IMG/VR virus record: IMGVR_UViG_2663762783_000006
Coordinates: 25,743 to 89,742 of that record
Length of the DNA: 64,000 nt
Reading direction: 5' to 3' (one strand)
DNA from: a virus
Taxonomy: Duplodnaviria > Caudoviricetes
The notes below the pieces were generated by a model, which was given only the letters and a program-made list of their open reading frames with translations, ran no database searches and was not told where the DNA came from. The translations under genes and the position numbers were made by a program. Shown here in pieces: positions 1 through 64,000 of the stretch. Each line of letters begins with the position of its first letter. Within the stretch, counting starts at the first letter, position 1.

Positions 1-346
1 ACTGACCATCCTCCAGCTGGGAGAGCTGAATAGAGCCGGTCAGATTAAGCTGGTCCTCAACCAGCGACGGGTAGGTATAGACAGCGCCCAGCGCATCACA
101 GGTAAAGCCGCCTGTAATGGCCGCTGCGCACGCTGCCGTCAGCTCAGCCACCTTGGCATCTATCGCAAGCTTGAGCGGAAGCGTTGCAGCAGCCTCTGAA
201 AGCTCGGCAACGGTCGGCTGCGGCACGCCCTCAAGGGCCCATTCAGAAATGTAGTCGCCTCGATCATCAGCATCATTGCGCAACTGCCAGGAGGTTTTCG
301 GGTTAGCCGCCGGAAACAGCGCAACCAGGATTTCATGCAAGGTCAT
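1..346 (-). CDS. Tail fibre assembly/chaperone protein (DUF4376-like), runs off the window's left end
   Basis: ATG at 344-346 overlaps the TAA of the upstream gene; my translation MTLHEILVALF...AKVAELTAACAAAITGGFTCDALGAVYTYPS..EDQLNLTG is a paralog of 1221..1790 (AKVAELNDACAAAIVAGFESDALGETYSYPS..EDQLNLTG). Confidence 0.75.
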   Translation of the reverse strand, partial: MTLHEILVALFPAANPKTSWQLRNDADDRGDYISEWALEGVPQPTVAELSEAAATLPLKLAIDAKVAELTAACAAAITGGFTCDALGAVYTYPSLVEDQLNLTGSIQLSQLEDGQ

Positions 347-1224
347 TATTGAACTCTCCGACCGCTAAACCAGGACAGCGAACCGTCCGCATACGTGCTA
401 TCCGCTACGTTGCTAAAGTAATAAACGGCAATCTTGTCGCCCGCACTGAGCGACAGCGCGCCGCTATGACCACCGAGCGAAGTATTCCCTATCGACGACG
501 AGCTTTCGCCTAGACGGGCGCGCTGGACGCCGTTGATATAGAGGTCTAGCGCGCGCGCAGCCACTGAGCCGGTACTGCCATGAACTTCCGCGCTAAACTC
601 GTAGATTCCAGGGTACTTAACCGTGAACTGGCCGGTAGCAAGGTCGAACTCCTCCAGCTGATCCAGTGTTTTTGCACCAAAAACCACTCGCGTATAGGTC
701 TGCGCGGCAATGGCCTGAGATGCAGACACAGCAGCGCGAAAGGCCGACAGGCGCGACTTACTACGCTGGTCGATATCCCAGGTGCCGCCAATGGCAAACC
801 AGTTCACGCCATCGGTATTCGTGAAAATGACGCTCTCGCCAGGGTTTAGCGTCATCGCCGTGGCTCGACCGGCAGTGCCCGCCGACATGAAGTTCTGGCC
901 CTGCACCTTAAAGTTAATCGCGTAAAAGGTATTACTGAAAAAGGCCAGCGTTGCGCCAAGCACCTGACCGGCAGGCGGCATCGTAATAGTAATAACCTTG
1001 GACGCGGCCAACTGGAAAACCTTGCCCAGGTCATCGGCGGTCAATACCGTGTCCTCAGACAGCTGTGAGCTATCCTTAAAATTGCCTGCCTGGCGCATGA
1101 CGAACGCGGTGTCTGCCAGCAATTTCGAGTTATTACCGCGCGCAGGCGTAGTGGCGCGCGTTGGGTTATCCATAAAGTCACGGACAGCCTTGTCCGTGTT
1201 ACCCATGTCGAATGAACGAGTCAT
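346..1224 (-). CDS. Secondary tail fibre / receptor-binding module with C1q/TNF-like C-terminal domain
   Basis: N-terminal half parallels the distal part of the main fibre (PTxxTP..NS..L..T.F..R.AGN); C-terminal AF.A...FDLATGQFTV.YPGIYEF...SWFSG is C1q-like. Confidence 0.7.
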   Translation of the reverse strand: MTRSFDMGNTDKAVRDFMDNPTRATTPARGNNSKLLADTAFVMRQAGNFKDSSQLSEDTVLTADDLGKVFQLAASKVITITMPPAGQVLGATLAFFSNTFYAINFKVQGQNFMSAGTAGRATAMTLNPGESVIFTNTDGVNWFAIGGTWDIDQRSKSRLSAFRAAVSASQAIAAQTYTRVVFGAKTLDQLEEFDLATGQFTVKYPGIYEFSAEVHGSTGSVAARALDLYINGVQRARLGESSSSIGNTSLGGHSGALSLSAGDKIAVYYFSNVADSTYADGSLSWFSGRRVQ

Positions 1225-1790
1225 GCTTGCACCTCACTCCAGACTACTGCGGCCAGCTCATTGAGCGTTGTAGCCGCCTTGGCTTTTTCCACGAGGTCGT
1301 CTTTTGCATCGATTAGCGTTTGCTTAATCAGGGCAAACGTGACGCCTACCTTTTGCAGCTGCTCCAGCGTATGCGGGCGCTTGGCCCACACGCCCGCACG
1401 GTCAGCACACTTAAAGGTCGTACTGGTTGTCGGGGAAATGGACAGCATCTGAATAACGCCGGTTAGGTTTAGCTGGTCCTCGATCTTTGACGGGTAGCTG
1501 TAGGTCTCCCCAAGCGCGTCACTCTCAAAGCCCGCCACGATAGCGGCGGCGCAGGCGTCGTTCAGCTCGGCTACTTTGGCCTCCAGCGCAGCAGGCAACA
1601 GGTCGGCATCGGTTGTCGCCGTGACCTTGCCCTTGACCAGGCGATATGCCTGGTAGTCCTGGTGCTGGCTTTCGGAGCACTCGACCTGCTCACTCGGCAG
1701 CTCAAAGCCGTCAAAGGATGAAAGCTCATAGCGGAACGCACCCAAAGGCAGGCCCGCCGCGTTAAATTCAATCGTATGCTTAATCTGCAT
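1221..1790 (-). CDS. Tail fibre assembly protein (DUF4376-like)
   Basis: GF.SDALG..Y.YPS..DQ.NL...CAD..G.W..R.HT..QL..VG motif; directly follows the tail fibre gene. Confidence 0.75.
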   Translation of the reverse strand: MQIKHTIEFNAAGLPLGAFRYELSSFDGFELPSEQVECSESQHQDYQAYRLVKGKVTATTDADLLPAALEAKVAELNDACAAAIVAGFESDALGETYSYPSKIEDQLNLTGVIQMLSISPTTSTTFKCADRAGVWAKRPHTLEQLQKVGVTFALIKQTLIDAKDDLVEKAKAATTLNELAAVVWSEVQA

Positions 1791-1799
1791 TGGGCTGCC

Positions 1800-3932
1800 T
1801 TAACCTGCGTTCGTTGGGATAAACACGTAATGCGTGTTGTGCGTCATCGACATCCATGTCACGGACGTGGCCGTGCCGTAGGCTTGGCAGACCACGGAGA
1901 CCGTCTCGCCCTTTGCTACTTTGAGCGTTGCCGTATTGTTCATGCCGTTAGTGCAGCCATCGCTTGAAGACGACGTGCCCGAACTTGAGCCTGTAATGGC
2001 TGCCGAATTCGTTACAGGCGCAGGGTTAGTGCCATTGCCGATATTGATTGTTGACATAGCGATGACATAGCCGTCGCAAGGCGCAACAAATGACGGGTAC
2101 GACTTGCGCCATGTAAACGCAGCGCTGGCCGTTGGAGTGCCAGTGCTGGAAATAGACGCCGCGATGCCTCTTGTGCGCGACTTGAAAGCGTCAGAATAGG
2201 GAAGTCGCGCCGAACCGCCAGCAGGCCACCAGTAGTTTGAACCGTTGGACACAAGCGTTAGCGTGTCGCCAGGCCCCATTGAAATGGACGTCAGACTTTC
2301 CGTGTACTGTCCCGTCCGAATAACGTCAGAGCCTTGGACGACAATCGTTGCCGCTGACGCTCCGTTGCACTGTAGCAGTAGCGTCGCCCCGCTCGGCAGG
2401 CCAGCGCATGCAGGAAGTGTTATTGTGCTACCCGACGGGACAAGAATCGGCTTGCCGACCTGATCCTGCGTTAGCGTTGTATTGCCCGGAAGCGACGCCC
2501 AGTCTCGATAGTTGCCCGCCGCACGACGTAGAAACTCGGTAGTGACAAGTTTTAGACTGTTATCAAATTGCTCGGGGGTCGGAGCAGTCGGCTCGCCGGT
2601 AAAAGCAGGTGAATTGAGATTCGCCAGCGGCTCCCAAGGCCCGTTAAGCGCGCCATTCGAGTTTCCAGACACGCTCGTTGAAGCCGCTCTGCGATACCAT
2701 ACTTGCGACTTCGCGGGGTAGTAAATCAGTTGCAGTATCGTGTTTACGTCCCACGGTTTAACGTCGAGAATCGCGCCCTGAAGTGAGACGCCAGGCGGGC
2801 CATTGACGGTTGCCGCATCAAGCCGAAACGTGCCCTGCTCGATCATCGCGTTACAGTCGCCTGCATAAGGGCTGCGACTGACCATAAGGCCCCGCGCCAT
2901 CATCTCGGCCTTCGTAAAGAAGTCAGGCAAGCTAAAGACGCTTTGCGCCTCAATCAGAATTACGTCACCAGCGTTTGCGCCCTTGGTTAGCACGACAGTA
3001 GAGCCGTCTTCTGCCCTATAGTCGCTACGGGAAAGCAAACGCCCGTTGTAATACACCTTGAGCGAACCAGGCGTATAGGTGCCATCAAAAGAGGTCTGCC
3101 CAGCACTCGCCACGTTCTCAAAAATCGATATCGTGCCGCCACCGCCGACGCCACCCACGATCTGGAACGCGCTACCGTCGTAAATCAGCTCATAGACCGC
3201 GCCCGCCTTGACTTCGTTGGCCAGCAGGTTCTGATTGCCGTTTTTGTAGACGTTGACCGCCGCCAGGCCATTGACCGCCGCTGTGACTGCGCCCGAATTA
3301 CTGGCTGCCGCTTTGAAGATAAAGCGCTGGCCAGCTTTGTACGCGGCCACTTTTACGCCGTCCTGCATGGTTAGGGCAATGGCGTTTGCCGTGCCTGCAA
3401 CCGTCTTGGCCCACAGGTTGACTTGCGCGTCAATGAACACGTCGTAGCGGACATACTGCGGATGCGCATTATCTGCGCCCTCGTGCGCGGACAGTGCCGC
3501 CAGCGCGACCGACTGGTCAGGGTCAATCTGCACCGTCACCGATCCGCTCGGCACTTGCGCCAGACTGATATCGTTAAACAGCACAAAATCTACACCAGGC
3601 GTTTTATAGCCCAGCACTTCGCCTGCATTCGACCAGACCGCGAATAGGGTATCGCCAGCCCAGAAAGCGACCTCTGTTACCGCATAGGTGCCCACATCAG
3701 AGCGCCAGACGGACGAGATACGAATTTGAGTGTCAGTGATGCGAGTACCGCCCGCAATCGTGACCTTTTTTTGCTCATTGAGCAGCGCCGTTTCCTTGCC
3801 GGTCGGGATAAAGCTGCCCGTACCGAACGAAACGTGCGTTATTGCAATCTCAAGCCCCGTCGCTTTTGCGTTGAAAGCAGCCGCCTGGCCCGCTTCCGTA
3901 AGCGTCGGGTTGAAAACCTTTGCCGTTGCCAT
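1800..3932 (-). CDS. Main tail fibre protein
   Basis: N-terminal baseplate-attachment region (T.AG......G..I.ITH...GTG, EV.F...TLFAV; H...NAHPQY), NSPAFTG.PTAPTP repeat, 710 aa. Confidence 0.9.
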   Translation of the reverse strand: MATAKVFNPTLTEAGQAAAFNAKATGLEIAITHVSFGTGSFIPTGKETALLNEQKKVTIAGGTRITDTQIRISSVWRSDVGTYAVTEVAFWAGDTLFAVWSNAGEVLGYKTPGVDFVLFNDISLAQVPSGSVTVQIDPDQSVALAALSAHEGADNAHPQYVRYDVFIDAQVNLWAKTVAGTANAIALTMQDGVKVAAYKAGQRFIFKAAASNSGAVTAAVNGLAAVNVYKNGNQNLLANEVKAGAVYELIYDGSAFQIVGGVGGGGTISIFENVASAGQTSFDGTYTPGSLKVYYNGRLLSRSDYRAEDGSTVVLTKGANAGDVILIEAQSVFSLPDFFTKAEMMARGLMVSRSPYAGDCNAMIEQGTFRLDAATVNGPPGVSLQGAILDVKPWDVNTILQLIYYPAKSQVWYRRAASTSVSGNSNGALNGPWEPLANLNSPAFTGEPTAPTPEQFDNSLKLVTTEFLRRAAGNYRDWASLPGNTTLTQDQVGKPILVPSGSTITLPACAGLPSGATLLLQCNGASAATIVVQGSDVIRTGQYTESLTSISMGPGDTLTLVSNGSNYWWPAGGSARLPYSDAFKSRTRGIAASISSTGTPTASAAFTWRKSYPSFVAPCDGYVIAMSTINIGNGTNPAPVTNSAAITGSSSGTSSSSDGCTNGMNNTATLKVAKGETVSVVCQAYGTATSVTWMSMTHNTHYVFIPTNAG

Positions 3933-4043
3933 GTGAGTCCTCGCAATGCGGTCCTGTAGCGCCCCGAAAAGACGGTTTGCTACCGTTAGCCGCTATTGTG
4001 AGGAGGTAGGCGGGCCGCCTTTCGGCCCGCTTTCCCAACTGCC

Positions 4044-5393
4044 TTAGTACAGGACTTTGACCGCGCCCAGGCGGGAGAACCAGACTGTGCAATCTACCGT
4101 CTTGCTCGGCTGAATGTTGACGATGAGTCGGGCAGCAACTTTCGAATGGTTGGCTGACGTCAGGTAGGTTAGAACGGGCGTCTCGCGTGACAGCGGCCCA
4201 ATCTCCTCGCTTGGCCAAGGCAAGGAGCTATCAGAGTCTTCGCCGTCAAGCTTTTGCGTATAAGACGGCTCCATATAAAGCGCAAGGCCAACAGCGCTAA
4301 GCCCCACGCCCTTGGACTTAACCAGGCCCGTCGCCTTGATTTTGTCCTGATCCGAAAGGCTCGACAGCGTGACAAGGGACAGGCATGTAATCTCTGGCGC
4401 AGTCGATCCACTGGCACCAAAGATGCGTACCTTCTGCCATTCGACCCCTTCGCCGTCCACTTCTTTGCTCCAGGTCGTTTGCAGGCCGGTCATGTTGTTG
4501 CAAGAAGTCGTCCAGCCAGTTGCCATAACACTGCCGCTTGTAGCGTTGGCGTTAGCCGAAACGGTGCCGGTCGCGCCCGTCATCAACGGGTTGGCCGTCA
4601 GGCTGCCCAGCGGGTTTGTGCTTGCGTCAAATAGCGTGTTGGATTCGAGCAAGTCAGCCAGACCGCGAATGTATTTTGCAACAACCTGCGCAAGGCGCTT
4701 GCCAATGACCTGCGCACCCACCTTGCTGGGATGGATACCGTCGCGCAACATTTGCGGGTATGGGTAGTAATTGGTGCCGCTGGATGGGTCCACCAGGTCG
4801 TCCCATACGTTGACGACTTCGCACATTTTGGACATTTCTTCTTGCATCCAGACGTGCATCGCATAGTGGTCATTCTTGAGCGCTTGCGTGGTCAGTTCAA
4901 AATCACTTGAGCCGTTACCACGCGGCGTTTCACTAATAAGAATGACCGTGATCCCCGCCAGCTGGAACAGTCGCACCATCTCGCGAATATTGCGCTTGCT
5001 GGTGCCTAGATCAATCCGCCCGCCTGTGCGGTCGTTGGTCGAACCAAAGAGCACCACCAGGTTGGAGCCTGCGGCCTTCATCGCAGCAATGTGCGCCTTG
5101 ATGCGCGCCAGCATCTGTACGGTCGTATCGCCCGCCACGCCGCCATTGAGGCCCACCGGAGCCATTGCAATGCCCAGCGAATAGGCTCCCAGCCAGTGCA
5201 TGATGCCGTAGCCCTTCTGGAAGTCGTTGCCGTTCGAGCCCGACCAAGACAAGTGGATGCGCGAATCGCCAAAGCCGGACACAAAGCGATTGCAGGCAGG
5301 CGCAAGGGCCAGATTTTCAGCCAGCACTACGCCCATTTTTGATAGCTCAGAGCTGAGCCGTACTACTTGGTTTGTCATGTCATTACTACTCAT
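4044..5393 (-). CDS. SGNH/GDSL hydrolase-family protein (probable virion-associated esterase/deacetylase)
   Basis: FGDSR, NGGVAGDTT, GSTND and DGIHP catalytic blocks; located in the tail module. Confidence 0.8.
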   Translation of the reverse strand: MSSNDMTNQVVRLSSELSKMGVVLAENLALAPACNRFVSGFGDSRIHLSWSGSNGNDFQKGYGIMHWLGAYSLGIAMAPVGLNGGVAGDTTVQMLARIKAHIAAMKAAGSNLVVLFGSTNDRTGGRIDLGTSKRNIREMVRLFQLAGITVILISETPRGNGSSDFELTTQALKNDHYAMHVWMQEEMSKMCEVVNVWDDLVDPSSGTNYYPYPQMLRDGIHPSKVGAQVIGKRLAQVVAKYIRGLADLLESNTLFDASTNPLGSLTANPLMTGATGTVSANANATSGSVMATGWTTSCNNMTGLQTTWSKEVDGEGVEWQKVRIFGASGSTAPEITCLSLVTLSSLSDQDKIKATGLVKSKGVGLSAVGLALYMEPSYTQKLDGEDSDSSLPWPSEEIGPLSRETPVLTYLTSANHSKVAARLIVNIQPSKTVDCTVWFSRLGAVKVLY

Positions 5394-5429
5394 CTATGAC
5401 GTTAGGCGCGCCAGCTGCCTGGCGCGGAT

Positions 5430-6308
5430 TTATTCGGGCGTCATGTATGCGCCGCTTGAGTTGACGACGTAATCGTCGTTGTCATTGGTGACGTAGTTGC
5501 CGGAAGGAATTAGCTGCGTATCGTTGGCCAGCACATAATCGCCGTCGTCATTCATGACGTATGCGCCGTCATCGTTGGCCAAGGCATTAACGGGCTTGAT
5601 ATCACGAACAGCGGGTTGTATCTCGGAGCTTGCGAAGGCCATCACCAGGTTGGAACCGGCCATGACCGAGGCCGTACCCACAAAGGCCGTACCAATCTTC
5701 TCAGGGATCACTGCGCGCGCTTCGCCAGTCGTTCGCATGACGGTTACGCCATACATGGCCTGCGCAACGGGCACATAGGTTTTGACGAACCTGGCTACGC
5801 GCACGTTCAGCACGATCCGAGCCGCCACGGTGGACAGCAGCGCTTTCAGGATGCGCTCAGGAACGATATCGGTCTGGATATCCACGCGAACGCGCGACGT
5901 CAGAAAGTAGTCAGCCTCACTCTCGCCATCGAAGTCGATTTCGTTAGCGGACTTAAGCGCCGTGGGATATTCGGCGCTTTTCTTCTGGTACATTTGATCG
6001 ACCGACCAGACCGAACCGAACAGGACTTGCAGATAAGTTCTTAGGAACGAAAGGCCGCGACGCGGGTTTCGATAGCGCCAGGCTTTGAACAGATAGCGTA
6101 TGCCGTCCTCATCACCGTTATTGAGCACAACGAGGCCGTCTTGCGTCAGATGCCGCTGAATCAGGGCAATAGAGCCCAGGTGCGGCGCGCCGTAGACGTT
6201 GATCTCGTCCGCTTCGGCCTTGAGCGTCTGCGCATGCAGCCAGGTGAATAGCTCGGCCAGCTCCTGCTCAACGTCGCCGTTCTGGAACGTCTGTAACAGC
6301 GGGTTCAT
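5430..6308 (-). CDS. Baseplate wedge-associated protein
   Basis: Downstream of baseplate J-like gene, overlapping start; RGLSFLRTYLQ.LF motif. Confidence 0.55.
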   Translation of the reverse strand: MNPLLQTFQNGDVEQELAELFTWLHAQTLKAEADEINVYGAPHLGSIALIQRHLTQDGLVVLNNGDEDGIRYLFKAWRYRNPRRGLSFLRTYLQVLFGSVWSVDQMYQKKSAEYPTALKSANEIDFDGESEADYFLTSRVRVDIQTDIVPERILKALLSTVAARIVLNVRVARFVKTYVPVAQAMYGVTVMRTTGEARAVIPEKIGTAFVGTASVMAGSNLVMAFASSEIQPAVRDIKPVNALANDDGAYVMNDDGDYVLANDTQLIPSGNYVTNDNDDYVVNSSGAYMTPE

Positions 6309-7705
6309 TCGCTGGTCTCCACCGTCACGCTCAGGCTTTTGGCGGACACATAGCGATAGCTTTCGGGCAGAATCGTGTCGGCGTCAGTGACCTTGATATA
6401 GATATCGCTGGTCTCGGCCTGGCATGCCTGAATCTTGGACTGCAACAGGGTGCTGATTTTTCGGTACAGCACGCGCCCACGCCCGCGCTGCGCCCAGGCG
6501 GTATTTTCACCGTACTGGCCTAGAATCTGCTCGATAGCAGCCTGCTTAACGGCTGAATCGTCATAAATGGACGGCACTTGCAGCGTAATCTGAACAGGTA
6601 TCTCTACCCTCACGGCGGGCACGAACCGCACACGGTAGGAATCATCAGCGCGCGTAATCACCCGCTTGATTTCAGCCTCAAGCTCGGCTTGCTCTACGCC
6701 ATCCTTGAGCGCAGCCACAAACAGCGTGTTCATATTGTCCACACTTGGCGAACGAACAGTCTCCTCAAGGCGCTCATTCCAGACCGACAAAAAGCGGAAG
6801 GTGCCGATGTTCTTACGAATCAAGACGTCGAAGTTGCCCAGAAACACAGCAGCGTCGTCATACAGTGACGGATAGCTCGTGATCTCGCGCAAGGTCTCGA
6901 TAGTCATAGGGTCGGAGCCGACGCTGACGACTGAATCTAGCGTGACTTTTGCGCCGGAGTCGTAAGTGGTCGTTGCGTACTCGAACACAAACGGCGCGCC
7001 AGCAGACAGGGTAATGTTGCCCTCGGTCGATATGACCGTAATGCTCAGCACTTCATTGATAGCAGGCTGATAGCCGCCGATATTGGCCGCACCAAAGACG
7101 ATTTTAAGGGTTCGGTTCTCGTCGGTCTCAAGCGTAAAGCTGCGCGCCCCAAGCTCGGTATTTGTCAGGCTTGGCTGATAGGTAAAGTCATTACCAAACT
7201 GGTCAGCTACCTTGATTTCAACGATGCTGCCGGTCTCTGGCTGCGAGACCGGAATCATATAAAACGGCTTGCTGGTCGTGACCGTATGCGCCGTGACCGT
7301 CTCGACCTGCTGCACCGTCTGCACGGTTGCTGTGCCATTGGCGGGTACGTCAGCGCCCACCGTGACGACATGAACACGGCCCTGCGGATCAAGCACGCGA
7401 CGGCCTGCCTTTACGCTAAAGGCGGTCGCGGTAACGTTCTGAATAGCCAGGCGGGCGCGGTACGGCTGGCCCAGCGGCAATACGCCCTTGGCTGCCGCAT
7501 CGGCCAGCACCGTGACGTCGCGGACCTTATCGAACGGCTCACTGGCCTGTACATCCTGCTCTTGCGAATGCAGCGACAGCATGGCCGACATAGCGCCCAG
7601 CAGCGCCATTAGACGCGGGTCTTTTGCCTGGTACAGCAGCGCGGCTTGTGGGTACTCGGAAATAGCACCCTCCGCTAATGTTAAATACTCGGCCTTTGTC
7701 TTCAC
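6305..7705 (-). CDS. Baseplate wedge subunit (gpJ/T4 gp6-like)
   Basis: 466 aa; TVLADAA.KG.LP and I.FG....G..P....I....TEG motifs; gene order gp25-like > J > I-like. Confidence 0.7.
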   Translation of the reverse strand: MKTKAEYLTLAEGAISEYPQAALLYQAKDPRLMALLGAMSAMLSLHSQEQDVQASEPFDKVRDVTVLADAAAKGVLPLGQPYRARLAIQNVTATAFSVKAGRRVLDPQGRVHVVTVGADVPANGTATVQTVQQVETVTAHTVTTSKPFYMIPVSQPETGSIVEIKVADQFGNDFTYQPSLTNTELGARSFTLETDENRTLKIVFGAANIGGYQPAINEVLSITVISTEGNITLSAGAPFVFEYATTTYDSGAKVTLDSVVSVGSDPMTIETLREITSYPSLYDDAAVFLGNFDVLIRKNIGTFRFLSVWNERLEETVRSPSVDNMNTLFVAALKDGVEQAELEAEIKRVITRADDSYRVRFVPAVRVEIPVQITLQVPSIYDDSAVKQAAIEQILGQYGENTAWAQRGRGRVLYRKISTLLQSKIQACQAETSDIYIKVTDADTILPESYRYVSAKSLSVTVETSE

Positions 7706-8010
7706 GCCACATTCCCCAAACTATCGATTGACAGCTGAGTCACGCCCAGGTCGATAACAATGCGCAACGTCTCCTTGCCGACGTTTTCCGCCCACAAGTT
7801 GAGCTGCCCTGGCGGAAACTTGGCCAGGATCGGTACGTCTTCGGTCAGCTTGGCCAGGAAGGCGTCAGCCAGGGCCGTGTTTAGCGGCTGCTGGAGGAGG
7901 TCCTTTAAGTTGCTGCCGTAGCCGCTGCCCAGGTAGCCATCGACGGGAGTGCTCAGCCAGTGGCGGATCATGTCCGCCACGTCATTGATTGTTAGTGTAC
8001 TGCTCGCCAT
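7702..8010 (-). CDS. gp25/GPW-like baseplate wedge (sheath initiator) protein
   Basis: HWL.TP..GYLGS.YGS.L..LL..P motif, 102 aa, upstream of J-like gene. Confidence 0.65.
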   Translation of the reverse strand: MASSTLTINDVADMIRHWLSTPVDGYLGSGYGSNLKDLLQQPLNTALADAFLAKLTEDVPILAKFPPGQLNLWAENVGKETLRIVIDLGVTQLSIDSLGNVA

Positions 8011-10509
8011 TTAGCGCACTCCTGCCTGCATTCCGACGCCACCCGTTGCGGCGTGCGCAAGGCCACGATCTGAAAGGTTTTGTGTCAGTGGCAGCTCAAC
8101 TGTCAGCGGCGCGGGCGCAGCTGGCTTGTCGTTGCTGGCCAGGGGTTTGGGTATTGCGGGCACAGGGGTTACGCGCAGGTTTTCAGCAGCAGGAGCCACC
8201 CGCGCAACCGCTGGCATGGCTTTAGGGGCCGGATCAATCGCCGCTGGCGCACCTGGTGCGGCGATACCAGCAGGCAGGTCCGCTTTACCCTTATTCAGGC
8301 GCGCATCCAATGCCTTATGGTTGGCTGCCAGGTACTCGGCTGCCGTCTTGCTGCCCTTGCCCACGTTGAGCGCGGCAGACGACTGCGTAAGCGTAGACAG
8401 CTCGTTCATGCTCTTGCCTTGCGCCGCGCCCTTGAGCAGGTCTACGCCAGCGGTAGGGCCAAGCTGGTGGAGCATGTAGAGCGAATCACGATTGACCGGC
8501 AGGCCCGCCTTTTTCAGTACAGCAGCGTTCTGCTGCGCAAGCTTCATACCGCCCTCGATATTCTGGTCAACGTCGAAACGGTCGGTAATGCCCAGCCCTG
8601 TAGCAGTCCGTCCGGTCATCTGGTACACGCCAATCGCGCCGGTAGACGAGATGGCATTGGCATTGCCGCCCGACTCAATATTGGCCATGTCTAGCATGTC
8701 CTGCGGGTTAAGCCCTGCCGCCTTGGCGCTGGCAATGATCTTGTTTTGTATGTCCAGCGGCATGCCGCCCTTAAGGCTGCCGGTCGTGTTGGCTCCAGTG
8801 GTCTTAAGCTCGCGAATGCGCGCCGCTTCCTCGTTGGTATAGCTGCCCATCTTGGCCAGCTGCGCGCCACCCTTGATGCCGTCAAAGGTCTCCTTGTGGC
8901 GGTAGCCCTTATCCAGCGAGCCGACCAGGCGGCCGCCTGCAATGGTTGCCGCCTCATAGGCGGAGCTTGCCTTGTCCTTGACCGTAGAAGCCGCGCTTGA
9001 GGCGGTATCCTTTGCGCCCTGCCAGGCTTCGCCCGCCTTATTGGCCACGGCCTTACCCACGTCCTTAACACGGCCTAGCTTTTCATCGATCCAATCGCCG
9101 ATGCCGTCAAAGACTTTTGTAGCGCTGGACTTGATATCGTCCCATGCCTTGGCAATGCCGCTTGTGACAGCGTCCCAACTCTTGGTCACGCCGCTCGTGA
9201 CGCCTGCCCAGGCAGTCTGGAACCACTCCATTGAAGCGTCCCAGGCTTTGCCAATACCCTCAAAGACAGGTTGCAGGTATGGCGATATCAGCTCACCAAA
9301 CTTACCGGCCAGGCCAAAGGTCAGCAGGTTGCCCAAGTCGCCCAGCACGCCCACAAAGCGAACGCCCAACTCTTGCGCAAGCGAGCCGTTCAGCTCGACG
9401 CCCAGGCGCTTGGCATATTCCTCGGTTGACGTGTTAAAGCCTTTGACGGCAGCCAGCATGCCCGCAAGCGGTAGCGCAAGCTTGCCCAGCGGTCCCAGGA
9501 ACTTGGCAATCTTTCCGCCAATGCCTGCCAGGCCGCCCAGCGCACGACCAGCCAGGCCCGCCACACCCTTGACGCCCTTGCCCAGCAGACCAAAGCCAGG
9601 AATGCGGCGCAAAAGGCCCATAATCAGGCCAAAGCCCTTGCTTATCAGGCCGCCGCCAGACTCCCTGCCTGTTTTCTTGTTCAGGTCGCGCAGCTGGTCC
9701 CATATCCTGCGATACCAGGGCACCACGACTTTGCGCTCGGCGTTCTCCAGGTCCTTGCCTGGCCTGCGGATCAAGCCAAGCAGACCTTTCACAGGGCGCA
9801 TCAACGGCGAGACAATACCGCTAGCCTCTTTTGCCGCCCCGATAGCAGGGTCTACCTGCTCATATCCGTCTGCCGCGCCACTAATACCGTCTCGCGCGCC
9901 GCCAAACATATCCTTGAGCTTGCCCAGGATACGCGACGTGCGTGACTCCTCCTTTTGGCGGCTCTCGCTATCACTTTCACCGTTGCCGCCATTGCCACGC
10001 CCAACAAAACGCCCGTTAGCGCCTCTCTGGGGTGTTTCGGCGGTTTCGGCAAGGATAGGTGCCCGATTGCGGCGAGCGCTTGGCTCGCGCGCTTGCAGGG
10101 GCGCTGGCGCGGGAGCGGATACCGGCACAGGCGCAGCAACGTCAGCAGAAGCCGCCGCGCTGGACTGCACAGGCGCGCGCAAGTCACTTGCAGGCGTGCT
10201 TGGCAGGAAGCGCCCAAGCTCATCACGCGCACGACTCTGCGCCCGCTGCGCCCGCATAACGGCGTCATTGGCCGCATTAACCTGAGCCAGGCGACGAATA
10301 GAGGCAGACAGCTGCGTTATCTGAGACGCTGGCGCACGCTCAGGCACAGGCGTTTTGCGCTCTGTCTTGTGCATCACGTCCAGCATGTCGGCGGTATCGC
10401 GCTTGATTGACCTCAGTAGGCGCAGGCGCTCGCGCTCGCCGCTAAGGTCTAGCGGCGTGCCTCCGGTAACAAATCCCTCGTTGTCATGGCGAAGCGACAG
10501 GCGATCCAT
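8011..10509 (-). CDS. Tape-measure-like protein with soluble lytic transglycosylase domain (P1 Sit-like)
   Basis: Trp-periodic helical repeats; IESGGNANAISSTGAIGVYQM SLT motif. Confidence 0.8.
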   Translation of the reverse strand: MDRLSLRHDNEGFVTGGTPLDLSGERERLRLLRSIKRDTADMLDVMHKTERKTPVPERAPASQITQLSASIRRLAQVNAANDAVMRAQRAQSRARDELGRFLPSTPASDLRAPVQSSAAASADVAAPVPVSAPAPAPLQAREPSARRNRAPILAETAETPQRGANGRFVGRGNGGNGESDSESRQKEESRTSRILGKLKDMFGGARDGISGAADGYEQVDPAIGAAKEASGIVSPLMRPVKGLLGLIRRPGKDLENAERKVVVPWYRRIWDQLRDLNKKTGRESGGGLISKGFGLIMGLLRRIPGFGLLGKGVKGVAGLAGRALGGLAGIGGKIAKFLGPLGKLALPLAGMLAAVKGFNTSTEEYAKRLGVELNGSLAQELGVRFVGVLGDLGNLLTFGLAGKFGELISPYLQPVFEGIGKAWDASMEWFQTAWAGVTSGVTKSWDAVTSGIAKAWDDIKSSATKVFDGIGDWIDEKLGRVKDVGKAVANKAGEAWQGAKDTASSAASTVKDKASSAYEAATIAGGRLVGSLDKGYRHKETFDGIKGGAQLAKMGSYTNEEAARIRELKTTGANTTGSLKGGMPLDIQNKIIASAKAAGLNPQDMLDMANIESGGNANAISSTGAIGVYQMTGRTATGLGITDRFDVDQNIEGGMKLAQQNAAVLKKAGLPVNRDSLYMLHQLGPTAGVDLLKGAAQGKSMNELSTLTQSSAALNVGKGSKTAAEYLAANHKALDARLNKGKADLPAGIAAPGAPAAIDPAPKAMPAVARVAPAAENLRVTPVPAIPKPLASNDKPAAPAPLTVELPLTQNLSDRGLAHAATGGVGMQAGVR

Positions 10510-11366
10510 TAGCTAATACCGTACTTATGGAGCGTGCGGCGCTGTGTGGGCGTCTTCGGCGGCTCAGGCTCCTTAACGACCGGCTCAGGCTCGTATTCAG
10601 CCAATGGCGCAGTCAGGAAGCTATCGGCGCTATCAAGGGCGCAATGCTTGTGTACCTTGATCGGCGTTACGTCCATGACGCTATCTAGCGCAGCCTTGGG
10701 CTTGCCGGTCTTGGCCAAGCGGTCAATCAGGTATTCGTTTTCATCCGCCAGCTTGCTGATTGTCTGCATGGCACTGTCATACATGGCTTGCAGCTTTTCA
10801 GCGCGGCCTTGCTCGCTTTCAAATAGCTTGTTGCACTCCTCCAGCAGCTGGCGCTGCTCAGCCACGGCATCGAAAATCGGCTGGCCCGCCGCGTCCAGGG
10901 CGTAGCCGCGATTGTTGGAGTAGTTCGGCTCGATCACGTAGTCAAAGCCAAAGAAGTCCACCGCAATCGCAGGATCGTTCGGCGACAGCTGGATAGCGCT
11001 GGAGAAGCCGCCGACCTTATTACGCCACATGCGCGCCGCGATCTTGCCCGACGTGTTGTCGAAAAACTCGATTTCGTACTCAACGTCGCCGTTGTCTTCG
11101 GCCTTGATGGACACCAGGCGCAAGGCAGGCTCAATGCTCACAGCCTGGCCCTTCACGACGCCGCCCTCAGCCGGATTCAGGCCAAACTGCACGCGGGGCC
11201 AGTGGCCAAAATAACCGACCATATCACCCAGCTTTACACGCTCTTGCACGCTTGGACTGTTAATGATCCTGGCAGCAACGCGGGTATTTAGATTGCGTTC
11301 TATGCCCCGCGCAAAGCGGCCACGCTCGCTCAGGTTGTACTTAATAATGCCAGTGCGAATACTCAT
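10509..11366 (-). CDS. Prohead protease / head processing protein (P1 Pro-like)
   Basis: GYFGH, GGFSSA, GFDYV.EPN motifs; immediately downstream of portal. Confidence 0.75.
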   Translation of the reverse strand: MSIRTGIIKYNLSERGRFARGIERNLNTRVAARIINSPSVQERVKLGDMVGYFGHWPRVQFGLNPAEGGVVKGQAVSIEPALRLVSIKAEDNGDVEYEIEFFDNTSGKIAARMWRNKVGGFSSAIQLSPNDPAIAVDFFGFDYVIEPNYSNNRGYALDAAGQPIFDAVAEQRQLLEECNKLFESEQGRAEKLQAMYDSAMQTISKLADENEYLIDRLAKTGKPKAALDSVMDVTPIKVHKHCALDSADSFLTAPLAEYEPEPVVKEPEPPKTPTQRRTLHKYGIS

Positions 11367-12991
11367 TTCTCGTCGTCCTCCTCATCTGCGCCAGGCGCAT
11401 CGTTTGCGTCTACTTCAAGCGCGTCAGGGTCTGTTTCGTCATCGCCAAACCCGCCGCCGAACCCGCCTTGACCACCTGGCGGCTCTGGCGGCTTGGCGTT
11501 CTCGATGCCCTCGGCCAAGGTCTCGGCGTAGTCGTTGTCGTACTGCATGCTCGTGGCAAAAAGCTGCACAACGGTTTTGCGTGGCAGGCCCAGCTCCCGT
11601 ATCTGCTGCATGATCTGCACGAGCAACGCGGTGGAATTGGTTGCGCGCTCGCGACTCTCCTGCTGCTCACGCTCAAGGGCCGACGTCGCGCCGTAGAAGT
11701 TGATGGCGTAAGGCCGGTCGGACGGGTCAAAGACGTAGCCGTAGCGGTCAAAGCAGTGGACGTCTACAACGTGGTGGATGAACTCAGTCAGCGCGGTACG
11801 AATAATCTCGGAGCGCTCAGCCGCTTGGACGGACGTGCGGAAGAAACCGCCCTCGCCCAGGCCGCCCGCCAACTGGTCAGCAAAGCCCAGCAGCGCAAGG
11901 TCAATGCCCAGCGCGCCTGCCAGGAGCTTGGCCTGTAGCATGACGTCTTCAATCGATATCGTTGAGCTACCGGCAGAGCCCTGAAACGACTGGACTTGCG
12001 TCAGCTGCTTTTCGTTATCGACGGGCAGCACATGAGTAATGCGCTCGGTCGAAAACTTGCCCTCCTCAATCAGCTTGCGCGTGCGTTCCTTGCTGGCCTT
12101 GAGCAGGTTGCCCAGGGAGGCCATCAGCATGTTGCGGTTCTCAAGCGACATGCCGCTCATGTTGACGGTCATCAGGGATTCATCAATCGAACCCAGGATG
12201 CGGTTAGAGACCAGGCCCAGGAGGCTGGTGGACAATCGGTCATAGGGCGTCTCAGCCGCCTCTAGGAACGATCCGCCGACCAGGGACGGCACATGCGGCC
12301 ACTCCTCGACGTTGTCCTTGGCCAAGGCAATGACCTGCGCGATTTCTTGCGCCTTGACCTGCGGAACCCAGCCCATACGGGCCATTTTGCAGCGGGCCAT
12401 CTGCTTGACGGTAAAGCGCTCGGAGATTTTCTTGGTGCTGGCCGTCACCAGGTAGCCCGTCGTCGTGTTACCACGCTCATACGGCTGCACCAGCGGCGGC
12501 AGGATCATGTCGCCGGTATACATCTCGGTAACGCCGACACCTTTCTTGCTGATTAGCCGCGCGTAGGAGTCGCCAAAGCCTGCCGCCTTAAAGGCAATCG
12601 TGTGCGCGTCGCGATTAAGGAGCGGCAGCAGCGCTCTAGCAATCTCCTCGACCTGCTTTTTAAGCGCACCGGATACGTCCTTTTTCGGCTCCAGAAAAAT
12701 CGTGTCGCCCGACGTCTCGTGCCCGCCTAGCGCTTGCGTGACATGCGCGCGCAGGGCCGTGGAGATAATCGGGTCGCCCATCATCAAGTGGTATTTTTCG
12801 TAAATGGTTGCGCGGGATCGGGCAGGGTTTTTGCCGGAACCCAGCAGCATGGAGACCGTTACGCCGTCGTAGCCGTAGGCTATAGCGTCGGTCTCGATGT
12901 TTTGTGCCGACTCGACGACGCCCAGGAATCGCCGTGACGCCGCCTTGAGGCCGTTTAATAAGTTCACCATGTTTACCAGGCCGTTAGCCAA
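11363..12991 (-). CDS. Portal protein (P1 Prt-like); start may be ATG at 12970
   Basis: ~540 aa, M..DPIISTAL..H...ALG, acidic C-tail; portal-protease gene order. Confidence 0.75.
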   Translation of the reverse strand: MANGLVNMVNLLNGLKAASRRFLGVVESAQNIETDAIAYGYDGVTVSMLLGSGKNPARSRATIYEKYHLMMGDPIISTALRAHVTQALGGHETSGDTIFLEPKKDVSGALKKQVEEIARALLPLLNRDAHTIAFKAAGFGDSYARLISKKGVGVTEMYTGDMILPPLVQPYERGNTTTGYLVTASTKKISERFTVKQMARCKMARMGWVPQVKAQEIAQVIALAKDNVEEWPHVPSLVGGSFLEAAETPYDRLSTSLLGLVSNRILGSIDESLMTVNMSGMSLENRNMLMASLGNLLKASKERTRKLIEEGKFSTERITHVLPVDNEKQLTQVQSFQGSAGSSTISIEDVMLQAKLLAGALGIDLALLGFADQLAGGLGEGGFFRTSVQAAERSEIIRTALTEFIHHVVDVHCFDRYGYVFDPSDRPYAINFYGATSALEREQQESRERATNSTALLVQIMQQIRELGLPRKTVVQLFATSMQYDNDYAETLAEGIENAKPPEPPGGQGGFGGGFGDDETDPDALEVDANDAPGADEEDDEK

Positions 12992-13048
12992 TTCATAATT
13001 GGCGATGTTAGGCGTGAAAAATGGCGACCTTTTCGGGCGCTTTCCGAG

Positions 13049-13534
13049 TTAGATACCTACGCTCGAATCCTGGCGTTTTTCAACAATCAGGCGCGGCAGG
13101 TACGGCGGAATCGAGCTGACGGACGTGATGCCGACCACCTCATAGGGCAGCACGAATCCCATGCCTGGCATTACCATGATCTCATCATGCTTTTTGACTT
13201 CGAACGCGCCTTCTACCTTGGGCTCTACCAGGCACTCCATTGCGCCCTCTGCGTAAATGACGCCGTCGCCGCTATCAACCACGTTGCCAGGCGCGGCCTG
13301 GTAGATACCGCAAAACAGAACCCTGCCTTCGCCGATTTCCTCGTACTCGTAATCCGGCTCGTCCTCGCTATCCAGTACGCCCAGGCCGCCCAATAGCGGC
13401 ATACCGCCAATGGCCTCCCCTTCGGAGCTGCGCTTGATCTTTTTGCGCAGCAGTGTGCATTCCATTGAGTTGGGCGCACGGAGCACCATTTGCCGCTGCG
13501 CGCGGGCCACTTGTACGGGTACGTTGGTAAGCAT
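13049..13534 (-). CDS. Putative head-completion/morphogenesis protein
   Basis: 161 aa in the structural operon, under a late-type promoter. Confidence 0.45.
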   Translation of the reverse strand: MLTNVPVQVARAQRQMVLRAPNSMECTLLRKKIKRSSEGEAIGGMPLLGGLGVLDSEDEPDYEYEEIGEGRVLFCGIYQAAPGNVVDSGDGVIYAEGAMECLVEPKVEGAFEVKKHDEIMVMPGMGFVLPYEVVGITSVSSIPPYLPRLIVEKRQDSSVGI

Positions 13535-13549
13535 GGTTCTACCTAATGG

Positions 13550-13810
13550 TTAAAGGGTGACGCGCGCTTTCGGGTCGCAGACGTCACGAGAGGCCGCCAG
13601 CAGCATGCCTGCGGTACGTGGCCACTCGTTCTCGCCGACCACAAACGGCACCATTTCATTGCCGTAGCCGACTGCAATCACAGCGGTACTCACACCAGGA
13701 TGCGCAGGGGCTTCGAGCAGGTCGGCCAGGGCGCGCAGCTTTTGCGCGACGGCGTTGTTATGGTGGGAAACAGTGGCGGGAGCAGAAGCAGTCATTTGCA
13801 AAACACTCAT
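13550..13810 (-). CDS. Hypothetical protein
   Basis: 86-aa ORF directly behind the late-type promoter at 13828-13868. Confidence 0.55.
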   Translation of the reverse strand: MSVLQMTASAPATVSHHNNAVAQKLRALADLLEAPAHPGVSTAVIAVGYGNEMVPFVVGENEWPRTAGMLLAASRDVCDPKARVTL

Positions 13811-13870
13811 GGGTTAAAAGTGGCTCCATTTTGCGGAGCCTGGCGCAGGGCTCTTGCCTGCGCTTTCCCA

Positions 13871-14977
13871 TCAGGTCGTTGCCTTGGCGGCAGCCAATGC
13901 GGCTTGTGCTTGTGCCTCGCTAAAGCCAGCAGAGCGCAGCATGGCGATAAACTTGGCATCGGGTATCTTGGCCTTGGCGGCGGGCTTTTTCGCAACCTCG
14001 GCGCGCGCAGCGGCTCTGGCAGCCAATTGCCGCTGGTAAGACGGCTGCGCCTGGCGCTGCGCCCGTTTCTCGCTGCTGGTTTTGATATTGCGTCTGCGCG
14101 AGTCTTCCTTGCGCATGGCCTCGGCCATCTTGCGCTGATCGGCAACTTTAGCGATATCTTTCGTATGGGATATGTCATCCCTAAACTTCTGAACAACGCG
14201 CTTAGCATAGGCATTGAACGTCGCAGAATGCAGGATCACTTGCATTACCCTCAGCGCGTGCTTGCAGGCGACGCCAGACAAGCCAGGGTTGGTTATCTTC
14301 GGAAAAGACAGCTCAGCCCGACCATAATTATACTCGGCCTGCGTCGCTACATAGCGGAAGAAATACTTGTGGCGGGGGCAGCTACACTCGAAGCGCAAAC
14401 GTCCACCCGTCATCTGCTTAATAATCTTGTCAGACTTCACTGGCGAAGCCACGACCGCGCCGAAGTCCAAGAACTGGACGTTTACATTGTGGTGCGTGAA
14501 TTCAGAATCAGCACTTGCATTAGTATAGAAGTGGACAACCAGTGACGTACCCTGCCCTCCTCCCTCAGTCATGGCGGCGTAATGCGTCGGGTTAGCCATG
14601 TGAATCTCTCGATTCGCGCGCTGCCGGTCAGCCTTCCACGACATGTCTATGACACTTTTCGCTCTTATGCCGCCATAGATGCGCTTAGACTTAGCTTGAT
14701 TCTTAAGCTGTCTCACGTTATGCGTGAAGGTCTTTAAATCATCTGCCGTGATGATCTTAGGTTTTCCCCCAAGCGTCGTAAACAGTGCTCGGGAGAAACT
14801 ATAATCGCCAGCAATCTCATCGGGCGATATTAGCGTATTGCCTTCTCGGCCCTGGTCGGACTGGCGTTGCCTTACCTCCTCAGCGAAGGCGCGGATTGAT
14901 TGCGCGCGAACATTACGCGCTGGCGGCAGGCTCTCGGGGCGAATCTTGGGCACTATTGGGCACCTTATCAGAGGCAT
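13871..14977 (-). CDS. SWIM-type Zn-finger morphogenesis protein
   Basis: FECSC.RHKY.FRY...NP.L.GVACKH motif. Confidence 0.6.
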   Translation of the reverse strand: MPLIRCPIVPKIRPESLPPARNVRAQSIRAFAEEVRQRQSDQGREGNTLISPDEIAGDYSFSRALFTTLGGKPKIITADDLKTFTHNVRQLKNQAKSKRIYGGIRAKSVIDMSWKADRQRANREIHMANPTHYAAMTEGGGQGTSLVVHFYTNASADSEFTHHNVNVQFLDFGAVVASPVKSDKIIKQMTGGRLRFECSCPRHKYFFRYVATQAEYNYGRAELSFPKITNPGLSGVACKHALRVMQVILHSATFNAYAKRVVQKFRDDISHTKDIAKVADQRKMAEAMRKEDSRRRNIKTSSEKRAQRQAQPSYQRQLAARAAARAEVAKKPAAKAKIPDAKFIAMLRSAGFSEAQAQAALAAAKATT

Positions 14978-16256
14978 AGCCCCAGCGTTTGCCGTAGGCT
15001 TTTTCTTTTCTTCCCCTGATAGCGTCGAATATGCTGTACCTGGCTGAGCTTTCCAGACCTAGCGACAACGCCGCATGCTCGACCGACTTATAGACTTCTC
15101 CGGTATCCAAGCATTTTACGGGACGGCAACGCGACTCATTGCGAAGGTCAGCCAGGGCAGCAAACGAATAGCTATCAAAGACTTTAGGTGCCTCATTTTC
15201 CGCCAGATAGCGCCAGCTATAACCTAGCGCTTTCCGACCTTTGCTTATAGCGCTAGGTATCGCTCCAGACTTCTCCAAGCCAAAAGCCGCATGCGCCTCT
15301 CCCGCACTTGCAAAGACCTTATTAAGCTCCACGCACAGCACTGGCTTGTGTGGCTTTACATAATCCCTTTTCCGGCCCTTAGAAGGCTTGTCCGTGCGAA
15401 CCTTAGCAGGATCAATGCCGCGAGCGATAAGCTCCTCAGCAGTCAGGTAACGCCACTGCAAAGCGGACCTAGTTGGCTTGCCGTCAAACTGCTTGTTAAT
15501 GACGGACACCGATATACCTTTAGCCTTGGCGGCATCGGCCACGCCAGGAAAATACTCTCCTGTCGTTATGCAGAATAATGGCCTTTTGTTTACGCCGACT
15601 CCGATTTTGGCCAGGTGCTCACGAAACGACGGGCTATTCTCCAAGCGAGAGCGCATTAAGGCCGACTGCCGCCTGGAATGCTTTTCGCGGTATTCAGGAT
15701 CAGCAAAAAGACGCTTGAATATCTTGCCAGACTGAACGGCCATCTTCTGCCTGTATTCTTCATCAAGCCATCTTGCCTTAAGGCGCTCGGCAGCACTGGC
15801 GCGACGCTCAGGGCATTGAGCCTGGCAGCTCATAATTTTCAACTGCGCGGCCCTGTATTCAGGGTCTTTCCAGCGCTCTCGATTCTGAACAGCGCAGCGC
15901 TGGCTATTTCTCTTGCGCCACTCAGGGTCTTTCCAGAAGTCATGCAGCACCTTGGCTACAGTTACCTCAATATTGTATTCAGGCTGGATATGATTAATAG
16001 CCAGCTGCTCAAGGTCTCGTAACGTCTCCCGCTCACACAGCAGCACGATATCGAATTGCATGGCCTGCGCACCATATTTTCGAGCGGCATACCGAAGTTT
16101 CGCATTGTAGTGGTCGCCGCGCGCAAAGTGGCCGCGATGCTCATTTATTCGCTTCTGTATATTGGCCGAACTGCCGATATACATTTTTCCGCTTGGACTT
16201 GTGATCTTGTAAAGACCACAAAGGTGCTTCCTTGCCATATCGAACCTTTCAATCAA
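14913..16256 (-). CDS. Free-standing GIY-YIG homing endonuclease with NUMOD-type DNA-binding repeats
   Basis: GLYKITSPSGKMYIGSS..I.KR..EH, E and YN motifs; three C-terminal K.V.C..tg..f.s...A repeats; lower GC. Confidence 0.85.
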   Translation of the reverse strand: MIERFDMARKHLCGLYKITSPSGKMYIGSSANIQKRINEHRGHFARGDHYNAKLRYAARKYGAQAMQFDIVLLCERETLRDLEQLAINHIQPEYNIEVTVAKVLHDFWKDPEWRKRNSQRCAVQNRERWKDPEYRAAQLKIMSCQAQCPERRASAAERLKARWLDEEYRQKMAVQSGKIFKRLFADPEYREKHSRRQSALMRSRLENSPSFREHLAKIGVGVNKRPLFCITTGEYFPGVADAAKAKGISVSVINKQFDGKPTRSALQWRYLTAEELIARGIDPAKVRTDKPSKGRKRDYVKPHKPVLCVELNKVFASAGEAHAAFGLEKSGAIPSAISKGRKALGYSWRYLAENEAPKVFDSYSFAALADLRNESRCRPVKCLDTGEVYKSVEHAALSLGLESSARYSIFDAIRGRKEKAYGKRWGYASDKVPNSAQDSPREPAASA

Positions 16257-16295
16257 TGTTATCGGTTCGATTATATAGAAACTACAGGCTAATAA

Positions 16296-16589
16296 TCAGC
16301 TCTGAATAATGGCGGTGCTGGTAAAGCCGGTCTGCTGCTTTATGGCTTCAAGCTGCGCATGTGTGGGTAGGATAATGGTGCGCTGCGTAAGCTTCTGGTC
16401 GAATCGATCCAGGCCAGCGGCGGCCATCACGGCTAGGGATTCGTCACGATTGCCATAGACGCGCTGAGACACCAGCGGCAGGTTATATTCCTCGTCGGGC
16501 TTAACATCGTAGCGAATTGCGTCGTGCCAGGTCTCGCGAGTCGCGGAGAAGGTACGGACGGCTTTGTAAAAGTTGGCTGCTTCTTTCAT
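16296..16589 (-). CDS. Tail X / LysM-like baseplate protein
   Basis: Y.VKPDE...L.LVS.RVYG.R.E...VMAAAG motif; ATG at 16587-16589. Confidence 0.65.
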   Translation of the reverse strand: MKEAANFYKAVRTFSATRETWHDAIRYDVKPDEEYNLPLVSQRVYGNRDESLAVMAAAGLDRFDQKLTQRTIILPTHAQLEAIKQQTGFTSTAIIQS

Positions 16590-16643
16590 GCAGCGCAGTG
16601 TGCGCAAGCTCAGAGCGAGCCTGCGCGGTCACTTTCCGAACGG

Positions 16644-17129
16644 CTAGCGATATGCTTCGCGATACTGCGTGACCACCGAGGCCAGCAGTTCAAAGGGCGT
16701 ATTTTCGGCCAGCGCATACAGCTCAGGCGGCACACTTATTACGCCGACCACAGCAGGCTTTTCAGGCGTTACCGTACCAGCAGGCTTTGGCGCGCCGCGC
16801 GGCAATAACACGGCATCAGCTGCGCGCCAGCCCTCTTTGATTCGGCGATAGGCCGTCGCGACACCGACGACGCCAAAATGACGGCATAGCTCGTCGATAG
16901 AGCCCGTTATACCCTTGACGCAGCGCAAGCCCTTGGCGCGCGTTGTTTTCGCACCCAAGTGATGATTAGGCCAGCTCGTGACGCCAGCCGATGCGCACAT
17001 TTGGCGAAAGCTGGTTTCAGGAATGCCTAACTGCTTGGCAGCAGTCCGGCGCGGCAGGCCCTTTAGGCGCAGGGCCTCGGCCTCATAGGCAAACGTGCCT
17101 GGCGTGAACGAATTTACAGGTTGACTCAT
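16644..17129 (-). CDS. HTH-containing protein
   Basis: G.PRRTAAKQLGIPETSF HTH; YRRIKEGW motif. Confidence 0.5.
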   Translation of the reverse strand: MSQPVNSFTPGTFAYEAEALRLKGLPRRTAAKQLGIPETSFRQMCASAGVTSWPNHHLGAKTTRAKGLRCVKGITGSIDELCRHFGVVGVATAYRRIKEGWRAADAVLLPRGAPKPAGTVTPEKPAVVGVISVPPELYALAENTPFELLASVVTQYREAYR

Positions 17130-17151
17130 GGTAACAACCTCATGAGAACAG

Positions 17152-17508
17152 TTAGCGGTCTAGGTCCGCGTGCTCGATAACAGTTAAAACACTTTCCACC
17201 GCACGACGGCGCACGAACGCGCCAGCCGTCAGACGCTTAACCAGGCGCATTGCAAGGCGCAGGCCAGCCCTATGGCCGCGCTTATACATAGCCCTTGCGC
17301 GGGCGTCCGCTTCTGCTACGCGGGCCTGCTCAGCGCTTAGCGTCACGCGCAGGGCGGCCATTTCCTCGCTCATCAGGCGCACGGTATTGCGCAGAACATA
17401 CGCGCAGGTATGCGACTGAGGGTTTTGCGGCGTGGTGACGTGGCCGCATACGAAACAGGTCTGTTTCTCTTGCATGGCGATGGCTCGAAGGTAATCAAAA
17501 GAGGCCAC
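17152..17508 (-). CDS. Hypothetical protein
   Basis: 118-aa ORF with CxxC in a co-oriented operon. Confidence 0.45.
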   Translation of the reverse strand: MASFDYLRAIAMQEKQTCFVCGHVTTPQNPQSHTCAYVLRNTVRLMSEEMAALRVTLSAEQARVAEADARARAMYKRGHRAGLRLAMRLVKRLTAGAFVRRRAVESVLTVIEHADLDR

Positions 17509-17546
17509 TTTGCCAGGTGGAAAAGGGCCTCTTTACGGCTGGTTTC

Positions 17547-17867
17547 CTACCGATGCGGCTGCAAATAGCCCTTGGCGATTTCATCGCACAGACCGACCGG
17601 CCACCAGGTTATTTTGCTGGCCGCTTTCTGCATCTTGATAATCTCGCCTCTGGCGGCCAGCTTTATCAGCTCAGCACGGCACGTTGCGTTAGTCATACCG
17701 GCGCGTGTAGCAATGCTAAGCGTTGGAGCGCCCAGGCCATTGGATACACAAAACCAGTCGTTATCGACCACGCTCTTTGTTGTCAGCTGCTTTACGTGGC
17801 CCGACGGCAGGCATTGCAGCGCCTCAATACACGCTTCTTTGACATGCTCAAGAATGGTCGCGCTCAT
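17547..17867 (-). CDS. Hypothetical winged-HTH protein
   Basis: IATRAGM....CRAELIKLAARGEI wHTH-like pattern. Confidence 0.45.
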   Translation of the reverse strand: MSATILEHVKEACIEALQCLPSGHVKQLTTKSVVDNDWFCVSNGLGAPTLSIATRAGMTNATCRAELIKLAARGEIIKMQKAASKITWWPVGLCDEIAKGYLQPHR

Positions 17868-17869
17868 TA

Positions 17870-18649
17870 CTACTGCCTCGATGGAATAAGCGACCTATCA
17901 GCCTGGTAGGCTTGCGCGGCGGCGCGGTCGGCTGCGTAGAGGAGTCCTGCTTGATGGCCGTTGCCAATCCGCTCAGCTTCGGCTCTTAGGTATTCGGCAA
18001 AATCTAGTAAAAACTTAGCTTTTACAGGGTCTTGCGCCTCATTTTCGGCCATGTTCGAGGCACTTTTCAGAGACTCGGCAAGGCCCGCTTGAACGGCCTT
18101 AACGATGCGCTCCAGATACAGGTAGTCATCGTTAGGAACCTGGCCGTATTGGCTGGCGTATGTCATCCAATCGATACCGAAAAAGGCCTCCATTAGATGA
18201 GATGGCAGGTTATAGAACTCGTATCCGTCATAGATGGAATCAAGCTCATCAAACGCATTACGCGCCGCGCCAGCGTCTAACGGCAAAAGCTGGAAGCGAT
18301 CAACCGAGGCAGGCGATTTCCCCCACATCGAATAGTCACGCCTGGCAGCCAGCAAGGCGCGTTTCATGACCTGTTTCAAAGCCTCAGAGTCGAATCGCTT
18401 TTGACTGACATGGCTCATGCAGCCAATCAAGTAGTCGCTATCGCAGTCGATAAAGAACTGAGCAACGCTGCGCCCGCCCATTGCGCCCCAATAGCTCGAC
18501 CAGGACGAGCCGTAGCACTCGATAATGATTTTGCCCTGGCCTTTCGCGTAGTCCTCAAGGATCACGGTCACAGGATCAAGGGAGAACTCAGCTAGCTCGG
18601 TTAGCGTGAGTCTGGTTACGTTTGCGGTTGTTACTTTCACTGGTGACAC
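17870..18649 (-). CDS. Conserved phage hypothetical protein
   Basis: LDPVTVILED...GQGKIII.CYG.SWS.YWG.MG motif seen in phage proteins. Confidence 0.6.
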   Translation of the reverse strand: MSPVKVTTANVTRLTLTELAEFSLDPVTVILEDYAKGQGKIIIECYGSSWSSYWGAMGGRSVAQFFIDCDSDYLIGCMSHVSQKRFDSEALKQVMKRALLAARRDYSMWGKSPASVDRFQLLPLDAGAARNAFDELDSIYDGYEFYNLPSHLMEAFFGIDWMTYASQYGQVPNDDYLYLERIVKAVQAGLAESLKSASNMAENEAQDPVKAKFLLDFAEYLRAEAERIGNGHQAGLLYAADRAAAQAYQADRSLIPSRQ

Positions 18650-18785
18650 TCCATTACTTTAGAAGGCTTGCCAGGGTCTATGCCTTGGTCTGCTGGGCTT
18701 GCAAGTGACTTGCGGTCAGGTGCTCTAGCCAAGTTTTCGGATTGTATCACCTGATAACAGATTCTGCACCATATGATTACAAAAA

Positions 18786-20759
18786 TTACGACGCAAGGCC
18801 CAGCGCCTCAAGCGCCGCATTAACGCTCTGCCGTTTGCGGTCTCCCGCTTCCGACTGCACGTCGTTATCAGCCTGAATGTAGTGCGCGCTCTCAAGGAAC
18901 CCAAAGGCGAGAGCGTCCAATAAGTCAGGCGACGGCAAGCCTTCTTTGTGCTTCATTTCATCCTTGCTCATGATCGTCCAGCGACCTTTGTCGTCGAACC
19001 CAAACGGCAGACGTCCACCCTGGTCTAGCAGGTCTTTAGTGTGCTGATCGACGATGCTGATACGGTCCTTTTCAACAGCAAACTTTAGGTGGACGTTGCA
19101 CTGTGCCCGCTGACTGACAAAGCGGTCGCGGTACTCCTTACGGAAGTTCATGTGTCCCCAATTGACCTTGATGATATTGGGTACGCCCAGGCGCTCCAGC
19201 AGCTTGACGAACTGCACGCCCTGGCCGCCAACGTCCACCATCACGGTGCAATTGGAAAGCTCACGAGCATGATGGGCAACCATACCAGCGGCGTCCGTCC
19301 AGTCCCAGGAGTTGGTAAATACCGGAATGCTCATAGCGTCCATTCGGCGCGGGTCTGGCGCTTCCGGCCCGCCCTGGCCAATGACGCGCGCATGAATCGC
19401 AACCGTCTTGTCACGGAACACGCCTGCGCCCACGTCCACCAGCAGCATATTGCCGTAGGGCTCATGCTCGGCAATGACGCGCGGGGCTCCGATGCGGCGC
19501 TCAAGGCTCTTACGCGATATCAGGTACTTGTCGGAGTGCTCAGGGAATCGGCCCTGCACCTTGATCTGATATTCAACGGAATCGCGCCCGCCGTACTCCA
19601 GCATCTTGTCGCGCAGGAACTCCAGCGAGACAAGAATGGACTCTTCGGAATTGAAGATAAGCGCGTTCCAGTTCCCGCCATTCTCCACGCTCCAGGCGTG
19701 GTGCGAGTCATAAAAGAAGCCAGACGAGCGCGTCGGCTGGGAGGCCATCGCAAAGCGGTTGCGTTTGTCTGTCAGAGCGCCTGCGATAACTTTCAAGTTG
19801 GCTTCTGGAATACCCGACGCTTCGTCCGCCAGCCATAGCAGGTAGTTACCGTGTGTACCGGCCATGCCTTCTGGCGAGCCACGCGGCGCAGTACGGCAGG
19901 TCACGAACCAGCGCAGGCCCGCACCCTTGACGTAGACCTTCTTGGCCTTGATCTCGAAGTATTCGGCAATCCAGCCTTGTGCGCCTTGCTCGATCAACTC
20001 CTTAAGGGTTGAAAACTCTTTCCAGATACCCTCTTGCAGTGTCGCAAGCTTGGGCGCAGTCAGGTAGGTGTTCGAATCTTGGAAGCAGAGCATGTGCCAC
20101 AGTGCGATAACGGCAAAGCTGCGCGTCTTGCCAGTGTTTCGCAGGATTGTCCCGTCACCACCCAAAAACCGATGATTGCCGTCTAGGGTAAAACCAAAAT
20201 AGTCACCCTCGCCCAGGCACTCCACTGACTTAATCGGCAGCTCAACAACTCTCGGCTTGCGGCCCGACTCACGCAAAACCCGACGGCAAAATCGCTTACG
20301 GTTAGGGTCTGCCAGCCACTCGGTAACGGTTACTTCTTCAAGCGGATCGTGCAGGCCATTCGCCACGCAAAGCGCGTGGGAAGCATTGACCGTGTGACTT
20401 GTGCCATCTGCATACGTGACGCGGTACATCGTTTCGCGACCGCGCTTTAGCTCGATCACCGTCCGATAATTAATCCCGTCATCAGCCATCAATCGATGGC
20501 CTGTTAGCACATCCTCGACGGCAATAACTGAGCCGTCCGCCTGCATGATCTCAGTCCCAGCCGCAAAGCAGCCGTGGCCGGATGAAACCGTCGTTCTTGA
20601 TCCGAAAGGACTGACGCTATCGAACAGCTCCCACTGCTGGTCAGTAATCGACATGCCGCACACTTCGATGGCGAAGCGGGCAGCATCCAGCGCATAGCGC
20701 TCAGCAAACGCCTTCCAGCGCGGATCGGCGACAAGGGATAACTGTTTCTTAGCAGCCAC
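18786..20759 (-). CDS. Terminase large subunit (P1 PacB-like), intein-containing
   Basis: Walker A SGHG/TGKT split by an intein; Walker B LWLADEASG; SQPTRSSG; nuclease D residues, SPDLLDA. Confidence 0.92.
   Translation of the reverse strand: MAAKKQLSLVADPRWKAFAERYALDAARFAIEVCGMSITDQQWELFDSVSPFGSRTTVSSGHGCFAAGTEIMQADGSVIAVEDVLTGHRLMADDGINYRTVIELKRGRETMYRVTYADGTSHTVNASHALCVANGLHDPLEEVTVTEWLADPNRKRFCRRVLRESGRKPRVVELPIKSVECLGEGDYFGFTLDGNHRFLGGDGTILRNTGKTRSFAVIALWHMLCFQDSNTYLTAPKLATLQEGIWKEFSTLKELIEQGAQGWIAEYFEIKAKKVYVKGAGLRWFVTCRTAPRGSPEGMAGTHGNYLLWLADEASGIPEANLKVIAGALTDKRNRFAMASQPTRSSGFFYDSHHAWSVENGGNWNALIFNSEESILVSLEFLRDKMLEYGGRDSVEYQIKVQGRFPEHSDKYLISRKSLERRIGAPRVIAEHEPYGNMLLVDVGAGVFRDKTVAIHARVIGQGGPEAPDPRRMDAMSIPVFTNSWDWTDAAGMVAHHARELSNCTVMVDVGGQGVQFVKLLERLGVPNIIKVNWGHMNFRKEYRDRFVSQRAQCNVHLKFAVEKDRISIVDQHTKDLLDQGGRLPFGFDDKGRWTIMSKDEMKHKEGLPSPDLLDALAFGFLESAHYIQADNDVQSEAGDRKRQSVNAALEALGLAS
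20136..20570 (-). mobile_element. Mini-intein (145 aa, no endonuclease domain) in the terminase Walker A motif
   Basis: Starts CFAAGT, block B TVNASH, ends YFGFTLDGNHRFL..DGTILRN|T. Confidence 0.88.
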
Positions 20760-20922
20760 AGCCTAACTCGGCCTCAAGCCGCTTGAACGCCTCGCGCACT
20801 ACGCTGATAGGAAAGTGCGCGACGATCTGCTCCAGGCAGCGTTTGGCGGTTTCCGTTGCGTTTTCGGTATAGGCTGCGCTTAAGGCTTGCAGCACTTCGT
20901 CGTCGTGTGTGGCGTCAGACAT
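20749..20922 (-). CDS. Small hypothetical protein upstream of terL
   Basis: MSDATHDD..., first ORF after the late-type promoter 20951-20991, overlaps terL start. Confidence 0.5.
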   Translation of the reverse strand: MSDATHDDEVLQALSAAYTENATETAKRCLEQIVAHFPISVVREAFKRLEAELGCGC

Positions 20923-20971
20923 GGAGCGTGTCCAGAATGGGAATCTGGACACGGTACAGCGGCAGAAAAGG

Positions 20972-21214
20972 CTAGGCGGCAGCCATTTTCCGAAGTCGGT
21001 ACTCCTTTTGTACTTGGCTATCGCATGGCTTGCACAAGCTGCGGTAATGCCCTGCGCTTTCGATAAAGCCGAACGCCTCTACCGGCTTCCACTTCTCGCA
21101 GCAGCGGCAGTGCCGCTCAAGCTGGCCACGTCGGTTTTTGCGCCATTTCTTGCGTTGCTCGATGGGTATTCGTGGCCGTGGTGGTTTGTTATACCGGCGA
21201 ACTTTAAGCATCAT
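20972..21214 (-). CDS. Small Zn-finger protein
   Basis: ERHCRCCEKW...F......YRSLCKPC. Confidence 0.55.
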   Translation of the reverse strand: MMLKVRRYNKPPRPRIPIEQRKKWRKNRRGQLERHCRCCEKWKPVEAFGFIESAGHYRSLCKPCDSQVQKEYRLRKMAAA

Positions 21215-21474
21215 AGCGTTACCTCGATACGCGCCAGCACGCGCGCCTTACTGCGCCTTTCGCGAACCTCGCTTGTTTCGCAGTCCAGGCAAATGCTGCG
21301 GTAATACCCTCGGGCCGCGATAAACCTAAACCAGTGATCGGTCATCGGTAGCCACTCCTCACAGGCTGGACAGTAGCGCTCGCGCTCCCCGCTGGCGGCT
21401 GTCCGGTTTTTAATCAATGGCCTCCATGCGATTTCCAGAACCTCGCGGTTCCGCTTCATCAAGGCATACGACAC
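21211..21474 (-). CDS. Small Zn-finger protein (paralog of 20972..21214)
   Basis: ERYCPACEEW...F......YRSICLDC. Confidence 0.55.
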   Translation of the reverse strand: MSYALMKRNREVLEIAWRPLIKNRTAASGERERYCPACEEWLPMTDHWFRFIAARGYYRSICLDCETSEVRERRSKARVLARIEVTL

Positions 21475-21476
21475 GC

Positions 21477-22067
21477 TTACTGCTCCTTGGCGATAGCCTC
21501 GCTGATCTTGCGCGCTAGGTCAGGATGGACGTACAGGCCGTCAGCTGTCCGAACGACCATCCACATTGGTCGCTCGTTGAACCGGCGCTGGCGCTGATAC
21601 ATGACACGGTGCGCCCACTTGCGCTCCTGCAAATGATTGACGGTTCCGGTCAGCATTGGAGTCGGGCGCAACTGCATCATTAGATTGCGGTCCGCGCTGG
21701 ATAGACGATCCTCCTTGATAGTGGTAGCCGCCTTCTCAATTGAATCAAGCATTTCCTGATACCTGAGCGCGGGGGCTGGCGCGCGTGGCACATCTACTAT
21801 CTGGCGGGTATAGGTTTCGCTCTCAAAGCCAAGGCTCATGGCGAACATGGCCTCTATCGTCTTGCCCAGCTCGCGCCTGGCCTCGCAATCTGCGGGGCTA
21901 TCTGCGCCTGGCTTTTTAGGGAACGGCGGAGCTTCCAGACTCACGCGGTTAGCAGCGACAGTGCCCACGCTGGGAGACCGCTTATCCAAGAGCGCTTCAA
22001 CCACATCAGCGGTGCAGCGAATCTTAGTGCGCAACGTCGCATCGCCAAGGAAACCAAAGTCAATCAT
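21477..22067 (-). CDS. Hypothetical protein
   Basis: 196-aa ORF, translationally coupled. Confidence 0.5.
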   Translation of the reverse strand: MIDFGFLGDATLRTKIRCTADVVEALLDKRSPSVGTVAANRVSLEAPPFPKKPGADSPADCEARRELGKTIEAMFAMSLGFESETYTRQIVDVPRAPAPALRYQEMLDSIEKAATTIKEDRLSSADRNLMMQLRPTPMLTGTVNHLQERKWAHRVMYQRQRRFNERPMWMVVRTADGLYVHPDLARKISEAIAKEQ

Positions 22068-22378
22068 AGCGATACCTCAAGCTGACCTGCCGTTTCGGCC
22101 AGAGGAAGCCCGCCTATGGGCATCAGATAGCTTTCGCGGAACACGTCTACAGGCGAATCCATTGCAAGCGCGCCGCTTATCATCGTACAGCCCATGAATT
22201 GGCCATGTACCAGGCGCACGGCATAGACGGGCTCGGTTGTCTCGACGCGCCAGCAGTCGCCCTGGTACTTAACATCAGGGCCATTGCCTAGCGCGGCCTC
22301 AATAGCCACGCCTGAGCCAAGGCAGCGCGAATCCTCGCTATTAACGATCACTGCGCGGTCTCCAGGATTAAACATCAT
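22064..22378 (-). CDS. Hypothetical protein (SH3-like)
   Basis: FNPGDRAVIV...ESYLMPI pattern. Confidence 0.5.
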   Translation of the reverse strand: MMFNPGDRAVIVNSEDSRCLGSGVAIEAALGNGPDVKYQGDCWRVETTEPVYAVRLVHGQFMGCTMISGALAMDSPVDVFRESYLMPIGGLPLAETAGQLEVSL

Positions 22379-23321
22379 TGCTCTGAGCCTCCTGCGCGGC
22401 CTGCTGGCGCTTTTCCTCGGCCTGGCGCTCCTTGTCTGCCTTAACGTCGCTAACGTGCAAGGCAGTGGCTACCAGGGCGTTTAGGGTGCGTATGCTGATT
22501 TGTGCCGTCGAATCGCCTAGCGCTTTCTCCCCGCTGCGGTAGCGCTGGACCTGCGCCAGCACCTCGGCAGGCAGCTCGCTAGCAAAGCGTTTGGCAACTG
22601 CTACCAGGTCATCTACCAGGCTCTTAGGCACGGAGCCTGCCTTGATTGTCTTGGGCATGACCTTCTGCTGGCCTTGCTTGATCGCTTTGGCGTGCTCCTG
22701 GCGGATCACCTTGGCCGTGTCATCGCCATGCTTGCGCGCCAGGTCCACAGCGGTCGCGGCAGATATCACGCCTGTACTGACCTGCTCCATTACCTCGGGA
22801 CCTGCGTCATACAGCTTGAGCATCTGCTCAACGTGCTGGCGCTTCTTAAACACAAGGTCGGCAATCTGCTGGTTGTTCAAACCATCCTCGTCGCGCAGGG
22901 AGGCATACAGCCTGGCCTGCTCGATAGGCAGTAGCGGCAGCTGGTTGTTACTGCTGGCAATGCGCGCCTTCTTCTCGGCTGACGAGCCCTTGAACTCATC
23001 GATAAAGATGCGGCCAACGTCATAGCCTGCTGCAACGACCTTGCGGTAAGCCCTGGTGCGGCGGTGCCCTTCGACAACGTCCAGCGTGCCGAACTCGTTA
23101 GGCTCAACCTCGATATTAGGCAGCTTGAGCGGCTTGCCGCGCTTGATACCGTCAATGATGGCCTCCGCCAGCTCGTCAATGGATTTCTCCAGGCGCTCGC
23201 CCTCCTCCCGCATATTGAAGTTCTCAACCAGGCGTAAGGCTGATAATTCGACGTGCATTCCCTTGTCGCCGCGCTTGATAACGCCCGCTCTCGTTAGGCT
23301 CGCAATAGTGTGCTTGCTCAT
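22368..23321 (-). CDS. ParB/Srx N-terminal domain + HTH protein
   Basis: FN.R, VVEGHRRTRA box II, L.PIEQA..Y..L...GL...QIA HTH; start taken at MSKHT. Confidence 0.8.
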   Translation of the reverse strand: MSKHTIASLTRAGVIKRGDKGMHVELSALRLVENFNMREEGERLEKSIDELAEAIIDGIKRGKPLKLPNIEVEPNEFGTLDVVEGHRRTRAYRKVVAAGYDVGRIFIDEFKGSSAEKKARIASSNNQLPLLPIEQARLYASLRDEDGLNNQQIADLVFKKRQHVEQMLKLYDAGPEVMEQVSTGVISAATAVDLARKHGDDTAKVIRQEHAKAIKQGQQKVMPKTIKAGSVPKSLVDDLVAVAKRFASELPAEVLAQVQRYRSGEKALGDSTAQISIRTLNALVATALHVSDVKADKERQAEEKRQQAAQEAQSNDV

Positions 23322-23373
23322 GGTGTCTACCTTTGGAAAGGCGGGCTCTACAGCCCGCTCAGGTGGGAGGGAT

Positions 23374-23949
23374 TTAGAACACGCGGCCCTGCTGGCGCTG
23401 GTCGGTTTCGGAGGCCATGCGGGCGTCTTCGGCGGCGCGGTACTCGCTACCCAGGATTTCAATGCAGCACGCATCGGCAGCGGTGCGAGCATGGAAGTAG
23501 AAATAACCGTCCAGGCCGTCAAACCAATGCAGGCCGTGCCCTGCGCTCGTGCTATGCAGGTCGATACCCAGGGTTGCCAGTAGCGGCGTCATATCGGCTT
23601 CGAAGTAAGGCGCGTTATGTACCCAACGTCCGCGTAGCACCTCGATATCCTCCATGACTTCATCGTCACGGCCAGGCGGGTAGCCTTCCATTGGCACATT
23701 GCGCGGTACGCGAGAGAAGCCGCGCGACGGGTTGGCATCTGTCCAGCAGTCCAGCACTGCGTCGTTATCCACGCCAGTGAAGCGCAGGCCCGCAAAGCGG
23801 CGGCCCCTGGCATCGTTATGGAACACGGCGACGGCATCGGGAAAGGTCGCGGCAAAGGCTTCACCTTCGCGCTGCACTCGATGGCAGGCGGCAATGAACT
23901 GCTGGCGTGCGGCCAATACGTGCGGATCGTTGGATTTGTAGTAGCTCAT
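23374..23949 (-). CDS. Hypothetical protein
   Basis: 191-aa ORF, C.EILGSEY terminus seen in phage proteins. Confidence 0.55.
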   Translation of the reverse strand: MSYYKSNDPHVLAARQQFIAACHRVQREGEAFAATFPDAVAVFHNDARGRRFAGLRFTGVDNDAVLDCWTDANPSRGFSRVPRNVPMEGYPPGRDDEVMEDIEVLRGRWVHNAPYFEADMTPLLATLGIDLHSTSAGHGLHWFDGLDGYFYFHARTAADACCIEILGSEYRAAEDARMASETDQRQQGRVF

Positions 23950-23961
23950 TACGGACGGTCC

Positions 23962-24288
23962 TTAAGCTGCTTTCTGACGCTGGTCGATGAAGTAGGCGAT
24001 CTCGGAGCCGCGAGCGACGGACATGGCAATAACCTGCCCTTCACGCTTAACCAGAATGTCGCCTAGTCGGTTGAACTCGACACGAACGCCCGCGCTTAAC
24101 AGAGCGGCGTCGTATTCAGCGGCAGAGCATGGGCGAATAGCCTTATCGGCATGAACGGCATTTAAACGAGCCTCACGCGCCGTAAAACCTTGCAGGCGCT
24201 GACGCACGTACAGCGTGGCTGCCTTGCGACCATAGCGGGACGAAATGAAAGTTAAAGCACGAGCAAAAACAACGTTATGACGTGACAT
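23962..24288 (-). CDS. Hypothetical protein
   Basis: MSRHNVV..., first gene after the operator-bearing intergenic region 24300-24500. Confidence 0.5.
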   Translation of the reverse strand: MSRHNVVFARALTFISSRYGRKAATLYVRQRLQGFTAREARLNAVHADKAIRPCSAAEYDAALLSAGVRVEFNRLGDILVKREGQVIAMSVARGSEIAYFIDQRQKAA

Positions 24289-24503
24289 TTTGTGTTCTCT
24301 CTGGTGGCCAGCCATCCAGCTGGACTTAGGTATAGAAGTGCGATCTATGCCGCATTCTTGCCCTGTATCGGGCAGAGAGAAGACTACGCAAGTCACTTGC
24401 CGTTTGCAAGCACCTGATAACAAAATTTGTTATCTTTTGGTTCAAAAATGGAGCTATCAGTATGACAGCCCCATGCGTGCATTATGCTAGCAGGGCGCTG
24501 GCT

Positions 24504-25085
24504 CTAATTTCGGGCGCGCATCCACTCGAACGCTTGAGTAAGCGCCAGGCAATTCGATGGAAAGCAAAAGTCATGGCAGCCCTCTGGCGGCAAGGCATGC
24601 GGCTCTCTGAGCACGTTTGAAACCGTTATGTATGAGCAGGCGGCACCCTTACTATGCCGCTGAACAAAAAGCTCATCACCTACCTTCCAAGCGCTTACGC
24701 CCACATCAATGCGAAGCCGTAGCACGTCACCACGCTCCCAGCCTTCCGGCGCTACGGCCTGGCCCGCCTCCACTGCATCTTCCTGCTGCGCGACCAACAT
24801 AGCGCTAAGCGCTTCATCAAGGTCAGGCATGGGCGCAGCAATAACGGCCTCTGCCGCCTCATCCTCTAGCAGCATCTCGATACGGCGCTTGATCGTATCG
24901 GCGGCCTCTCGTAGGTCCTTAATCCGGCCCTTTCCACCGCCACGCTGGCCAGGCAGAAGCAGCTTTTTGATTGCGTGCTGCGTCGCGCCGCTGGGGTCGT
25001 CCACATACATCTCACAGATGCGGTACACGTCAATGACGGACAGGTGCTCGACGCTATGAAAGTAATGCTGGTGCTTGCGAGTCAT
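24504..25085 (-). CDS. DUF3310-like protein (possible nucleotide kinase family)
   Basis: IDVYR..........HAIKKLL.PG.RG.K...DL.EA motif. Confidence 0.6.
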   Translation of the reverse strand: MTRKHQHYFHSVEHLSVIDVYRICEMYVDDPSGATQHAIKKLLLPGQRGGGKGRIKDLREAADTIKRRIEMLLEDEAAEAVIAAPMPDLDEALSAMLVAQQEDAVEAGQAVAPEGWERGDVLRLRIDVGVSAWKVGDELFVQRHSKGAACSYITVSNVLREPHALPPEGCHDFCFPSNCLALTQAFEWMRARN

Positions 25086-25825
25086 TACGCAGCCTCCCCG
25101 CTGGAGATGCGCCACAGCTCAAGGGCCTGGCCGACGATGCGGGCCACGTCCTCGCTCGATGCAGTAGCAACGCGCGGCAGATTCTCGCGGGCTTCCTTGC
25201 GGCTGTAGAAGTAGGCCGTCTGCCGGTCGCTCTCAACGTCACGACGAGACACGACTACAGCGCCATGCGCCAGCGTAAAGCAGCACGGCTCGTCAGGCGT
25301 ATGAATCACGCTTTCGCCAATGCGCAAGGTAACGGTGCGGACCTCATCCAGGCCGCAGAACACTTTGAAGCCGACAGGACTGTAGCCCGCCTCGTCCACC
25401 GTCGCCTCCTGGCGGGCATGGCCCAGGCCGCCCAGGTGCGCCACATACGTGGTATCGATAGCCTCGCCACTCAAAACCATGTGCTCATAGCCATAGCGGT
25501 GCGTCTGGATGCAGGCCGTGTTAGGCGCGCGGTCCTCGTTACTGCCAATGGTCAATACAACCTCGGGGCTCAGCAGCAGGCTCAGCATGCCTTGGTCGTG
25601 GAGCTGCCAGGTGTGCTGCTCGGCATTCTCCAGAATCTGGCGAATGTTCTGGCGCGTCACAGCCAGCATTAGCGGCACTAGGTAACGCTGGTCCTGGCGC
25701 TTACGCTTGGCGGCCTTCTTCTCGGCCTTGGTGGGCTTGGGCACGCGCGCGGGGCGTGCCGTAGTCTTGGGGGCAGGAGTGCTGGCAGTATCCAGCAGTG
25801 GAGCGGCGAGAGGCGTGCGGTTCAT
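25085..25825 (-). CDS. Cupin-like hypothetical protein
   Basis: W.LH.QGML, I.THRY...H.VLSG. Confidence 0.45.
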   Translation of the reverse strand: MNRTPLAAPLLDTASTPAPKTTARPARVPKPTKAEKKAAKRKRQDQRYLVPLMLAVTRQNIRQILENAEQHTWQLHDQGMLSLLLSPEVVLTIGSNEDRAPNTACIQTHRYGYEHMVLSGEAIDTTYVAHLGGLGHARQEATVDEAGYSPVGFKVFCGLDEVRTVTLRIGESVIHTPDEPCCFTLAHGAVVVSRRDVESDRQTAYFYSRKEARENLPRVATASSEDVARIVGQALELWRISSGEAA

Positions 25826-25853
25826 ACGGCTTATCCTGAACAGAAAATAGGAT

Positions 25854-27107
25854 TTAAGCGGTCAACGGCTCGCGCGTAATCGGGTCAACAATGAACGGAT
25901 GCGGCGCGGTCTTTGATCGGATGCCGCATGCTATCTGCTGGACGATGGTCATTTTTTCTAACTTTCCGAACCGGCGCTGATTTTCAAGCGCGGGGCGCAT
26001 GGCTTCACGGCGGGCCGCTTTGCGCTCCTCCTCGGCGTCGCGGCAGAGCCTGGCAAAGGCCGAAAAGCCATCTGCATCCACCGCGCCAGGATCGGTCGGC
26101 ATTGGATAGAGCGCGATATCGCCTATCTCAATGGAAAGGGAGCGGCGCAGGTTCCTGATGCGCGCATCAAGCTCATACGCATATTCTTTGTCAACGCGAC
26201 GGGCCTGCGCGGTATCGGCATAGCCTGAATATTGATGCGCTTTACTTGCGGCCTCAACTAACCGCGCAATTTCGGCCTCGGTCTCGGCGATCCGTTGGCC
26301 TATGGTGAGACTACTCATACGTCACCTTAAGGTTTATCAGTGTCCTGGCGGTGCTCGGCAAGCTCTAGTTCAAGCTGCTGTATATGCCGCTCCAGTCGTT
26401 CGGTTTTATCGGCGGCATTGAGCAGGTCTAACAACTGCTCAGCCAGCCATACAACGCACTTCCCCGAATGTGCTTCTAGCTCCTTGCGAATACGCTCCCG
26501 CTCATCGCGCAGCATGACGCTTTCCTTACTTGGCCGGACTGGCCTTGACTAATGGGCCGTCTTCTTTCTCGCCGCCGCTCTCCAGGTGCTTGAACATGGC
26601 GTCGCACTTCTCCTGGCCATGCTTCTCGACGAACTCGCGTTGCTTGAAATTGGCCTCGATGCGCTTAACCTGGTTAAGGCTGCTAACTGCGTTTACCAGC
26701 TGGTCAAACTCGGTTATTTCCGCCTTTGTCCACATGGGCTTAAGGTCCAGGTCGTCAATGGCCTTGAGCGCAGCAGCAATCTGCTGAGCACTTAGCCTTT
26801 CGGGCTTGAGGCAGGCAAAGCGGGTGCGGTTGGCGCGCTCTTGCATTTGGGCCTGCACTTCATCCGTGACCGGCTGGATATGCCAATACTGATTAACGCC
26901 GACCTGCCCGCCATCCTTTAGGCGAAAGCGTGCGCCCTCAAGAGTTACGATCTGCGTAGCGGTTAAGCGCTCGACCGTATAAAGGGTCCAGGTCCGACCA
27001 TTCCCATAGGCGACCTTATCGCCATACGAAAGCCCATGAATCCACGCCTGGTACTGCGCAGCCTCCTCGGCGCGCTTTGCTTGTTCTGCCTGATAATCAG
27101 CGTTCAT
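25854..27107 (-). CDS. Three hypothetical proteins (25854..26318, 26327..26515, 26526..27107)
   Basis: Tightly packed co-oriented ORFs with SD-like sequences. Confidence 0.5.
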
Positions 27108-27109
27108 CG

Positions 27110-27325
27110 TTAGGGCTCCAGGTTGAAGGTTTGGCAGAAGTAGCGCCAGAAAATAGGGTGCATTTCACTCTCGCCGCTTTCGTAGTTTTGCCACTGGCGC
27201 AGCGATACCCGAATGACATTGGCGGCCTCGGTCTGAGAATAACCGACCGCCTTTCGGGCCTCTAAAACCTCATCTTTCGTGGGCCGCTTGGTAGGCCCAA
27301 CAATAGGGATTCGTTTTTTTGCCAT
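27110..27325 (-). CDS. Small XRE-family HTH repressor (KorC/Aca-like)
   Basis: PT..EV.EARKAVGYSQTEAA.......RQWQNYE.G...MHP; AGGAG SD; two 17-bp operators upstream. Confidence 0.8.
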   Translation of the reverse strand: MAKKRIPIVGPTKRPTKDEVLEARKAVGYSQTEAANVIRVSLRQWQNYESGESEMHPIFWRYFCQTFNLEP

Positions 27326-27468
27326 AACTCCTAGCTCATGCGAAACAATTTCATGCCAGACGCGGCAAATATACGCAATATCTTCGCAAACGGCCAAAGG
27401 CTTTGCAAGCGTCTGATACAGGAATTGAGAGGGAGATGCCGCCCGCGACGGGCAGGCGGCAGAGGGGC

Positions 27469-27786
27469 TTACTTGTCGGAGGATTGCAGCCGGTCTAGGA
27501 ACTCACGGCAGGCGACGCGGATAACGGAATTGCGGCTGTATTTGGTGCCCGTCTTGCGGCTCATGATCTCGGCGGCCTCGTCCAGCTCCAGCACCATGCT
27601 GGTTTCCAGAACGGGCGTGACGCGCTCGGTTCCGGCCTTGGTCTTAGGCTGGCGCACTGGCGCTTTTGGGGCTTCCTTTTCCGGCTCGGTAAAGGCAGGC
27701 TCGGCTCCTTTTCGGAATGCCTGAGTGGCCTGCTCCAGGCTTACCGCATCATCTGGCGGCAGATGGCTTGGGCGTGCTTTTTTCAT
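27469..27786 (-). CDS. ParG-like ribbon-helix-helix partition protein
   Basis: Coupled to parA; disordered N-terminus, C-terminal SRNSVIRVACREFL. Confidence 0.7.
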   Translation of the reverse strand: MKKARPSHLPPDDAVSLEQATQAFRKGAEPAFTEPEKEAPKAPVRQPKTKAGTERVTPVLETSMVLELDEAAEIMSRKTGTKYSRNSVIRVACREFLDRLQSSDK

Positions 27787-28505
27787 GACGGTTTTACTTC
27801 CTCTGTTTCATCGATACGCGGCGGTATTACGTTCTCGAAGATGGCCGCCATTAACGTGCGCAGCTCCTCGCACGCCTTCTCGTCACGCTCGGCCTTGGGC
27901 ATCTCCTCAACGGAAAGGCCCATTGCCGCCGATAGCGCAAATGACTTGCGGTCAACCAAGGGGGCTTCGAGATACGGCAGCGTCTCAAAATGATCGATGG
28001 CTTCTATGGTGGATAGGTTGTCGCTGGTGTGCTTGCCCTTAATTAGCGGGTCAGCTTTGCTGAGAATGCAGTAGGTCGTGACGGGCGAGCGATTGGCCAT
28101 GACGCGCGAACGGTTGGCGTCCTGAATGAGTTGGCTCATGCGGCCCAGCGCCCAGCTATCGAACGCGCGTGGATGAACCGGCACCAGCAGCACGTCAGCC
28201 AGTACCAGGGCCGAACGCAGGGCCTCGGAGTCGAAACCACCCACGTCCATCACCACATCGTCGTACAATGCGCCTTGGTTGGCGACCTGGTGAAAGAACT
28301 CATCGCCATGCGGCAGATGCGCGCCCATCACGACAGGCTCGATACCGGCCCGCATACGCACCGTTGTGGCGTTGCTGCTGGTCTTTTGCGGGTCTCCGTC
28401 CGCTAGCAGTACCTTGCGACCAATACGCGCGCGTTCTATCGATATCTGAACGCTTATCATCGTTTTGCCTACGCCGCCCTTCGGGTTCGCTACTGCAATT
28501 TTCAT
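27783..28505 (-). CDS. parA: ParA family partition ATPase (type Ib)
   Basis: KGGVGKT deviant Walker A, DGDPQ, DVGG.DS, no N-terminal HTH. Confidence 0.9.
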   Translation of the reverse strand: MKIAVANPKGGVGKTMISVQISIERARIGRKVLLADGDPQKTSSNATTVRMRAGIEPVVMGAHLPHGDEFFHQVANQGALYDDVVMDVGGFDSEALRSALVLADVLLVPVHPRAFDSWALGRMSQLIQDANRSRVMANRSPVTTYCILSKADPLIKGKHTSDNLSTIEAIDHFETLPYLEAPLVDRKSFALSAAMGLSVEEMPKAERDEKACEELRTLMAAIFENVIPPRIDETEEVKPS

Positions 28506-28524
28506 CGTCTGTCCTTACGTTCTA

Positions 28525-28590
28525 GTTGGTATCAGCCTGCTAGCGTACAGCACGCGCTCTGCTGCCGTCCTGCTAGCAGGGTGCTGTATT
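28525..28590. promoter_or_regulatory. TGCTAGC(A) repeats upstream of parA: putative centromere/operator
   Basis: TGCTAGCG at 28538 and TGCTAGCA at 28571; same 8-bp palindrome at 24485, 29833, 32225, 32317, 54726. Confidence 0.5.
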
Positions 28591-28977
28591 TCACACGGTT
28601 GTGTTGAACTTGCCAAGCATCGGCGATAGCGGGGCCATCATTGCCTTGTGCAAGTCTTCCGCGATGCGGGCCTGCTGGAACTCAATCAGGGCTTCGAATA
28701 CCTCGGCCAGCGCCTCATTAGACGTCAGGCTCTGAGCCAAGTAGGCGCGGTAGGCAGCCTGTACTAGGGTGTTATTAGGATATGCGCCAGCCAGGTTCGA
28801 CAGTAGGCGCGTGCTATCGCGGTCGTTACCGGCCCGCATGAAGTCACCACAGCGCACCACTGACACGCCGTCGCGATCCCTGGCAATGACCGGCATGGCC
28901 TCAAACGGCAGGTGCGAGCAGTTACGCAAAGCATGGGCGCACGTCACGCACATGCTGCCCTTTGGTCTGTGTTTCAT
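28591..28977 (-). CDS. Hypothetical protein
   Basis: PKGSMC..C.H....CS.LPF..MP motif common in phages. Confidence 0.55.
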   Translation of the reverse strand: MKHRPKGSMCVTCAHALRNCSHLPFEAMPVIARDRDGVSVVRCGDFMRAGNDRDSTRLLSNLAGAYPNNTLVQAAYRAYLAQSLTSNEALAEVFEALIEFQQARIAEDLHKAMMAPLSPMLGKFNTTV

Positions 28978-28978
28978 G

Positions 28979-29473
28979 CTACCGACTCCCCTTCGCTTTG
29001 AATGCCTCGTCCAGTACGGCAAGCACAATCTCTACGCCATTGCTATCGGTCGCATCATGGGCAAAGTTCTTTAGCGCCTCATGAACGGCAGGCAGATTGG
29101 CGATGCGCTCGGCCTCGGCCCAATCAGGGGCGTTACCACGCTCGGGCCGCCTGTAAATGGTCGCCCCAAGCGCCAGCGCCTCTACTCCAGCAAGGGGAGC
29201 CGTCTTGCCTCGGTTTGCAAGCGCTTCCAGCAGGTCTAACAAAGCGCGCTGACGGTTTAAATCAAGACTGTCCTCTGTAAAGCGACTCACCTCGATACCG
29301 GACGGCTTGTGTACCAGGCGAACGCCCTTTCTCGGCCCAGGGCGAAGCGCGCTCTCATTTACCGCATCAAAAACGTGTACCTCTACGTCGCCTTGCGGAA
29401 AGGCGATGGAGCCGCCTGGCATGGTCAGTGCCTCCGGCCCAAAATCAACCGGCTTGCCTGTTTCTTCGGTCAT
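28979..29473 (-). CDS. Peptide-chain-release-factor (RF-1 domain 3)-like protein lacking GGQ
   Basis: GVRLVHKPSGIEV....E.S...NRQRAL resembles RF1/RF2 AIRITHLPTGIVV.CQ.ERSQ..NK..A. Confidence 0.55.
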   Translation of the reverse strand: MTEETGKPVDFGPEALTMPGGSIAFPQGDVEVHVFDAVNESALRPGPRKGVRLVHKPSGIEVSRFTEDSLDLNRQRALLDLLEALANRGKTAPLAGVEALALGATIYRRPERGNAPDWAEAERIANLPAVHEALKNFAHDATDSNGVEIVLAVLDEAFKAKGSR

Positions 29474-29769
29474 GCTACTTGCTCCCCTGTATCGCCTAGC
29501 GCGCGGGTAGCCTGGCGGCGCTGCTTGGCTTCGTCTAGTGAAGTTTTCTTGAATGGCTCGATGCGCTCAATCTTGAATTGCTTGCCGTACTTGGGGTGCT
29601 TTTCCCATGCGCCGAACAAGGTCAGCTCTACGGTTTTACGTGGAGCTGGCGCGTTCTTACCCTCGAATACGGCAGTAAAGAATTTAGGCCCATTGGCGCG
29701 GGCTTTGTAGAGCGAATACGTGGCGTCAGCGTTCTGATAAAAGCGGTCAGTCAGCTTGCAGATAATCAT
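29470..29769 (-). CDS. Stand-alone RecD2/YrrC N-terminal OB-like domain protein
   Basis: FYQN.D..YS...., L.L.G.WE.HPKYG.QFKI motif. Confidence 0.55.
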   Translation of the reverse strand: MIICKLTDRFYQNADATYSLYKARANGPKFFTAVFEGKNAPAPRKTVELTLFGAWEKHPKYGKQFKIERIEPFKKTSLDEAKQRRQATRALGDTGEQVA

Positions 29770-29871
29770 ATCCACGGTCGGGCAGTCCTCTGGCTGGAAG
29801 TGCCCAGACAATAGCACATTGCGCCAGCAGGGTGCTAGCACAGTGCATACAGAGTGCTAACGGTATGCAGG

Positions 29872-29997
29872 CTAAGCGCTAGCGCCTAAATCAGCCTCGG
29901 CGGCGTGTATCAGGATCGTGTAATAGGCCATTGCAGGCCGGTCGTTCAGGGCGCGGTAGTAGCGGCGGGCACGGTACAGCTTGAGCAGTTCGGACAT
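29872..29997 (-). CDS. 41-aa small protein not in the ORF track
   Basis: MSELLKLYRARRYYRALNDRPAMAYYTILIHAAEADLGASA*, GGAG SD, behind late-type promoter 30022-30062. Confidence 0.55.
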   Translation of the reverse strand: MSELLKLYRARRYYRALNDRPAMAYYTILIHAAEADLGASA

Positions 29998-30064
29998 GGC
30001 GGGCTCCAGGTGAGTCCGCCAAGCGTAGGGGAGGCAGGCAAGCGCCAGCGCGGGCGCTTTCCCG

Positions 30065-31021
30065 TTATACGGCTACTGGCGCTTTGATGGCGGGGTGAGG
30101 GTCATAGCCGGTCAAAGTGAAGTCGTCGAACGTATAGTCGAACAGGCTTTTAACGCTCGGGTTTAGCGTCATCTTGGGCAGCGGCTTGGGCTCTCGCTTA
30201 AGCTGCGTTTCGACCTGCTGGATATGGTTGGCATACAGATGAACGTCACCACCCGTCCAGATGAACTCACCTGGCGCGTGCCCCGTCTGAGCGGCCACCA
30301 TCATCGTCAGGAGCGCGTAGGAGGCGATATTGAACGGAACCCCAAGGAAGGTATCGGCAGAGCGCTGATAGAGCTGGCAGGACAGCACACGACGCGGTAC
30401 GCCATGCTCATCCAGGTAGGCAGCAACAGGGCCGTCAGGCGTTACCCAATCGGTCGCGATCCATCCGCGCTCATGACAGGCGTCAGTAGAGAAGTCGATA
30501 CCAGGATAAAGACTCTTGTCGTCCGATACCTTAAGGCGCTGGCCTACGCTCATCTCACGGCTGTAAAACTGGAACAGGGCATGACATGGCGGCAGGGCCA
30601 TCTCATCCACCAGGGCAGGGTTCCAGGCCGATACGATCAAGCGGCGCGAATCAGGGTTGGCCTTTATCTGCTCGATGACGTTGGTAATCTGATCGATACT
30701 GCGCCCATCTGGCGCTGGCCAGCTGCGCCACTGGTAGCCGTAGACCGGCCCAAGGTTGCCGTTCTCGTCGGCCCACTCATCCCATATCGAAACGCCGTTC
30801 TCCTTGAGGTACGCGATATTGGTATCGCCACGCAGGAACCACAGCAGCTCATGAATGATAGAGCGCACGTGACACGCCTTGGTTGTGACCAGGGGGAAGC
30901 CTTCCGCTAGGTCGAAACGCATCTGATAGCCGAACACGCTATAGGTGCCCGTTCCGGTGCGGTCGTCTTTGAACGCGCCCTTTTCGTAAATGTGGCTTAA
31001 CAGGTCAAGGTACTGCTTCAT
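30065..31021 (-). CDS. thyA: Thymidylate synthase (with ~55-aa insertion)
   Basis: [46 protein letters not shown]. Confidence 0.95.
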
Positions 31022-31024
31022 GGT

Positions 31025-33900
31025 CTATTCCTTGGGCTCGATTAGCTTGCGTAGAGCTTCGATATCCTCGTAAAGCTCGTGCGCGACGTTTCGACCGTTC
31101 ACATGGTCGCGATAGGTCTCCGTAAGGTTGCCTTCGATATGGCTATCAATGGCCTGGCGCAAACCATTCAGCTCCTTGGTTAGCCGCTCATAGCGCTGGT
31201 CTCGGATTAGGATGGACTCCTTCGCAGCGCTTAGCCTGCCTTCTGCTGTAATGGCACGAAGGCGCATATCGTCCAGCTCCTGCGCAAGGTCAGAACTCTT
31301 AGCAACCAGGTCACTTATGCGCTCAGCGCCTTGCGCTATTTGTTCGCACAGCGACTGATTTTCTTCCTCCAGTCGCTTAACCTCGCCCGCTTGCAGCTCC
31401 TGCCCGTCGGCATAGCCTTCGTCGTATATCTTTTGATTCATAGTGCTATCTTAGTGCTCGCAAGTGGCTTGCTTAGTGGTATCAGTCTGCTAGCTTTCTC
31501 ATGCGCTTGGCAAAGTCGCCAGGGTAGCGATAGAACAAGCGGCGAGCGCCCTCGGTTTCTCGGTAGACGGCCAGCATCGTCATGCCTTCTTCGCGGGCCT
31601 CGCCTGCCGGTATCGCATCGCCTAGCAACTCATAGGAGCCACCTTTGCCGATACACTCAAAGCGCTTGAGGTTTGCACCAGACAGCTGGCGCAAGTCACT
31701 GGCTTGGATCATGACCGGACAGGCCAGGCTCTCAAGATGGTCCGTGCCGTCGCCTTGCCAGGCCCAAAACTCTTTATTGGCCTGAGCAATAGCCAGGTCG
31801 TATGCCTTGCGGTGTCGCGCCACCTCATTCTCTAGCGTCTCGACAGTGTCGCGGTGCTTGCGCTGGTGGAGCTTGGCGCGGGTATGGCTTTTTTCCAGGT
31901 TGATGATTAGGGCGTGCATAGAATCAACGGCAAACGGGTCTAGCCTCACCTGCGGAAGTAGCCGCTTAACGGCTGCGTTAAGCGCATCCGCTGCCACCAT
32001 AAAGTCATTAACGGCTTCGCTTGCCGGATCGATGCGCGACGCCTGGCCATCAGCGAAGCCCTTGGCATAGATGGCATTAAGCATGTCGTGCAGGTCGCAC
32101 GACTCTGCCAGGAAGGTGCGGCATTCTTCATCCGACAGCGTCGGAGCAGGACTCTTATCAGTCATGGCGGGAACCTTTGAGGAAGAATGACCGGCACCAC
32201 TGCGGTGCCAGTCCGGTATCACTATGCTAGCACAATGCATGCAGCATGCTAGCTTTATTAGTTATCGCCTGGCGACTTCAATGGAATAGCGGGTTGCTGG
32301 TGCTCCGCCTGCTCAGTGCTAGCACCTTGCTTGCTCAATGCTGCCTCTATCGCCTCGGGCAGCTTGTGCCCGTCATACGGCATAACGCCATGCTGCATCA
32401 GCACGCGCCAGGCTTGGCCTATGACCTGGCCATAGCGCTCGGCAGAGTGGTGCCAGTGACTCACGGTGCAGCCCTGGTACGTCAGATTGCCTACGCTGGC
32501 CTCCTCGTCGGTTTCGCCCGCTGGCTGAGGTGTCAGGTCAAGCGGCAGCGTATTGGTAGCAAAGGCCGTTTGCAGCAGCTCCAGGGCTATGTTTGCATCC
32601 TCATTGGCGCGCAGGGAGACGCACGCGCCAACAATGGCCGATTCCAGGTGCTCGATACGGGCCTTAAGGGCGCTTTCGTTGCTCATTGGCCGCTATCCTT
32701 GTGCTGGCTTCCTGCTGGCGCAGTGGTAGCAGGCTGCTGGTGTATCAGCACGTTCTCTACCAGTGCGTGCAGCTCGCGAACGGCAATCATCTCCTTAGCG
32801 CTTTTCGGCTTGAGATGCGCCAGCAGCTTGCGCACACGAATAGCCATGTCTTCCACGGTCATGGCACGACTTGTTGCTTCGGTCATCAAATTTACTCCAG
32901 CGAAGGTTATTTGTTTGAACAGGTAGGGCAGGGGCCTATACCGCTGTATTGCGTCAGGACAGAACGCAAGTCGTTGCATGTAGGGCAGACGTTGCCCGCT
33001 ATGCCAAGCTGCTTTTGCAGCTGTACAACCAAGTCGCCCAGGTCATTCAGCAGAAAGAACAGCTGAGCCCAGCCAGGCGCGGCACCAGGTTCGAGCAATC
33101 CCGCCTTGATAGCGGTATCGGTTACGGCCTGCGCCAGGTACTGGCATTTGTCGCCTTCGGCCTGAATGGCTGATTCGAGCAAGTGACTTGCGGTCATGGC
33201 GTTCAAGGGGTGACGTCCTTCCGGTCTCTGCCGGTTACTTGTTCAGCTGCTCAATCTGCGCCAGCGCCCAGGCGCGGGGCCACTGGACATAGCGGGCGCG
33301 GTCTAGTCTGCGCTTCCAATCGACATGCGCATGGTTAGCCCTATTCGGAATCGTTGCATCAGCGCTCGTATAGCGCTCGGGTCGGGGAGCGTCACTCCCA
33401 TCGATATAAGGCATTGGCTCAGGCTCGTCAGGCTCAGGCTTAAACCAGGGTTGCGGCTCAGCTGGCGCATGGGCCATGAAGTAGGCCAGCAGGCTCATAC
33501 CCGCGTCTTTGTCGCTACCGTCAGTGGTCTGGTTAGGGAAGGCAGGGTGTGTCGGCCTATTGGGATAGGCTTGGTCGTGCTGGCTTGCAGTCATGGCGGT
33601 AATCTCGGATGAAGGATTGAACAGGTCTAGCTGCTCCTCGTCGCGTCTTACACGCGGCGCGGGCTTAGGCTTTCGGGTTTTCCTGGCCTTGCGGCGGGCA
33701 CGCTTGTCGGCAATGCCCTGGCGCTTGGCCTCGATCCGCTCGGGCGTTATCGGGTCGCCTGGCTTGTAACCACGCTCCACAACGATCAAGCGGCGAATGT
33801 AGCTATCGGATAGCTCCTCTCGGGACTTGGCCAGGGCGTTCGCGGTGTGGCTTTTCTTGGCTTCGCGGCGCGCCTCTGGCGTTCGCTTAACTCTCGGCAT
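31025..33900 (-). CDS. Run of hypothetical proteins (31025..31441, 31482..32165, 32258..32686, 32683..32886, 32907..33206, 33235..33900)
   Basis: Co-oriented, tightly packed ORFs; 31482..32165 ends in a KGG.Y...VYR...YR...F (DUF1653-like) domain. Confidence 0.5.
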
Positions 33901-34678
33901 CGGCGTCGCTCTCAAGCGCCAGCACGTCAGCGCCAGCAGATGCAACGCCAGGATTTATAACGGCCCTCTCTCCGGCCAGCATGCCTGCATACTGCGAAAA
34001 CGGATCAAGGTCAGGGGTTCTTGTGTCGCGAGCCTTCTTAATGACGCGGCCAGCCAGGTAGGCATCAATCAGCGCCTTATCGTTGGATTCAATGGCAATC
34101 AGGGCTTTTGAGTCGCTGGCGCTCACCTGCTCGGGCTCGCCATCCTCTCCCGTCGGCACCAGGGCGCGAATTTTCTCCTCAACAGCGTACAGCCAGCCAA
34201 TGGCAAAGTGATTGCCCTGCGTTTCGGGCGTCGGACGCTGACGACCGCGCATAGAACGGATATCGGCAACATAGCTGGCGCGGGCCTTCTTAAGCTGACG
34301 ATACAGCGACTCATAGGCGTACTTGGCAATCTCGGGCGCAGGGTTGACGCCAATGAATACCGCAAGCTTTACCCTGCAACCTTTTGCGTCGCTCCAGGTG
34401 GAACGATCCAGCACGCGACAGCCAAACACGTCGCCTACCAGAGTAGACAGCGCCATATCCCATAGCGGGCGGCGAGCCATCTCGATATCAGACTTGGTTT
34501 CGCCCACGTCCGAGACCTTTACGTCCATATCGGTTAGACGGAACTTGCGCATAAGGGCCTGAGCCTGGCGCATGGCGGCAGCGGCCTCGTGCTCGTTGGC
34601 GCTCTTGGATAGCGCCAGACAATGCTTGATCTTGCGCATGATCCGGTCGCGTTCTTTAGGGTCTAGTTCAGTCATCAC
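33887..34678 (-). CDS. DUF2786 domain protein
   Basis: KIKHCLALSKSANEHEAAAAMRQAQALMRK. Confidence 0.8.
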   Translation of the reverse strand: MMTELDPKERDRIMRKIKHCLALSKSANEHEAAAAMRQAQALMRKFRLTDMDVKVSDVGETKSDIEMARRPLWDMALSTLVGDVFGCRVLDRSTWSDAKGCRVKLAVFIGVNPAPEIAKYAYESLYRQLKKARASYVADIRSMRGRQRPTPETQGNHFAIGWLYAVEEKIRALVPTGEDGEPEQVSASDSKALIAIESNDKALIDAYLAGRVIKKARDTRTPDLDPFSQYAGMLAGERAVINPGVASAGADVLALESDADAES

Positions 34679-35052
34679 TAGGGCTCGATACCAGTTTCGA
34701 AGAATCCCAGCTGCCCACGCATGGGCGTAAAGGGCAGGGGTTTAGGGTTGGCCAGCTCAAAGCCGATATGGCCAGTCATGTACCAGGGGGAATCGTGGCG
34801 CTCGTGGCAGTTCACCAGGTCAACCATTCCCACAATGCCGCCGCGCTGTAATTGCTCCATTGGCGGGGGCAGCGTCAAGTTTCGCTCAATGCAGTAGCGG
34901 CGCACGAAACCGTATTCCGCTTTTGTCATGCCCTTGGATGCGTGAATTAGGAAAGCCCCACGGTGCTTGGTGTACCAGGTGCGATTTTCTATGATCTTCC
35001 CGCCGTGGACGATTAGCCAGGCCCAGGGTTGCCGGATTGACAGCGCTCTCAT
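34678..35052 (-). CDS. ASCH domain protein
   Basis: ALSIRQPWAWLIV.G.K.IENR.W.T.HRG..LIHA. Confidence 0.9.
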   Translation of the reverse strand: MRALSIRQPWAWLIVHGGKIIENRTWYTKHRGAFLIHASKGMTKAEYGFVRRYCIERNLTLPPPMEQLQRGGIVGMVDLVNCHERHDSPWYMTGHIGFELANPKPLPFTPMRGQLGFFETGIEP

Positions 35053-35807
35053 TGGGCGGACTCGGCAGCGTCGCCAGGCCACCAGGCGGAAGCCATTGCC
35101 GACGTATACGCATCTATCAAGCTTTCAAGCGACGCTTGCTCTTTTTCAAACAGCTTTTTGTAGTGCTCGCCTGGCTTGAAGGGCGAAGGAATCACGCTCA
35201 CGACTGGCGCTTTACCCGCCTCATCCATAGCGATACGGTTACGACACTGGCGCTCAGCCGCCTCTTTGCTTTCGCAGGGCGTGCTTATGCCTGTCTCGGC
35301 GTTATGAACGGCCCATAGCGCCTCGGTCGGCTCGTTGACCGTGGACGCCTGTAGCAGCTTTGTCTGCACCTGGTAGTGCGCCAGCAGCGCGTCGTAATGC
35401 TCGGTCTTCTCCTCGGCCATGATGCGGTAATGCTCGGCAGGCTCCCAAGGCGACGGGATCACCTCAACGACAGGCTCAACATAGTGCTCAAGCTGCTCCG
35501 TGTCCCTAAAGTAGCTATTGCACGAGTCAATAATCGCCTGGCGTGCCTTCTCTGCATCCTCCTTGCTGGCGCAGGGATAGGTTTCGTTAGGTCCTACGCT
35601 ATGAATAGCCCACAACTGGACAGCAGGCTCACGCAAGCGCAGGTCAAGGCCGCGCGCATGCTCAGGTATAGCGCCGGTATCCTCCAGGGCCTTAAGGATC
35701 GTTTCGACGTCGCTACGCAGCAGGGTGACGACTTCTTGCGCAGGCTCAGGCGGCGCAAAGAAGGCTTCCATAGTCTGACTCATAGCGTTTTGTGGTTGGT
35801 CACTCAT
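35049..35807 (-). CDS. Hypothetical protein with an internally duplicated domain
   Basis: LWA.H......PC.SKE.AE and V.VIPSP..P.EHY each occur twice. Confidence 0.55.
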   Translation of the reverse strand: MSDQPQNAMSQTMEAFFAPPEPAQEVVTLLRSDVETILKALEDTGAIPEHARGLDLRLREPAVQLWAIHSVGPNETYPCASKEDAEKARQAIIDSCNSYFRDTEQLEHYVEPVVEVIPSPWEPAEHYRIMAEEKTEHYDALLAHYQVQTKLLQASTVNEPTEALWAVHNAETGISTPCESKEAAERQCRNRIAMDEAGKAPVVSVIPSPFKPGEHYKKLFEKEQASLESLIDAYTSAMASAWWPGDAAESAQ

Positions 35808-35817
35808 ACTGCATACC

Positions 35818-36540
35818 TCAGAAAGGATTGAAGTGAACAAAGACGGGCAGGTACACATGCTGCGCGGTCTCGATGGAGTCGGCCTCGCCATCCCAGCACT
35901 GGCGCTCGCTATCCCAGCTACGCCGCTCGAAATCGAATTGACAGTCCATATCAGGCGAGCCGTCGGCATGGGCTGAGCAGCCGAATAGGTTGCCGTCAGC
36001 ATCAAGGCCCGCATAGGTATCGCCAACGTGCAGCAGCTGGCCTGGCTTGGCTTCTAGCAAGTGGCGATAGGCCGCCAGCACGCCGTCAAACGTGGCCAGG
36101 TCATAAACAGGGTTCGGGTTGATAGGCTCCATAATGACCGGCTCAAGCACCAGGGCAGGCGGCAGGCATTGGGCAGGGGTTTCGATAGCGGCAGCAGCGG
36201 CCAGCACAGCATCGGCAGCAGCCTCAAGGTATTCGCGCTGGCGCTCAAACGGGGCGTAGTGGTCAGTGTTAAAGCCGACCATCTGGCGCGCGGCGTCGTC
36301 CAAGTGCTCTTTAACGGCGACTGACAGCGGGTCTTGAAAGTCAGCCAGCATACCGGCCAGGACTTCGGTCTTACGCACCAGGTTCTTAACCATCAGCAGC
36401 TGAACAAAGCTTGAAACAGCGCCTCCCACCAGAGTTACACCGTTACGGGCTTGGGCTTCGATCCGTTCAAGGTCTGGCTTCATCTTAAGAACGGGCGAGC
36501 AAGTGGCTTGCGCTAGTTGGGGGAGGTTGAGACTGCTCAT
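35818..36540 (-). CDS. Hypothetical protein
   Basis: 240 aa, first gene after the operator pair 36552-36602. Confidence 0.55.
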   Translation of the reverse strand: MSSLNLPQLAQATCSPVLKMKPDLERIEAQARNGVTLVGGAVSSFVQLLMVKNLVRKTEVLAGMLADFQDPLSVAVKEHLDDAARQMVGFNTDHYAPFERQREYLEAAADAVLAAAAAIETPAQCLPPALVLEPVIMEPINPNPVYDLATFDGVLAAYRHLLEAKPGQLLHVGDTYAGLDADGNLFGCSAHADGSPDMDCQFDFERRSWDSERQCWDGEADSIETAQHVYLPVFVHFNPF

Positions 36541-36640
36541 GCTTCACCTAATGCGAAGTTATTGCGCTATATTGCGCCGGAAAGTAACGCAATAATTTCA
36601 CATTAGAGGGAGGCTTGTCTAGTATCTTTTGATAACAAAT

Positions 36641-37327
36641 TTAGGCCATTTTGCGGGGCGGGGCCTTCATCCGTTCTTCCCGCTGGTACAAGGCCAGCTC
36701 CCTGCGCAGCGCCTTGGATCGTTCGCGCTCCTGCTCAAGCGCTTCATGCAGGCTTTTGTTCATACGAAACAGCTCGCGGCGGTCCTGGTTGGCCTTCTCT
36801 ACGTCGCCGACACGCGCCAGCAGAGTGATTAGCAGCCAGGTTTCCCGCTCCCGATTACAGTCCTCCCAGCGCCAGGCAGCCTGCTGGTCACGCAACTCCT
36901 GATAGCCCAGCTTGCGGGCGGCCTTCATCGCGCCAGCCACAACGCGGCAGATGCCGCCAGGGGTTACGTCGATCAATCCCCACCCCTCGGGCAGCTCCTC
37001 GGGCTTAATCAGGCCAGCCGGTGCCATGAAATAGCGCCAGCTGCCCATTCCGCCTGCCTGGCGGTGCGGTTTCTTCTTATCGGCAAGAAAGTCAGAACGT
37101 GAAACCTTTGCTTCGATAACGGTTGAGGCGGTGCCGTCATGGGCCAGGGTGAACCCTATGGCGTCGGGTATCTCGCCGCCCCATCCGCCAGCCACTTCAC
37201 TGACAGCCACGGTACAGTTTGGGCCGCCTGCGCTATTTGCGCGTTTAAGCCACGTAACGGCCAAACTGCATAGGCTGGCATGGGTTAGACCGTGATCGTT
37301 CAATCTGCGCGCTCGCTGGGCCTTCAT
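36641..37327 (-). CDS. MmcB-like PD-(D/E)xK nuclease-fold protein
   Basis: E.PDAIG, IEAKVSRSDFLAD.KKPHR, G..RY..AP.GLI...ELP.GWGL. Confidence 0.7.
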   Translation of the reverse strand: MKAQRARRLNDHGLTHASLCSLAVTWLKRANSAGGPNCTVAVSEVAGGWGGEIPDAIGFTLAHDGTASTVIEAKVSRSDFLADKKKPHRQAGGMGSWRYFMAPAGLIKPEELPEGWGLIDVTPGGICRVVAGAMKAARKLGYQELRDQQAAWRWEDCNRERETWLLITLLARVGDVEKANQDRRELFRMNKSLHEALEQERERSKALRRELALYQREERMKAPPRKMA

Positions 37328-38235
37328 TTGATGTCCCTGAGCATTGCTTTAAGCTCGTCACGGCGCTTTTCCACTTCCAAGCGGCCTTTAAGGGCATTCT
37401 CAGCGGCTTTTTCGTAGATAGCGTCCAGCTTATCGGGATCAAGCACAGCCACTACCTTGGCTTCTTCCGGCTCAGTCAGCTTGAGGATGCGGTACAGCAG
37501 GTCTCGGGCCTTGGTCTGGTCATGGGTCAGCACCTCGATGCCGTCCTTGGTCTGCTTCACGCCTGCATACAGCAGCTGCGCAGCCGGTGACAGGTCGCGG
37601 GTGTCCTTGAGCACCAGGCGGTCGATGCCCTCGCCAAAGCATTCAGGGCAGCTTTCAATCGGCGGCCTGCGTGGGTCATAGCCAATACCGCCTTTCGGGT
37701 CGAAGTCTGGCGGCTCTATCTCGTCACGAATGGCCTTCTTAACGGCCTCCTCGTAGTCGTCCTGGTGCCTTTTGAACTCGGCAGGCTTGAATTGGTACTC
37801 GTGATTCTCGCCATAGCAGTGGCGGCAGCACTCGCGGCGATGCTCGGTCAGTTCGTTAGGATCGGCAAAGGCCAGGCCAACAATGGATTGGAGCGCCCTG
37901 GTGCGTAGGTCCTCGGAGTCGTCGAACATGGCCTTGGTTCGAAGTGCCAGTAGGCGAATGACGTTTACCGTTTTTAACAAACGGCCTCCCAAAACACAGG
38001 CTGAATTAGGCGTCACAGCCTCGAATCCAGCGGCCTGGTAGGCTTTTGTTTGGTTATACGTCTGTAGGTACGCATCCACGAACTTAACGTGCCGTGGGTC
38101 CATGTCAGCGACGAGTATTTGCTCCTCGGTGAGCTTTACCGGCTCTATGGGCGTGGCCTGGGCTTGTGGCTTCTTGGTCGTGGTCTTACGTGGCTTGGGT
38201 TTAGCAGTGGCCTGGCCTGACTTCTTGGCTGCCAT
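37324..38235 (-). CDS. Terminase small subunit
   Basis: FVD.YL...N.T.AY..AG HTH; CRHCYG and CPECFG; KDTR.LS....LYAGVK.TKDG.E. Confidence 0.8.
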   Translation of the reverse strand: MAAKKSGQATAKPKPRKTTTKKPQAQATPIEPVKLTEEQILVADMDPRHVKFVDAYLQTYNQTKAYQAAGFEAVTPNSACVLGGRLLKTVNVIRLLALRTKAMFDDSEDLRTRALQSIVGLAFADPNELTEHRRECCRHCYGENHEYQFKPAEFKRHQDDYEEAVKKAIRDEIEPPDFDPKGGIGYDPRRPPIESCPECFGEGIDRLVLKDTRDLSPAAQLLYAGVKQTKDGIEVLTHDQTKARDLLYRILKLTEPEEAKVVAVLDPDKLDAIYEKAAENALKGRLEVEKRRDELKAMLRDIK

Positions 38236-38487
38236 GTGCATCGATCCTATGAACAGAAAGGGGAGGGTTGCCATGTGTTGCCGCAGACATGGCACCGCTG
38301 GAGATTCACGAATGAACCGGCGCTTCCTGTTTCTTTACCGACGTTGTACGCCCTCAATGAGGCAAGCCAATGCCGCATCGACGTTTTGAGTGTTCGGCTC
38401 GGCTAATACTCGGTCATAGGTGAGCAGGCACACCAGGCAGCCAGGGTATAGCGGTGCCGGTGTGCGCTTTGGCGGGACTTTCCGAGG

Positions 38488-38910
38488 TTAGAACGAAAGG
38501 AGGGAGACGCGGCGGAAGGGGTTTACGGCCTTGAGGATACACAGGTACACGAGCCTGGCCAGGATCATGTCAACGCATACGGTAGTGATGATTATTTGGG
38601 TAGGCGTGATAGTTGGACAGCTAGAGGCTGGTATTACACCGCTGGCCAGGTCCAATACGTCAGTGCAGATAGCTGCCATGAGGAATACCGACGCTATCAG
38701 GTACGCCATACGCAGCAGGTGAAAGCCTGACCGTGTGTTATCGGTACGGCGCAGGACTTTGCGGGCCTGGCTTGGCTTCATCCATATGCGGGCATCTGTT
38801 ACCAGGTACAGCGCAGCGCCTTCAATCTCAAGGCGTGTGCCGCACGGTAGCGTGGTCTGGCTGTATGCCTCGGACGCGCTCATGGTCGATAGGCGCTTAA
38901 ACAGGCTCAT
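38488..38910 (-). CDS. Hypothetical membrane protein
   Basis: Two hydrophobic segments. Confidence 0.45.
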   Translation of the reverse strand: MSLFKRLSTMSASEAYSQTTLPCGTRLEIEGAALYLVTDARIWMKPSQARKVLRRTDNTRSGFHLLRMAYLIASVFLMAAICTDVLDLASGVIPASSCPTITPTQIIITTVCVDMILARLVYLCILKAVNPFRRVSLLSF

Positions 38911-38913
38911 GAC

Positions 38914-39585
38914 TCAGCAATCCTCGTAACGGGACTTGGCAATGGAACGAGCCATATTGGGGTTTGATGGCGTGTCAGTAACAGATACCGACTCCTCAGC
39001 CAGTCGCAGACCGTTCGCCTCTAGCTCCTTGCAGATGTGCTTAATGCAGGAGTCTGACAGCTGATACCTGCTGCTTAAGCCTTCTCGTGTAAGCGCCAGC
39101 AGGTCAGCGGTGCGGTATATGTTTAATCGAGCAAGGAGACGCTGAAAGGACAGGCTTACGTGCAGGTCATGAATAAGCTCTGGCGCTTTAGCGTGGGCCT
39201 TGGCCATATCATTGGGGCTCTCAACGCACTGAGAGGTATCAGCTTTCTGCGCAACGACTGCCAGGGTCTCTACTGCGGTAGATAGCGCCTGCTTGGCTGC
39301 GTCGTGGATTTCGCGAGCTATAGCGCTTTCCATGTGCTCCATAGCGCGACAATAGAAGATCAAGCCAGGCATAGCGGCAGCCAGGGCATTAGCGCGGGCG
39401 CGTTCACTGCCTTGCTCTACGCTGTAATCGCCTGCAATGTATGGACGTGAATTACCTACCTCAGTGTGGCCGTTACTGAATGTCAGCATGCAGCTAACAA
39501 CGGTCGAGTCCGGCCAGACGTGATACTGCTCCTTGACCACCATGCTGGCGGCCAACTCAAGGCTTGGTCTAGTCATGCCGCACAC
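38914..39585 (-). CDS. Gp49/66-family domain fused to an RNAP alpha-CTD-like domain
   Basis: YHVWP.STV..C.L...NG....G.S......Y..E.G...AR.NA; then IHDL..S......L.R.NIY...DLL. Confidence 0.55.
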   Translation of the reverse strand: MCGMTRPSLELAASMVVKEQYHVWPDSTVVSCMLTFSNGHTEVGNSRPYIAGDYSVEQGSERARANALAAAMPGLIFYCRAMEHMESAIAREIHDAAKQALSTAVETLAVVAQKADTSQCVESPNDMAKAHAKAPELIHDLHVSLSFQRLLARLNIYRTADLLALTREGLSSRYQLSDSCIKHICKELEANGLRLAEESVSVTDTPSNPNMARSIAKSRYEDC

Positions 39586-40241
39586 TCCAGTGATTCGCCT
39601 ACCAGGGCAAAGCCGTAATTCTTCATCTTCTGGCGCAGGTACTTGGCTCCCAGCTCGCCCACATAGTCGATGGATACCAACTCATCGAACGTGCAGTTGA
39701 CGATATCGCCCACAGTGAACAGGTCAGCCTTGTGTAGGTTGCCAATCAGGTAGGGGTTCATACCCAGCAAGGCAAAGGTCGTCATGGTAGTGACGGGCAG
39801 CGGCTCTACCGGCTCAGGCTTTACGGGCTCTACCGGCATACGGTCAGCGCGATACAGGTCGCGATTGATCGTGCTCAGGCGCTTGCTCAGCTCGGGGTCT
39901 ACGGTCTTGGGCGTGTTGACTGGTGCGGCAATGGCTGCTTCCAGGTCTTGCACAACCTGGCGTTCGGCTTCCTGGCGTCTCTCGTGACTGCTAGACGGGA
40001 ATCGGAACTCCTCGGTAACGGTTACTACCAGCTCCTCACCATCCTGGCGGGCCTTGGGACCTTTCGGGGTCTTTACGGCAGGTGTATAGCCAAGCTCGGC
40101 GTCGATGCGATCCATCACGCGGCGGGCAGTGGCCAGGATACGGGCCTTATGGGATTTGGCGGTTACGCGCTCGGCTATCTTAATCAGACTCTCTGCGCTA
40201 CTGGTCAATGCAGCCAGTACGGAAGGCTCAAACGGTGGCAT
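39573..40241 (-). CDS. Protein with a C-terminal RNAP alpha-CTD-like domain
   Basis: L.M..YLIGNLHKADLFTVGDIV.....ELVSI..VG..G...L...M...G. Confidence 0.6.
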   Translation of the reverse strand: MPPFEPSVLAALTSSAESLIKIAERVTAKSHKARILATARRVMDRIDAELGYTPAVKTPKGPKARQDGEELVVTVTEEFRFPSSSHERRQEAERQVVQDLEAAIAAPVNTPKTVDPELSKRLSTINRDLYRADRMPVEPVKPEPVEPLPVTTMTTFALLGMNPYLIGNLHKADLFTVGDIVNCTFDELVSIDYVGELGAKYLRQKMKNYGFALVGESLECAA

Positions 40242-40269
40242 TGGTGAATCCCTACGGCTTTGAAAGGAT

Positions 40270-40340
40270 AGGTGCCGGTTACTGCCTCCGGCGAACACAG
40301 GGTAAAAACCCTTGCACAGCAGCCGCTCTATGGCGACTGG
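40270..40340 (-). ncRNA. Short C4-like/tRNA-like RNA module
   Basis: Minus strand ends GCCGGAGGCAGTAACCGGCACC, the same terminal stem-loop type as the C4 module upstream. Confidence 0.4.
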
Positions 40341-40343
40341 ATT

Positions 40344-40463
40344 ATGCAGGGCCGGTACTGAATATCCGGCTTTGCGGGGTTACGTCGTGCGCGGAACTTA
40401 TCGAAACGACTAACCGATTTATTCCCGCTTTCTCATGGCGCATCAGCCTGCGCATTCCTGCAT
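40344..40463 (-). ncRNA. C4 antisense RNA motif (P1/P7 C4-like)
   Basis: Minus strand ATGCAGG-AATGCGCAGGCTGATGCGC-[variable]-AAGCCGGATATTCAGTACCGGC-CCTGCAT matches the C4 architecture as I recall it. Confidence 0.7.
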
Positions 40464-41501
40464 TGGTAGATTGCTTTGGTCGTGCCGATATCGACAGCTA
40501 TTCGGCTTCGGCCTCGGACTTACGGATTCCTGCCTACCTAACCTAGCGCTCGGCGGGCGCATTCAAAGCAATCTCCAATGCAGCCCCTTTCGGGGCGTAT
40601 CGGGATATCGCACCATTCGTTTTCCTGTCCACCCTTGGCCGCTCCAAGGCGGCGGGGTGAATCTCATGTTTCAGGGCATGCGATACCAGGTGTTGCGTTT
40701 CCCTGTCTATTCCAGGGCGTCAGATGCTTTCTACGGGGGCTATGTCCCGTACCTGTCTTGCGCGCAGTGATCTGGCGGGTTTCAGTTCGCGCCAGCTGCC
40801 CAGGAGAATCACGTATTGCCCACTAGCAAATGTGGGCTTTCTGCATCAGGGAGTGTTTTGCGATCCGCTTAAAGATATGTACTTACAAATGATTGATAAG
40901 TAAGTTTGCAAAACACTCTCTGATACAGCCTCGTTAGAGGTCATTACCGCTTAGCGCCAGGGCGCGGCCTTCCCCATCGAATTCCTCCGACCGCGTATGC
41001 TGGTGCGCCGGAGACTTGGCTACAGGTTATTGAACTGTCCGATAGCTTCCATCCGCGAAAGCAGCACAATCAGGCGACCTGTTAAGCGCCCTGCATCCCT
41101 ACAGCCTTGCACACCCTTAACGTGCATCCAGTGTAGTGATTCGCATTGGTTAAGCCGTTTGGCGTTTTCCCACAGAGCCCTGAAACTGCAAGATACAGGG
41201 GTGTCATCAAACGGCTTACCAATGCGCCTTGAGGTGGAATCCGGTCCTCAAGGGCATCAGTCGAGTATCCAGAAGCATGCGACTCGCGCGCGGTCCTTCC
41301 CACCTTCTGACATGGCACCAATCCGTGGTGAGCGCCAGCAACAACGCATTTGGTAGCGAAGCAGCGGACTTGAACCGCCAGGCCAAGGTGATGAGTCCCA
41401 GGCCGCCCATGCCTTCGCATAATTCCTGCATTTGTGAAGTCACTGCGCCCCGTCGGGCTACCAGTCGTGGGAGCGACCAGCTAGTGACCTCACAAATGCA
41501 G
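40458..41501 (-). repeat. Four long hairpin units with C(T)GCAT...ATGC(A)G-type closing stems (40458-40583, 40841-40928, 41142-41226, 41426-41501)
   Basis: Inverted repeats of ~19-21 bp read directly, each enclosing a different 38-85-nt sequence and abutting a short GC hairpin. Confidence 0.8.
41351..41419 (-). tRNA. D-arm-less tRNA-like RNA with CAT in the anticodon-like loop and an encoded CCA
   Basis: Acceptor GCGAAG/CTTCGC, T-arm GGCGG-TTCAAGT-CCGCT, 3' ACCA, 8-nt loop ACTCATCA; no D arm. Confidence 0.55.
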
Positions 41502-41689
41502 CCCCTGTAACGTAGGGGCAACGGCAGGTTCCTGGTGTACGCCTAGAGGTCATGACTCTGGCGATACCGAAGGTCTACCGGCACCATGTATGCTGCGTGG
41601 GATAGTTTGTCCTAGCCCTCTCCACGCCCAAGCTATCTGGCCTTATCCGGCGAACCGGCCCGCGCCAGCAGCGGGTACTCGGTGTAACG

Positions 41690-42382
41690 TTAAGCAAAGT
41701 CTAGGGTTGGCATCTCTAGCACCATCTGGCGCACGTTCTGCGTCACTGAGGTGCGCATACGGCGGTCATAGTCGCCGGTCGCAAGCCCTAGCTCTTTGTC
41801 GATAATCTCGCAGCGCTTACGCTCTCGGGCGATACGCTCATCTGCCTGAGTAATAACCTCAGTCATTCGGTTTACGGCAGTCTGCACGTTGTCAGAGCCG
41901 CGCATGTCATCCACAAAACCAGGATTCAGCTCTTTGATTCGCGCAAATGCCTTGCAGAAGTCCTTGAGGATGACGGCCATCTTTTGAATGTCCGAACGGT
42001 CCTGGCTCTGGCCTTGCAGCGTGATTGCAACCTGCTCAGAGAGCCCATCAGCCCAGCTCTTGTGCGCATCAGCGATTGACGTCGCAATCATGCGCATCAG
42101 GAATGCCTGATTGTTCTCGGTCGGATCAGCCAGCGGGTCATCACTGAGCCCTACCAGGTAATCCAGCGGCACCGCGAACAGCTTGGACATGGCAATCATG
42201 TCTTCCATCTTCGGCAGGCGCTCGCCTGATTCCCACAGCGACACTTGAGTTGGGTTCTTCTGGCCCACTGCAACTGCAACATGAATCTGATTCAAGCCAG
42301 CAGCGCGACGGGCAGCGGTAATACGCGGGCCAATCTGCTGGAGATTAACTTGAATGTCGATTTCTACAGTTCCAGTGTCCAT
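41690..42382 (-). CDS. XRE-family HTH transcriptional regulator
   Basis: RITAARRAAGLNQ..VA..VG.....VS.WESGER.P......MSKLF.V.LDYLVG. Confidence 0.85.
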   Translation of the reverse strand: MDTGTVEIDIQVNLQQIGPRITAARRAAGLNQIHVAVAVGQKNPTQVSLWESGERLPKMEDMIAMSKLFAVPLDYLVGLSDDPLADPTENNQAFLMRMIATSIADAHKSWADGLSEQVAITLQGQSQDRSDIQKMAVILKDFCKAFARIKELNPGFVDDMRGSDNVQTAVNRMTEVITQADERIARERKRCEIIDKELGLATGDYDRRMRTSVTQNVRQMVLEMPTLDFA

Positions 42383-42518
42383 CGTGACCTACATCTCAAA
42401 AAGTGCTCGATTTGTAAGCCAAAGCTTACAGGACACCCCTAAATCTGCTATCGAATTAACATGATAAGGAGGAACTTCTTAATAAATTTATTGTATTATC
42501 GCGCGCGCACGAGATGCG

Positions 42519-43016
42519 TTAGGCAAAGTTCAGAATCTGATTCACTCGGGCGTCAAGTTGAGCGGGCGTCATGTCGGTAGCTCGGTACACGTTGGCCAGG
42601 GCAGCGGTAATGACGTCCTGGTAGATTTTTCCCGCCTCCTCCTCGGTGCATTTGCCAAAGCTCAGCGAGCGGGGCACCAAGCGAACCTGGCCACGGATAT
42701 CGAATACCGGATCGTAATGGCCAGCCAGCACGGTCAGGTTCTTGCGGAACGTCTCTTTGCAGGGCACAACCTTGCGGCCCTTGTACTCCACCTCGCTGAT
42801 TCCAAACTCGCAAAAGTGCTCATAGGCCAGCGTGAAGAGACACATGGTCTTTTTCAGGAACTTGAAGTTGCGGGGAAGCGTCACCTTGCAGCGAATGCCT
42901 GCGCCCGTCTTGAGCCTGGCCAGCTGCTCGATGCCCTCCTGGTCAACAGGACGAAGCGAGCCATCGGCACACTTTTGCAAAACGATTTCCATGCGCTGAC
43001 TACTCCTCTCGCGCAA
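42519..43016 (-). CDS. DUF1367 (NinB/YbcN-like) protein
   Basis: RN.KF..K, FRK.L.V.AG.YD, P.S.SF motifs. Confidence 0.75.
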   Translation of the reverse strand: MRERSSQRMEIVLQKCADGSLRPVDQEGIEQLARLKTGAGIRCKVTLPRNFKFLKKTMCLFTLAYEHFCEFGISEVEYKGRKVVPCKETFRKNLTVLAGHYDPVFDIRGQVRLVPRSLSFGKCTEEEAGKIYQDVITAALANVYRATDMTPAQLDARVNQILNFA

Positions 43017-43024
43017 GTGACTTG

Positions 43025-43288
43025 CTAATCAGCCTGTATCAAGCTCGTGATGCGGTCGCGGATCAGCGGGAACAGGTGCGGGTTCTTGTCCTTCTCGACC
43101 TGCAAGGCGCGCTTTCTGGCCAGGCGGTCGGGCTTCTCCATGACGTAGGCAATCACATAGTCCGCGCGCAGGCTCTCGCCCGTTGGGCAGTACCGTGCCG
43201 TAGGCGCAAAGCAGTTGCGGCAGCCCATGACGTGATTGATATACGGCGTGTGCGCCTCGTCAGCGGTCAAACTTCTTCTAGTGTCCAT
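43025..43288 (-). CDS. Hypothetical protein
   Basis: YINH.M.C..C......YC..G motif. Confidence 0.55.
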   Translation of the reverse strand: MDTRRSLTADEAHTPYINHVMGCRNCFAPTARYCPTGESLRADYVIAYVMEKPDRLARKRALQVEKDKNPHLFPLIRDRITSLIQAD

Positions 43289-43710
43289 GCCTCAGTGCCT
43301 TTCACAGGGATTGCGTAGAACACGCGAAACGGGAATTCATTGGCGGCGACCTTCATCTTGACGTGTGCGTCATCCTCGATAATGGCCTTCGCGCCCTTGA
43401 CGTCATGAAGCTGTAATTCCCCTTCGGCAGTCATGACCAGGAAGTCAGGCTTTAGGTGCGTCCGAGGCGCAAGGCGCAGCGTGATGGCCTCAAACTTCCA
43501 CCACAGGATTGCGCCAGCCAGTTGCAGGCGGGCCAGGTGATTGGCGTACCGCTGCTCTGTCTTGTTCATCTCGCCAGGCGCGAGCCGTCCCAGCGCACGC
43601 AAGCGCTCCTTGCCGGTCACAGCCTTGGCGGGCTTGGCGCTAGCCTTTCCCACGGCCTTGGCCTTGATGGCGGCAAGTTCCGCCTCACTCATGCGCAGGG
43701 AAGTGCCCAT
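43267..43710 (-). CDS. DUF1064-like PD-(D/E)xK endonuclease
   Basis: MNKTE..Y, FE...L.LA......PDF, DVKG, VK.KVAA..FPF. Confidence 0.75.
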   Translation of the reverse strand: MGTSLRMSEAELAAIKAKAVGKASAKPAKAVTGKERLRALGRLAPGEMNKTEQRYANHLARLQLAGAILWWKFEAITLRLAPRTHLKPDFLVMTAEGELQLHDVKGAKAIIEDDAHVKMKVAANEFPFRVFYAIPVKGTEAWTLEEV

Positions 43711-43712
43711 TG

Positions 43713-44249
43713 TTACCAGTCCGAACTACTGGAGCTTGAGGAGTCGCTAGAGCTGTAGCTGCTGGAGCTGTCACTACTGGAGTAGGAGCTAGAGCTGTAG
43801 CTATCGCTGTCATACGAGCGATGCGAATGGCTACTCGAACAGCTCGAACTGCTGGAGTAGTCGCGGCGCGTCTCGGGCTCAGGCTCGCACCGTACTGGCG
43901 CGGGCTCATGGCGTACCGGCTCGGTATAGCGGCGCGTGTCTTCCTGCGTATCGGTCAGCAGCTCATTGAGCAGAACGGCATTGACCAGGTCATTGGAATT
44001 ATCGGGCACGCGATCCGCTGCGCGCTCTACACGCGGCAGGCCCATGTGACTGGCCATGACCGGACGGCGCGTGTCGGGTTGGCGACCGATAGCGGGCTCG
44101 ATCCCACGAGGGGACGAGCCAGGGTAGCCGTACATGCTGCCCAACGTTTCGGGCAGCTCGGTCAGCGTGCTGGCCTGCTCCTTGAGTTTGGCCAGGCGCT
44201 CTGCTTGTTTCTTCGCCAGACGGCGACGCTTCAACCAGGCAAACAGCAT
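43713..44249 (-). CDS. Protein with a Ser-rich C-terminal tail
   Basis: Ends SSSSSCSSSH...SSSDSSSSSSSDW. Confidence 0.6.
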   Translation of the reverse strand: MLFAWLKRRRLAKKQAERLAKLKEQASTLTELPETLGSMYGYPGSSPRGIEPAIGRQPDTRRPVMASHMGLPRVERAADRVPDNSNDLVNAVLLNELLTDTQEDTRRYTEPVRHEPAPVRCEPEPETRRDYSSSSSCSSSHSHRSYDSDSYSSSSYSSSDSSSSYSSSDSSSSSSSDW

Positions 44250-44250
44250 G

Positions 44251-44721
44251 TTACTTACTCCCCGTTGAGTTAAAGCCCTTGTCACCGCGCGCGGTTTCCT
44301 CACCAAACGCGACAACCTCGACGCAAGTCCCGCTAATGCAGGGCGCAAGCTTCATCTGCGCAATGCGGTCGCCAGCCTCAAACGTGAACGGCTCGCTGCC
44401 AGTGTTATGCAGGATGGCAATAACTTCGCCCTGGTAGTCGTTGTCGATAAGCCCCGCATGAATACCAATGCCGTGCTTATGCGCCAGCCCACTGCGCGGC
44501 CATATCTCGCCGCATAGGTGGGGCGGGAACTCCCAGGCAAAGCCAGTCGGGATATTCAGGCGCTGGCCAGGCTCGATACGCCCTCCCTGTACCGCGCGCA
44601 GGTCGAAACCAGCAGCGCCAGCAGTTTCCTGCGCAGGCACAGGCAGGTCATGTTCGCCAATGCGGCAGACGTTAAATCGGTTCATTTCGCGCCAGTCGCG
44701 CGCTCTAGCTTTGGTAATCAT
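44251..44721 (-). CDS. dut: dUTPase
   Basis: AGFDL, PRSGLA, GLID.DYQGE, GDRIAQ, RG.KGF.STG. Confidence 0.93.
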   Translation of the reverse strand: MITKARARDWREMNRFNVCRIGEHDLPVPAQETAGAAGFDLRAVQGGRIEPGQRLNIPTGFAWEFPPHLCGEIWPRSGLAHKHGIGIHAGLIDNDYQGEVIAILHNTGSEPFTFEAGDRIAQMKLAPCISGTCVEVVAFGEETARGDKGFNSTGSK

Positions 44722-44884
44722 TCTGGCTTTGCTCTCCGTGAGGCCCTGGCAGGCTGTAGTGTTGCGGTTTGGTCATCGTCCAGCGGCCAGGCAATAACCT
44801 GCGCGCAGGACGGGCATATCTTTTCGTTGGTTGAGCGCAGCGGCACCATGTCCGCATCGCCACAGGCGGGACATACTTTTGTCG

Positions 44885-45253
44885 TCATGTTGGGGCGCAC
44901 TCATGCAGGCCGGTCAGCTCGCGCACTCGCGGCGGAACGTCTATGCCTTGCTCAGCCAGGCGATTGACACACTCGGCCAGCAGCCTGATTTGCTTGCCAT
45001 AGCGTGATTCAAAGCGGGCTTTGTACGGATGGACGGCGATCATGCCAGGCTGGCCATAGCCGTCCTGGTGATGCCCAGCGCACAGGGGGAGTACCAGGTA
45101 GTGCGCGTCGGGTTTGGTTCTGCCGTCCATGTGATGGATCGACACGTAACCGTTGAACTCGTCGTAGTCATGTCGGCAGGCAATGCAACCGACATGACTC
45201 GCTAGACTATCGTGATACCGTTTCTGGCTGGCGGTAGGCGTGGTGCCCTTCAT
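44885..45253 (-). CDS. Ref-family HNH recombination-enhancement nuclease
   Basis: GCIAC, IHH.DGRTKP.AH..VLPLC..HH. Confidence 0.8.
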   Translation of the reverse strand: MKGTTPTASQKRYHDSLASHVGCIACRHDYDEFNGYVSIHHMDGRTKPDAHYLVLPLCAGHHQDGYGQPGMIAVHPYKARFESRYGKQIRLLAECVNRLAEQGIDVPPRVRELTGLHECAPT

Positions 45254-46061
45254 GCTGGCGTCTCGCTTTGGACGCCTCCAGCTCAGCAAGCGCCGCCAGT
45301 TGCTGGCGTTTGCGCTGCTCGATTTCGGCGTCAGATAACAGGTTTCGCTGCCCGCGCTCTTGCGCCACTGGTTTGGGCGGTCGAATGCTTGCAATCAATT
45401 CCTGTATTTTCCGCTTCTGCTCAGCAGGCTCGATGCTGCATTTTCCCGGTAAGGCCAGGTCTGCCAGATTCTGAGGAACAGGCCCTTTCGGGTTCTCGCG
45501 ATTCTTCGCAAGTGCCTTGCTCCAGCGCTCTTTGATGACCTCGTATTCAACCTGGCCCAGCTGCGTTTGGAACTGGCGCGCCGTCCAGAAAATGGCCGGT
45601 TCTGACCAGGTGTCTTGGGAGGCAAGCTTAGGGCCTTTCTCGGTCATGACTTCGACACGCGGGCCTTTGAACCGAACCTTCCATTGCTCGCACGCTTCGT
45701 CCCAGGCGTCCTCGTCACTGGTGACGGGTCGGCACAGCTCGATGAACGTGCCGACGTCCAGGGTTCCCCATTTGAGAATGTCCGACCGCTTGGCCAGGTT
45801 GAACAGACCTAAGCGCGACTCGGCAGGTTTGAGCCCTACCGTTTCGAAGTGCCGCGCCCAGGCTTTCATCCAGTTAATCTTCGCTTGCTGGCTCGTGAAG
45901 TTCTTAGCCCACCGACCAGGCATCAAGCCATCAAACTCGTTCCACAGGATTTCGAGCACTGAAAACCCGTTATTGGTTGGGTCTTCATAGTCACTGCGAA
46001 CGACTAACCATTGACTACCTGGCAGTGTAGAGGAATACGTCGTGCTGATTTCGCTGGTCAT
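45207..46061 (-). CDS. Replication protein P-like helicase loader
   Basis: Follows the initiator; W..AW...F...G, FIELCRP...AW.EA, WS.PAI.W.A motifs. Confidence 0.65.
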   Translation of the reverse strand: MTSEISTTYSSTLPGSQWLVVRSDYEDPTNNGFSVLEILWNEFDGLMPGRWAKNFTSQQAKINWMKAWARHFETVGLKPAESRLGLFNLAKRSDILKWGTLDVGTFIELCRPVTSDEDAWDEACEQWKVRFKGPRVEVMTEKGPKLASQDTWSEPAIFWTARQFQTQLGQVEYEVIKERWSKALAKNRENPKGPVPQNLADLALPGKCSIEPAEQKRKIQELIASIRPPKPVAQERGQRNLLSDAEIEQRKRQQLAALAELEASKARRQHEGHHAYRQPETVSR

Positions 46062-46063
46062 AT

Positions 46064-47002
46064 TCAGACTCCTGGCTGCTGGCCAAACATGGGCGCATGT
46101 GGGTCGTACTTGGGCGCAGCTGCTACCGGCTCGCGAGAATGCTGGCGCGTAAAGGCTTCGGGGTTCAGATTGATTCCAAGGAAGCGCTCAGTGTGTTCGG
46201 CATCCCTGAAAATCAGGCTTAGGTCGATGTACTTTTTAGCGCCCTTGTACTTATTGCGGGCCATATGGAAGTCGGATTTAGAACAGCCACTTATAGCGCC
46301 TATAACCTGCTCTACCGTGTACTCCTCTAGCGCCTTCTCGATAATCTTTGTGCGCTTGGCATCAAGGCGTGACGTCTTGGTTTCACACACTGTCCGCCAG
46401 TGCTCGAATATCTTAGCAACCAGTGCCTGACGATCCGCCTTTGCCTTGCGCTTAGCTTCAGCCACCTCTGCTTTACTGGCCGCCTTCGATGTGCCGCTAG
46501 GCACATGAGATGTAGTCTCTGTAGATAATCTATGTGTTTTATATGTAGTAGTATCTGTAAGAGCAGTGCAATCTGCCCCGCTGGATGGGGGCAAGTTGCC
46601 CTCATCAGAAGAGTGCAAATTGCCCTTATCGATAGCCCCTACATTGCCCCCACTCGATGAGTGCAAATTGCCCTCATCGGAAAGCAGTGGGTTTTCGAAC
46701 ACAATGGTGTAGAAATTGGTGCGGTCGTGCTTGTGCTTGTTCAGCTGCTCGGCCAGGATCACGCCCTTGTTTTTAAGGGAGGCCATTGTTCGCTTAATGG
46801 TGTCCTCGCCCCAAAAGGGGAACTGCTTTTGCCACTGTGAAAGGGTGTTATAAATCCACTTCCGGCCCTCATGCTCATAGCCTGCGTCAGTCTCTACCAG
46901 CCAGTAGCACAGCTGCTGCAAAACGATGGCTTCATTCAGCCCGATGCGTTCGGCCAGCTGAGGACTGATAACCAGGGGGCGGAATTTGAATAGCAGACTC
47001 AT
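46064..47002 (-). CDS. Phage replication initiator (lambda O/DnaD-like wHTH)
   Basis: LA..IGLNEAIVLQQL.YW, GRKWIYNT...WQ.QFPFW; internal 8-aa repeats. Confidence 0.85.
   Translation of the reverse strand: MSLLFKFRPLVISPQLAERIGLNEAIVLQQLCYWLVETDAGYEHEGRKWIYNTLSQWQKQFPFWGEDTIKRTMASLKNKGVILAEQLNKHKHDRTNFYTIVFENPLLSDEGNLHSSSGGNVGAIDKGNLHSSDEGNLPPSSGADCTALTDTTTYKTHRLSTETTSHVPSGTSKAASKAEVAEAKRKAKADRQALVAKIFEHWRTVCETKTSRLDAKRTKIIEKALEEYTVEQVIGAISGCSKSDFHMARNKYKGAKKYIDLSLIFRDAEHTERFLGINLNPEAFTRQHSREPVAAAPKYDPHAPMFGQQPGV
46520..46680. repeat. Putative replication origin: five 24-bp-period iterons (G)TGCAAATTGCCCTCATC-like, next to an AT-rich tract
   Basis: Repeats at ~46566, 46589, 46613, 46637, 46661 inside the initiator gene; AT-rich 46520-46560. 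Confidence 0.7.
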
Positions 47003-47469
47003 GCTTTTCGGCCCTCCCAAGTAACGGAGGAGCCTTTCGAGAGATTGCAAGCACCGCATAGCGTCTGGAGGTTATCCAGCGTAGTTTCGCCACCTAGCGA
47101 CTCAGGATGCTTATGGTCGCAGTGCAGATTCTTGTAATCGCCGCAAGCCACACAACGATAAGCATCGCGCTCAAATACCTGGCGACGCAGAGTTCCATCG
47201 ATTTTCTTCTTACGGTATACGGCAGGTGTACTAGAGAAATTGGAGCCTAGCTGCTCGATCAGAATGGCCACCAGTTCGCCGCAATTGCCATCCCCTTTGC
47301 GAGCTACCGTAGAAAGCAGCTCCTGATTGTCCTCAAGGAATTCGCGAAACAGCGATAACGCCTGGTTTTCTGCCTGCTTGACGGCCTCGAAAAGTTCCGA
47401 AGGCTCGGTATAGGTGACGCCCTGAAATGTTTGGACGAAAGACGACTTGCGTAGGTGGCTCATCGGCAT
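46999..47469 (-). CDS. HNH endonuclease
   Basis: VFERD.YRCVACG....LHCDHKHP.S.GG.T.LDNLQTLC..CN..K. Confidence 0.88.
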   Translation of the reverse strand: MPMSHLRKSSFVQTFQGVTYTEPSELFEAVKQAENQALSLFREFLEDNQELLSTVARKGDGNCGELVAILIEQLGSNFSSTPAVYRKKKIDGTLRRQVFERDAYRCVACGDYKNLHCDHKHPESLGGETTLDNLQTLCGACNLSKGSSVTWEGRKA

Positions 47470-48075
47470 GGCTCCGCGTTGAACTGCGCAGCCGGAAGGA
47501 CAGTGCGGCATGACGTAGTACGACCTGAACAAAACTGCGATCCGTAGCAGTGGTTTTTAATGAATGCACAAACGGATGGGACGCAAGCCAAAAGCTCAAG
47601 CGCCGCGATCTTGACGTCATTGCACAAGCGAAGCGCCAAGAAAGCAGTTGTCGTACCAGAAAAACGGAAATTTAGCGCCTTACGGCCAAATAGCCAAAAA
47701 ACCGACAGCCGGTAGCAGTTGATAACAGATTTTGTATCATTCTCTGCTTTAATTCTTTTAGGCAAAACTTGCCCGTTCCGCCTTTCGGCAGGTTTTGAAA
47801 TATTCATGCAGGTAGGCCCTTTTCTGCATTACAAAATTTAGTGTTTAGTCGGCGCTAGCGCGCCTAGCCCTTTCCCGCGAAGGGAGTAACCGGAAGCCCC
47901 GCAGAAAAGGGCAAAGGAGAGGCTTGTCAGTGGGGGAGCTACCCGCACACCTATCCGGTCACTACCGCGTAAGACAGTACGCGGAACTGTATTTGTGCAA
48001 CCGAGCGTCGTGGACGGGTCAGCGGGCAAGGCCGCTTTTCTCAGTTGCACGAACATCGTGCCTGGCTAGCACAAT

Positions 48076-48348
48076 CTACACAGTAGCGCTTGATACAGAA
48101 TTTGCCAAGTCATCAGATGGCTTGAACAACCAGTATCGGCACCACTGCGCGCCTTTTGCCTTGGCAGATGAGACGCTACCCGCATTTTTCAACTCCAGGT
48201 CGTGGCGGATATCCCGAATTCTGGCGCTGATAGCGGCCTCGGAATCTTTCCGGTTAAACCTGGCTTCGATCCTCTCGTTAATTTCAAACAGCGCCAGGGG
48301 CTTTTCAGCTCCTTCAAGCACTGCCAGTACACGAGCGTATTGCGTCAT
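48076..48348 (-). CDS. Small HTH protein
   Basis: L.EI..........DSEAAISARIRDIR. Confidence 0.6.
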   Translation of the reverse strand: MTQYARVLAVLEGAEKPLALFEINERIEARFNRKDSEAAISARIRDIRHDLELKNAGSVSSAKAKGAQWCRYWLFKPSDDLANSVSSATV

Positions 48349-48415
48349 CTCACACCGTTGGCTTGCGATCCGTTTGTGTGAGCAAGGCTACAGGCTTAAA
48401 AATCTCCGCTTATCG

Positions 48416-48814
48416 TCATTTTCCCAAACGACCGCGTTTTTTCATTCGCGCCGGTAAAACCGTCACGAGGTACGTCCAATCGATGGCGTGTTTACCGTCA
48501 CCGCTTGTCATTACGCGCATGTCCAGAAAGCCGTTAGTTTCGCGGTCCATGTTCACCGCCATCCAGATCGGAATAGATCGATTGTTGGCCAGAATCTGGC
48601 GCAGGTAGGCATGACTGGTGCCTATCCTTTTCGCGAACGCTTCACGCTGAGTCCCGTTAAACAGGTGCTCTTTCAGGAAATACCGAAGGCGCGCGATGTT
48701 CTCAGCCTCGCTTTCGTAGCCTGGCACGCGCTCGTAAGGAGTCAGACCAGGCCAATCCTCTTGGCCTGGTACTACATCAACTTCTCTTCGTACCGCAGAC
48801 ATAACTAACTCCAT
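48416..48814 (-). CDS. Cro/CI-like HTH regulator
   Basis: REAFAKRIGTSHAYLRQI....R......A...D.ET.G; divergent from the ERF operon. Confidence 0.7.
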   Translation of the reverse strand: MELVMSAVRREVDVVPGQEDWPGLTPYERVPGYESEAENIARLRYFLKEHLFNGTQREAFAKRIGTSHAYLRQILANNRSIPIWMAVNMDRETNGFLDMRVMTSGDGKHAIDWTYLVTVLPARMKKRGRLGK

Positions 48815-48963
48815 TATTGGTTAAGGGCGGGTTTTACAGCGGCGGTAACGATACCGCATGCCGGGATATTCTCGACACGACCACAGATAAATGGCCGGGA
48901 TTTTTGCGACCCGTTCGGAATATCGCTGCTGGCCCGCCTCGCTATGGGGCGCATCATAAGCAT

Positions 48964-49025
48964 TGCATCTCCTGTTATCAAGTGCTGCAAAATTTATTAT
49001 CAAGTGCTTGCAAAGATTGTTATCA
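48964..49025 (-). promoter_or_regulatory. Three tandem 17-bp asymmetric operators TGATAA-N5-TTTGCA
   Basis: 48964-48980, 48986-49002, 49009-49025; the motif recurs at 18752, 24415, 36630, 40894, 47720. Confidence 0.65.
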
Positions 49026-49075
49026 ATCGATACAGTTGCGGCCACTTCCAACCGGACACCCCAAAGGCACCAATC

Positions 49076-49801
49076 ATGCAAATGTCTCCAGAGATTAACG
49101 AGCTAGCCAAAGCCCTTGCCGCCGCTCAGGTAGAAATCGAAAACGCGACCAAAGACAGCGTAAACCCTCACTTTCGCAGCAAATATGCGGACCTTGCCGA
49201 GGTGCTGAACACGTCGCGTCCTGTGCTGGCCAAGCACGGCCTATCCGTTGTGCAAATGCCATCGTTTCAAGATGGAAAGGTAGGCGTGACCACACTGCTT
49301 ATGCACGCATCCGGTCAGTTCATTTCTAGCGAGCTGGTTGGTCCTTGCATGAAAGTTGACCCGCAAGGCATTGGCTCTGCCATTACCTACTACCGCCGTT
49401 ATTCCCTGGCAGCCTTTGCCGGTATCGCCCAGGAAGACGACGACGGCAACGACGCAAGCACTGCGCCGAACAACCAGAACAACCAGAACAACCAGAACAA
49501 TCGGAACAACCGAAACAACCAGGGCAACCAGAACGCCCAGCCTGAGCAGCAGCAGGCCCCGCGCCCCATCAATAAAGGCGCAATGGCCCGTATCGAAAAG
49601 ACGCTTGTACGTTGCAGTCCTGCCGTCCAAAAGAAGTTTGCCCAGGACTATCCAGACCCCAGCGCGATCCCGCAGGACGGGTTCCAGAAGATTATTTCCA
49701 GCCTTGAGTCAGCAGCCGACAAGTATCAGGCGCGCCTCAAGGAAGCCGAGGGCGGCGAGCCTGTCGTCACCGAAACAAACAACGATCAAGCAGCAGCGTA
49801 A
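49076..49801 (+). CDS. erf: ERF family single-strand annealing protein
   Basis: KDSVNPHFRSKYADL, PQ..GSAITY.RRYSL.A..GI..EDDDG. Confidence 0.92.
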   Translation: MQMSPEINELAKALAAAQVEIENATKDSVNPHFRSKYADLAEVLNTSRPVLAKHGLSVVQMPSFQDGKVGVTTLLMHASGQFISSELVGPCMKVDPQGIGSAITYYRRYSLAAFAGIAQEDDDGNDASTAPNNQNNQNNQNNRNNRNNQGNQNAQPEQQQAPRPINKGAMARIEKTLVRCSPAVQKKFAQDYPDPSAIPQDGFQKIISSLESAADKYQARLKEAEGGEPVVTETNNDQAAA

Positions 49802-49813
49802 GGAGCCCATGAC

Positions 49814-50371
49814 ATGGCACGCGGCGTCAATAAAGTAATTCTCGTCGGCAACGTTGGCGGCGATCCTGAAACCCGTTACATGCCCAATGGCAATGCCGTC
49901 ACCAACGTGACCCTTGCCACCAGCGAAGCCTGGAAGGACAAGCAAACTGGCCAGCAGCAAGAGCGCACCGAATGGCACCGCGTTGTGTTCTTCGGCAAGG
50001 TTGCCGAGATTGCAGGCGAGTACCTGAGCAAGGGCTCGCAGGTCTACGTGGAAGGGCAGTTGCGCACACGCAAGTGGCAAGGCCAAGACGGGCAAGACCG
50101 CTATACCACTGAAATCGTCGTCGATATCAACGGCACCATGCAGCTCTTGGGCGGGCGTGGCGGCAATGACGGCGGCGACTATGGCCAGACTCAGCAGCAG
50201 CGCGCACCACAGCAGCAGCGCCAGCAGACGCAAGGCCGTAGCCAGGGCAATGCAGCCCAGCGCGCGCCACAGCAGCGCCAGCAGCAGCAACCCGCGCCGG
50301 ACTATGACAGCTTCGACGATGACATTCCGTTCGCCAACCCCTATGCGGGCCAGGTATTGCTGGTTATCTAA
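49814..50371 (+). CDS. ssb: Single-stranded DNA-binding protein
   Basis: [29 protein letters not shown] followed by a 12-aa extension. Confidence 0.95.
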
Positions 50372-50388
50372 ACCCAACTTTGTAGACG

Positions 50389-50868
50389 ATGAGAATGCAG
50401 TACATCACCTACTTGAACCACGAGATACACACACCGACTGCCAAGGCCGCCGACCGCGCGGCCCTGTCGGTCATGATGGCCATGTACGACGGTCCTGTTA
50501 CCGTCGTCGAGTCGGCGCAGGTCAAGCCCCTGCCGCCGCGCAAGCATCCAGAGCCCAGCAAGAGCAAGCGCTCGCGTACCAAGGATGCCAAGCCGCTGGC
50601 CACCGCCGAGCTATTTGCCGTCGTGCCCGTTGCCGACGTGCAGCAGGCGCTAGGGTACGCCGATATGCCGTCCTGGCCGTTCGGCGTCCCTAAGCGCCAT
50701 GAAGAATTCTTGCGCACCATGATGACGGTCTGGCCAACGCTCAAGCGGGCCAAGCGCCTGATCGAAAGCGGCAACCGCCTGGCTCGCGTCGCCAAGCTCA
50801 TGGGCGCAGACGAGGAGGAGCTAAGCAGCCTCCTCGATTCTCACAATATCTTCTACCTCAAGGACTAA
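50389..50868 (+). CDS. Hypothetical protein
   Basis: 159 aa within the recombination operon. Confidence 0.55.
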
Positions 50869-50870
50869 TC

Positions 50871-52106
50871 ATGTTCTTTCGTAACCTGCTGATTTATCGC
50901 ATAACACAAGACCGTGAGCTTGAGGCAGAAGCACTGGCCGAGGCCCTGGCCAGCAAGCCCGCGCGCCCTTGCGCAAACCAGGAGCTGACCACCTACGGTT
51001 TTATCCCGCCTATCGATGCAGGCGAAGGTTCGGCGCTTGTCCATGCCTCTAGCGGCTACCTGCTGATTGCCACCAGGAAGGAGGAGCGCATACCGCCTAG
51101 CGCGGCGGTAAAGGAAGCCTTAGACGAGAAGGTCAAGGCGATTGAGGGCGAGCAAATGCGCAAGGTCTACAAGAAAGAGCGCGACCAGCTCAAGGACGAG
51201 ATTGTCATGAGTCTGCTGCCGCATACCTTTAGAAAGAAGAAGACCACGCGCGCCGCGATCATGCCCAAACAGGGCCTTATCCTGGTAGACGCCTCCAGTC
51301 CGCGCCAGGCAGAGGACCTGCTGAGCACCCTGCGCGAAGCGCTTGGCTCGCTGCCGGTGCGCCCGCTTTCGGTCATTAATGAAGTCTGCGTGACGATGAC
51401 TGACTGGCTCAAGAATCAGACCGCTACCCATGACCTGCATATTCTGGACGACACCCAGCTTAAGGATGCCCACGAGGATGGCGGCTCCATCACGGTCAAG
51501 GCGCAGGACCTGACAGCCGAGGAGATTCAGAACCACTTGAGTGCGGGCAAGATGGTCACGCGCCTGGCGCTGGCCTGGCAGGACAAGCTTTCGTTTGTGC
51601 TCGATGAGAAGCTGACTCTTAAGAACATCCGGTTCGAAGACCTATTGCAGGAGCAGGCCGACCAGGAAGGCGGCGATGATGCGCTGGCACAGCTCGATGC
51701 AAGCTTTACGATCATGATGCTTACCTTTGCCGAGTTCCTGCCCGAGCTGGTCGAGGCGCTAGGCGGCGAGATGATCCCGCAAGGCATTTGCGGTACGAGC
51801 GCAAGTGACTTGCAGGAAGGCGCGCCCAAGGTCGTGCGGATCAAGCGCGATGAAGTGCAATACGACGCCTTCAATCCAGTGGCAGAACAAACTGCCGCGC
51901 ACGTCGATGACCTGGACAGCGACACACTCTACCAGCAGGCCGTTGTATTCGTCAGAACCGAGAAGCGAGCCAGCATTAGCGCAATCCAGCGAAGATTCAA
52001 AATTGGCTACAACAGAGCAGTGGAGATGATTGGGCGCATGGAGGAGGAGTTTGTAGTAACGGCAATGAACTCCAACGGAACACGCGACGTTGTAGCAAGT
52101 TACTAA
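50871..52106 (+). CDS. rdgC: RdgC fused to a C-terminal FtsK gamma domain
   Basis: [26 protein letters not shown]; C-terminal D.LY.QAV.FV....[17 protein letters not shown]. Confidence 0.9.
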
Positions 52107-52290
52107 TTTGGCAATACCAGCCCCTAAGTCAATATGCCGTCGGCCATGAACCTTCGGCATCTCTCAAGAAAACAGCATTACTGGAAAAGCAGCGTAAGGA
52201 GCTGGAAACAGTATTGGCAAAATGGCGCTATCACGGTGCGTCCATCATGCGGGCGCACTGCATCCACTTTGATAGCACTCAGGTAGCACC

Positions 52291-52596
52291 ATGCTAGTTA
52301 CAGCCATTTTCATCGTTTGCGCCATCACTGCCGGTTACTGCGCTTGGATCAACTTTAAACTCCCCGCCACGGTGTACAGCCGTATTCGCGCCCTCCTCCT
52401 TGCCTTGGCCAGTCTTACCTTTCTGTTATCCAGCCCCTATGCAGGGCTCCAGTATGACCGCCTCAAGGCGCAGACGGACGCCGAGACCAGCGCCATACGC
52501 ACCAGGGCCGAAGCGGCGCGCATTGCCACGCTTATGACCGCGTTCGGCGAATCCTATGCAGTCATCGAATACCTGCGCACCACCCAAAGCCAGTAG
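52291..52596 (+). CDS. Small membrane protein
   Basis: Two hydrophobic segments. Confidence 0.5.
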   Translation: MLVTAIFIVCAITAGYCAWINFKLPATVYSRIRALLLALASLTFLLSSPYAGLQYDRLKAQTDAETSAIRTRAEAARIATLMTAFGESYAVIEYLRTTQSQ

Positions 52597-53718
52597 TCAC
52601 CAGATATAGCGGGCAAGGTCGCTACCACGCAGGGACGCATAGCGAGCCAGTAGACGCGGATCACGATGGCCAGTGATTCGAGATATCAGCACGGCATCCA
52701 TTGTTGTCCGCTCAAACAGTCTGCATACCGCCTCGTGCCGCAGGTCATGAAAGTGCAAGTCGGCACACTCCGCCGCCTCGAATATCCGCGCAAACTGAGC
52801 CGATATCCGTGCCGTCGTGCGCTTGAGACTTTTGGCGCTCAAGTCTCCATCCCACCAGGGGAATAACGGGGCGTCGTCGCTGCCCTCGTGGCGCTCCAGC
52901 AGCTCGCCCATGACCTGCATGGCGACCGATGAAAGCGGAATCTGGCGCTTATCCCCGTTCTTAGTCTGATTTAGGTAAACGGTACGCCTGGCCATATCTA
53001 CCTGGTTGGGCGATAGCGTATACATCTCGCGCAGGCGCATGGCCGTCTCTAACGCCAGCTTAAACAGCGCTTCCAGATAATCACGGTGCGGCAGCACTAG
53101 CGGGCGCTGGCGTCCGGTTGCCGTCTCGCCGTCCAGTATCTCGTGAACACTCTCCTCCTCTTTAGCGTCCAGCCTCCTGTCTCGCGGGGCGTCAGTTCGG
53201 GCCGCCTTCCCCTTGCGCGCCAGCACGCGACCGTCAGCCGCGTTATAGGACGCATAGCGCTTGGGCAGCTCGCGCAGCGGATTGCCTGCCAGCCCTCCCC
53301 GCTTTACGCTCCAGTCCAAGCACCGCGCCAGTGCGCCCACGTAATGACGGATCGTAACCGGCGCAAGCACGCGCTCGTGCTTCATGCCTGCTACCCACTG
53401 CTCAGCCCATTCGTATGTGAGTTCATCCAGTTTGAGCGCACCCTGCTGGCGCTCGATGCCATGCAGTAGCGCTTGATCCGACTCAGGCATTGCCACGGCT
53501 TCGATATAGCCTTCGATCACAGCGCCCAGCGTAGCGGCCCCAAGCCGCGCTTTAACCTCTGCCGGTATACGCCCCTTGTCTAGCTCTGCCTCGGTGCGAG
53601 CGCACCACTCTGCGCCCTCTCGTTCGGTCGCAAAGCTAAAGCTAAGTGGCTGGCCTAGCAGATGCTTGCGGCGAATGATGAACTCCCAGCGGTTGCCACG
53701 CTTACGCTTTGTTGCCAT
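52597..53718 (-). CDS. Tyrosine recombinase/integrase (Rci/HP1-like)
   Basis: LALETAMR, TKNG..R.IPL, FHDLRHEA, ITGH......RY. Confidence 0.92.
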   Translation of the reverse strand: MATKRKRGNRWEFIIRRKHLLGQPLSFSFATEREGAEWCARTEAELDKGRIPAEVKARLGAATLGAVIEGYIEAVAMPESDQALLHGIERQQGALKLDELTYEWAEQWVAGMKHERVLAPVTIRHYVGALARCLDWSVKRGGLAGNPLRELPKRYASYNAADGRVLARKGKAARTDAPRDRRLDAKEEESVHEILDGETATGRQRPLVLPHRDYLEALFKLALETAMRLREMYTLSPNQVDMARRTVYLNQTKNGDKRQIPLSSVAMQVMGELLERHEGSDDAPLFPWWDGDLSAKSLKRTTARISAQFARIFEAAECADLHFHDLRHEAVCRLFERTTMDAVLISRITGHRDPRLLARYASLRGSDLARYIW

Positions 53719-53829
53719 GTACTGCCGATCCCATTCAAAGAAATCGCATAGACAACCATTTTTAAAAACTATTCGAAAGGGCTTTATCTCTATCTGAATT
53801 GTAAGTATAATTCAGTTACAGCAGACGGA

Positions 53830-54186
53830 TTGGCCGAATGCCTAAACAAAGGAGTGCGAAAACTGTCAGACAAAGAAGCGCTAGAGCTAGAGCTACTAAA
53901 GGCCAATATCCGAAAGACGTTAGCCGAAGCAGCAAAAGCCGAATCAGAAGCAGCAAAGGCGGTAGACGAATCAGGAAAGATCAAGGCCGAAACGGCCAAG
54001 ATAAAAACCGAAACGGAACTGCTGGATTACGAGGCGCAACGGTTAGTTGCTGAGAAATTCAAACTCAACAACGAGGGTAAGAAATTTAATGTAGAGGCGT
54101 TCTGGACGCCAGCGAAGATAACAGTTAGCTGGCTAGTAGGTTTCGGGGCGCTACTACTGTTATTCTACCGATTGTTCTTCAAGTAA
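53830..54186 (+). CDS. Small coiled-coil protein with a C-terminal TM helix
   Basis: AE.AK repeats then W.P and a hydrophobic tail. Confidence 0.6.
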   Translation: MAECLNKGVRKLSDKEALELELLKANIRKTLAEAAKAESEAAKAVDESGKIKAETAKIKTETELLDYEAQRLVAEKFKLNNEGKKFNVEAFWTPAKITVSWLVGFGALLLLFYRLFFK

Positions 54187-54226
54187 CCGGAGCCCCGCGA
54201 AAGCGGGGCCTCTCAAGGAGGTCAAA

Positions 54227-54385
54227 ATGCTATCTCCAGAGTCACGTATCAAGCAGGCAGCCGAACGCGCGCAGGCCGAAGTTGAAGCACTGGAAAAGGC
54301 TAAGACCGTCAGCCCGATGCTGTATTTTGGCAGCATGATTCTTGCGGCGTTTGCAGCAGCAGCCCTACTGCATATCGCTCAGTAA
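54227..54385 (+). CDS. 52-aa TM protein not in the ORF track
   Basis: AAGGAGG SD; MLSPESRIKQAAERAQAEVEALEKAKTVSPMLYFGSMILAAFAAAALLHIAQ*. Confidence 0.65.
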   Translation: MLSPESRIKQAAERAQAEVEALEKAKTVSPMLYFGSMILAAFAAAALLHIAQ

Positions 54386-54399
54386 CAGAAGCAGCAAAG

Positions 54400-54426
54400 G
54401 AGCCGCCCACCGAGGCGGCTTTTTTG
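54400..54426 (+). terminator. Intrinsic terminator
   Basis: GCCGCCCACCGAGGCGGC + T-run; identical copy at ~58930-58953. Confidence 0.75.
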
Positions 54427-54458
54427 TGCGCAAGTGACTTGCAGCGCGCGAGGTACGC

Positions 54459-54492
54459 TTGCGCCCTATGCTGAATTGGCGGTATTATTCAG
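54459..54492 (+). promoter_or_regulatory. Sigma70-like promoter TTGCGC-N18-TATTAT with CTGAAT..ATTCAG inverted repeat
   Basis: Near-identical promoters at 58358-58391 and 58980-59013; related site at 53794-53815. Confidence 0.65.
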
Positions 54493-54520
54493 ATTAACAA
54501 GTTAGCAGCGGGATGGCGTC

Positions 54521-54715
54521 ATGGAAGCAGTAAAGAGAAACGGCGGCGCGCGTGTTGGCGCAGGGAAAGCAAAAGACCTGCCGCCAGATGCAGTGGCAAC
54601 AAAGCGCACAGTATCGATAGATGACGAGACGGCTGCAATCCTTACCGCGCTTGGCGGCGGCAAGCTGAGCCGTGGCATTCGAGAGGCGGCGCGCATTATC
54701 AAAGCGCAGCAGTAA
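54521..54715 (+). CDS. Small RHH-like DNA-binding protein
   Basis: GGARVGAGK AT-hook-like motif, KRTVSID, LGGG.LS.GIR. Confidence 0.7.
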   Translation: MEAVKRNGGARVGAGKAKDLPPDAVATKRTVSIDDETAAILTALGGGKLSRGIREAARIIKAQQ

Positions 54716-54865
54716 ACCAGCACTCTGCTAGCAGGCCGCACGCGCAGTGCTGGCGCTATTTAATCAGGGGTTTACAAAGCCCTTGCAAGTAGGTAGATTT
54801 GCTCGTGCCTAGTCTCTCTTTGAAGGGATTATGCGGCGAGACCTCCAATCGAGCCGCAAACAAAA

Positions 54866-54892
54866 GAACCGCCCTCACGGCGGTTTTTTTGT
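54866..54892. terminator. Bidirectional terminator-like hairpin
   Basis: AACCGCCCTCACGGCGGTTTTTTT between convergent genes. Confidence 0.6.
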
Positions 54893-54900
54893 GCCTGAAA

Positions 54901-56407
54901 TTAGGCAGCCTGCTTGAACATCGGGATTTTGTATGCCTCCTGGCGCACCTTCCTGGCCTCCTCTGGACCGTATCCCCAAATGTTCCCTTCACTCCATGAC
55001 CGCTCAGGCGCAACGTATCCAGGGTGAAGCGGCTTGCCGTGAACAACGTACTCGCGCAGGGCTTTGACCAGGTCCTTAAGCGTGCCGCCATGCGTGAAGC
55101 CGCGCCACTTGCTTGTAAAGGTCGTCTCGTGGGTATAGACGCGCTTGCCGGAGTAGTCATCGATAAACCAGACGCGGCCCCGCGCGTCCAGCTCAAGGCG
55201 AGCGTAGCGGTCGTGTGTCTTGTTGTAGAAGAATCGGCGGCCATGACTGCCGACCACCTTGATAAACTCGTTTGCCTGCTCCAGGCGCTGCTGCTTGCTC
55301 ATGTCTCAGCCACCCATTGATGGAACATGCTCTGCTTCGACATGCAGAACCTTGGCACGCTTGTAATAACGCCGCCAGTTAGTCAGTCCGCATACGTTCC
55401 CGCTATCGCGCTCGCCTACGGTGTAGCTCACCTGCTTGGCCTTTGAGTTCGTCCGTAGCGCGTATACATAGTCTACGGTCATCAGTCTGCCGGTTTCATC
55501 GCGCAATCGGTCGCCCTTGCGTGGATCGATGCGCGGGTCGCGCTCATGCTTGTCACTGCTCATAATCAAACTTCCATTAACGGCCTTGCTAGCCGTCTAT
55601 GCCTGCGTCAGTCGCGGCCTGTAGCCGTGCTGCCACTCTCGGTTTTTAATGCTTCTAGCCTTTCCAAACACTTTGGGCATGTCACGGCAGGTATCGGCAT
55701 TTTCATGTATTCGTAATCGGTCCAACCGTTTTTGCCTCGCGGCCTCTCGCCACATAAGGCAGGCTCAAAACCATCAAACACATGGTAATTGCGGTCAACG
55801 GCATGTATGAGTCGGCCCTGTCCTTGCTCATTGCTACTCGCTAGGCTTCCGGGCCTTTTGACGATCCGCATATAAACTCCCGTTGACGGCTCTACAGGCC
55901 GTCTACCTGATTGACTGGCGCGGCTTCTGGACCGGCTGCCACTTCTGTTTTTGCAGCCAATGCAGCCTCAACGGCGGCGGCCAGCTTGCTGGAGTCATAC
56001 GGCATCTCACTCAGGCGCATCAGCCGTATTTGATTAGCCGTGCCTTGCACTACCGGCCAGTTGTTAATCATGAAATCGACAATCTCGCCTTCCGGCATTG
56101 CCATTGTCTTGTATCGAAGGGTATCCAGTTCGCAGTAGAGCTTGGCCAGGAAGCGCACCAGGTTATGCGCATCAGCCAGCTCCGCTGCCAATCGCTCAGG
56201 CACAGCACTAATCATGCCTTGCAGAGCATCGTAAGTGCCTTGAGTCATCATCACGACCTTTACAACCGCCTCGCTATCCTGGCGCATGGCTTCGACCGCT
56301 GACGGCTCATTAGCATAGACGGCCAGCTGCACGCCATCCGTTGATGCAACGCTCAAGGCGTCAGGATCATTACCTACGACCGCGAACGCTTTATAAATCT
56401 GGCTCAT
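54901..56407 (-). CDS. Four hypothetical proteins (54901..55302, 55306..55569, 55608..55871, 55892..56407)
   Basis: Co-oriented, tightly packed ORFs. Confidence 0.55.
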
Positions 56408-57261
56408 ACTGGCTGCCCCTCCTCGCGGGCTCCATAACGCAAACGCTTCACCGATTCATAGTGGCGCTTGCAGCAGCCAAGCTGCTCGTTATAAACCGGA
56501 TCATTACATGACGAGACATTGCAGACTTTTCGTTCATAGCGAGCAGCCTCCTTAAATCGAATACTCTCCTTAGCTAGGCCGCCATAAGGCGCGGCAAGCT
56601 TCTCGACAAGAGCTAGCGACTTCTTGCCAAAATCAGGAATTTTTAGCAGGTCAATTACGCTATGCTCTAGCAAATGCCTGAGACTCATTATCTGGTTTGC
56701 GCATAGTAGGTTTCGCAATTTCTCCGGCAGCGGAAGCTCCATAACGGGCAAGTCATGCGAAATGATACTGCCCCCCTGGTTATTGGCTTCGAAGGCCGCA
56801 ATTCGCTGGTCGGTCTGCGCGTCAAAGTCGGCATCAGAATAGCCCTGCGTATTAGCGATTCGGCGGACGCCACGGTAGCGCTCGGCGTTAGCGCGGTACT
56901 GGTCAAGTTCGGCCTTTAATACCTCTACGTCAGATTCAGAATACAAGGCGCGCACCTGGTACTCAGGCCACTCGGCTGGATTCTGCTTAACCATGTCGTG
57001 ATGCTCTTTTGAGCATGTAGACCAGTCCTGGCCAATAAATCCAGCCTGCCAAGCAGTAGGCTCGATACCCACCTCTACATCCTCTCGGGTTATGTCCCTG
57101 CAATCGCCTGTCAGGGTGAATATCGCAGTCAGACAGATACCATTATTGCCCTCGCCCCACATCCAGCCGCTAGGCGGGGGGAATACAGGCTTAACAAAAT
57201 CGCACTTGTTGTCTTTGCACCACTGGATTGCTTCCGCTCTTGTTGCATCTTCTTTAGTCAT
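56404..57261 (-). CDS. Mosaic protein with an RNAP alpha-CTD-like domain
   Basis: PVMELPLPEKLRNLL.ANQIMSL..LL..S..DLLKIPDFGKKSL..V closely follows the alpha-CTD pattern. Confidence 0.7.
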   Translation of the reverse strand: MTKEDATRAEAIQWCKDNKCDFVKPVFPPPSGWMWGEGNNGICLTAIFTLTGDCRDITREDVEVGIEPTAWQAGFIGQDWSTCSKEHHDMVKQNPAEWPEYQVRALYSESDVEVLKAELDQYRANAERYRGVRRIANTQGYSDADFDAQTDQRIAAFEANNQGGSIISHDLPVMELPLPEKLRNLLCANQIMSLRHLLEHSVIDLLKIPDFGKKSLALVEKLAAPYGGLAKESIRFKEAARYERKVCNVSSCNDPVYNEQLGCCKRHYESVKRLRYGAREEGQPV

Positions 57262-58240
57262 TTAAAAGTCCTCCAGCGGGACATTGATGGCGTTATCGCG
57301 CCACTCGTGAAATTGCGGATTGCCATGAATGTGCTCAAGGCAGGTCGGGTCAGTCTTGCTTTTGTACCCTGCAAGCCAAAAGTGACCGCCATGAAAAGTG
57401 GTTCCGCAGCGCTCGCACTGCTTCCAGCTGCCGTACCCTTTTTCGCTTCTGTTTTTGAATAGGTGCGCAGTGCTCACAGCTACTCACCCGTAACAAGCGC
57501 GGTATCGTGAGGCTCAAGGCACTGCTCTACGTGCTCCAGAACCCAGGCGGGCACTTCTGGCGATTCATAAAGCCGCTTGCGCAGGCTGTCCAGGTGCTCA
57601 AGGGCGAAGAGATTGCTACTAGCGTCAGCCTCAAGCTTCTCGTAATCAGAGGCCAGCACGTACACCCTTGAGCCAACCCTATGCCCTTCGCCTTCCAAGG
57701 TATGCGGCTCAACCATTTCAGCCGCTATGCCGCCATTCTCGTGGTAGGTCGTCATTACATAGCGCTTGACCTCCATTACTTATTCCTCCCGTCAAAGGCA
57801 CCCAGGCGCACTAGGTCGCTTGTACTAGCGGCAAGAAAATCGTCGTCATCTTCTAGCGGCTCTACCGGCTCATATTTGAGAAGCCTGTCAAGTGCGTCGC
57901 GGTAAAGCTGCGCGGCATGCTCCGTACTCTCCTTGCTCTCCTTAAGCCTAGATTCCAGGTACTTGTTTGCGGACTGCAAGCGCTCAAGCTCCTTTAGCAC
58001 GTTGCTGACCGTCTCGCGACCAGACGCATAAACCAGCATGCCGTCCTTTATATGAGGGTCGCCAATAGGATCAATGACGATTCGCTCTGTACCAGGCTCG
58101 CGGCGTGCGGTGCCAATGGCAGCGATTAGAGGGCCGTCAGGGTTTTCGGCGGGCATTTCAGTGTCTTGAGGCATGAACTTGTCACTCCATCCGATTTTAA
58201 ATACGGGCAAACTCGCATAGACGGCTGTACCAGCCGTCAA
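57262..58240 (-). CDS. Three hypothetical proteins (57262..57477, 57480..57776, 57776..58240)
   Basis: Coupled co-oriented ORFs. Confidence 0.5.
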
Positions 58241-58425
58241 CGCCTAGAGCTGGCGCGGTCTGTAGAGGCTCTGCCACTCCGTCATTTCAGTGGCAACTAT
58301 ACCCGCCACCTTTGAAATTGTGAACTATAAAATACGAAAATATTTCGCATAAATATGTTGCGCTCTAAACTGAATTGGCGGTATAGTTCATCCATCGAAA
58401 CGAACACCGCCTTGAGGGCAAAATC

Positions 58426-58671
58426 ATGAATGCTTTTGAACGCCGCGAACTGGTAAACAAGATTGCAAAGCAAAAGGGCATGACCGTGGAAAAGCTGGAT
58501 TTGCGCTCGCACTTCCTGCACCTGCGCGACGGTGCCAAGGTCTATTACGTCCCGCTGTATCGTGGCATCTGCGCTGAAATGATCGAGCGTCAGATGGGCG
58601 AAAAGAGCCTGGAAAATTGCTGGCGCTTGGACCAGGTAGAAACATCCATGTATTTCGTGAGGGCCGCGTGA
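58426..58671 (+). CDS. Small early protein
   Basis: GAGG SD, behind promoter 58358-58391. Confidence 0.6.
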   Translation: MNAFERRELVNKIAKQKGMTVEKLDLRSHFLHLRDGAKVYYVPLYRGICAEMIERQMGEKSLENCWRLDQVETSMYFVRAA

Positions 58672-58898
58672 TGACTAAGAAATTGACCGAACAGCAGCAG
58701 GCAGAAATCCACAAGGAAGGCTGGAACACGTTTCTCGCCGGAACTAGCTCTAATCCGTACCGGGAAGGCACTAAAGCGCACGAATTGTTCCGCGACGGCT
58801 GGACAGAGGCGAGCCGCGAGTTCTATAGGCAGAATGAAAAGCCCGTAATGGTCACGCGGGAATTCCGCCAGACATTAGGCAAACTTGTCGGAATGTGA
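58671..58898 (+). CDS. RMF/CrpP-like small protein
   Basis: EGW..F.AG...NPY.........F..GW..A. Confidence 0.55.
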   Translation: MTKKLTEQQQAEIHKEGWNTFLAGTSSNPYREGTKAHELFRDGWTEASREFYRQNEKPVMVTREFRQTLGKLVGM

Positions 58899-59048
58899 CC
58901 AGCCCGCACGGATCGAAACTTCCAGCTATGCCGCCCACCGAGGCGGCTTTTTTATTTGCGCAATTTTTTCACATTTAGCTTGCGCTTTATTCTGAATTGG
59001 CGGTATAGTTCAATCCATCGAAACGAACAACTCGCCAGAGGCAAGAGA

Positions 59049-59696
59049 ATGACCAAGCAAGACATGATTAAGTATGTAGCCAAGCGGGCAGAGGTTACTG
59101 AGGAAAAGGCAAAAGACTATCTGGAAGCCGAAGAATGGCGGGTTGATGAAGCCGTTTTCATTATCAAAGCTGAGCGCAAGGCAGGGATGCTGTAATGGCC
59201 CGCACTACTCCTGAGCAAACTCGAAACAAGCTGGGACTTGTTGCGGCAAAGAAGCTAGATGCGGCGGCGGAGGCGCTGAATGACTATCGAATGGCCTGCC
59301 TTGAGTGCAGCGATAATGCCGCACAGCATGACCGGCGCAAGTCAATGGTCGGAGAGCTTAAAGAGCTGGCAGCTTGGCTCGAAGGTTGCTCTAAAGCGTG
59401 ACAAGTCACTTGCGGGTCTCCAGCCAGGAGGCCCGCTACAACGGAATGAAGCCATGACCATTTATACGCTCATCAAAGCAATGGAAAACGAGGCGATAGA
59501 GGCTGATAGCAGCACCGCCACCCGCGAAGTCAACGGCGTGACCGTTACCCTGCACACGGACCTTCGCAAGAGACGCGCAGGCGGTAATTCAGCTAACGTC
59601 CCATTTGTTTGGGCTCGCCGCTGGAAGGTTGACGGAAAGCGCGTGAGGGAGAATGACGCCGCCCACATACTTAATAAATCGGCGGCCCTGAAATAA
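59049..59696 (+). CDS. Three small early proteins (59049..59195, 59195..59401, 59454..59696)
   Basis: Behind promoter 58980-59013, ending at terminator ~59716-59738. Confidence 0.55.
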
Positions 59697-59713
59697 GCCT
59701 TCGACACCAAAGA

Positions 59714-59740
59714 GAAAGCCGCCCAATAGGCGGCTTTGTC
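59714..59740. terminator. Bidirectional terminator
   Basis: AAAGCCGCCCAATAGGCGGCTTT between convergent operons. Confidence 0.7.
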
Positions 59741-59771
59741 GTTTCACACGTCCGGCTTTTCGTCTCGCATA

Positions 59772-60056
59772 TCAGCCCCTGATAGACTTGCTAAAAATCC
59801 TCTCGGCCTCCGACGCCAGGCGTTCAAGCTTGGCTTCAAGCGCTGCACGCTCCTGGCCGGTATAGGTGCCATTTCTAAGCTCGCGCCGTCCGTTGCGCCA
59901 TAGCAGGCAGTGCGCCCTGTAGGCCATGCGCTCCCACTGCTCTGCATTAACGTTGAGGTTAGCCAGGGCACGCACCAGGAGCACAACAGCCCCAAGCAAA
60001 ACAACAATGGCAATCAGCAGGCAAACGGTAGGCAGGCTCATAAGGGCGTCACTCAA
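59772..60056 (-). CDS. Small membrane protein
   Basis: N-terminal TM segment, end of the lysis operon. Confidence 0.5.
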   Translation of the reverse strand: MSDALMSLPTVCLLIAIVVLLGAVVLLVRALANLNVNAEQWERMAYRAHCLLWRNGRRELRNGTYTGQERAALEAKLERLASEAERIFSKSIRG

Positions 60057-60391
60057 GGCTTGTTAGGGGTCGTCTCGACGCAGCCCACGGTTAGCGCCTC
60101 AAGCGCGGTTCCGTAGGCTTTCGCGTTCTCATAATCGACCAACAGAATGCCTGCCTTTGCCTTGGCATCTTCTGGCGGGTTTCCCACGCCCCACAGATAT
60201 TTAGGCCGTGGCGGCAAGTCCTTCGCCTCGATGCACGCCTGGCGCACTGGCACCTTCTTTTCCACGACCTGAATTTGAGGTACGACTTCCGCCTCGGGCG
60301 TGACTGCGCAGGCAATCAACGCGCTGGAGGCCAGCATGCTGACCAGGGCGCGCCCAAGGCCCATACCGCAACCGACAATTCCAATTCTCAC
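60053..60391 (-). CDS. o-spanin-like lipoprotein
   Basis: Signal-like segment with LIAC lipobox, Pro-rich, follows the i-spanin-like gene. Confidence 0.65.
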   Translation of the reverse strand: MRIGIVGCGMGLGRALVSMLASSALIACAVTPEAEVVPQIQVVEKKVPVRQACIEAKDLPPRPKYLWGVGNPPEDAKAKAGILLVDYENAKAYGTALEALTVGCVETTPNKP

Positions 60392-60801
60392 TGAGCCTTC
60401 CTCCAGGCGTTGTACAGCAGGTCATTGACCGTTAGCGTCTGGTCGGCAAGGTCACGCTCAAGCGCCTTTATTCGCGCATCCCTGGCGCTGGTTTGCTTGG
60501 CGGCCTCGGCCATCGCGAGCGCTTGCAGCGACTTGGCAGATTCGGCCTGCTGCTCAGCTAGCGTCACGGCAAAGCTCTGGCTTTGAATCTCGGCCTTCAA
60601 GGTCTCGATCTGCGCGGCGCGCTGGCCATTAGCGTGCGTCATGGCCTGTAATTGGTCACTCAGCCCTTTCAAGGCAGACGCATGGTCGGCTTCGAATTTC
60701 CAGCTGGCGACCTTGTAGGTAACGGCTGAGGTCAGCGCCAGGACGATCAGAAACAGGGCGACTTTCACGCCGTTGGATACGTTACTGAGCATTGGCGGCA
60801 A
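60388..60801 (-). CDS. i-spanin-like protein
   Basis: N-terminal TM then coiled coil. Confidence 0.65.
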   Translation of the reverse strand: MPPMLSNVSNGVKVALFLIVLALTSAVTYKVASWKFEADHASALKGLSDQLQAMTHANGQRAAQIETLKAEIQSQSFAVTLAEQQAESAKSLQALAMAEAAKQTSARDARIKALERDLADQTLTVNDLLYNAWRKAQ

Positions 60802-61255
60802 TCTCGAATTCTAGCGGCGGGTACATGATCGATTCGTCACGGCCCACCCAGTTGGTCTGGTAGCGCACCAGGTTGTTGTATCGGTAGTGGCCAGGCTTGA
60901 AGGCGGGCGTCACGTAAAAGCCGTACATGGTTGTGTAGCATCCAGGCGTGTAGGCCCTGGCACCCGACGGCAGCGGGATCATGACGTTTTTGTCATTGAA
61001 GGCCGACGGGAAGAATTCAAGCGTCACTTCGGCCTTGCTGCACACCTCTCGCTTAATCGCGATGACGTCGCCCACATGGAAGACGGTTTGAGGCTCACCC
61101 TTTATGTTCATCGTGCCGACGTTGCGCACGGTAAACGGGTTGGAGCCCGCCACCAGGAGCACAACGACGACAAAAGCCATAGCAACGCCTGCGGCAAGCG
61201 CCATAAATGGCCAGAACACATAAGGCGGAACGAATTTGTTTATCATCTTGTTCAT
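60782..61255 (-). CDS. Membrane-anchored periplasmic beta-rich protein (lysis-associated)
   Basis: N-terminal TM, two Cys, PG.Y.Y motif. Confidence 0.5.
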   Translation of the reverse strand: MNKMINKFVPPYVFWPFMALAAGVAMAFVVVVLLVAGSNPFTVRNVGTMNIKGEPQTVFHVGDVIAIKREVCSKAEVTLEFFPSAFNDKNVMIPLPSGARAYTPGCYTTMYGFYVTPAFKPGHYRYNNLVRYQTNWVGRDESIMYPPLEFEIAANAQ

Positions 61256-61491
61256 GATGCGCCCTTAACGACCAACGCTACGAGCGCGGTCAATACGCTG
61301 GTAAGGATCAAGCCGGTTCCTCCGTAAACCAGGGACTTAATCGGGTATAGTTGTTCCTTCGTGACATAATCCTCTTCACGCTTTTCTATCTGCTCGACGC
61401 GCGCCACCGAGGCGCAGCCATCCAGCCGCTTTTCTATCTGCTCGACCTTTTGTTCGATCAAGGCAAGCTTTACCTCTGGCCCGCTAGTCAT
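61252..61491 (-). CDS. Small holin/antiholin-like protein
   Basis: Coiled coil plus a C-terminal TM. Confidence 0.5.
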   Translation of the reverse strand: MTSGPEVKLALIEQKVEQIEKRLDGCASVARVEQIEKREEDYVTKEQLYPIKSLVYGGTGLILTSVLTALVALVVKGAS

Positions 61492-62242
61492 GGGGCACAC
61501 CTCGAAAATACGGCTCGTACTTGAGCCTGCGCACGTCAAGAATATTTGTAACGTATTCGCGGTTTATGTCGTAAAAGGACTTTCCGTAGCCAGGCTGCGG
61601 CTTCCTAGATTTAAGGCTGTGCGCCGAAACGTGCCCCCTCCAGCGCGCCGGATCACAGCCTTTTGTGTTCGCGCATAAGCGGCGGTCTTGCAGAACGCCC
61701 CCTGTCCCGCCGTTGTAGGCAGACAGGGCAAACGAGAGTTGATCGACGGGAGTGGCCGCGCCTTTCTGGCGTTTGAACAGGCCCTTATCCATCTCGACTA
61801 TGGCAATCAGCTGGTAATGCGCGTCGTAGCGGTTCGCCCAGCTCCAGCCCTTAAGGCTTGGATATGCAGCGACCAACTCAGCCCACTTGTTAAAGCGAAC
61901 TGAGCCGTCCTTTTTGTAAGCAACAGTTGTCTGGCCAAGGCCAAAACCGTATTCACGACTGGTCTTAAGCTCGGCGCGCGGGTTCCAGCACTTGGAGTGC
62001 TTGAGCGTTATGCAGCTCTCCTGCTCGATCTGGCCTGCCAGGAACTCAGGCATAGGCGCATCAGGCCAGATTGCCTGCTGCTGCTCGACCAGGACCGGAA
62101 GCAGCGCCTTGGCCTGCGCGGGCACTTCGGCAGCATGGGCTACCCCAAGGACTACGCCCAGCGTCATGCCGACCAGTAAGGCGAATAGACCGCGCGCCAG
62201 GCGATCCAGCGCGCGCATGCTCATGCCTTGGCCCATAGACAC
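61484..62242 (-). CDS. Endolysin, lytic transglycosylase with an N-terminal signal/SAR segment
   Basis: GQIEQES, REYGFGLGQ, LSAYNGG.G, INREYV..I. Confidence 0.85.
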   Translation of the reverse strand: MSMGQGMSMRALDRLARGLFALLVGMTLGVVLGVAHAAEVPAQAKALLPVLVEQQQAIWPDAPMPEFLAGQIEQESCITLKHSKCWNPRAELKTSREYGFGLGQTTVAYKKDGSVRFNKWAELVAAYPSLKGWSWANRYDAHYQLIAIVEMDKGLFKRQKGAATPVDQLSFALSAYNGGTGGVLQDRRLCANTKGCDPARWRGHVSAHSLKSRKPQPGYGKSFYDINREYVTNILDVRRLKYEPYFRGVPHD

Positions 62243-62520
62243 AGCGCCATAAACACCATGCCCACAAACAGCACGAATGCAGCAGCCAGGATGCCTGCGG
62301 CAACGTTGTAGCCCTTAATCTCAGCCACCAGCCAAGGAATGCTGACCTTGGGGAACATGATGCGCGAGACAATGACCGCCAGGCCCGCCAGAATCGGCGC
62401 AACCAGTAACCACTGACCGACAGTCAAGGCCATAGGCGGATCAATAACCAGCAGGATGAGTGCGCACGGCAGCATTAGCAGCCAGGCACCTTTATCGAAT
62501 AGAGCTTTAATAAGGTCCAT
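62221..62520 (-). CDS. Holin
   Basis: 99 aa, three TM segments, first gene of the lysis cassette. Confidence 0.7.
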   Translation of the reverse strand: MDLIKALFDKGAWLLMLPCALILLVIDPPMALTVGQWLLVAPILAGLAVIVSRIMFPKVSIPWLVAEIKGYNVAAGILAAAFVLFVGMVFMALCLWAKA

Positions 62521-62598
62521 GACGGACTCCCATAGGGTAAGAATCCGTCACAGTTTGGAGCGGCTAAAAAAGGCGGTTGCGCGCCGCTTTCCCAAGCG

Positions 62599-62835
62599 CT
62601 AGCGAATACGGCGCAAAACGTTGGCAATGGTCTTGGACTGGTTGCCAATCGCCTCGATAACCGCGTTCAGCCGCTCGGCTATGCCTATCCAGATATCGGT
62701 CACGCCATCGCGCCCGCGCTTCCACTGCTCAAACGCATCACTCTTAAACATGAACTCGGCGTCACTGAGCGGTATCTCGTTTGCGCTGGTGTAGGTCTGC
62801 TCAAGGTGCTTTATCAGCTCCACGCGCAGGTTCAT
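62599..62835 (-). CDS. Hypothetical tail-assembly-associated protein
   Basis: Overlaps the end of 62801..63640. Confidence 0.45.
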   Translation of the reverse strand: MNLRVELIKHLEQTYTSANEIPLSDAEFMFKSDAFEQWKRGRDGVTDIWIGIAERLNAVIEAIGNQSKTIANVLRRIR

Positions 62836-63640
62836 CAAAGAGCGCAAGAAAGCGGGCCGTTCTCTCGCTGAGCAGGTCGGGTAACGGAAATCGGGCCGGT
62901 GGAGTACCGGCCACCTCCGAGATATAAACAATGCCTTCCTCGTTAAAGCCCATGTTCAGCAGGTGCTGCGCTTGGGCCGTGGCCGCCAGATAGCTGTCCA
63001 GCATGTCGGCAAAGTCGCTATCAGGAAACTGGCGCATGATCTGCACGCGGTCGAACAGCCAGTCGTCTAGCACGGCGTCGGAAAGGTTCTCCAGGCGCTC
63101 GCAGAACGTCATTCCCAGGTCAGGCGTGTGGTTGATGCCTGCGAACTCGATATCGTCGCTACGGCGCATCTGCGCAGCCAGGCACGCAATAATCCAGCCG
63201 ACGCGCCCGCCCTTGATTCGTCCAGTCACAACCAGGCGTTCGATACTCTCGGCCATAAAGCCTAGCAGCGGGTAGAGCGTCCACACGTCATCAGCAACCG
63301 GCCCGACAGTCACAGGCTCAGCTGTCTGGACGTCGAACTTCATGTACTGCGAGAAACGCGCGCCGCCATCCCCGATAGGGAAGTCACCCGTCCCCGACTG
63401 GTGTACCAGGTAATGCGCGATCACTGCGCCACGCTCTTGTACAGTCCACAAGCGCGGGTCATCGACCTGGCCAGCAGCCTGACGGTCGGAAGGCTTGCAG
63501 ATGACCTTGAGCAGCGCGGTCGTGTTGGCCTCGTGGTAGATAGGCGACTTGGCCACCAGGTCGATGGCGTCGCCGATAGGCAGCTCTCGAAGCTCGACGG
63601 TCAGGCGCGGCGTTCGAAACGGCGTGAATTGTATGGGCAT
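62801..63640 (-). CDS. Putative tail assembly/baseplate protein
   Basis: LREL.IG.A, DPR.WTVQER motif; behind a late-type promoter. Confidence 0.55.
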   Translation of the reverse strand: MPIQFTPFRTPRLTVELRELPIGDAIDLVAKSPIYHEANTTALLKVICKPSDRQAAGQVDDPRLWTVQERGAVIAHYLVHQSGTGDFPIGDGGARFSQYMKFDVQTAEPVTVGPVADDVWTLYPLLGFMAESIERLVVTGRIKGGRVGWIIACLAAQMRRSDDIEFAGINHTPDLGMTFCERLENLSDAVLDDWLFDRVQIMRQFPDSDFADMLDSYLAATAQAQHLLNMGFNEEGIVYISEVAGTPPARFPLPDLLSERTARFLALFDEPARGADKAP

Positions 63641-63715
63641 GAAAGGAATCTCCAGAATAGTGCCGCCATGCTAGGCCGCGCATCTGGCGCAGCCCTGGCA
63701 GGCTTTCCGGCTGCC

Positions 63716-63767
63716 TTACCGAAAGGCGCGAAAGGCCCCGTACTTTTAGTGCGGGGATGGATAGCGC
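63716..63767 (+). mobile_element. IS200/IS605 (IS608-like) left end
   Basis: TTAC at 63716-63719, AAAG at 63731, subterminal hairpin CCCCGTACT-TTT-AGTGCGGGG at 63736-63756. Confidence 0.7.
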
Positions 63768-63784
63768 GGGCAGCGAAGCGGCCC

Positions 63785-63808
63785 TATAATAGCTGTGTCC
63801 ATATCCAG
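63785..63808 (+). promoter_or_regulatory. TATAAT -10 element followed by a LexA (SOS) box
   Basis: TATAAT 63785-63790; CTGTGTCCATATCCAG 63793-63808 (CTG-N10-CAG). Confidence 0.65.
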
Positions 63809-63818
63809 TGATAGCGTA

Positions 63819-64000
63819 ATGCTACATACCAAAACCCTCAAAGTTCGTATTCGAGACAAGCACGCTCCTTTGCTTCGGCAGATGGCGCGAGGCGTTAATT
63901 TTGTCTGGAACTACCTAAACGAACTTAGTCAGCGCTCCATTCGTGAGCGCGGAGGGTTCTTGTCGGCGTATGACTTGCAGAAGTACACGAACGGATGCGC
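63819..64000 (+). CDS. tnpB: TnpB RNA-guided endonuclease (5' part, truncated by the window)
   Basis: My translation MLHTKTLKVRIRDKHAPLLRQMARGVNFVWNYLNELSQRSIRERGGFLSAYDLQKYT fits the TnpB N-terminus. Confidence 0.8.
   Translation, partial: MLHTKTLKVRIRDKHAPLLRQMARGVNFVWNYLNELSQRSIRERGGFLSAYDLQKYTNGC

Follow-up and report, generated by a model that had tools for sequence, protein, structure and literature searches.

The locus analyzed here raises the question of what is made from an untranslated stretch (40242-41689, minus strand) that lies in a lambdoid-type prophage, between a regulator gene at the Q position on one side and the packaging and late genes on the other. Positions refer to the window, i.e. 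the whole 64,000-nucleotide stretch of viral DNA that was analyzed. The regulator gene (41690-42382, minus strand, 230 aa), directly upstream of the array described below, matches Pfam HTH_3 and PHROG regulator families and occupies the place of Q in a lambdoid phage, with NinB (42519-43016) and a junction resolvase (43267-43710) preceding it. Downstream, the first ORF (39573-40241, minus strand, 222 aa) is an orphan, with no relative among 5.8 billion proteins and none in viral contigs; next come a gp49-like ORF, an ORF of 140 aa, and the gene for the small terminase subunit (37324-38295). The HTH_3 protein gave no tblastn match in isolate phages. DNA searches with the 1.55-kb region returned no match in phages or plasmids and, among 400 genomes of the family, a 31-nt stretch as the sole match; within its own genome, the 1551-nt region matched itself only. 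No sigma-70-type promoter and no terminator were found on the minus strand between 39900 and 42500. Of the sequencing runs listed with this sequence, none is recorded as RNA. One contig, X7, covers 40468-40726; its run was guessed to be RNA and may be DNA.

Long-stemmed modules and a tRNA-like RNA

The first-pass annotation had described four stems of ~20 bp in this stretch, each preceded on the minus strand by a short GC hairpin and followed by G(G)AA. All four inverted repeats are present at the coordinates given there, with stems of 19-22 bp, CUGCAU/AUGCAG ends, and interiors of 36-85 nt, and a hairpin was found directly 5' of every one of them. The 3' motif proved less general, with GAA following modules A and D, AAA following B, and AAU following C (minus strand). 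We use the term caged module for a small hairpin plus the ~20-bp stem that follows it; the stem has the conserved base CUGCAUYGG/CCRAUGCAG, is irregular at position 10, and encloses an interior that varies. In module A (40458-40583, minus strand; adjoining hairpin 40584-40595), 9 bp are followed by a bulged A and a further 11 bp (z = -4.75). Module B (40841-40928, minus strand; adjoining hairpin 40929-40940) has a stem of 21 bp in which positions 4 and 10 are U.G and A.C, respectively, and its interior is rich in A+U (z = -8.14). Module C (41142-41226, minus strand; adjoining hairpin 41227-41254), the ends of which read CGCAUUGG/CCAAUGCG, resembles A in having 9 bp, a bulged A in the 3' arm, and then 10 bp (z = -6.19). 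The stem of module D (41426-41501, minus strand; adjoining G+C hairpin 41502-41518) has 19 bp, including one G.U, and encloses 38 nt that form two small hairpins (z = -7.15 for D together with its 5' hairpin). Folding z-scores, for hairpin plus module or for the module alone, thus range from -4.75 to -8.1, compared with 200 shuffles.

A scan of the genome (5,395,279 nt) for stems with CTGCAT...ATGCAG ends, with one end mismatch allowed, gave 73 matches of at least 13 bp. Stems of at least 19 bp numbered only three, all at the present locus, the best elsewhere having 18 bp, so a chance origin of the stems can be excluded; the scan missed module C, the ends of which read CGCAT/ATGCG. A looser pattern, GGCTGCATCGG-N20-50-CCGATGCAG, was found in seven stretches of viral contigs, none with a long stem, and these look like chance occurrences.

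The proposal that a tRNA-like RNA lacking a D arm abuts module D is borne out, on the basis of fold and homology. This tRNA(Met, CAU)-like RNA (41351-41418, minus strand) begins 7 nt 3' of module D and has a 6-bp acceptor-type stem, an anticodon-type arm with a CUCAUCA loop, a canonical GGUUCAAGUCC-type T arm, and a 3' end reading ...UACCA. It falls below the threshold for a tRNA, ARAGORN calling no genes in the window; its best Rfam match is tRNA-Sec (16 bits, E = 8) and, folded alone, its z-score of -1.3 is not significant. It has a 75% BLAST match to the related locus L016, where, as in L015 and L032, ARAGORN calls the homologue a 68-nt tRNA-Met(CAT).

R1, a phage RNA family with a tRNA-like topology

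Near module A, the first-pass annotation had placed a C4-type RNA and a second module of that kind. A conserved RNA does follow module A, and two tandem copies of this type are present, one being the module A interior and the other the element after A. The C4 label, by contrast, has to be withdrawn: C4 (RF01695) has no match in the window between 40100 and 41900 or in the HK620 leader (E up to 10), nor in a 5-kb stretch of the phage P1 ban leader (E up to 1), and the model of the conserved RNA, a family that we define here as R1, matches nothing at c4 of P1.

The canonical R1 element (40341-40466, minus strand) is identified by its fold and by the R1 model (63.9 bits, E = 1e-16). Its helix P1 pairs AUGCAGG (40463-40457) with CCUGCAU (40350-40344), the invariant hairpin spans 40438-40457, and 40351-40370 forms the second hairpin. 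The 5' strand of helix P1 is the very AUGCAG by which module A is closed, an overlap that recurs in L016 and L018. The module A interior (40469-40573) is a diverged R1 copy (30.6 bits, E = 1e-6), in which the loop-loop pairing is compensated, GCCGA/UCGGC replacing GCUGA/UCAGC. Modules B, C, and D gave no match to the R1 model at E up to 10, and R1 therefore does not explain their interiors.

In the R1 layout, a closing helix encloses an invariant hairpin of 20 nt, then a variable domain, and then a second hairpin, the loop of which kisses that of the first. This topology is tRNA-like, with the variable domain at the place of the anticodon arm and the two hairpin loops pairing. The structure is 93.4% paired, compared with 83.0% in shuffles, the loop-loop pairs are 97% paired, and, of 118 distinct sequences, 79 have an exact 6-8-nt complement for helix P1; L016, module A, and the hairpin of phage P1 carry compensatory changes. 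R1 and tRNA are alike in the order of their helices (closing stem, arm 1, variable arm, arm 2) and in the contact between the loops of arms 1 and 2. They differ in that R1 lacks the D and T loop sequences and obtains no score with the tRNA model, in that its loops pair via five Watson-Crick pairs, and in that its closing stem lacks a free CCA end.

R1 is found in hundreds of phages of gamma- and beta-proteobacteria (with hosts as labelled in the records) and has so far been nameless. It is present in more than 120 IMG/VR contigs (as judged by the 20-mer) and 180 phage records, including in the HK620 late leader; it is absent from Rfam, is not annotated as a feature in the records looked at, and its sequence was not found in the literature. 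In the whole phage P1 record, the R1 model matches only 69497-69600 and 69758-69883, both in the ban-operon leader. In Escherichia coli K-12, a diverged R1 lies right after dicF, between dicF and dicB (Qin), and this spacer is the sole match in EPEC E2348/69. The variable domains are wholly different between R1 groups and are kept within groups. R1 elements lie in the intervals that separate Q-like genes from holins and CI-like repressors from N-like genes, as well as in the P1 ban leader; in L151 and L162, a TTGACA-17-TACATT promoter lies ~12 nt upstream of helix P1. Two described phage RNAs were considered as counterparts and rejected, i.e. the put RNA of HK022, in which positions 20000-40751 do not contain the 20-mer even when three mismatches are allowed, and the M3 RNA of phi80, which is annotated as an oop homologue and lies elsewhere in the phi80 genome.

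The module stem is an extended R1 closing helix; the R1 that it encloses is diverged in module A and canonical in contig L046 (by fold). At 7629-7753 of L018, a module stem encloses a tRNA body (34.1 bits) that has 68 nt in place of its anticodon arm. The caged modules illustrate how RNAs of this kind can be multiplied and diversified within one leader. We tentatively raise the possibility that, in phages of this lineage, the long closing stem, with its 9-bp base and bulged A, and the front hairpin form a portable 'RNA cage', i.e. a processing and stability cassette that might derive from the R1 closing helix and into which unrelated cargoes (a tRNA body, R1/STnc100-like RNAs, and others) might be swapped, to act in trans in phage-host or phage-phage conflict.

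Covariation and exchange of interiors among related loci

With homologues of the HTH_3 protein used as the anchor for finding related loci, the same modules were found in the same place, on the gene-sense strand, in distantly related phages (HTH proteins 34-52% identical), in numbers from one to four. Four modules are present in L008 and L020, four plus a degenerate fifth in L018 and L019, two in L021, and one in L017, while L015, L016, and L032 carry short forms. True tRNA genes (Thr, Met, Asn, Gly) are interleaved on the same strand in the related loci, with two to four in the relatives compared with none in the window; in L008 and L018, the module stems sit between tRNAs. Three HTH-bearing relatives (L036, L041, L042) have no modules. 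Nine metagenome loci with HTH homologues gave no module in a strict scan, and a repeat finder returned only the short L016-type hairpin, in L032.

The stems covary. Across 15 modules, the arms of the same module pair at 14-23 positions (mean 19.9), compared with a mean of 8.9 for chimeric arm pairs (n = 206). Positions 13-19 each show three to five types of standard pair; the inner stem covaries and the 9-bp base is conserved. Alternative pairing between neighboring modules was considered as a cause of the conserved base and rejected, the only real overlap being at the A/R1 junction; module-specific variants (in window module C and the third L018 module, winC and L018_3) covary inside the module and not with neighbors, as judged by eye. 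Wobble pairs give a modest strand signal, with 26 G.U versus 6 A.C under a rule that favors G.U, and 10 G.U versus 6 A.C under a symmetric rule, four of the six A.C under the latter falling at the conserved position 10. Given this modest signal, the strand was assigned mainly from the direction in which the genes, R1, the tRNA-like RNA, and the tRNAs run.

Exchange is also seen at close range. In the relatives X4 and X5, whose flanks are 95-99% alike, other sequence stands in the place of module A together with its hairpin, one breakpoint falling within the conserved end. In X4 (a run), the inner stem and interior of module D (41438-41488) are heavily different, the outer 12 bp being kept; in X5, 41440 T>C turns an A-U pair of module D into G.U on the minus strand. 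Such exchange of cargo between near-identical relatives hints at selection on the interiors. Taken with the stem covariation, the variation in number and content of units between related phages upholds the original description of a modular array with conserved scaffolds and variable interiors.

A proposed processed RNA array, its alternatives, and known systems

We consider it somewhat probable, at about 55%, that the region comprises an array of tRNA-shaped scaffold RNAs whose interiors can be swapped, transcribed together and processed by nucleases. The array would be read as one transcript together with the flanking genes, its long stems would be cut by a double-strand endonuclease of the RNase III type, and RNase P, together with the usual trimming of 3' ends, may complete its tRNA and tRNA-like units. 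Stable small RNAs would result, in which paired ends and a tRNA-like shape could shield the swappable interior. Our leading guess for the interiors, prompted by their exchange between near-identical relatives, is that they are trans-acting RNAs, possibly base-pairing regulators or decoys. Of the antisense action that had been proposed, none on nearby targets was evident: a simple test within 3 kb was negative, and the variable domains of 80 R1 elements showed no excess of complementarity to the surrounding 6 kb (8.9 nt compared with 9.1 nt in controls).

It is possible, though we think it rather unlikely, that the array is instead a cis-acting leader device, its structures acting on polymerase or Rho (as in put-like processive antitermination or anti-Rho activity) or switching pairings to control late-gene read-through. 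R1 does sit in leaders of antiterminated operons (Q-like/holin, CI-like/N-like, and P1 ban), in two cases just downstream of the promoter noted above in L151 and L162; the AUGCAG shared by the module A closure and the 5' strand of helix P1, here and in L016 and L018, would suit switching, and the extreme sequence conservation would suit a conserved host machine as partner. However, terminator-like sites are not enriched downstream (13/104 compared with 16/104 upstream), which led us to reject an attenuator with a downstream terminator, and a boxA-like motif is present in only 18/104, which led us to reject a boxA-type nut site as a general feature. Moreover, HK022, the put paradigm, lacks the 20-mer even with three mismatches, a cis signal has no need of a long, diverse variable domain or of tandem copies, and genes for Q- or N-like proteins are present as well in many of these phages. 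A more specific role in trans, in which a conserved scaffold carries a specificity domain under diversifying selection and the RNAs serve as anti-defence decoys or antisense guides, as the first-pass annotation had suggested, is one that we regard as unlikely. It would account for the interiors exchanged or rewritten between relatives with flanks 95-99% alike, and for R1 variable domains that differ completely between groups and are kept within them, and two diverged R1 copies score 33-34 bits on Rfam STnc100. These scores are, however, under the 47-bit gathering score, STnc100 has no match in the window (E up to 10), the dicF-dicB spacer is all that the R1 model detects in EPEC E2348/69, and neither a target nor an excess of cis complementarity was found.

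Decay of a once functional tRNA cluster, leaving the modules and the tRNA-like RNA as relics kept only by drift or as passive stabilizing hairpins, appears very unlikely. The true tRNAs of the relatives and their absence from the window, the missing D arm and 16-bit score of the tRNA-like RNA, and the several relatives without modules are as expected for decay, but decay would hardly preserve 19-22 pairs via many compensatory changes across distant phages, a conserved 9-bp base and position-10 irregularity, or an R1 that, at 63.9 bits, scores like the copies of intact phages. Highly improbable, in our view, are elements that work as DNA, whether attC-like single-strand hairpin recombination sites or mobile repeats of the MITE or REPIN type. 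The architecture, with its conserved paired base, extrahelical base, and variable top of 24-113 nt, is attC-like, modules alternate with possible ORFs in L016, and a module is swapped as a unit in relatives, with one breakpoint within a conserved end. Integron attC core sites are, however, RYYYAAC/GTTRRRY, whereas the ends here read CTGCATYGG/CCRATGCAG; no credible ORFs lie between the window modules, and the L016 ORFs have no PHROG match. The sole recombinase seen is an ordinary PHROG phage integrase (52597-53718), 11 kb away. Unlike REPINs or MITEs, the region matches only itself in its genome, where no other stem of at least 19 bp is present; the arms differ between copies with complementarity kept, and interiors are RNA genes (R1, a tRNA body). 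The probability that the region encodes short peptides only is negligible. Five ORFs of at least 100 aa, both strands counted, lie in the gap between the start of the 222-aa ORF (40241) and the stop of the HTH gene (41690); a 37-aa ORF begins right after module A and a 112-aa ORF right after module D. Yet the ORFs run across the conserved stems, the tRNA-like RNA, and R1, none of the seven tested has a Pfam match, and conservation lies in pairing rather than in reading frame.

The processed-array reading has precedents in part. The T4 tRNA cluster, which carries the stable species 1 and 2 RNAs, is polycistronic and cut by host nucleases. Both this cluster and the Qin dicBF operon resemble the array in having untranslated units in one transcript, tRNAs beside non-tRNA stable RNAs, and excision of the RNase III/E/P type, which for the array is predicted; in contrast to them, each array unit is closed by a ~20-bp stem with a common 9-bp base and bulged A, and interiors are interchangeable. 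Excision of DicF is described in 10.1101/2023.04.14.536235. The module stems also resemble the processing stems of RNase III in spanning about two helix turns with an internal irregularity, their 19-22 bp providing the ~20 bp of double-stranded RNA expected between units of one polycistronic transcript. Established stems of this type occur in rRNA operons, at T7 intercistronic sites, and in the lambda N leader. The module stems, where cleavage is putative, differ in the sequence conservation of their 9-bp base, which to our knowledge is not typical of RNase III sites, and in their large, structured interiors. Ponchon and Dardel are reported to have engineered tRNA scaffolds for RNA expression; if the module stems prove to be nuclease-processing cassettes, they would be a natural counterpart of such engineered RNA-scaffold expression systems.

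C4 of P1/P7 and the CI RNA of P4 are likewise small phage RNAs derived from longer transcripts, and their paired ends may serve as a handle for RNase P; R1 differs from C4 in mapping elsewhere in P1 (69.5-69.9 kb, in the ban leader) and in that no cis target sequences were found. C4 and CI RNAs are listed as RNase P substrates in PMC5499578. STnc100 (RF02076) and PasD share with R1 a prophage location near Q and holin genes, and 10.64898/2026.05.13.724894 presents both as prophage sRNAs, PasD being Hfq-bound with seed regions. The second P1 copy and the dicF-dicB spacer of K-12 score 33.4 and 34.4 bits on STnc100 and 29-31 bits on R1; no STnc100 score reaches the gathering score of 47 bits, and STnc100 has no match in HK620, in the first P1 copy, or, as stated above, in the window.

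A widespread and sharply conserved phage RNA has thus gone unannotated, including in P1, in HK620, and, in a diverged form, in K-12, and phages may use a common RNA scaffold. Because R1 has a tRNA-like layout with a variable arm, what it does can be tested directly in model phages. In phage P1, the predicted genes plp and upl are antisense to the two R1 copies and may be mis-annotations.

Structured RNAs in a conserved, oriented array within an operon leader

In the operon leader, structured RNAs form a conserved array with a defined strand orientation; its units have covarying long closing stems and are mixed with tRNA or tRNA-like units, and the array ends in R1, an RNA family defined here (closing helix, invariant 20-nt hairpin 1, variable domain and hairpin 2). 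The window is a prophage with a lambdoid gene order when read on the minus strand; the integrase (52597-53718) and Erf/exonuclease are on the other strand. The minus-strand order runs from an O-like replication gene (46064-47059) through dUTPase, grouped with a junction resolvase (43267-43710) and NinB (42519-43016), to an HTH_3 protein (41690-42382) directly before a 1.45-kb gap (40242-41689), after which come a 222-aa ORF (39573-40241, minus strand), a gp49-like ORF, a 140-aa ORF and the small terminase (37324-38295). Because of this gene order, the gap is placed at the position of a lambdoid late-operon leader. No sigma-70-type promoter or terminator was found on the minus strand over 39900-42500, which fits with, though does not prove, read-through transcription. 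The 222-aa protein is an orphan in viral-contig and protein-collection searches, with no relative except itself among 5.8 billion proteins and no Pfam or PHROG match.

The four inverted repeats described in the first-pass annotation were found at exactly the coordinates it gave (modules A 40458-40583, B 40841-40928, C 41142-41226 and D 41426-41501), and the short G+C hairpin it placed 5' of every module on the minus strand is present for all four. Its reading of the gap as lacking a credible ORF also holds, the larger gap ORFs running across stems and 0 of 7 giving a Pfam match. Folding energies are 4.75 to 8.1 SD below shuffles (module with hairpin, or module alone). Stems of at least 13 bp with module-type ends give 73 matches across the 5.4-Mb genome, those of at least 19 bp only three, all inside the gap, of which there is no second copy elsewhere in the genome. 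Over the whole window, Rfam returned nothing at gathering scores; at E up to 10, the sole relevant match was tRNA-Sec (16 bits, 41356-41418), in the tRNA-like RNA 7 nt after module D. ARAGORN called no tRNA in the window.

The DNA of the gap region has no match in isolate phages, plasmids or 400 genomes of the family. Ten relatives of the HTH protein (40-52% identity) were aligned, and this alignment was used to retrieve loci from collections of viruses, genomes and metagenomes. In these loci, module-type units follow the HTH gene in its sense orientation: four in L008 (= L020), four and a degenerate fifth in L018 (= L019), two in L021, one in L017, and short forms in L015, L016 and L032, with none found in the HTH-bearing L036, L041 and L042. 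Unit number thus varies across related phages, as the first-pass annotation had anticipated, from one to four per locus, with some loci having none. The module consensus is a small hairpin with an RGG end, then CUGCAUYGG(AGAG)...(CUCU)(A)CCRAUGCAG. In L008 and L018, genuine tRNA genes (Thr, Met, Asn, Gly) alternate with modules on the same strand, and a tRNA or tRNA-like sequence follows a module by 13-14 nt, paralleled in the window by module D with its 7-nt spacing. The window tRNA-like RNA (41351-41418) matches an L016 sequence called as a 68-nt tRNA-Met(CAT) by ARAGORN; this D-arm-less RNA is conserved (L015 4690-4757, L016 5915-5982, L032 1519-1586) and may function as an armless tRNA or serve as a decoy. 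A PHROG_379 DNA-binding protein of 90-100 aa follows the HTH gene in L008 (5765-6040), L018 (5754-6026), L021 (5671-5943) and L017 (708-1010); the window has no such gene there, having instead ~170 nt of non-coding sequence (41519-41689).

Stem covariation across related phages, proposed earlier as a check, is evident: in 15 modules, 14-23 positions pair between a module's own arms (mean 19.9), versus a mean of 8.9 pairs, essentially the shared base alone, when arms of different modules are combined. Stem positions 13-19 each show 3-5 distinct standard pair types, and the module stems are under selection as helices. An irregularity recurs 9 bp from the stem base: 5-7 modules, according to how it is counted, have an A bulging from the 3' arm, and 3-4 have an A.C mismatch. 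The minus strand was assigned because of tRNA orientation in the relatives, the tRNA-like RNA, the flanking genes and the R1 matches, which in the window are on the minus strand only. Wobble pairs give modest support, with 10 G.U versus 6 A.C under a symmetric rule (four of the six A.C at position 10); a count of 26 versus 6 comes from a rule biased toward G.U. In X5, a contig closely related to the window, the natural variant 41440 T>C converts an A-U pair to G.U on the minus strand.

The R1 family

An exact copy of the 20 nt following module A (40457 to 40438 on the minus strand) is carried by more than 120 IMG/VR contigs, itself a minimum. At E up to 10, this 20-mer also has matches in 180 isolate phage records, the hosts of which include Klebsiella, Pseudomonas, Escherichia, Salmonella and Burkholderia. 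In 79 of 118 distinct occurrences, an exact complement of the preceding 6-8 nt lies 34-168 nt downstream of the 20-mer start, versus about 4 of 118 expected by chance on our own estimate; the near-invariant hairpin 2 immediately precedes this complement. In an alignment of 50 sequences, the structure is 93.4% paired versus 83.0% in shuffles, the closing-helix figures being inflated because the rows were picked by that complement. The hairpin 1 loop, GCUGA, pairs with the hairpin 2 loop, UCAGC, in 97% of cells, with independent compensatory changes in L016 (GCCGA with CGGC), module A (GCCGA with UCGGC) and phage P1 (GCACA/UGUGC, hairpin 1).

The model built from this alignment matches the window at 40341-40466 (63.9 bits) and in the module A interior at 40469-40573 (30.6 bits), both on the minus strand. 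L018 has two full-length copies in the locus and three matches across the whole contig; L016 and PS-1 have one copy each. In HK620, the match (16093-16188) is in the late leader, with pR'/qut on one side and terminator tQ on the other. Phage P1 (AF234173) carries a tandem pair (69497-69600 and 69758-69883; L166 2498-2601 and 2759-2884) within the leader of the ban operon, preceded by a dicF-like region and two tRNAs; it lies on the ban sense strand, antisense to the predicted ORFs plp and upl, which may be mis-annotations over RNA genes. Escherichia coli K-12 has a diverged match (29 bits) in the dicF-dicB spacer of prophage Qin (NC_000913 1649453-1649582; L180 1154-1283), and the same element is the sole match in EPEC E2348/69.

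Nothing in Rfam 15 covers canonical R1, nor was its sequence found in the literature searched. The HK620 type is present in 107 of 5426 RefSeq E. coli genomes and, among the matches listed (25), the only annotation over it is one hypothetical protein. In Vi01-like Salmonella phages, sequences annotated as tRNA-OTHER or tRNA-Ser match the HK620 variable domain (L164 1519-1552); in further groups of phages, too, unusual tRNA calls may coincide with variable domains of the R1 kind.

The RNA running on from module A had been taken for a C4-type RNA. This assignment was rejected, there being no Rfam C4 match and the only R1 matches in phage P1 being those in the ban leader. The second P1 copy and the K-12 dicF-dicB spacer score 33-34 bits on Rfam STnc100 (cut-off 47 bits), the K-12 spacer scoring 34 bits on STnc100 versus 29 bits on R1. 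On the basis of these sub-threshold scores of two diverged copies, R1 may be a distant, far larger branch of the STnc100 prophage sRNA group.

Relationship of the modules to R1, processing and possible roles

Contig L046 carries a canonical R1 closed by an 18-19-bp module-type stem with the same base and A.C at position 10, and in the window a diverged R1 is enclosed by module A. Inside an L018 module is a tRNA body (34.1 bits) with its anticodon arm replaced by 68 nt; in this element (7614-7767), which looks like a natural tRNA scaffold with cargo, the acceptor, D and T arms are intact and the acceptor stem is extended by 13 pairs of module stem. Taken with modules adjoining R1 in L049, L096, L115 and L116, these enclosures show that the module stem is an extended R1 closing helix, able to hold various interiors. 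The last module in the window, and likewise in L016 and L018, overlaps at its 3' end with the 5' strand of the closing helix of the R1 that follows; an uncut molecule can form only one of the two helices.

The proposal of a conserved scaffold with variable cargo is borne out by contigs from two DNA runs, with flanks 95-99% alike (at low depth, and so informative on presence only). In relatives, other sequence stands in place of module A and its hairpin (213 nt for 132 nt, and 327 nt for 227 nt); one of the breakpoints falls within the conserved module end. The module D interior is rewritten in a relative that retains the tRNA-like RNA as well as the outer 12 bp of the stem.

Most likely, RNase III would cut a single precursor within the long stems and RNase P would cut at the tRNA-like junctions, releasing stable RNAs whose ends are paired. 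A documented precedent in a prophage is the dicBF operon, in which RNase III/E excises an sRNA from a polycistronic transcript (10.1101/2023.04.14.536235); C4, CI and M3 are described as RNase P substrates (PMC5499578). M3, considered as a relative of the array RNAs, is unrelated.

With respect to the interiors, we rank a role as trans-acting regulator or decoy above a cis role in read-through, and the latter above a relic. Variable domains of R1 are no more complementary to the 6 kb around them than controls are. Elsewhere, R1 is located in non-coding stretches (median distance to the upstream ORF 269 nt) with highly diverse neighbours, 92 downstream proteins falling into 77 clusters; sampling gave Q-like antiterminators or CI-like repressors on the upstream side and holins, an N-like protein and unknowns on the downstream side. 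Terminators show no enrichment downstream of R1, a boxA-like motif accompanies only 18 of 104 occurrences, and a same-strand ARAGORN tRNA lies within 1.5 kb of only 18 of 121. L151 and L162 have a near-consensus promoter (TTGACA-17-TACATT) ~50 nt upstream of the 20-mer, ending ~12 nt short of the R1 closing helix; in these two, R1 would be the extreme 5' end of the transcript.

Outside the leader, a large-terminase-like gene (18786-20759, minus strand) lies ~17 kb from the small terminase, an unusual spacing, and a homing-endonuclease-like ORF (GIY-YIG type PHROGs; 14913-16256, minus strand) is present among the structural genes.
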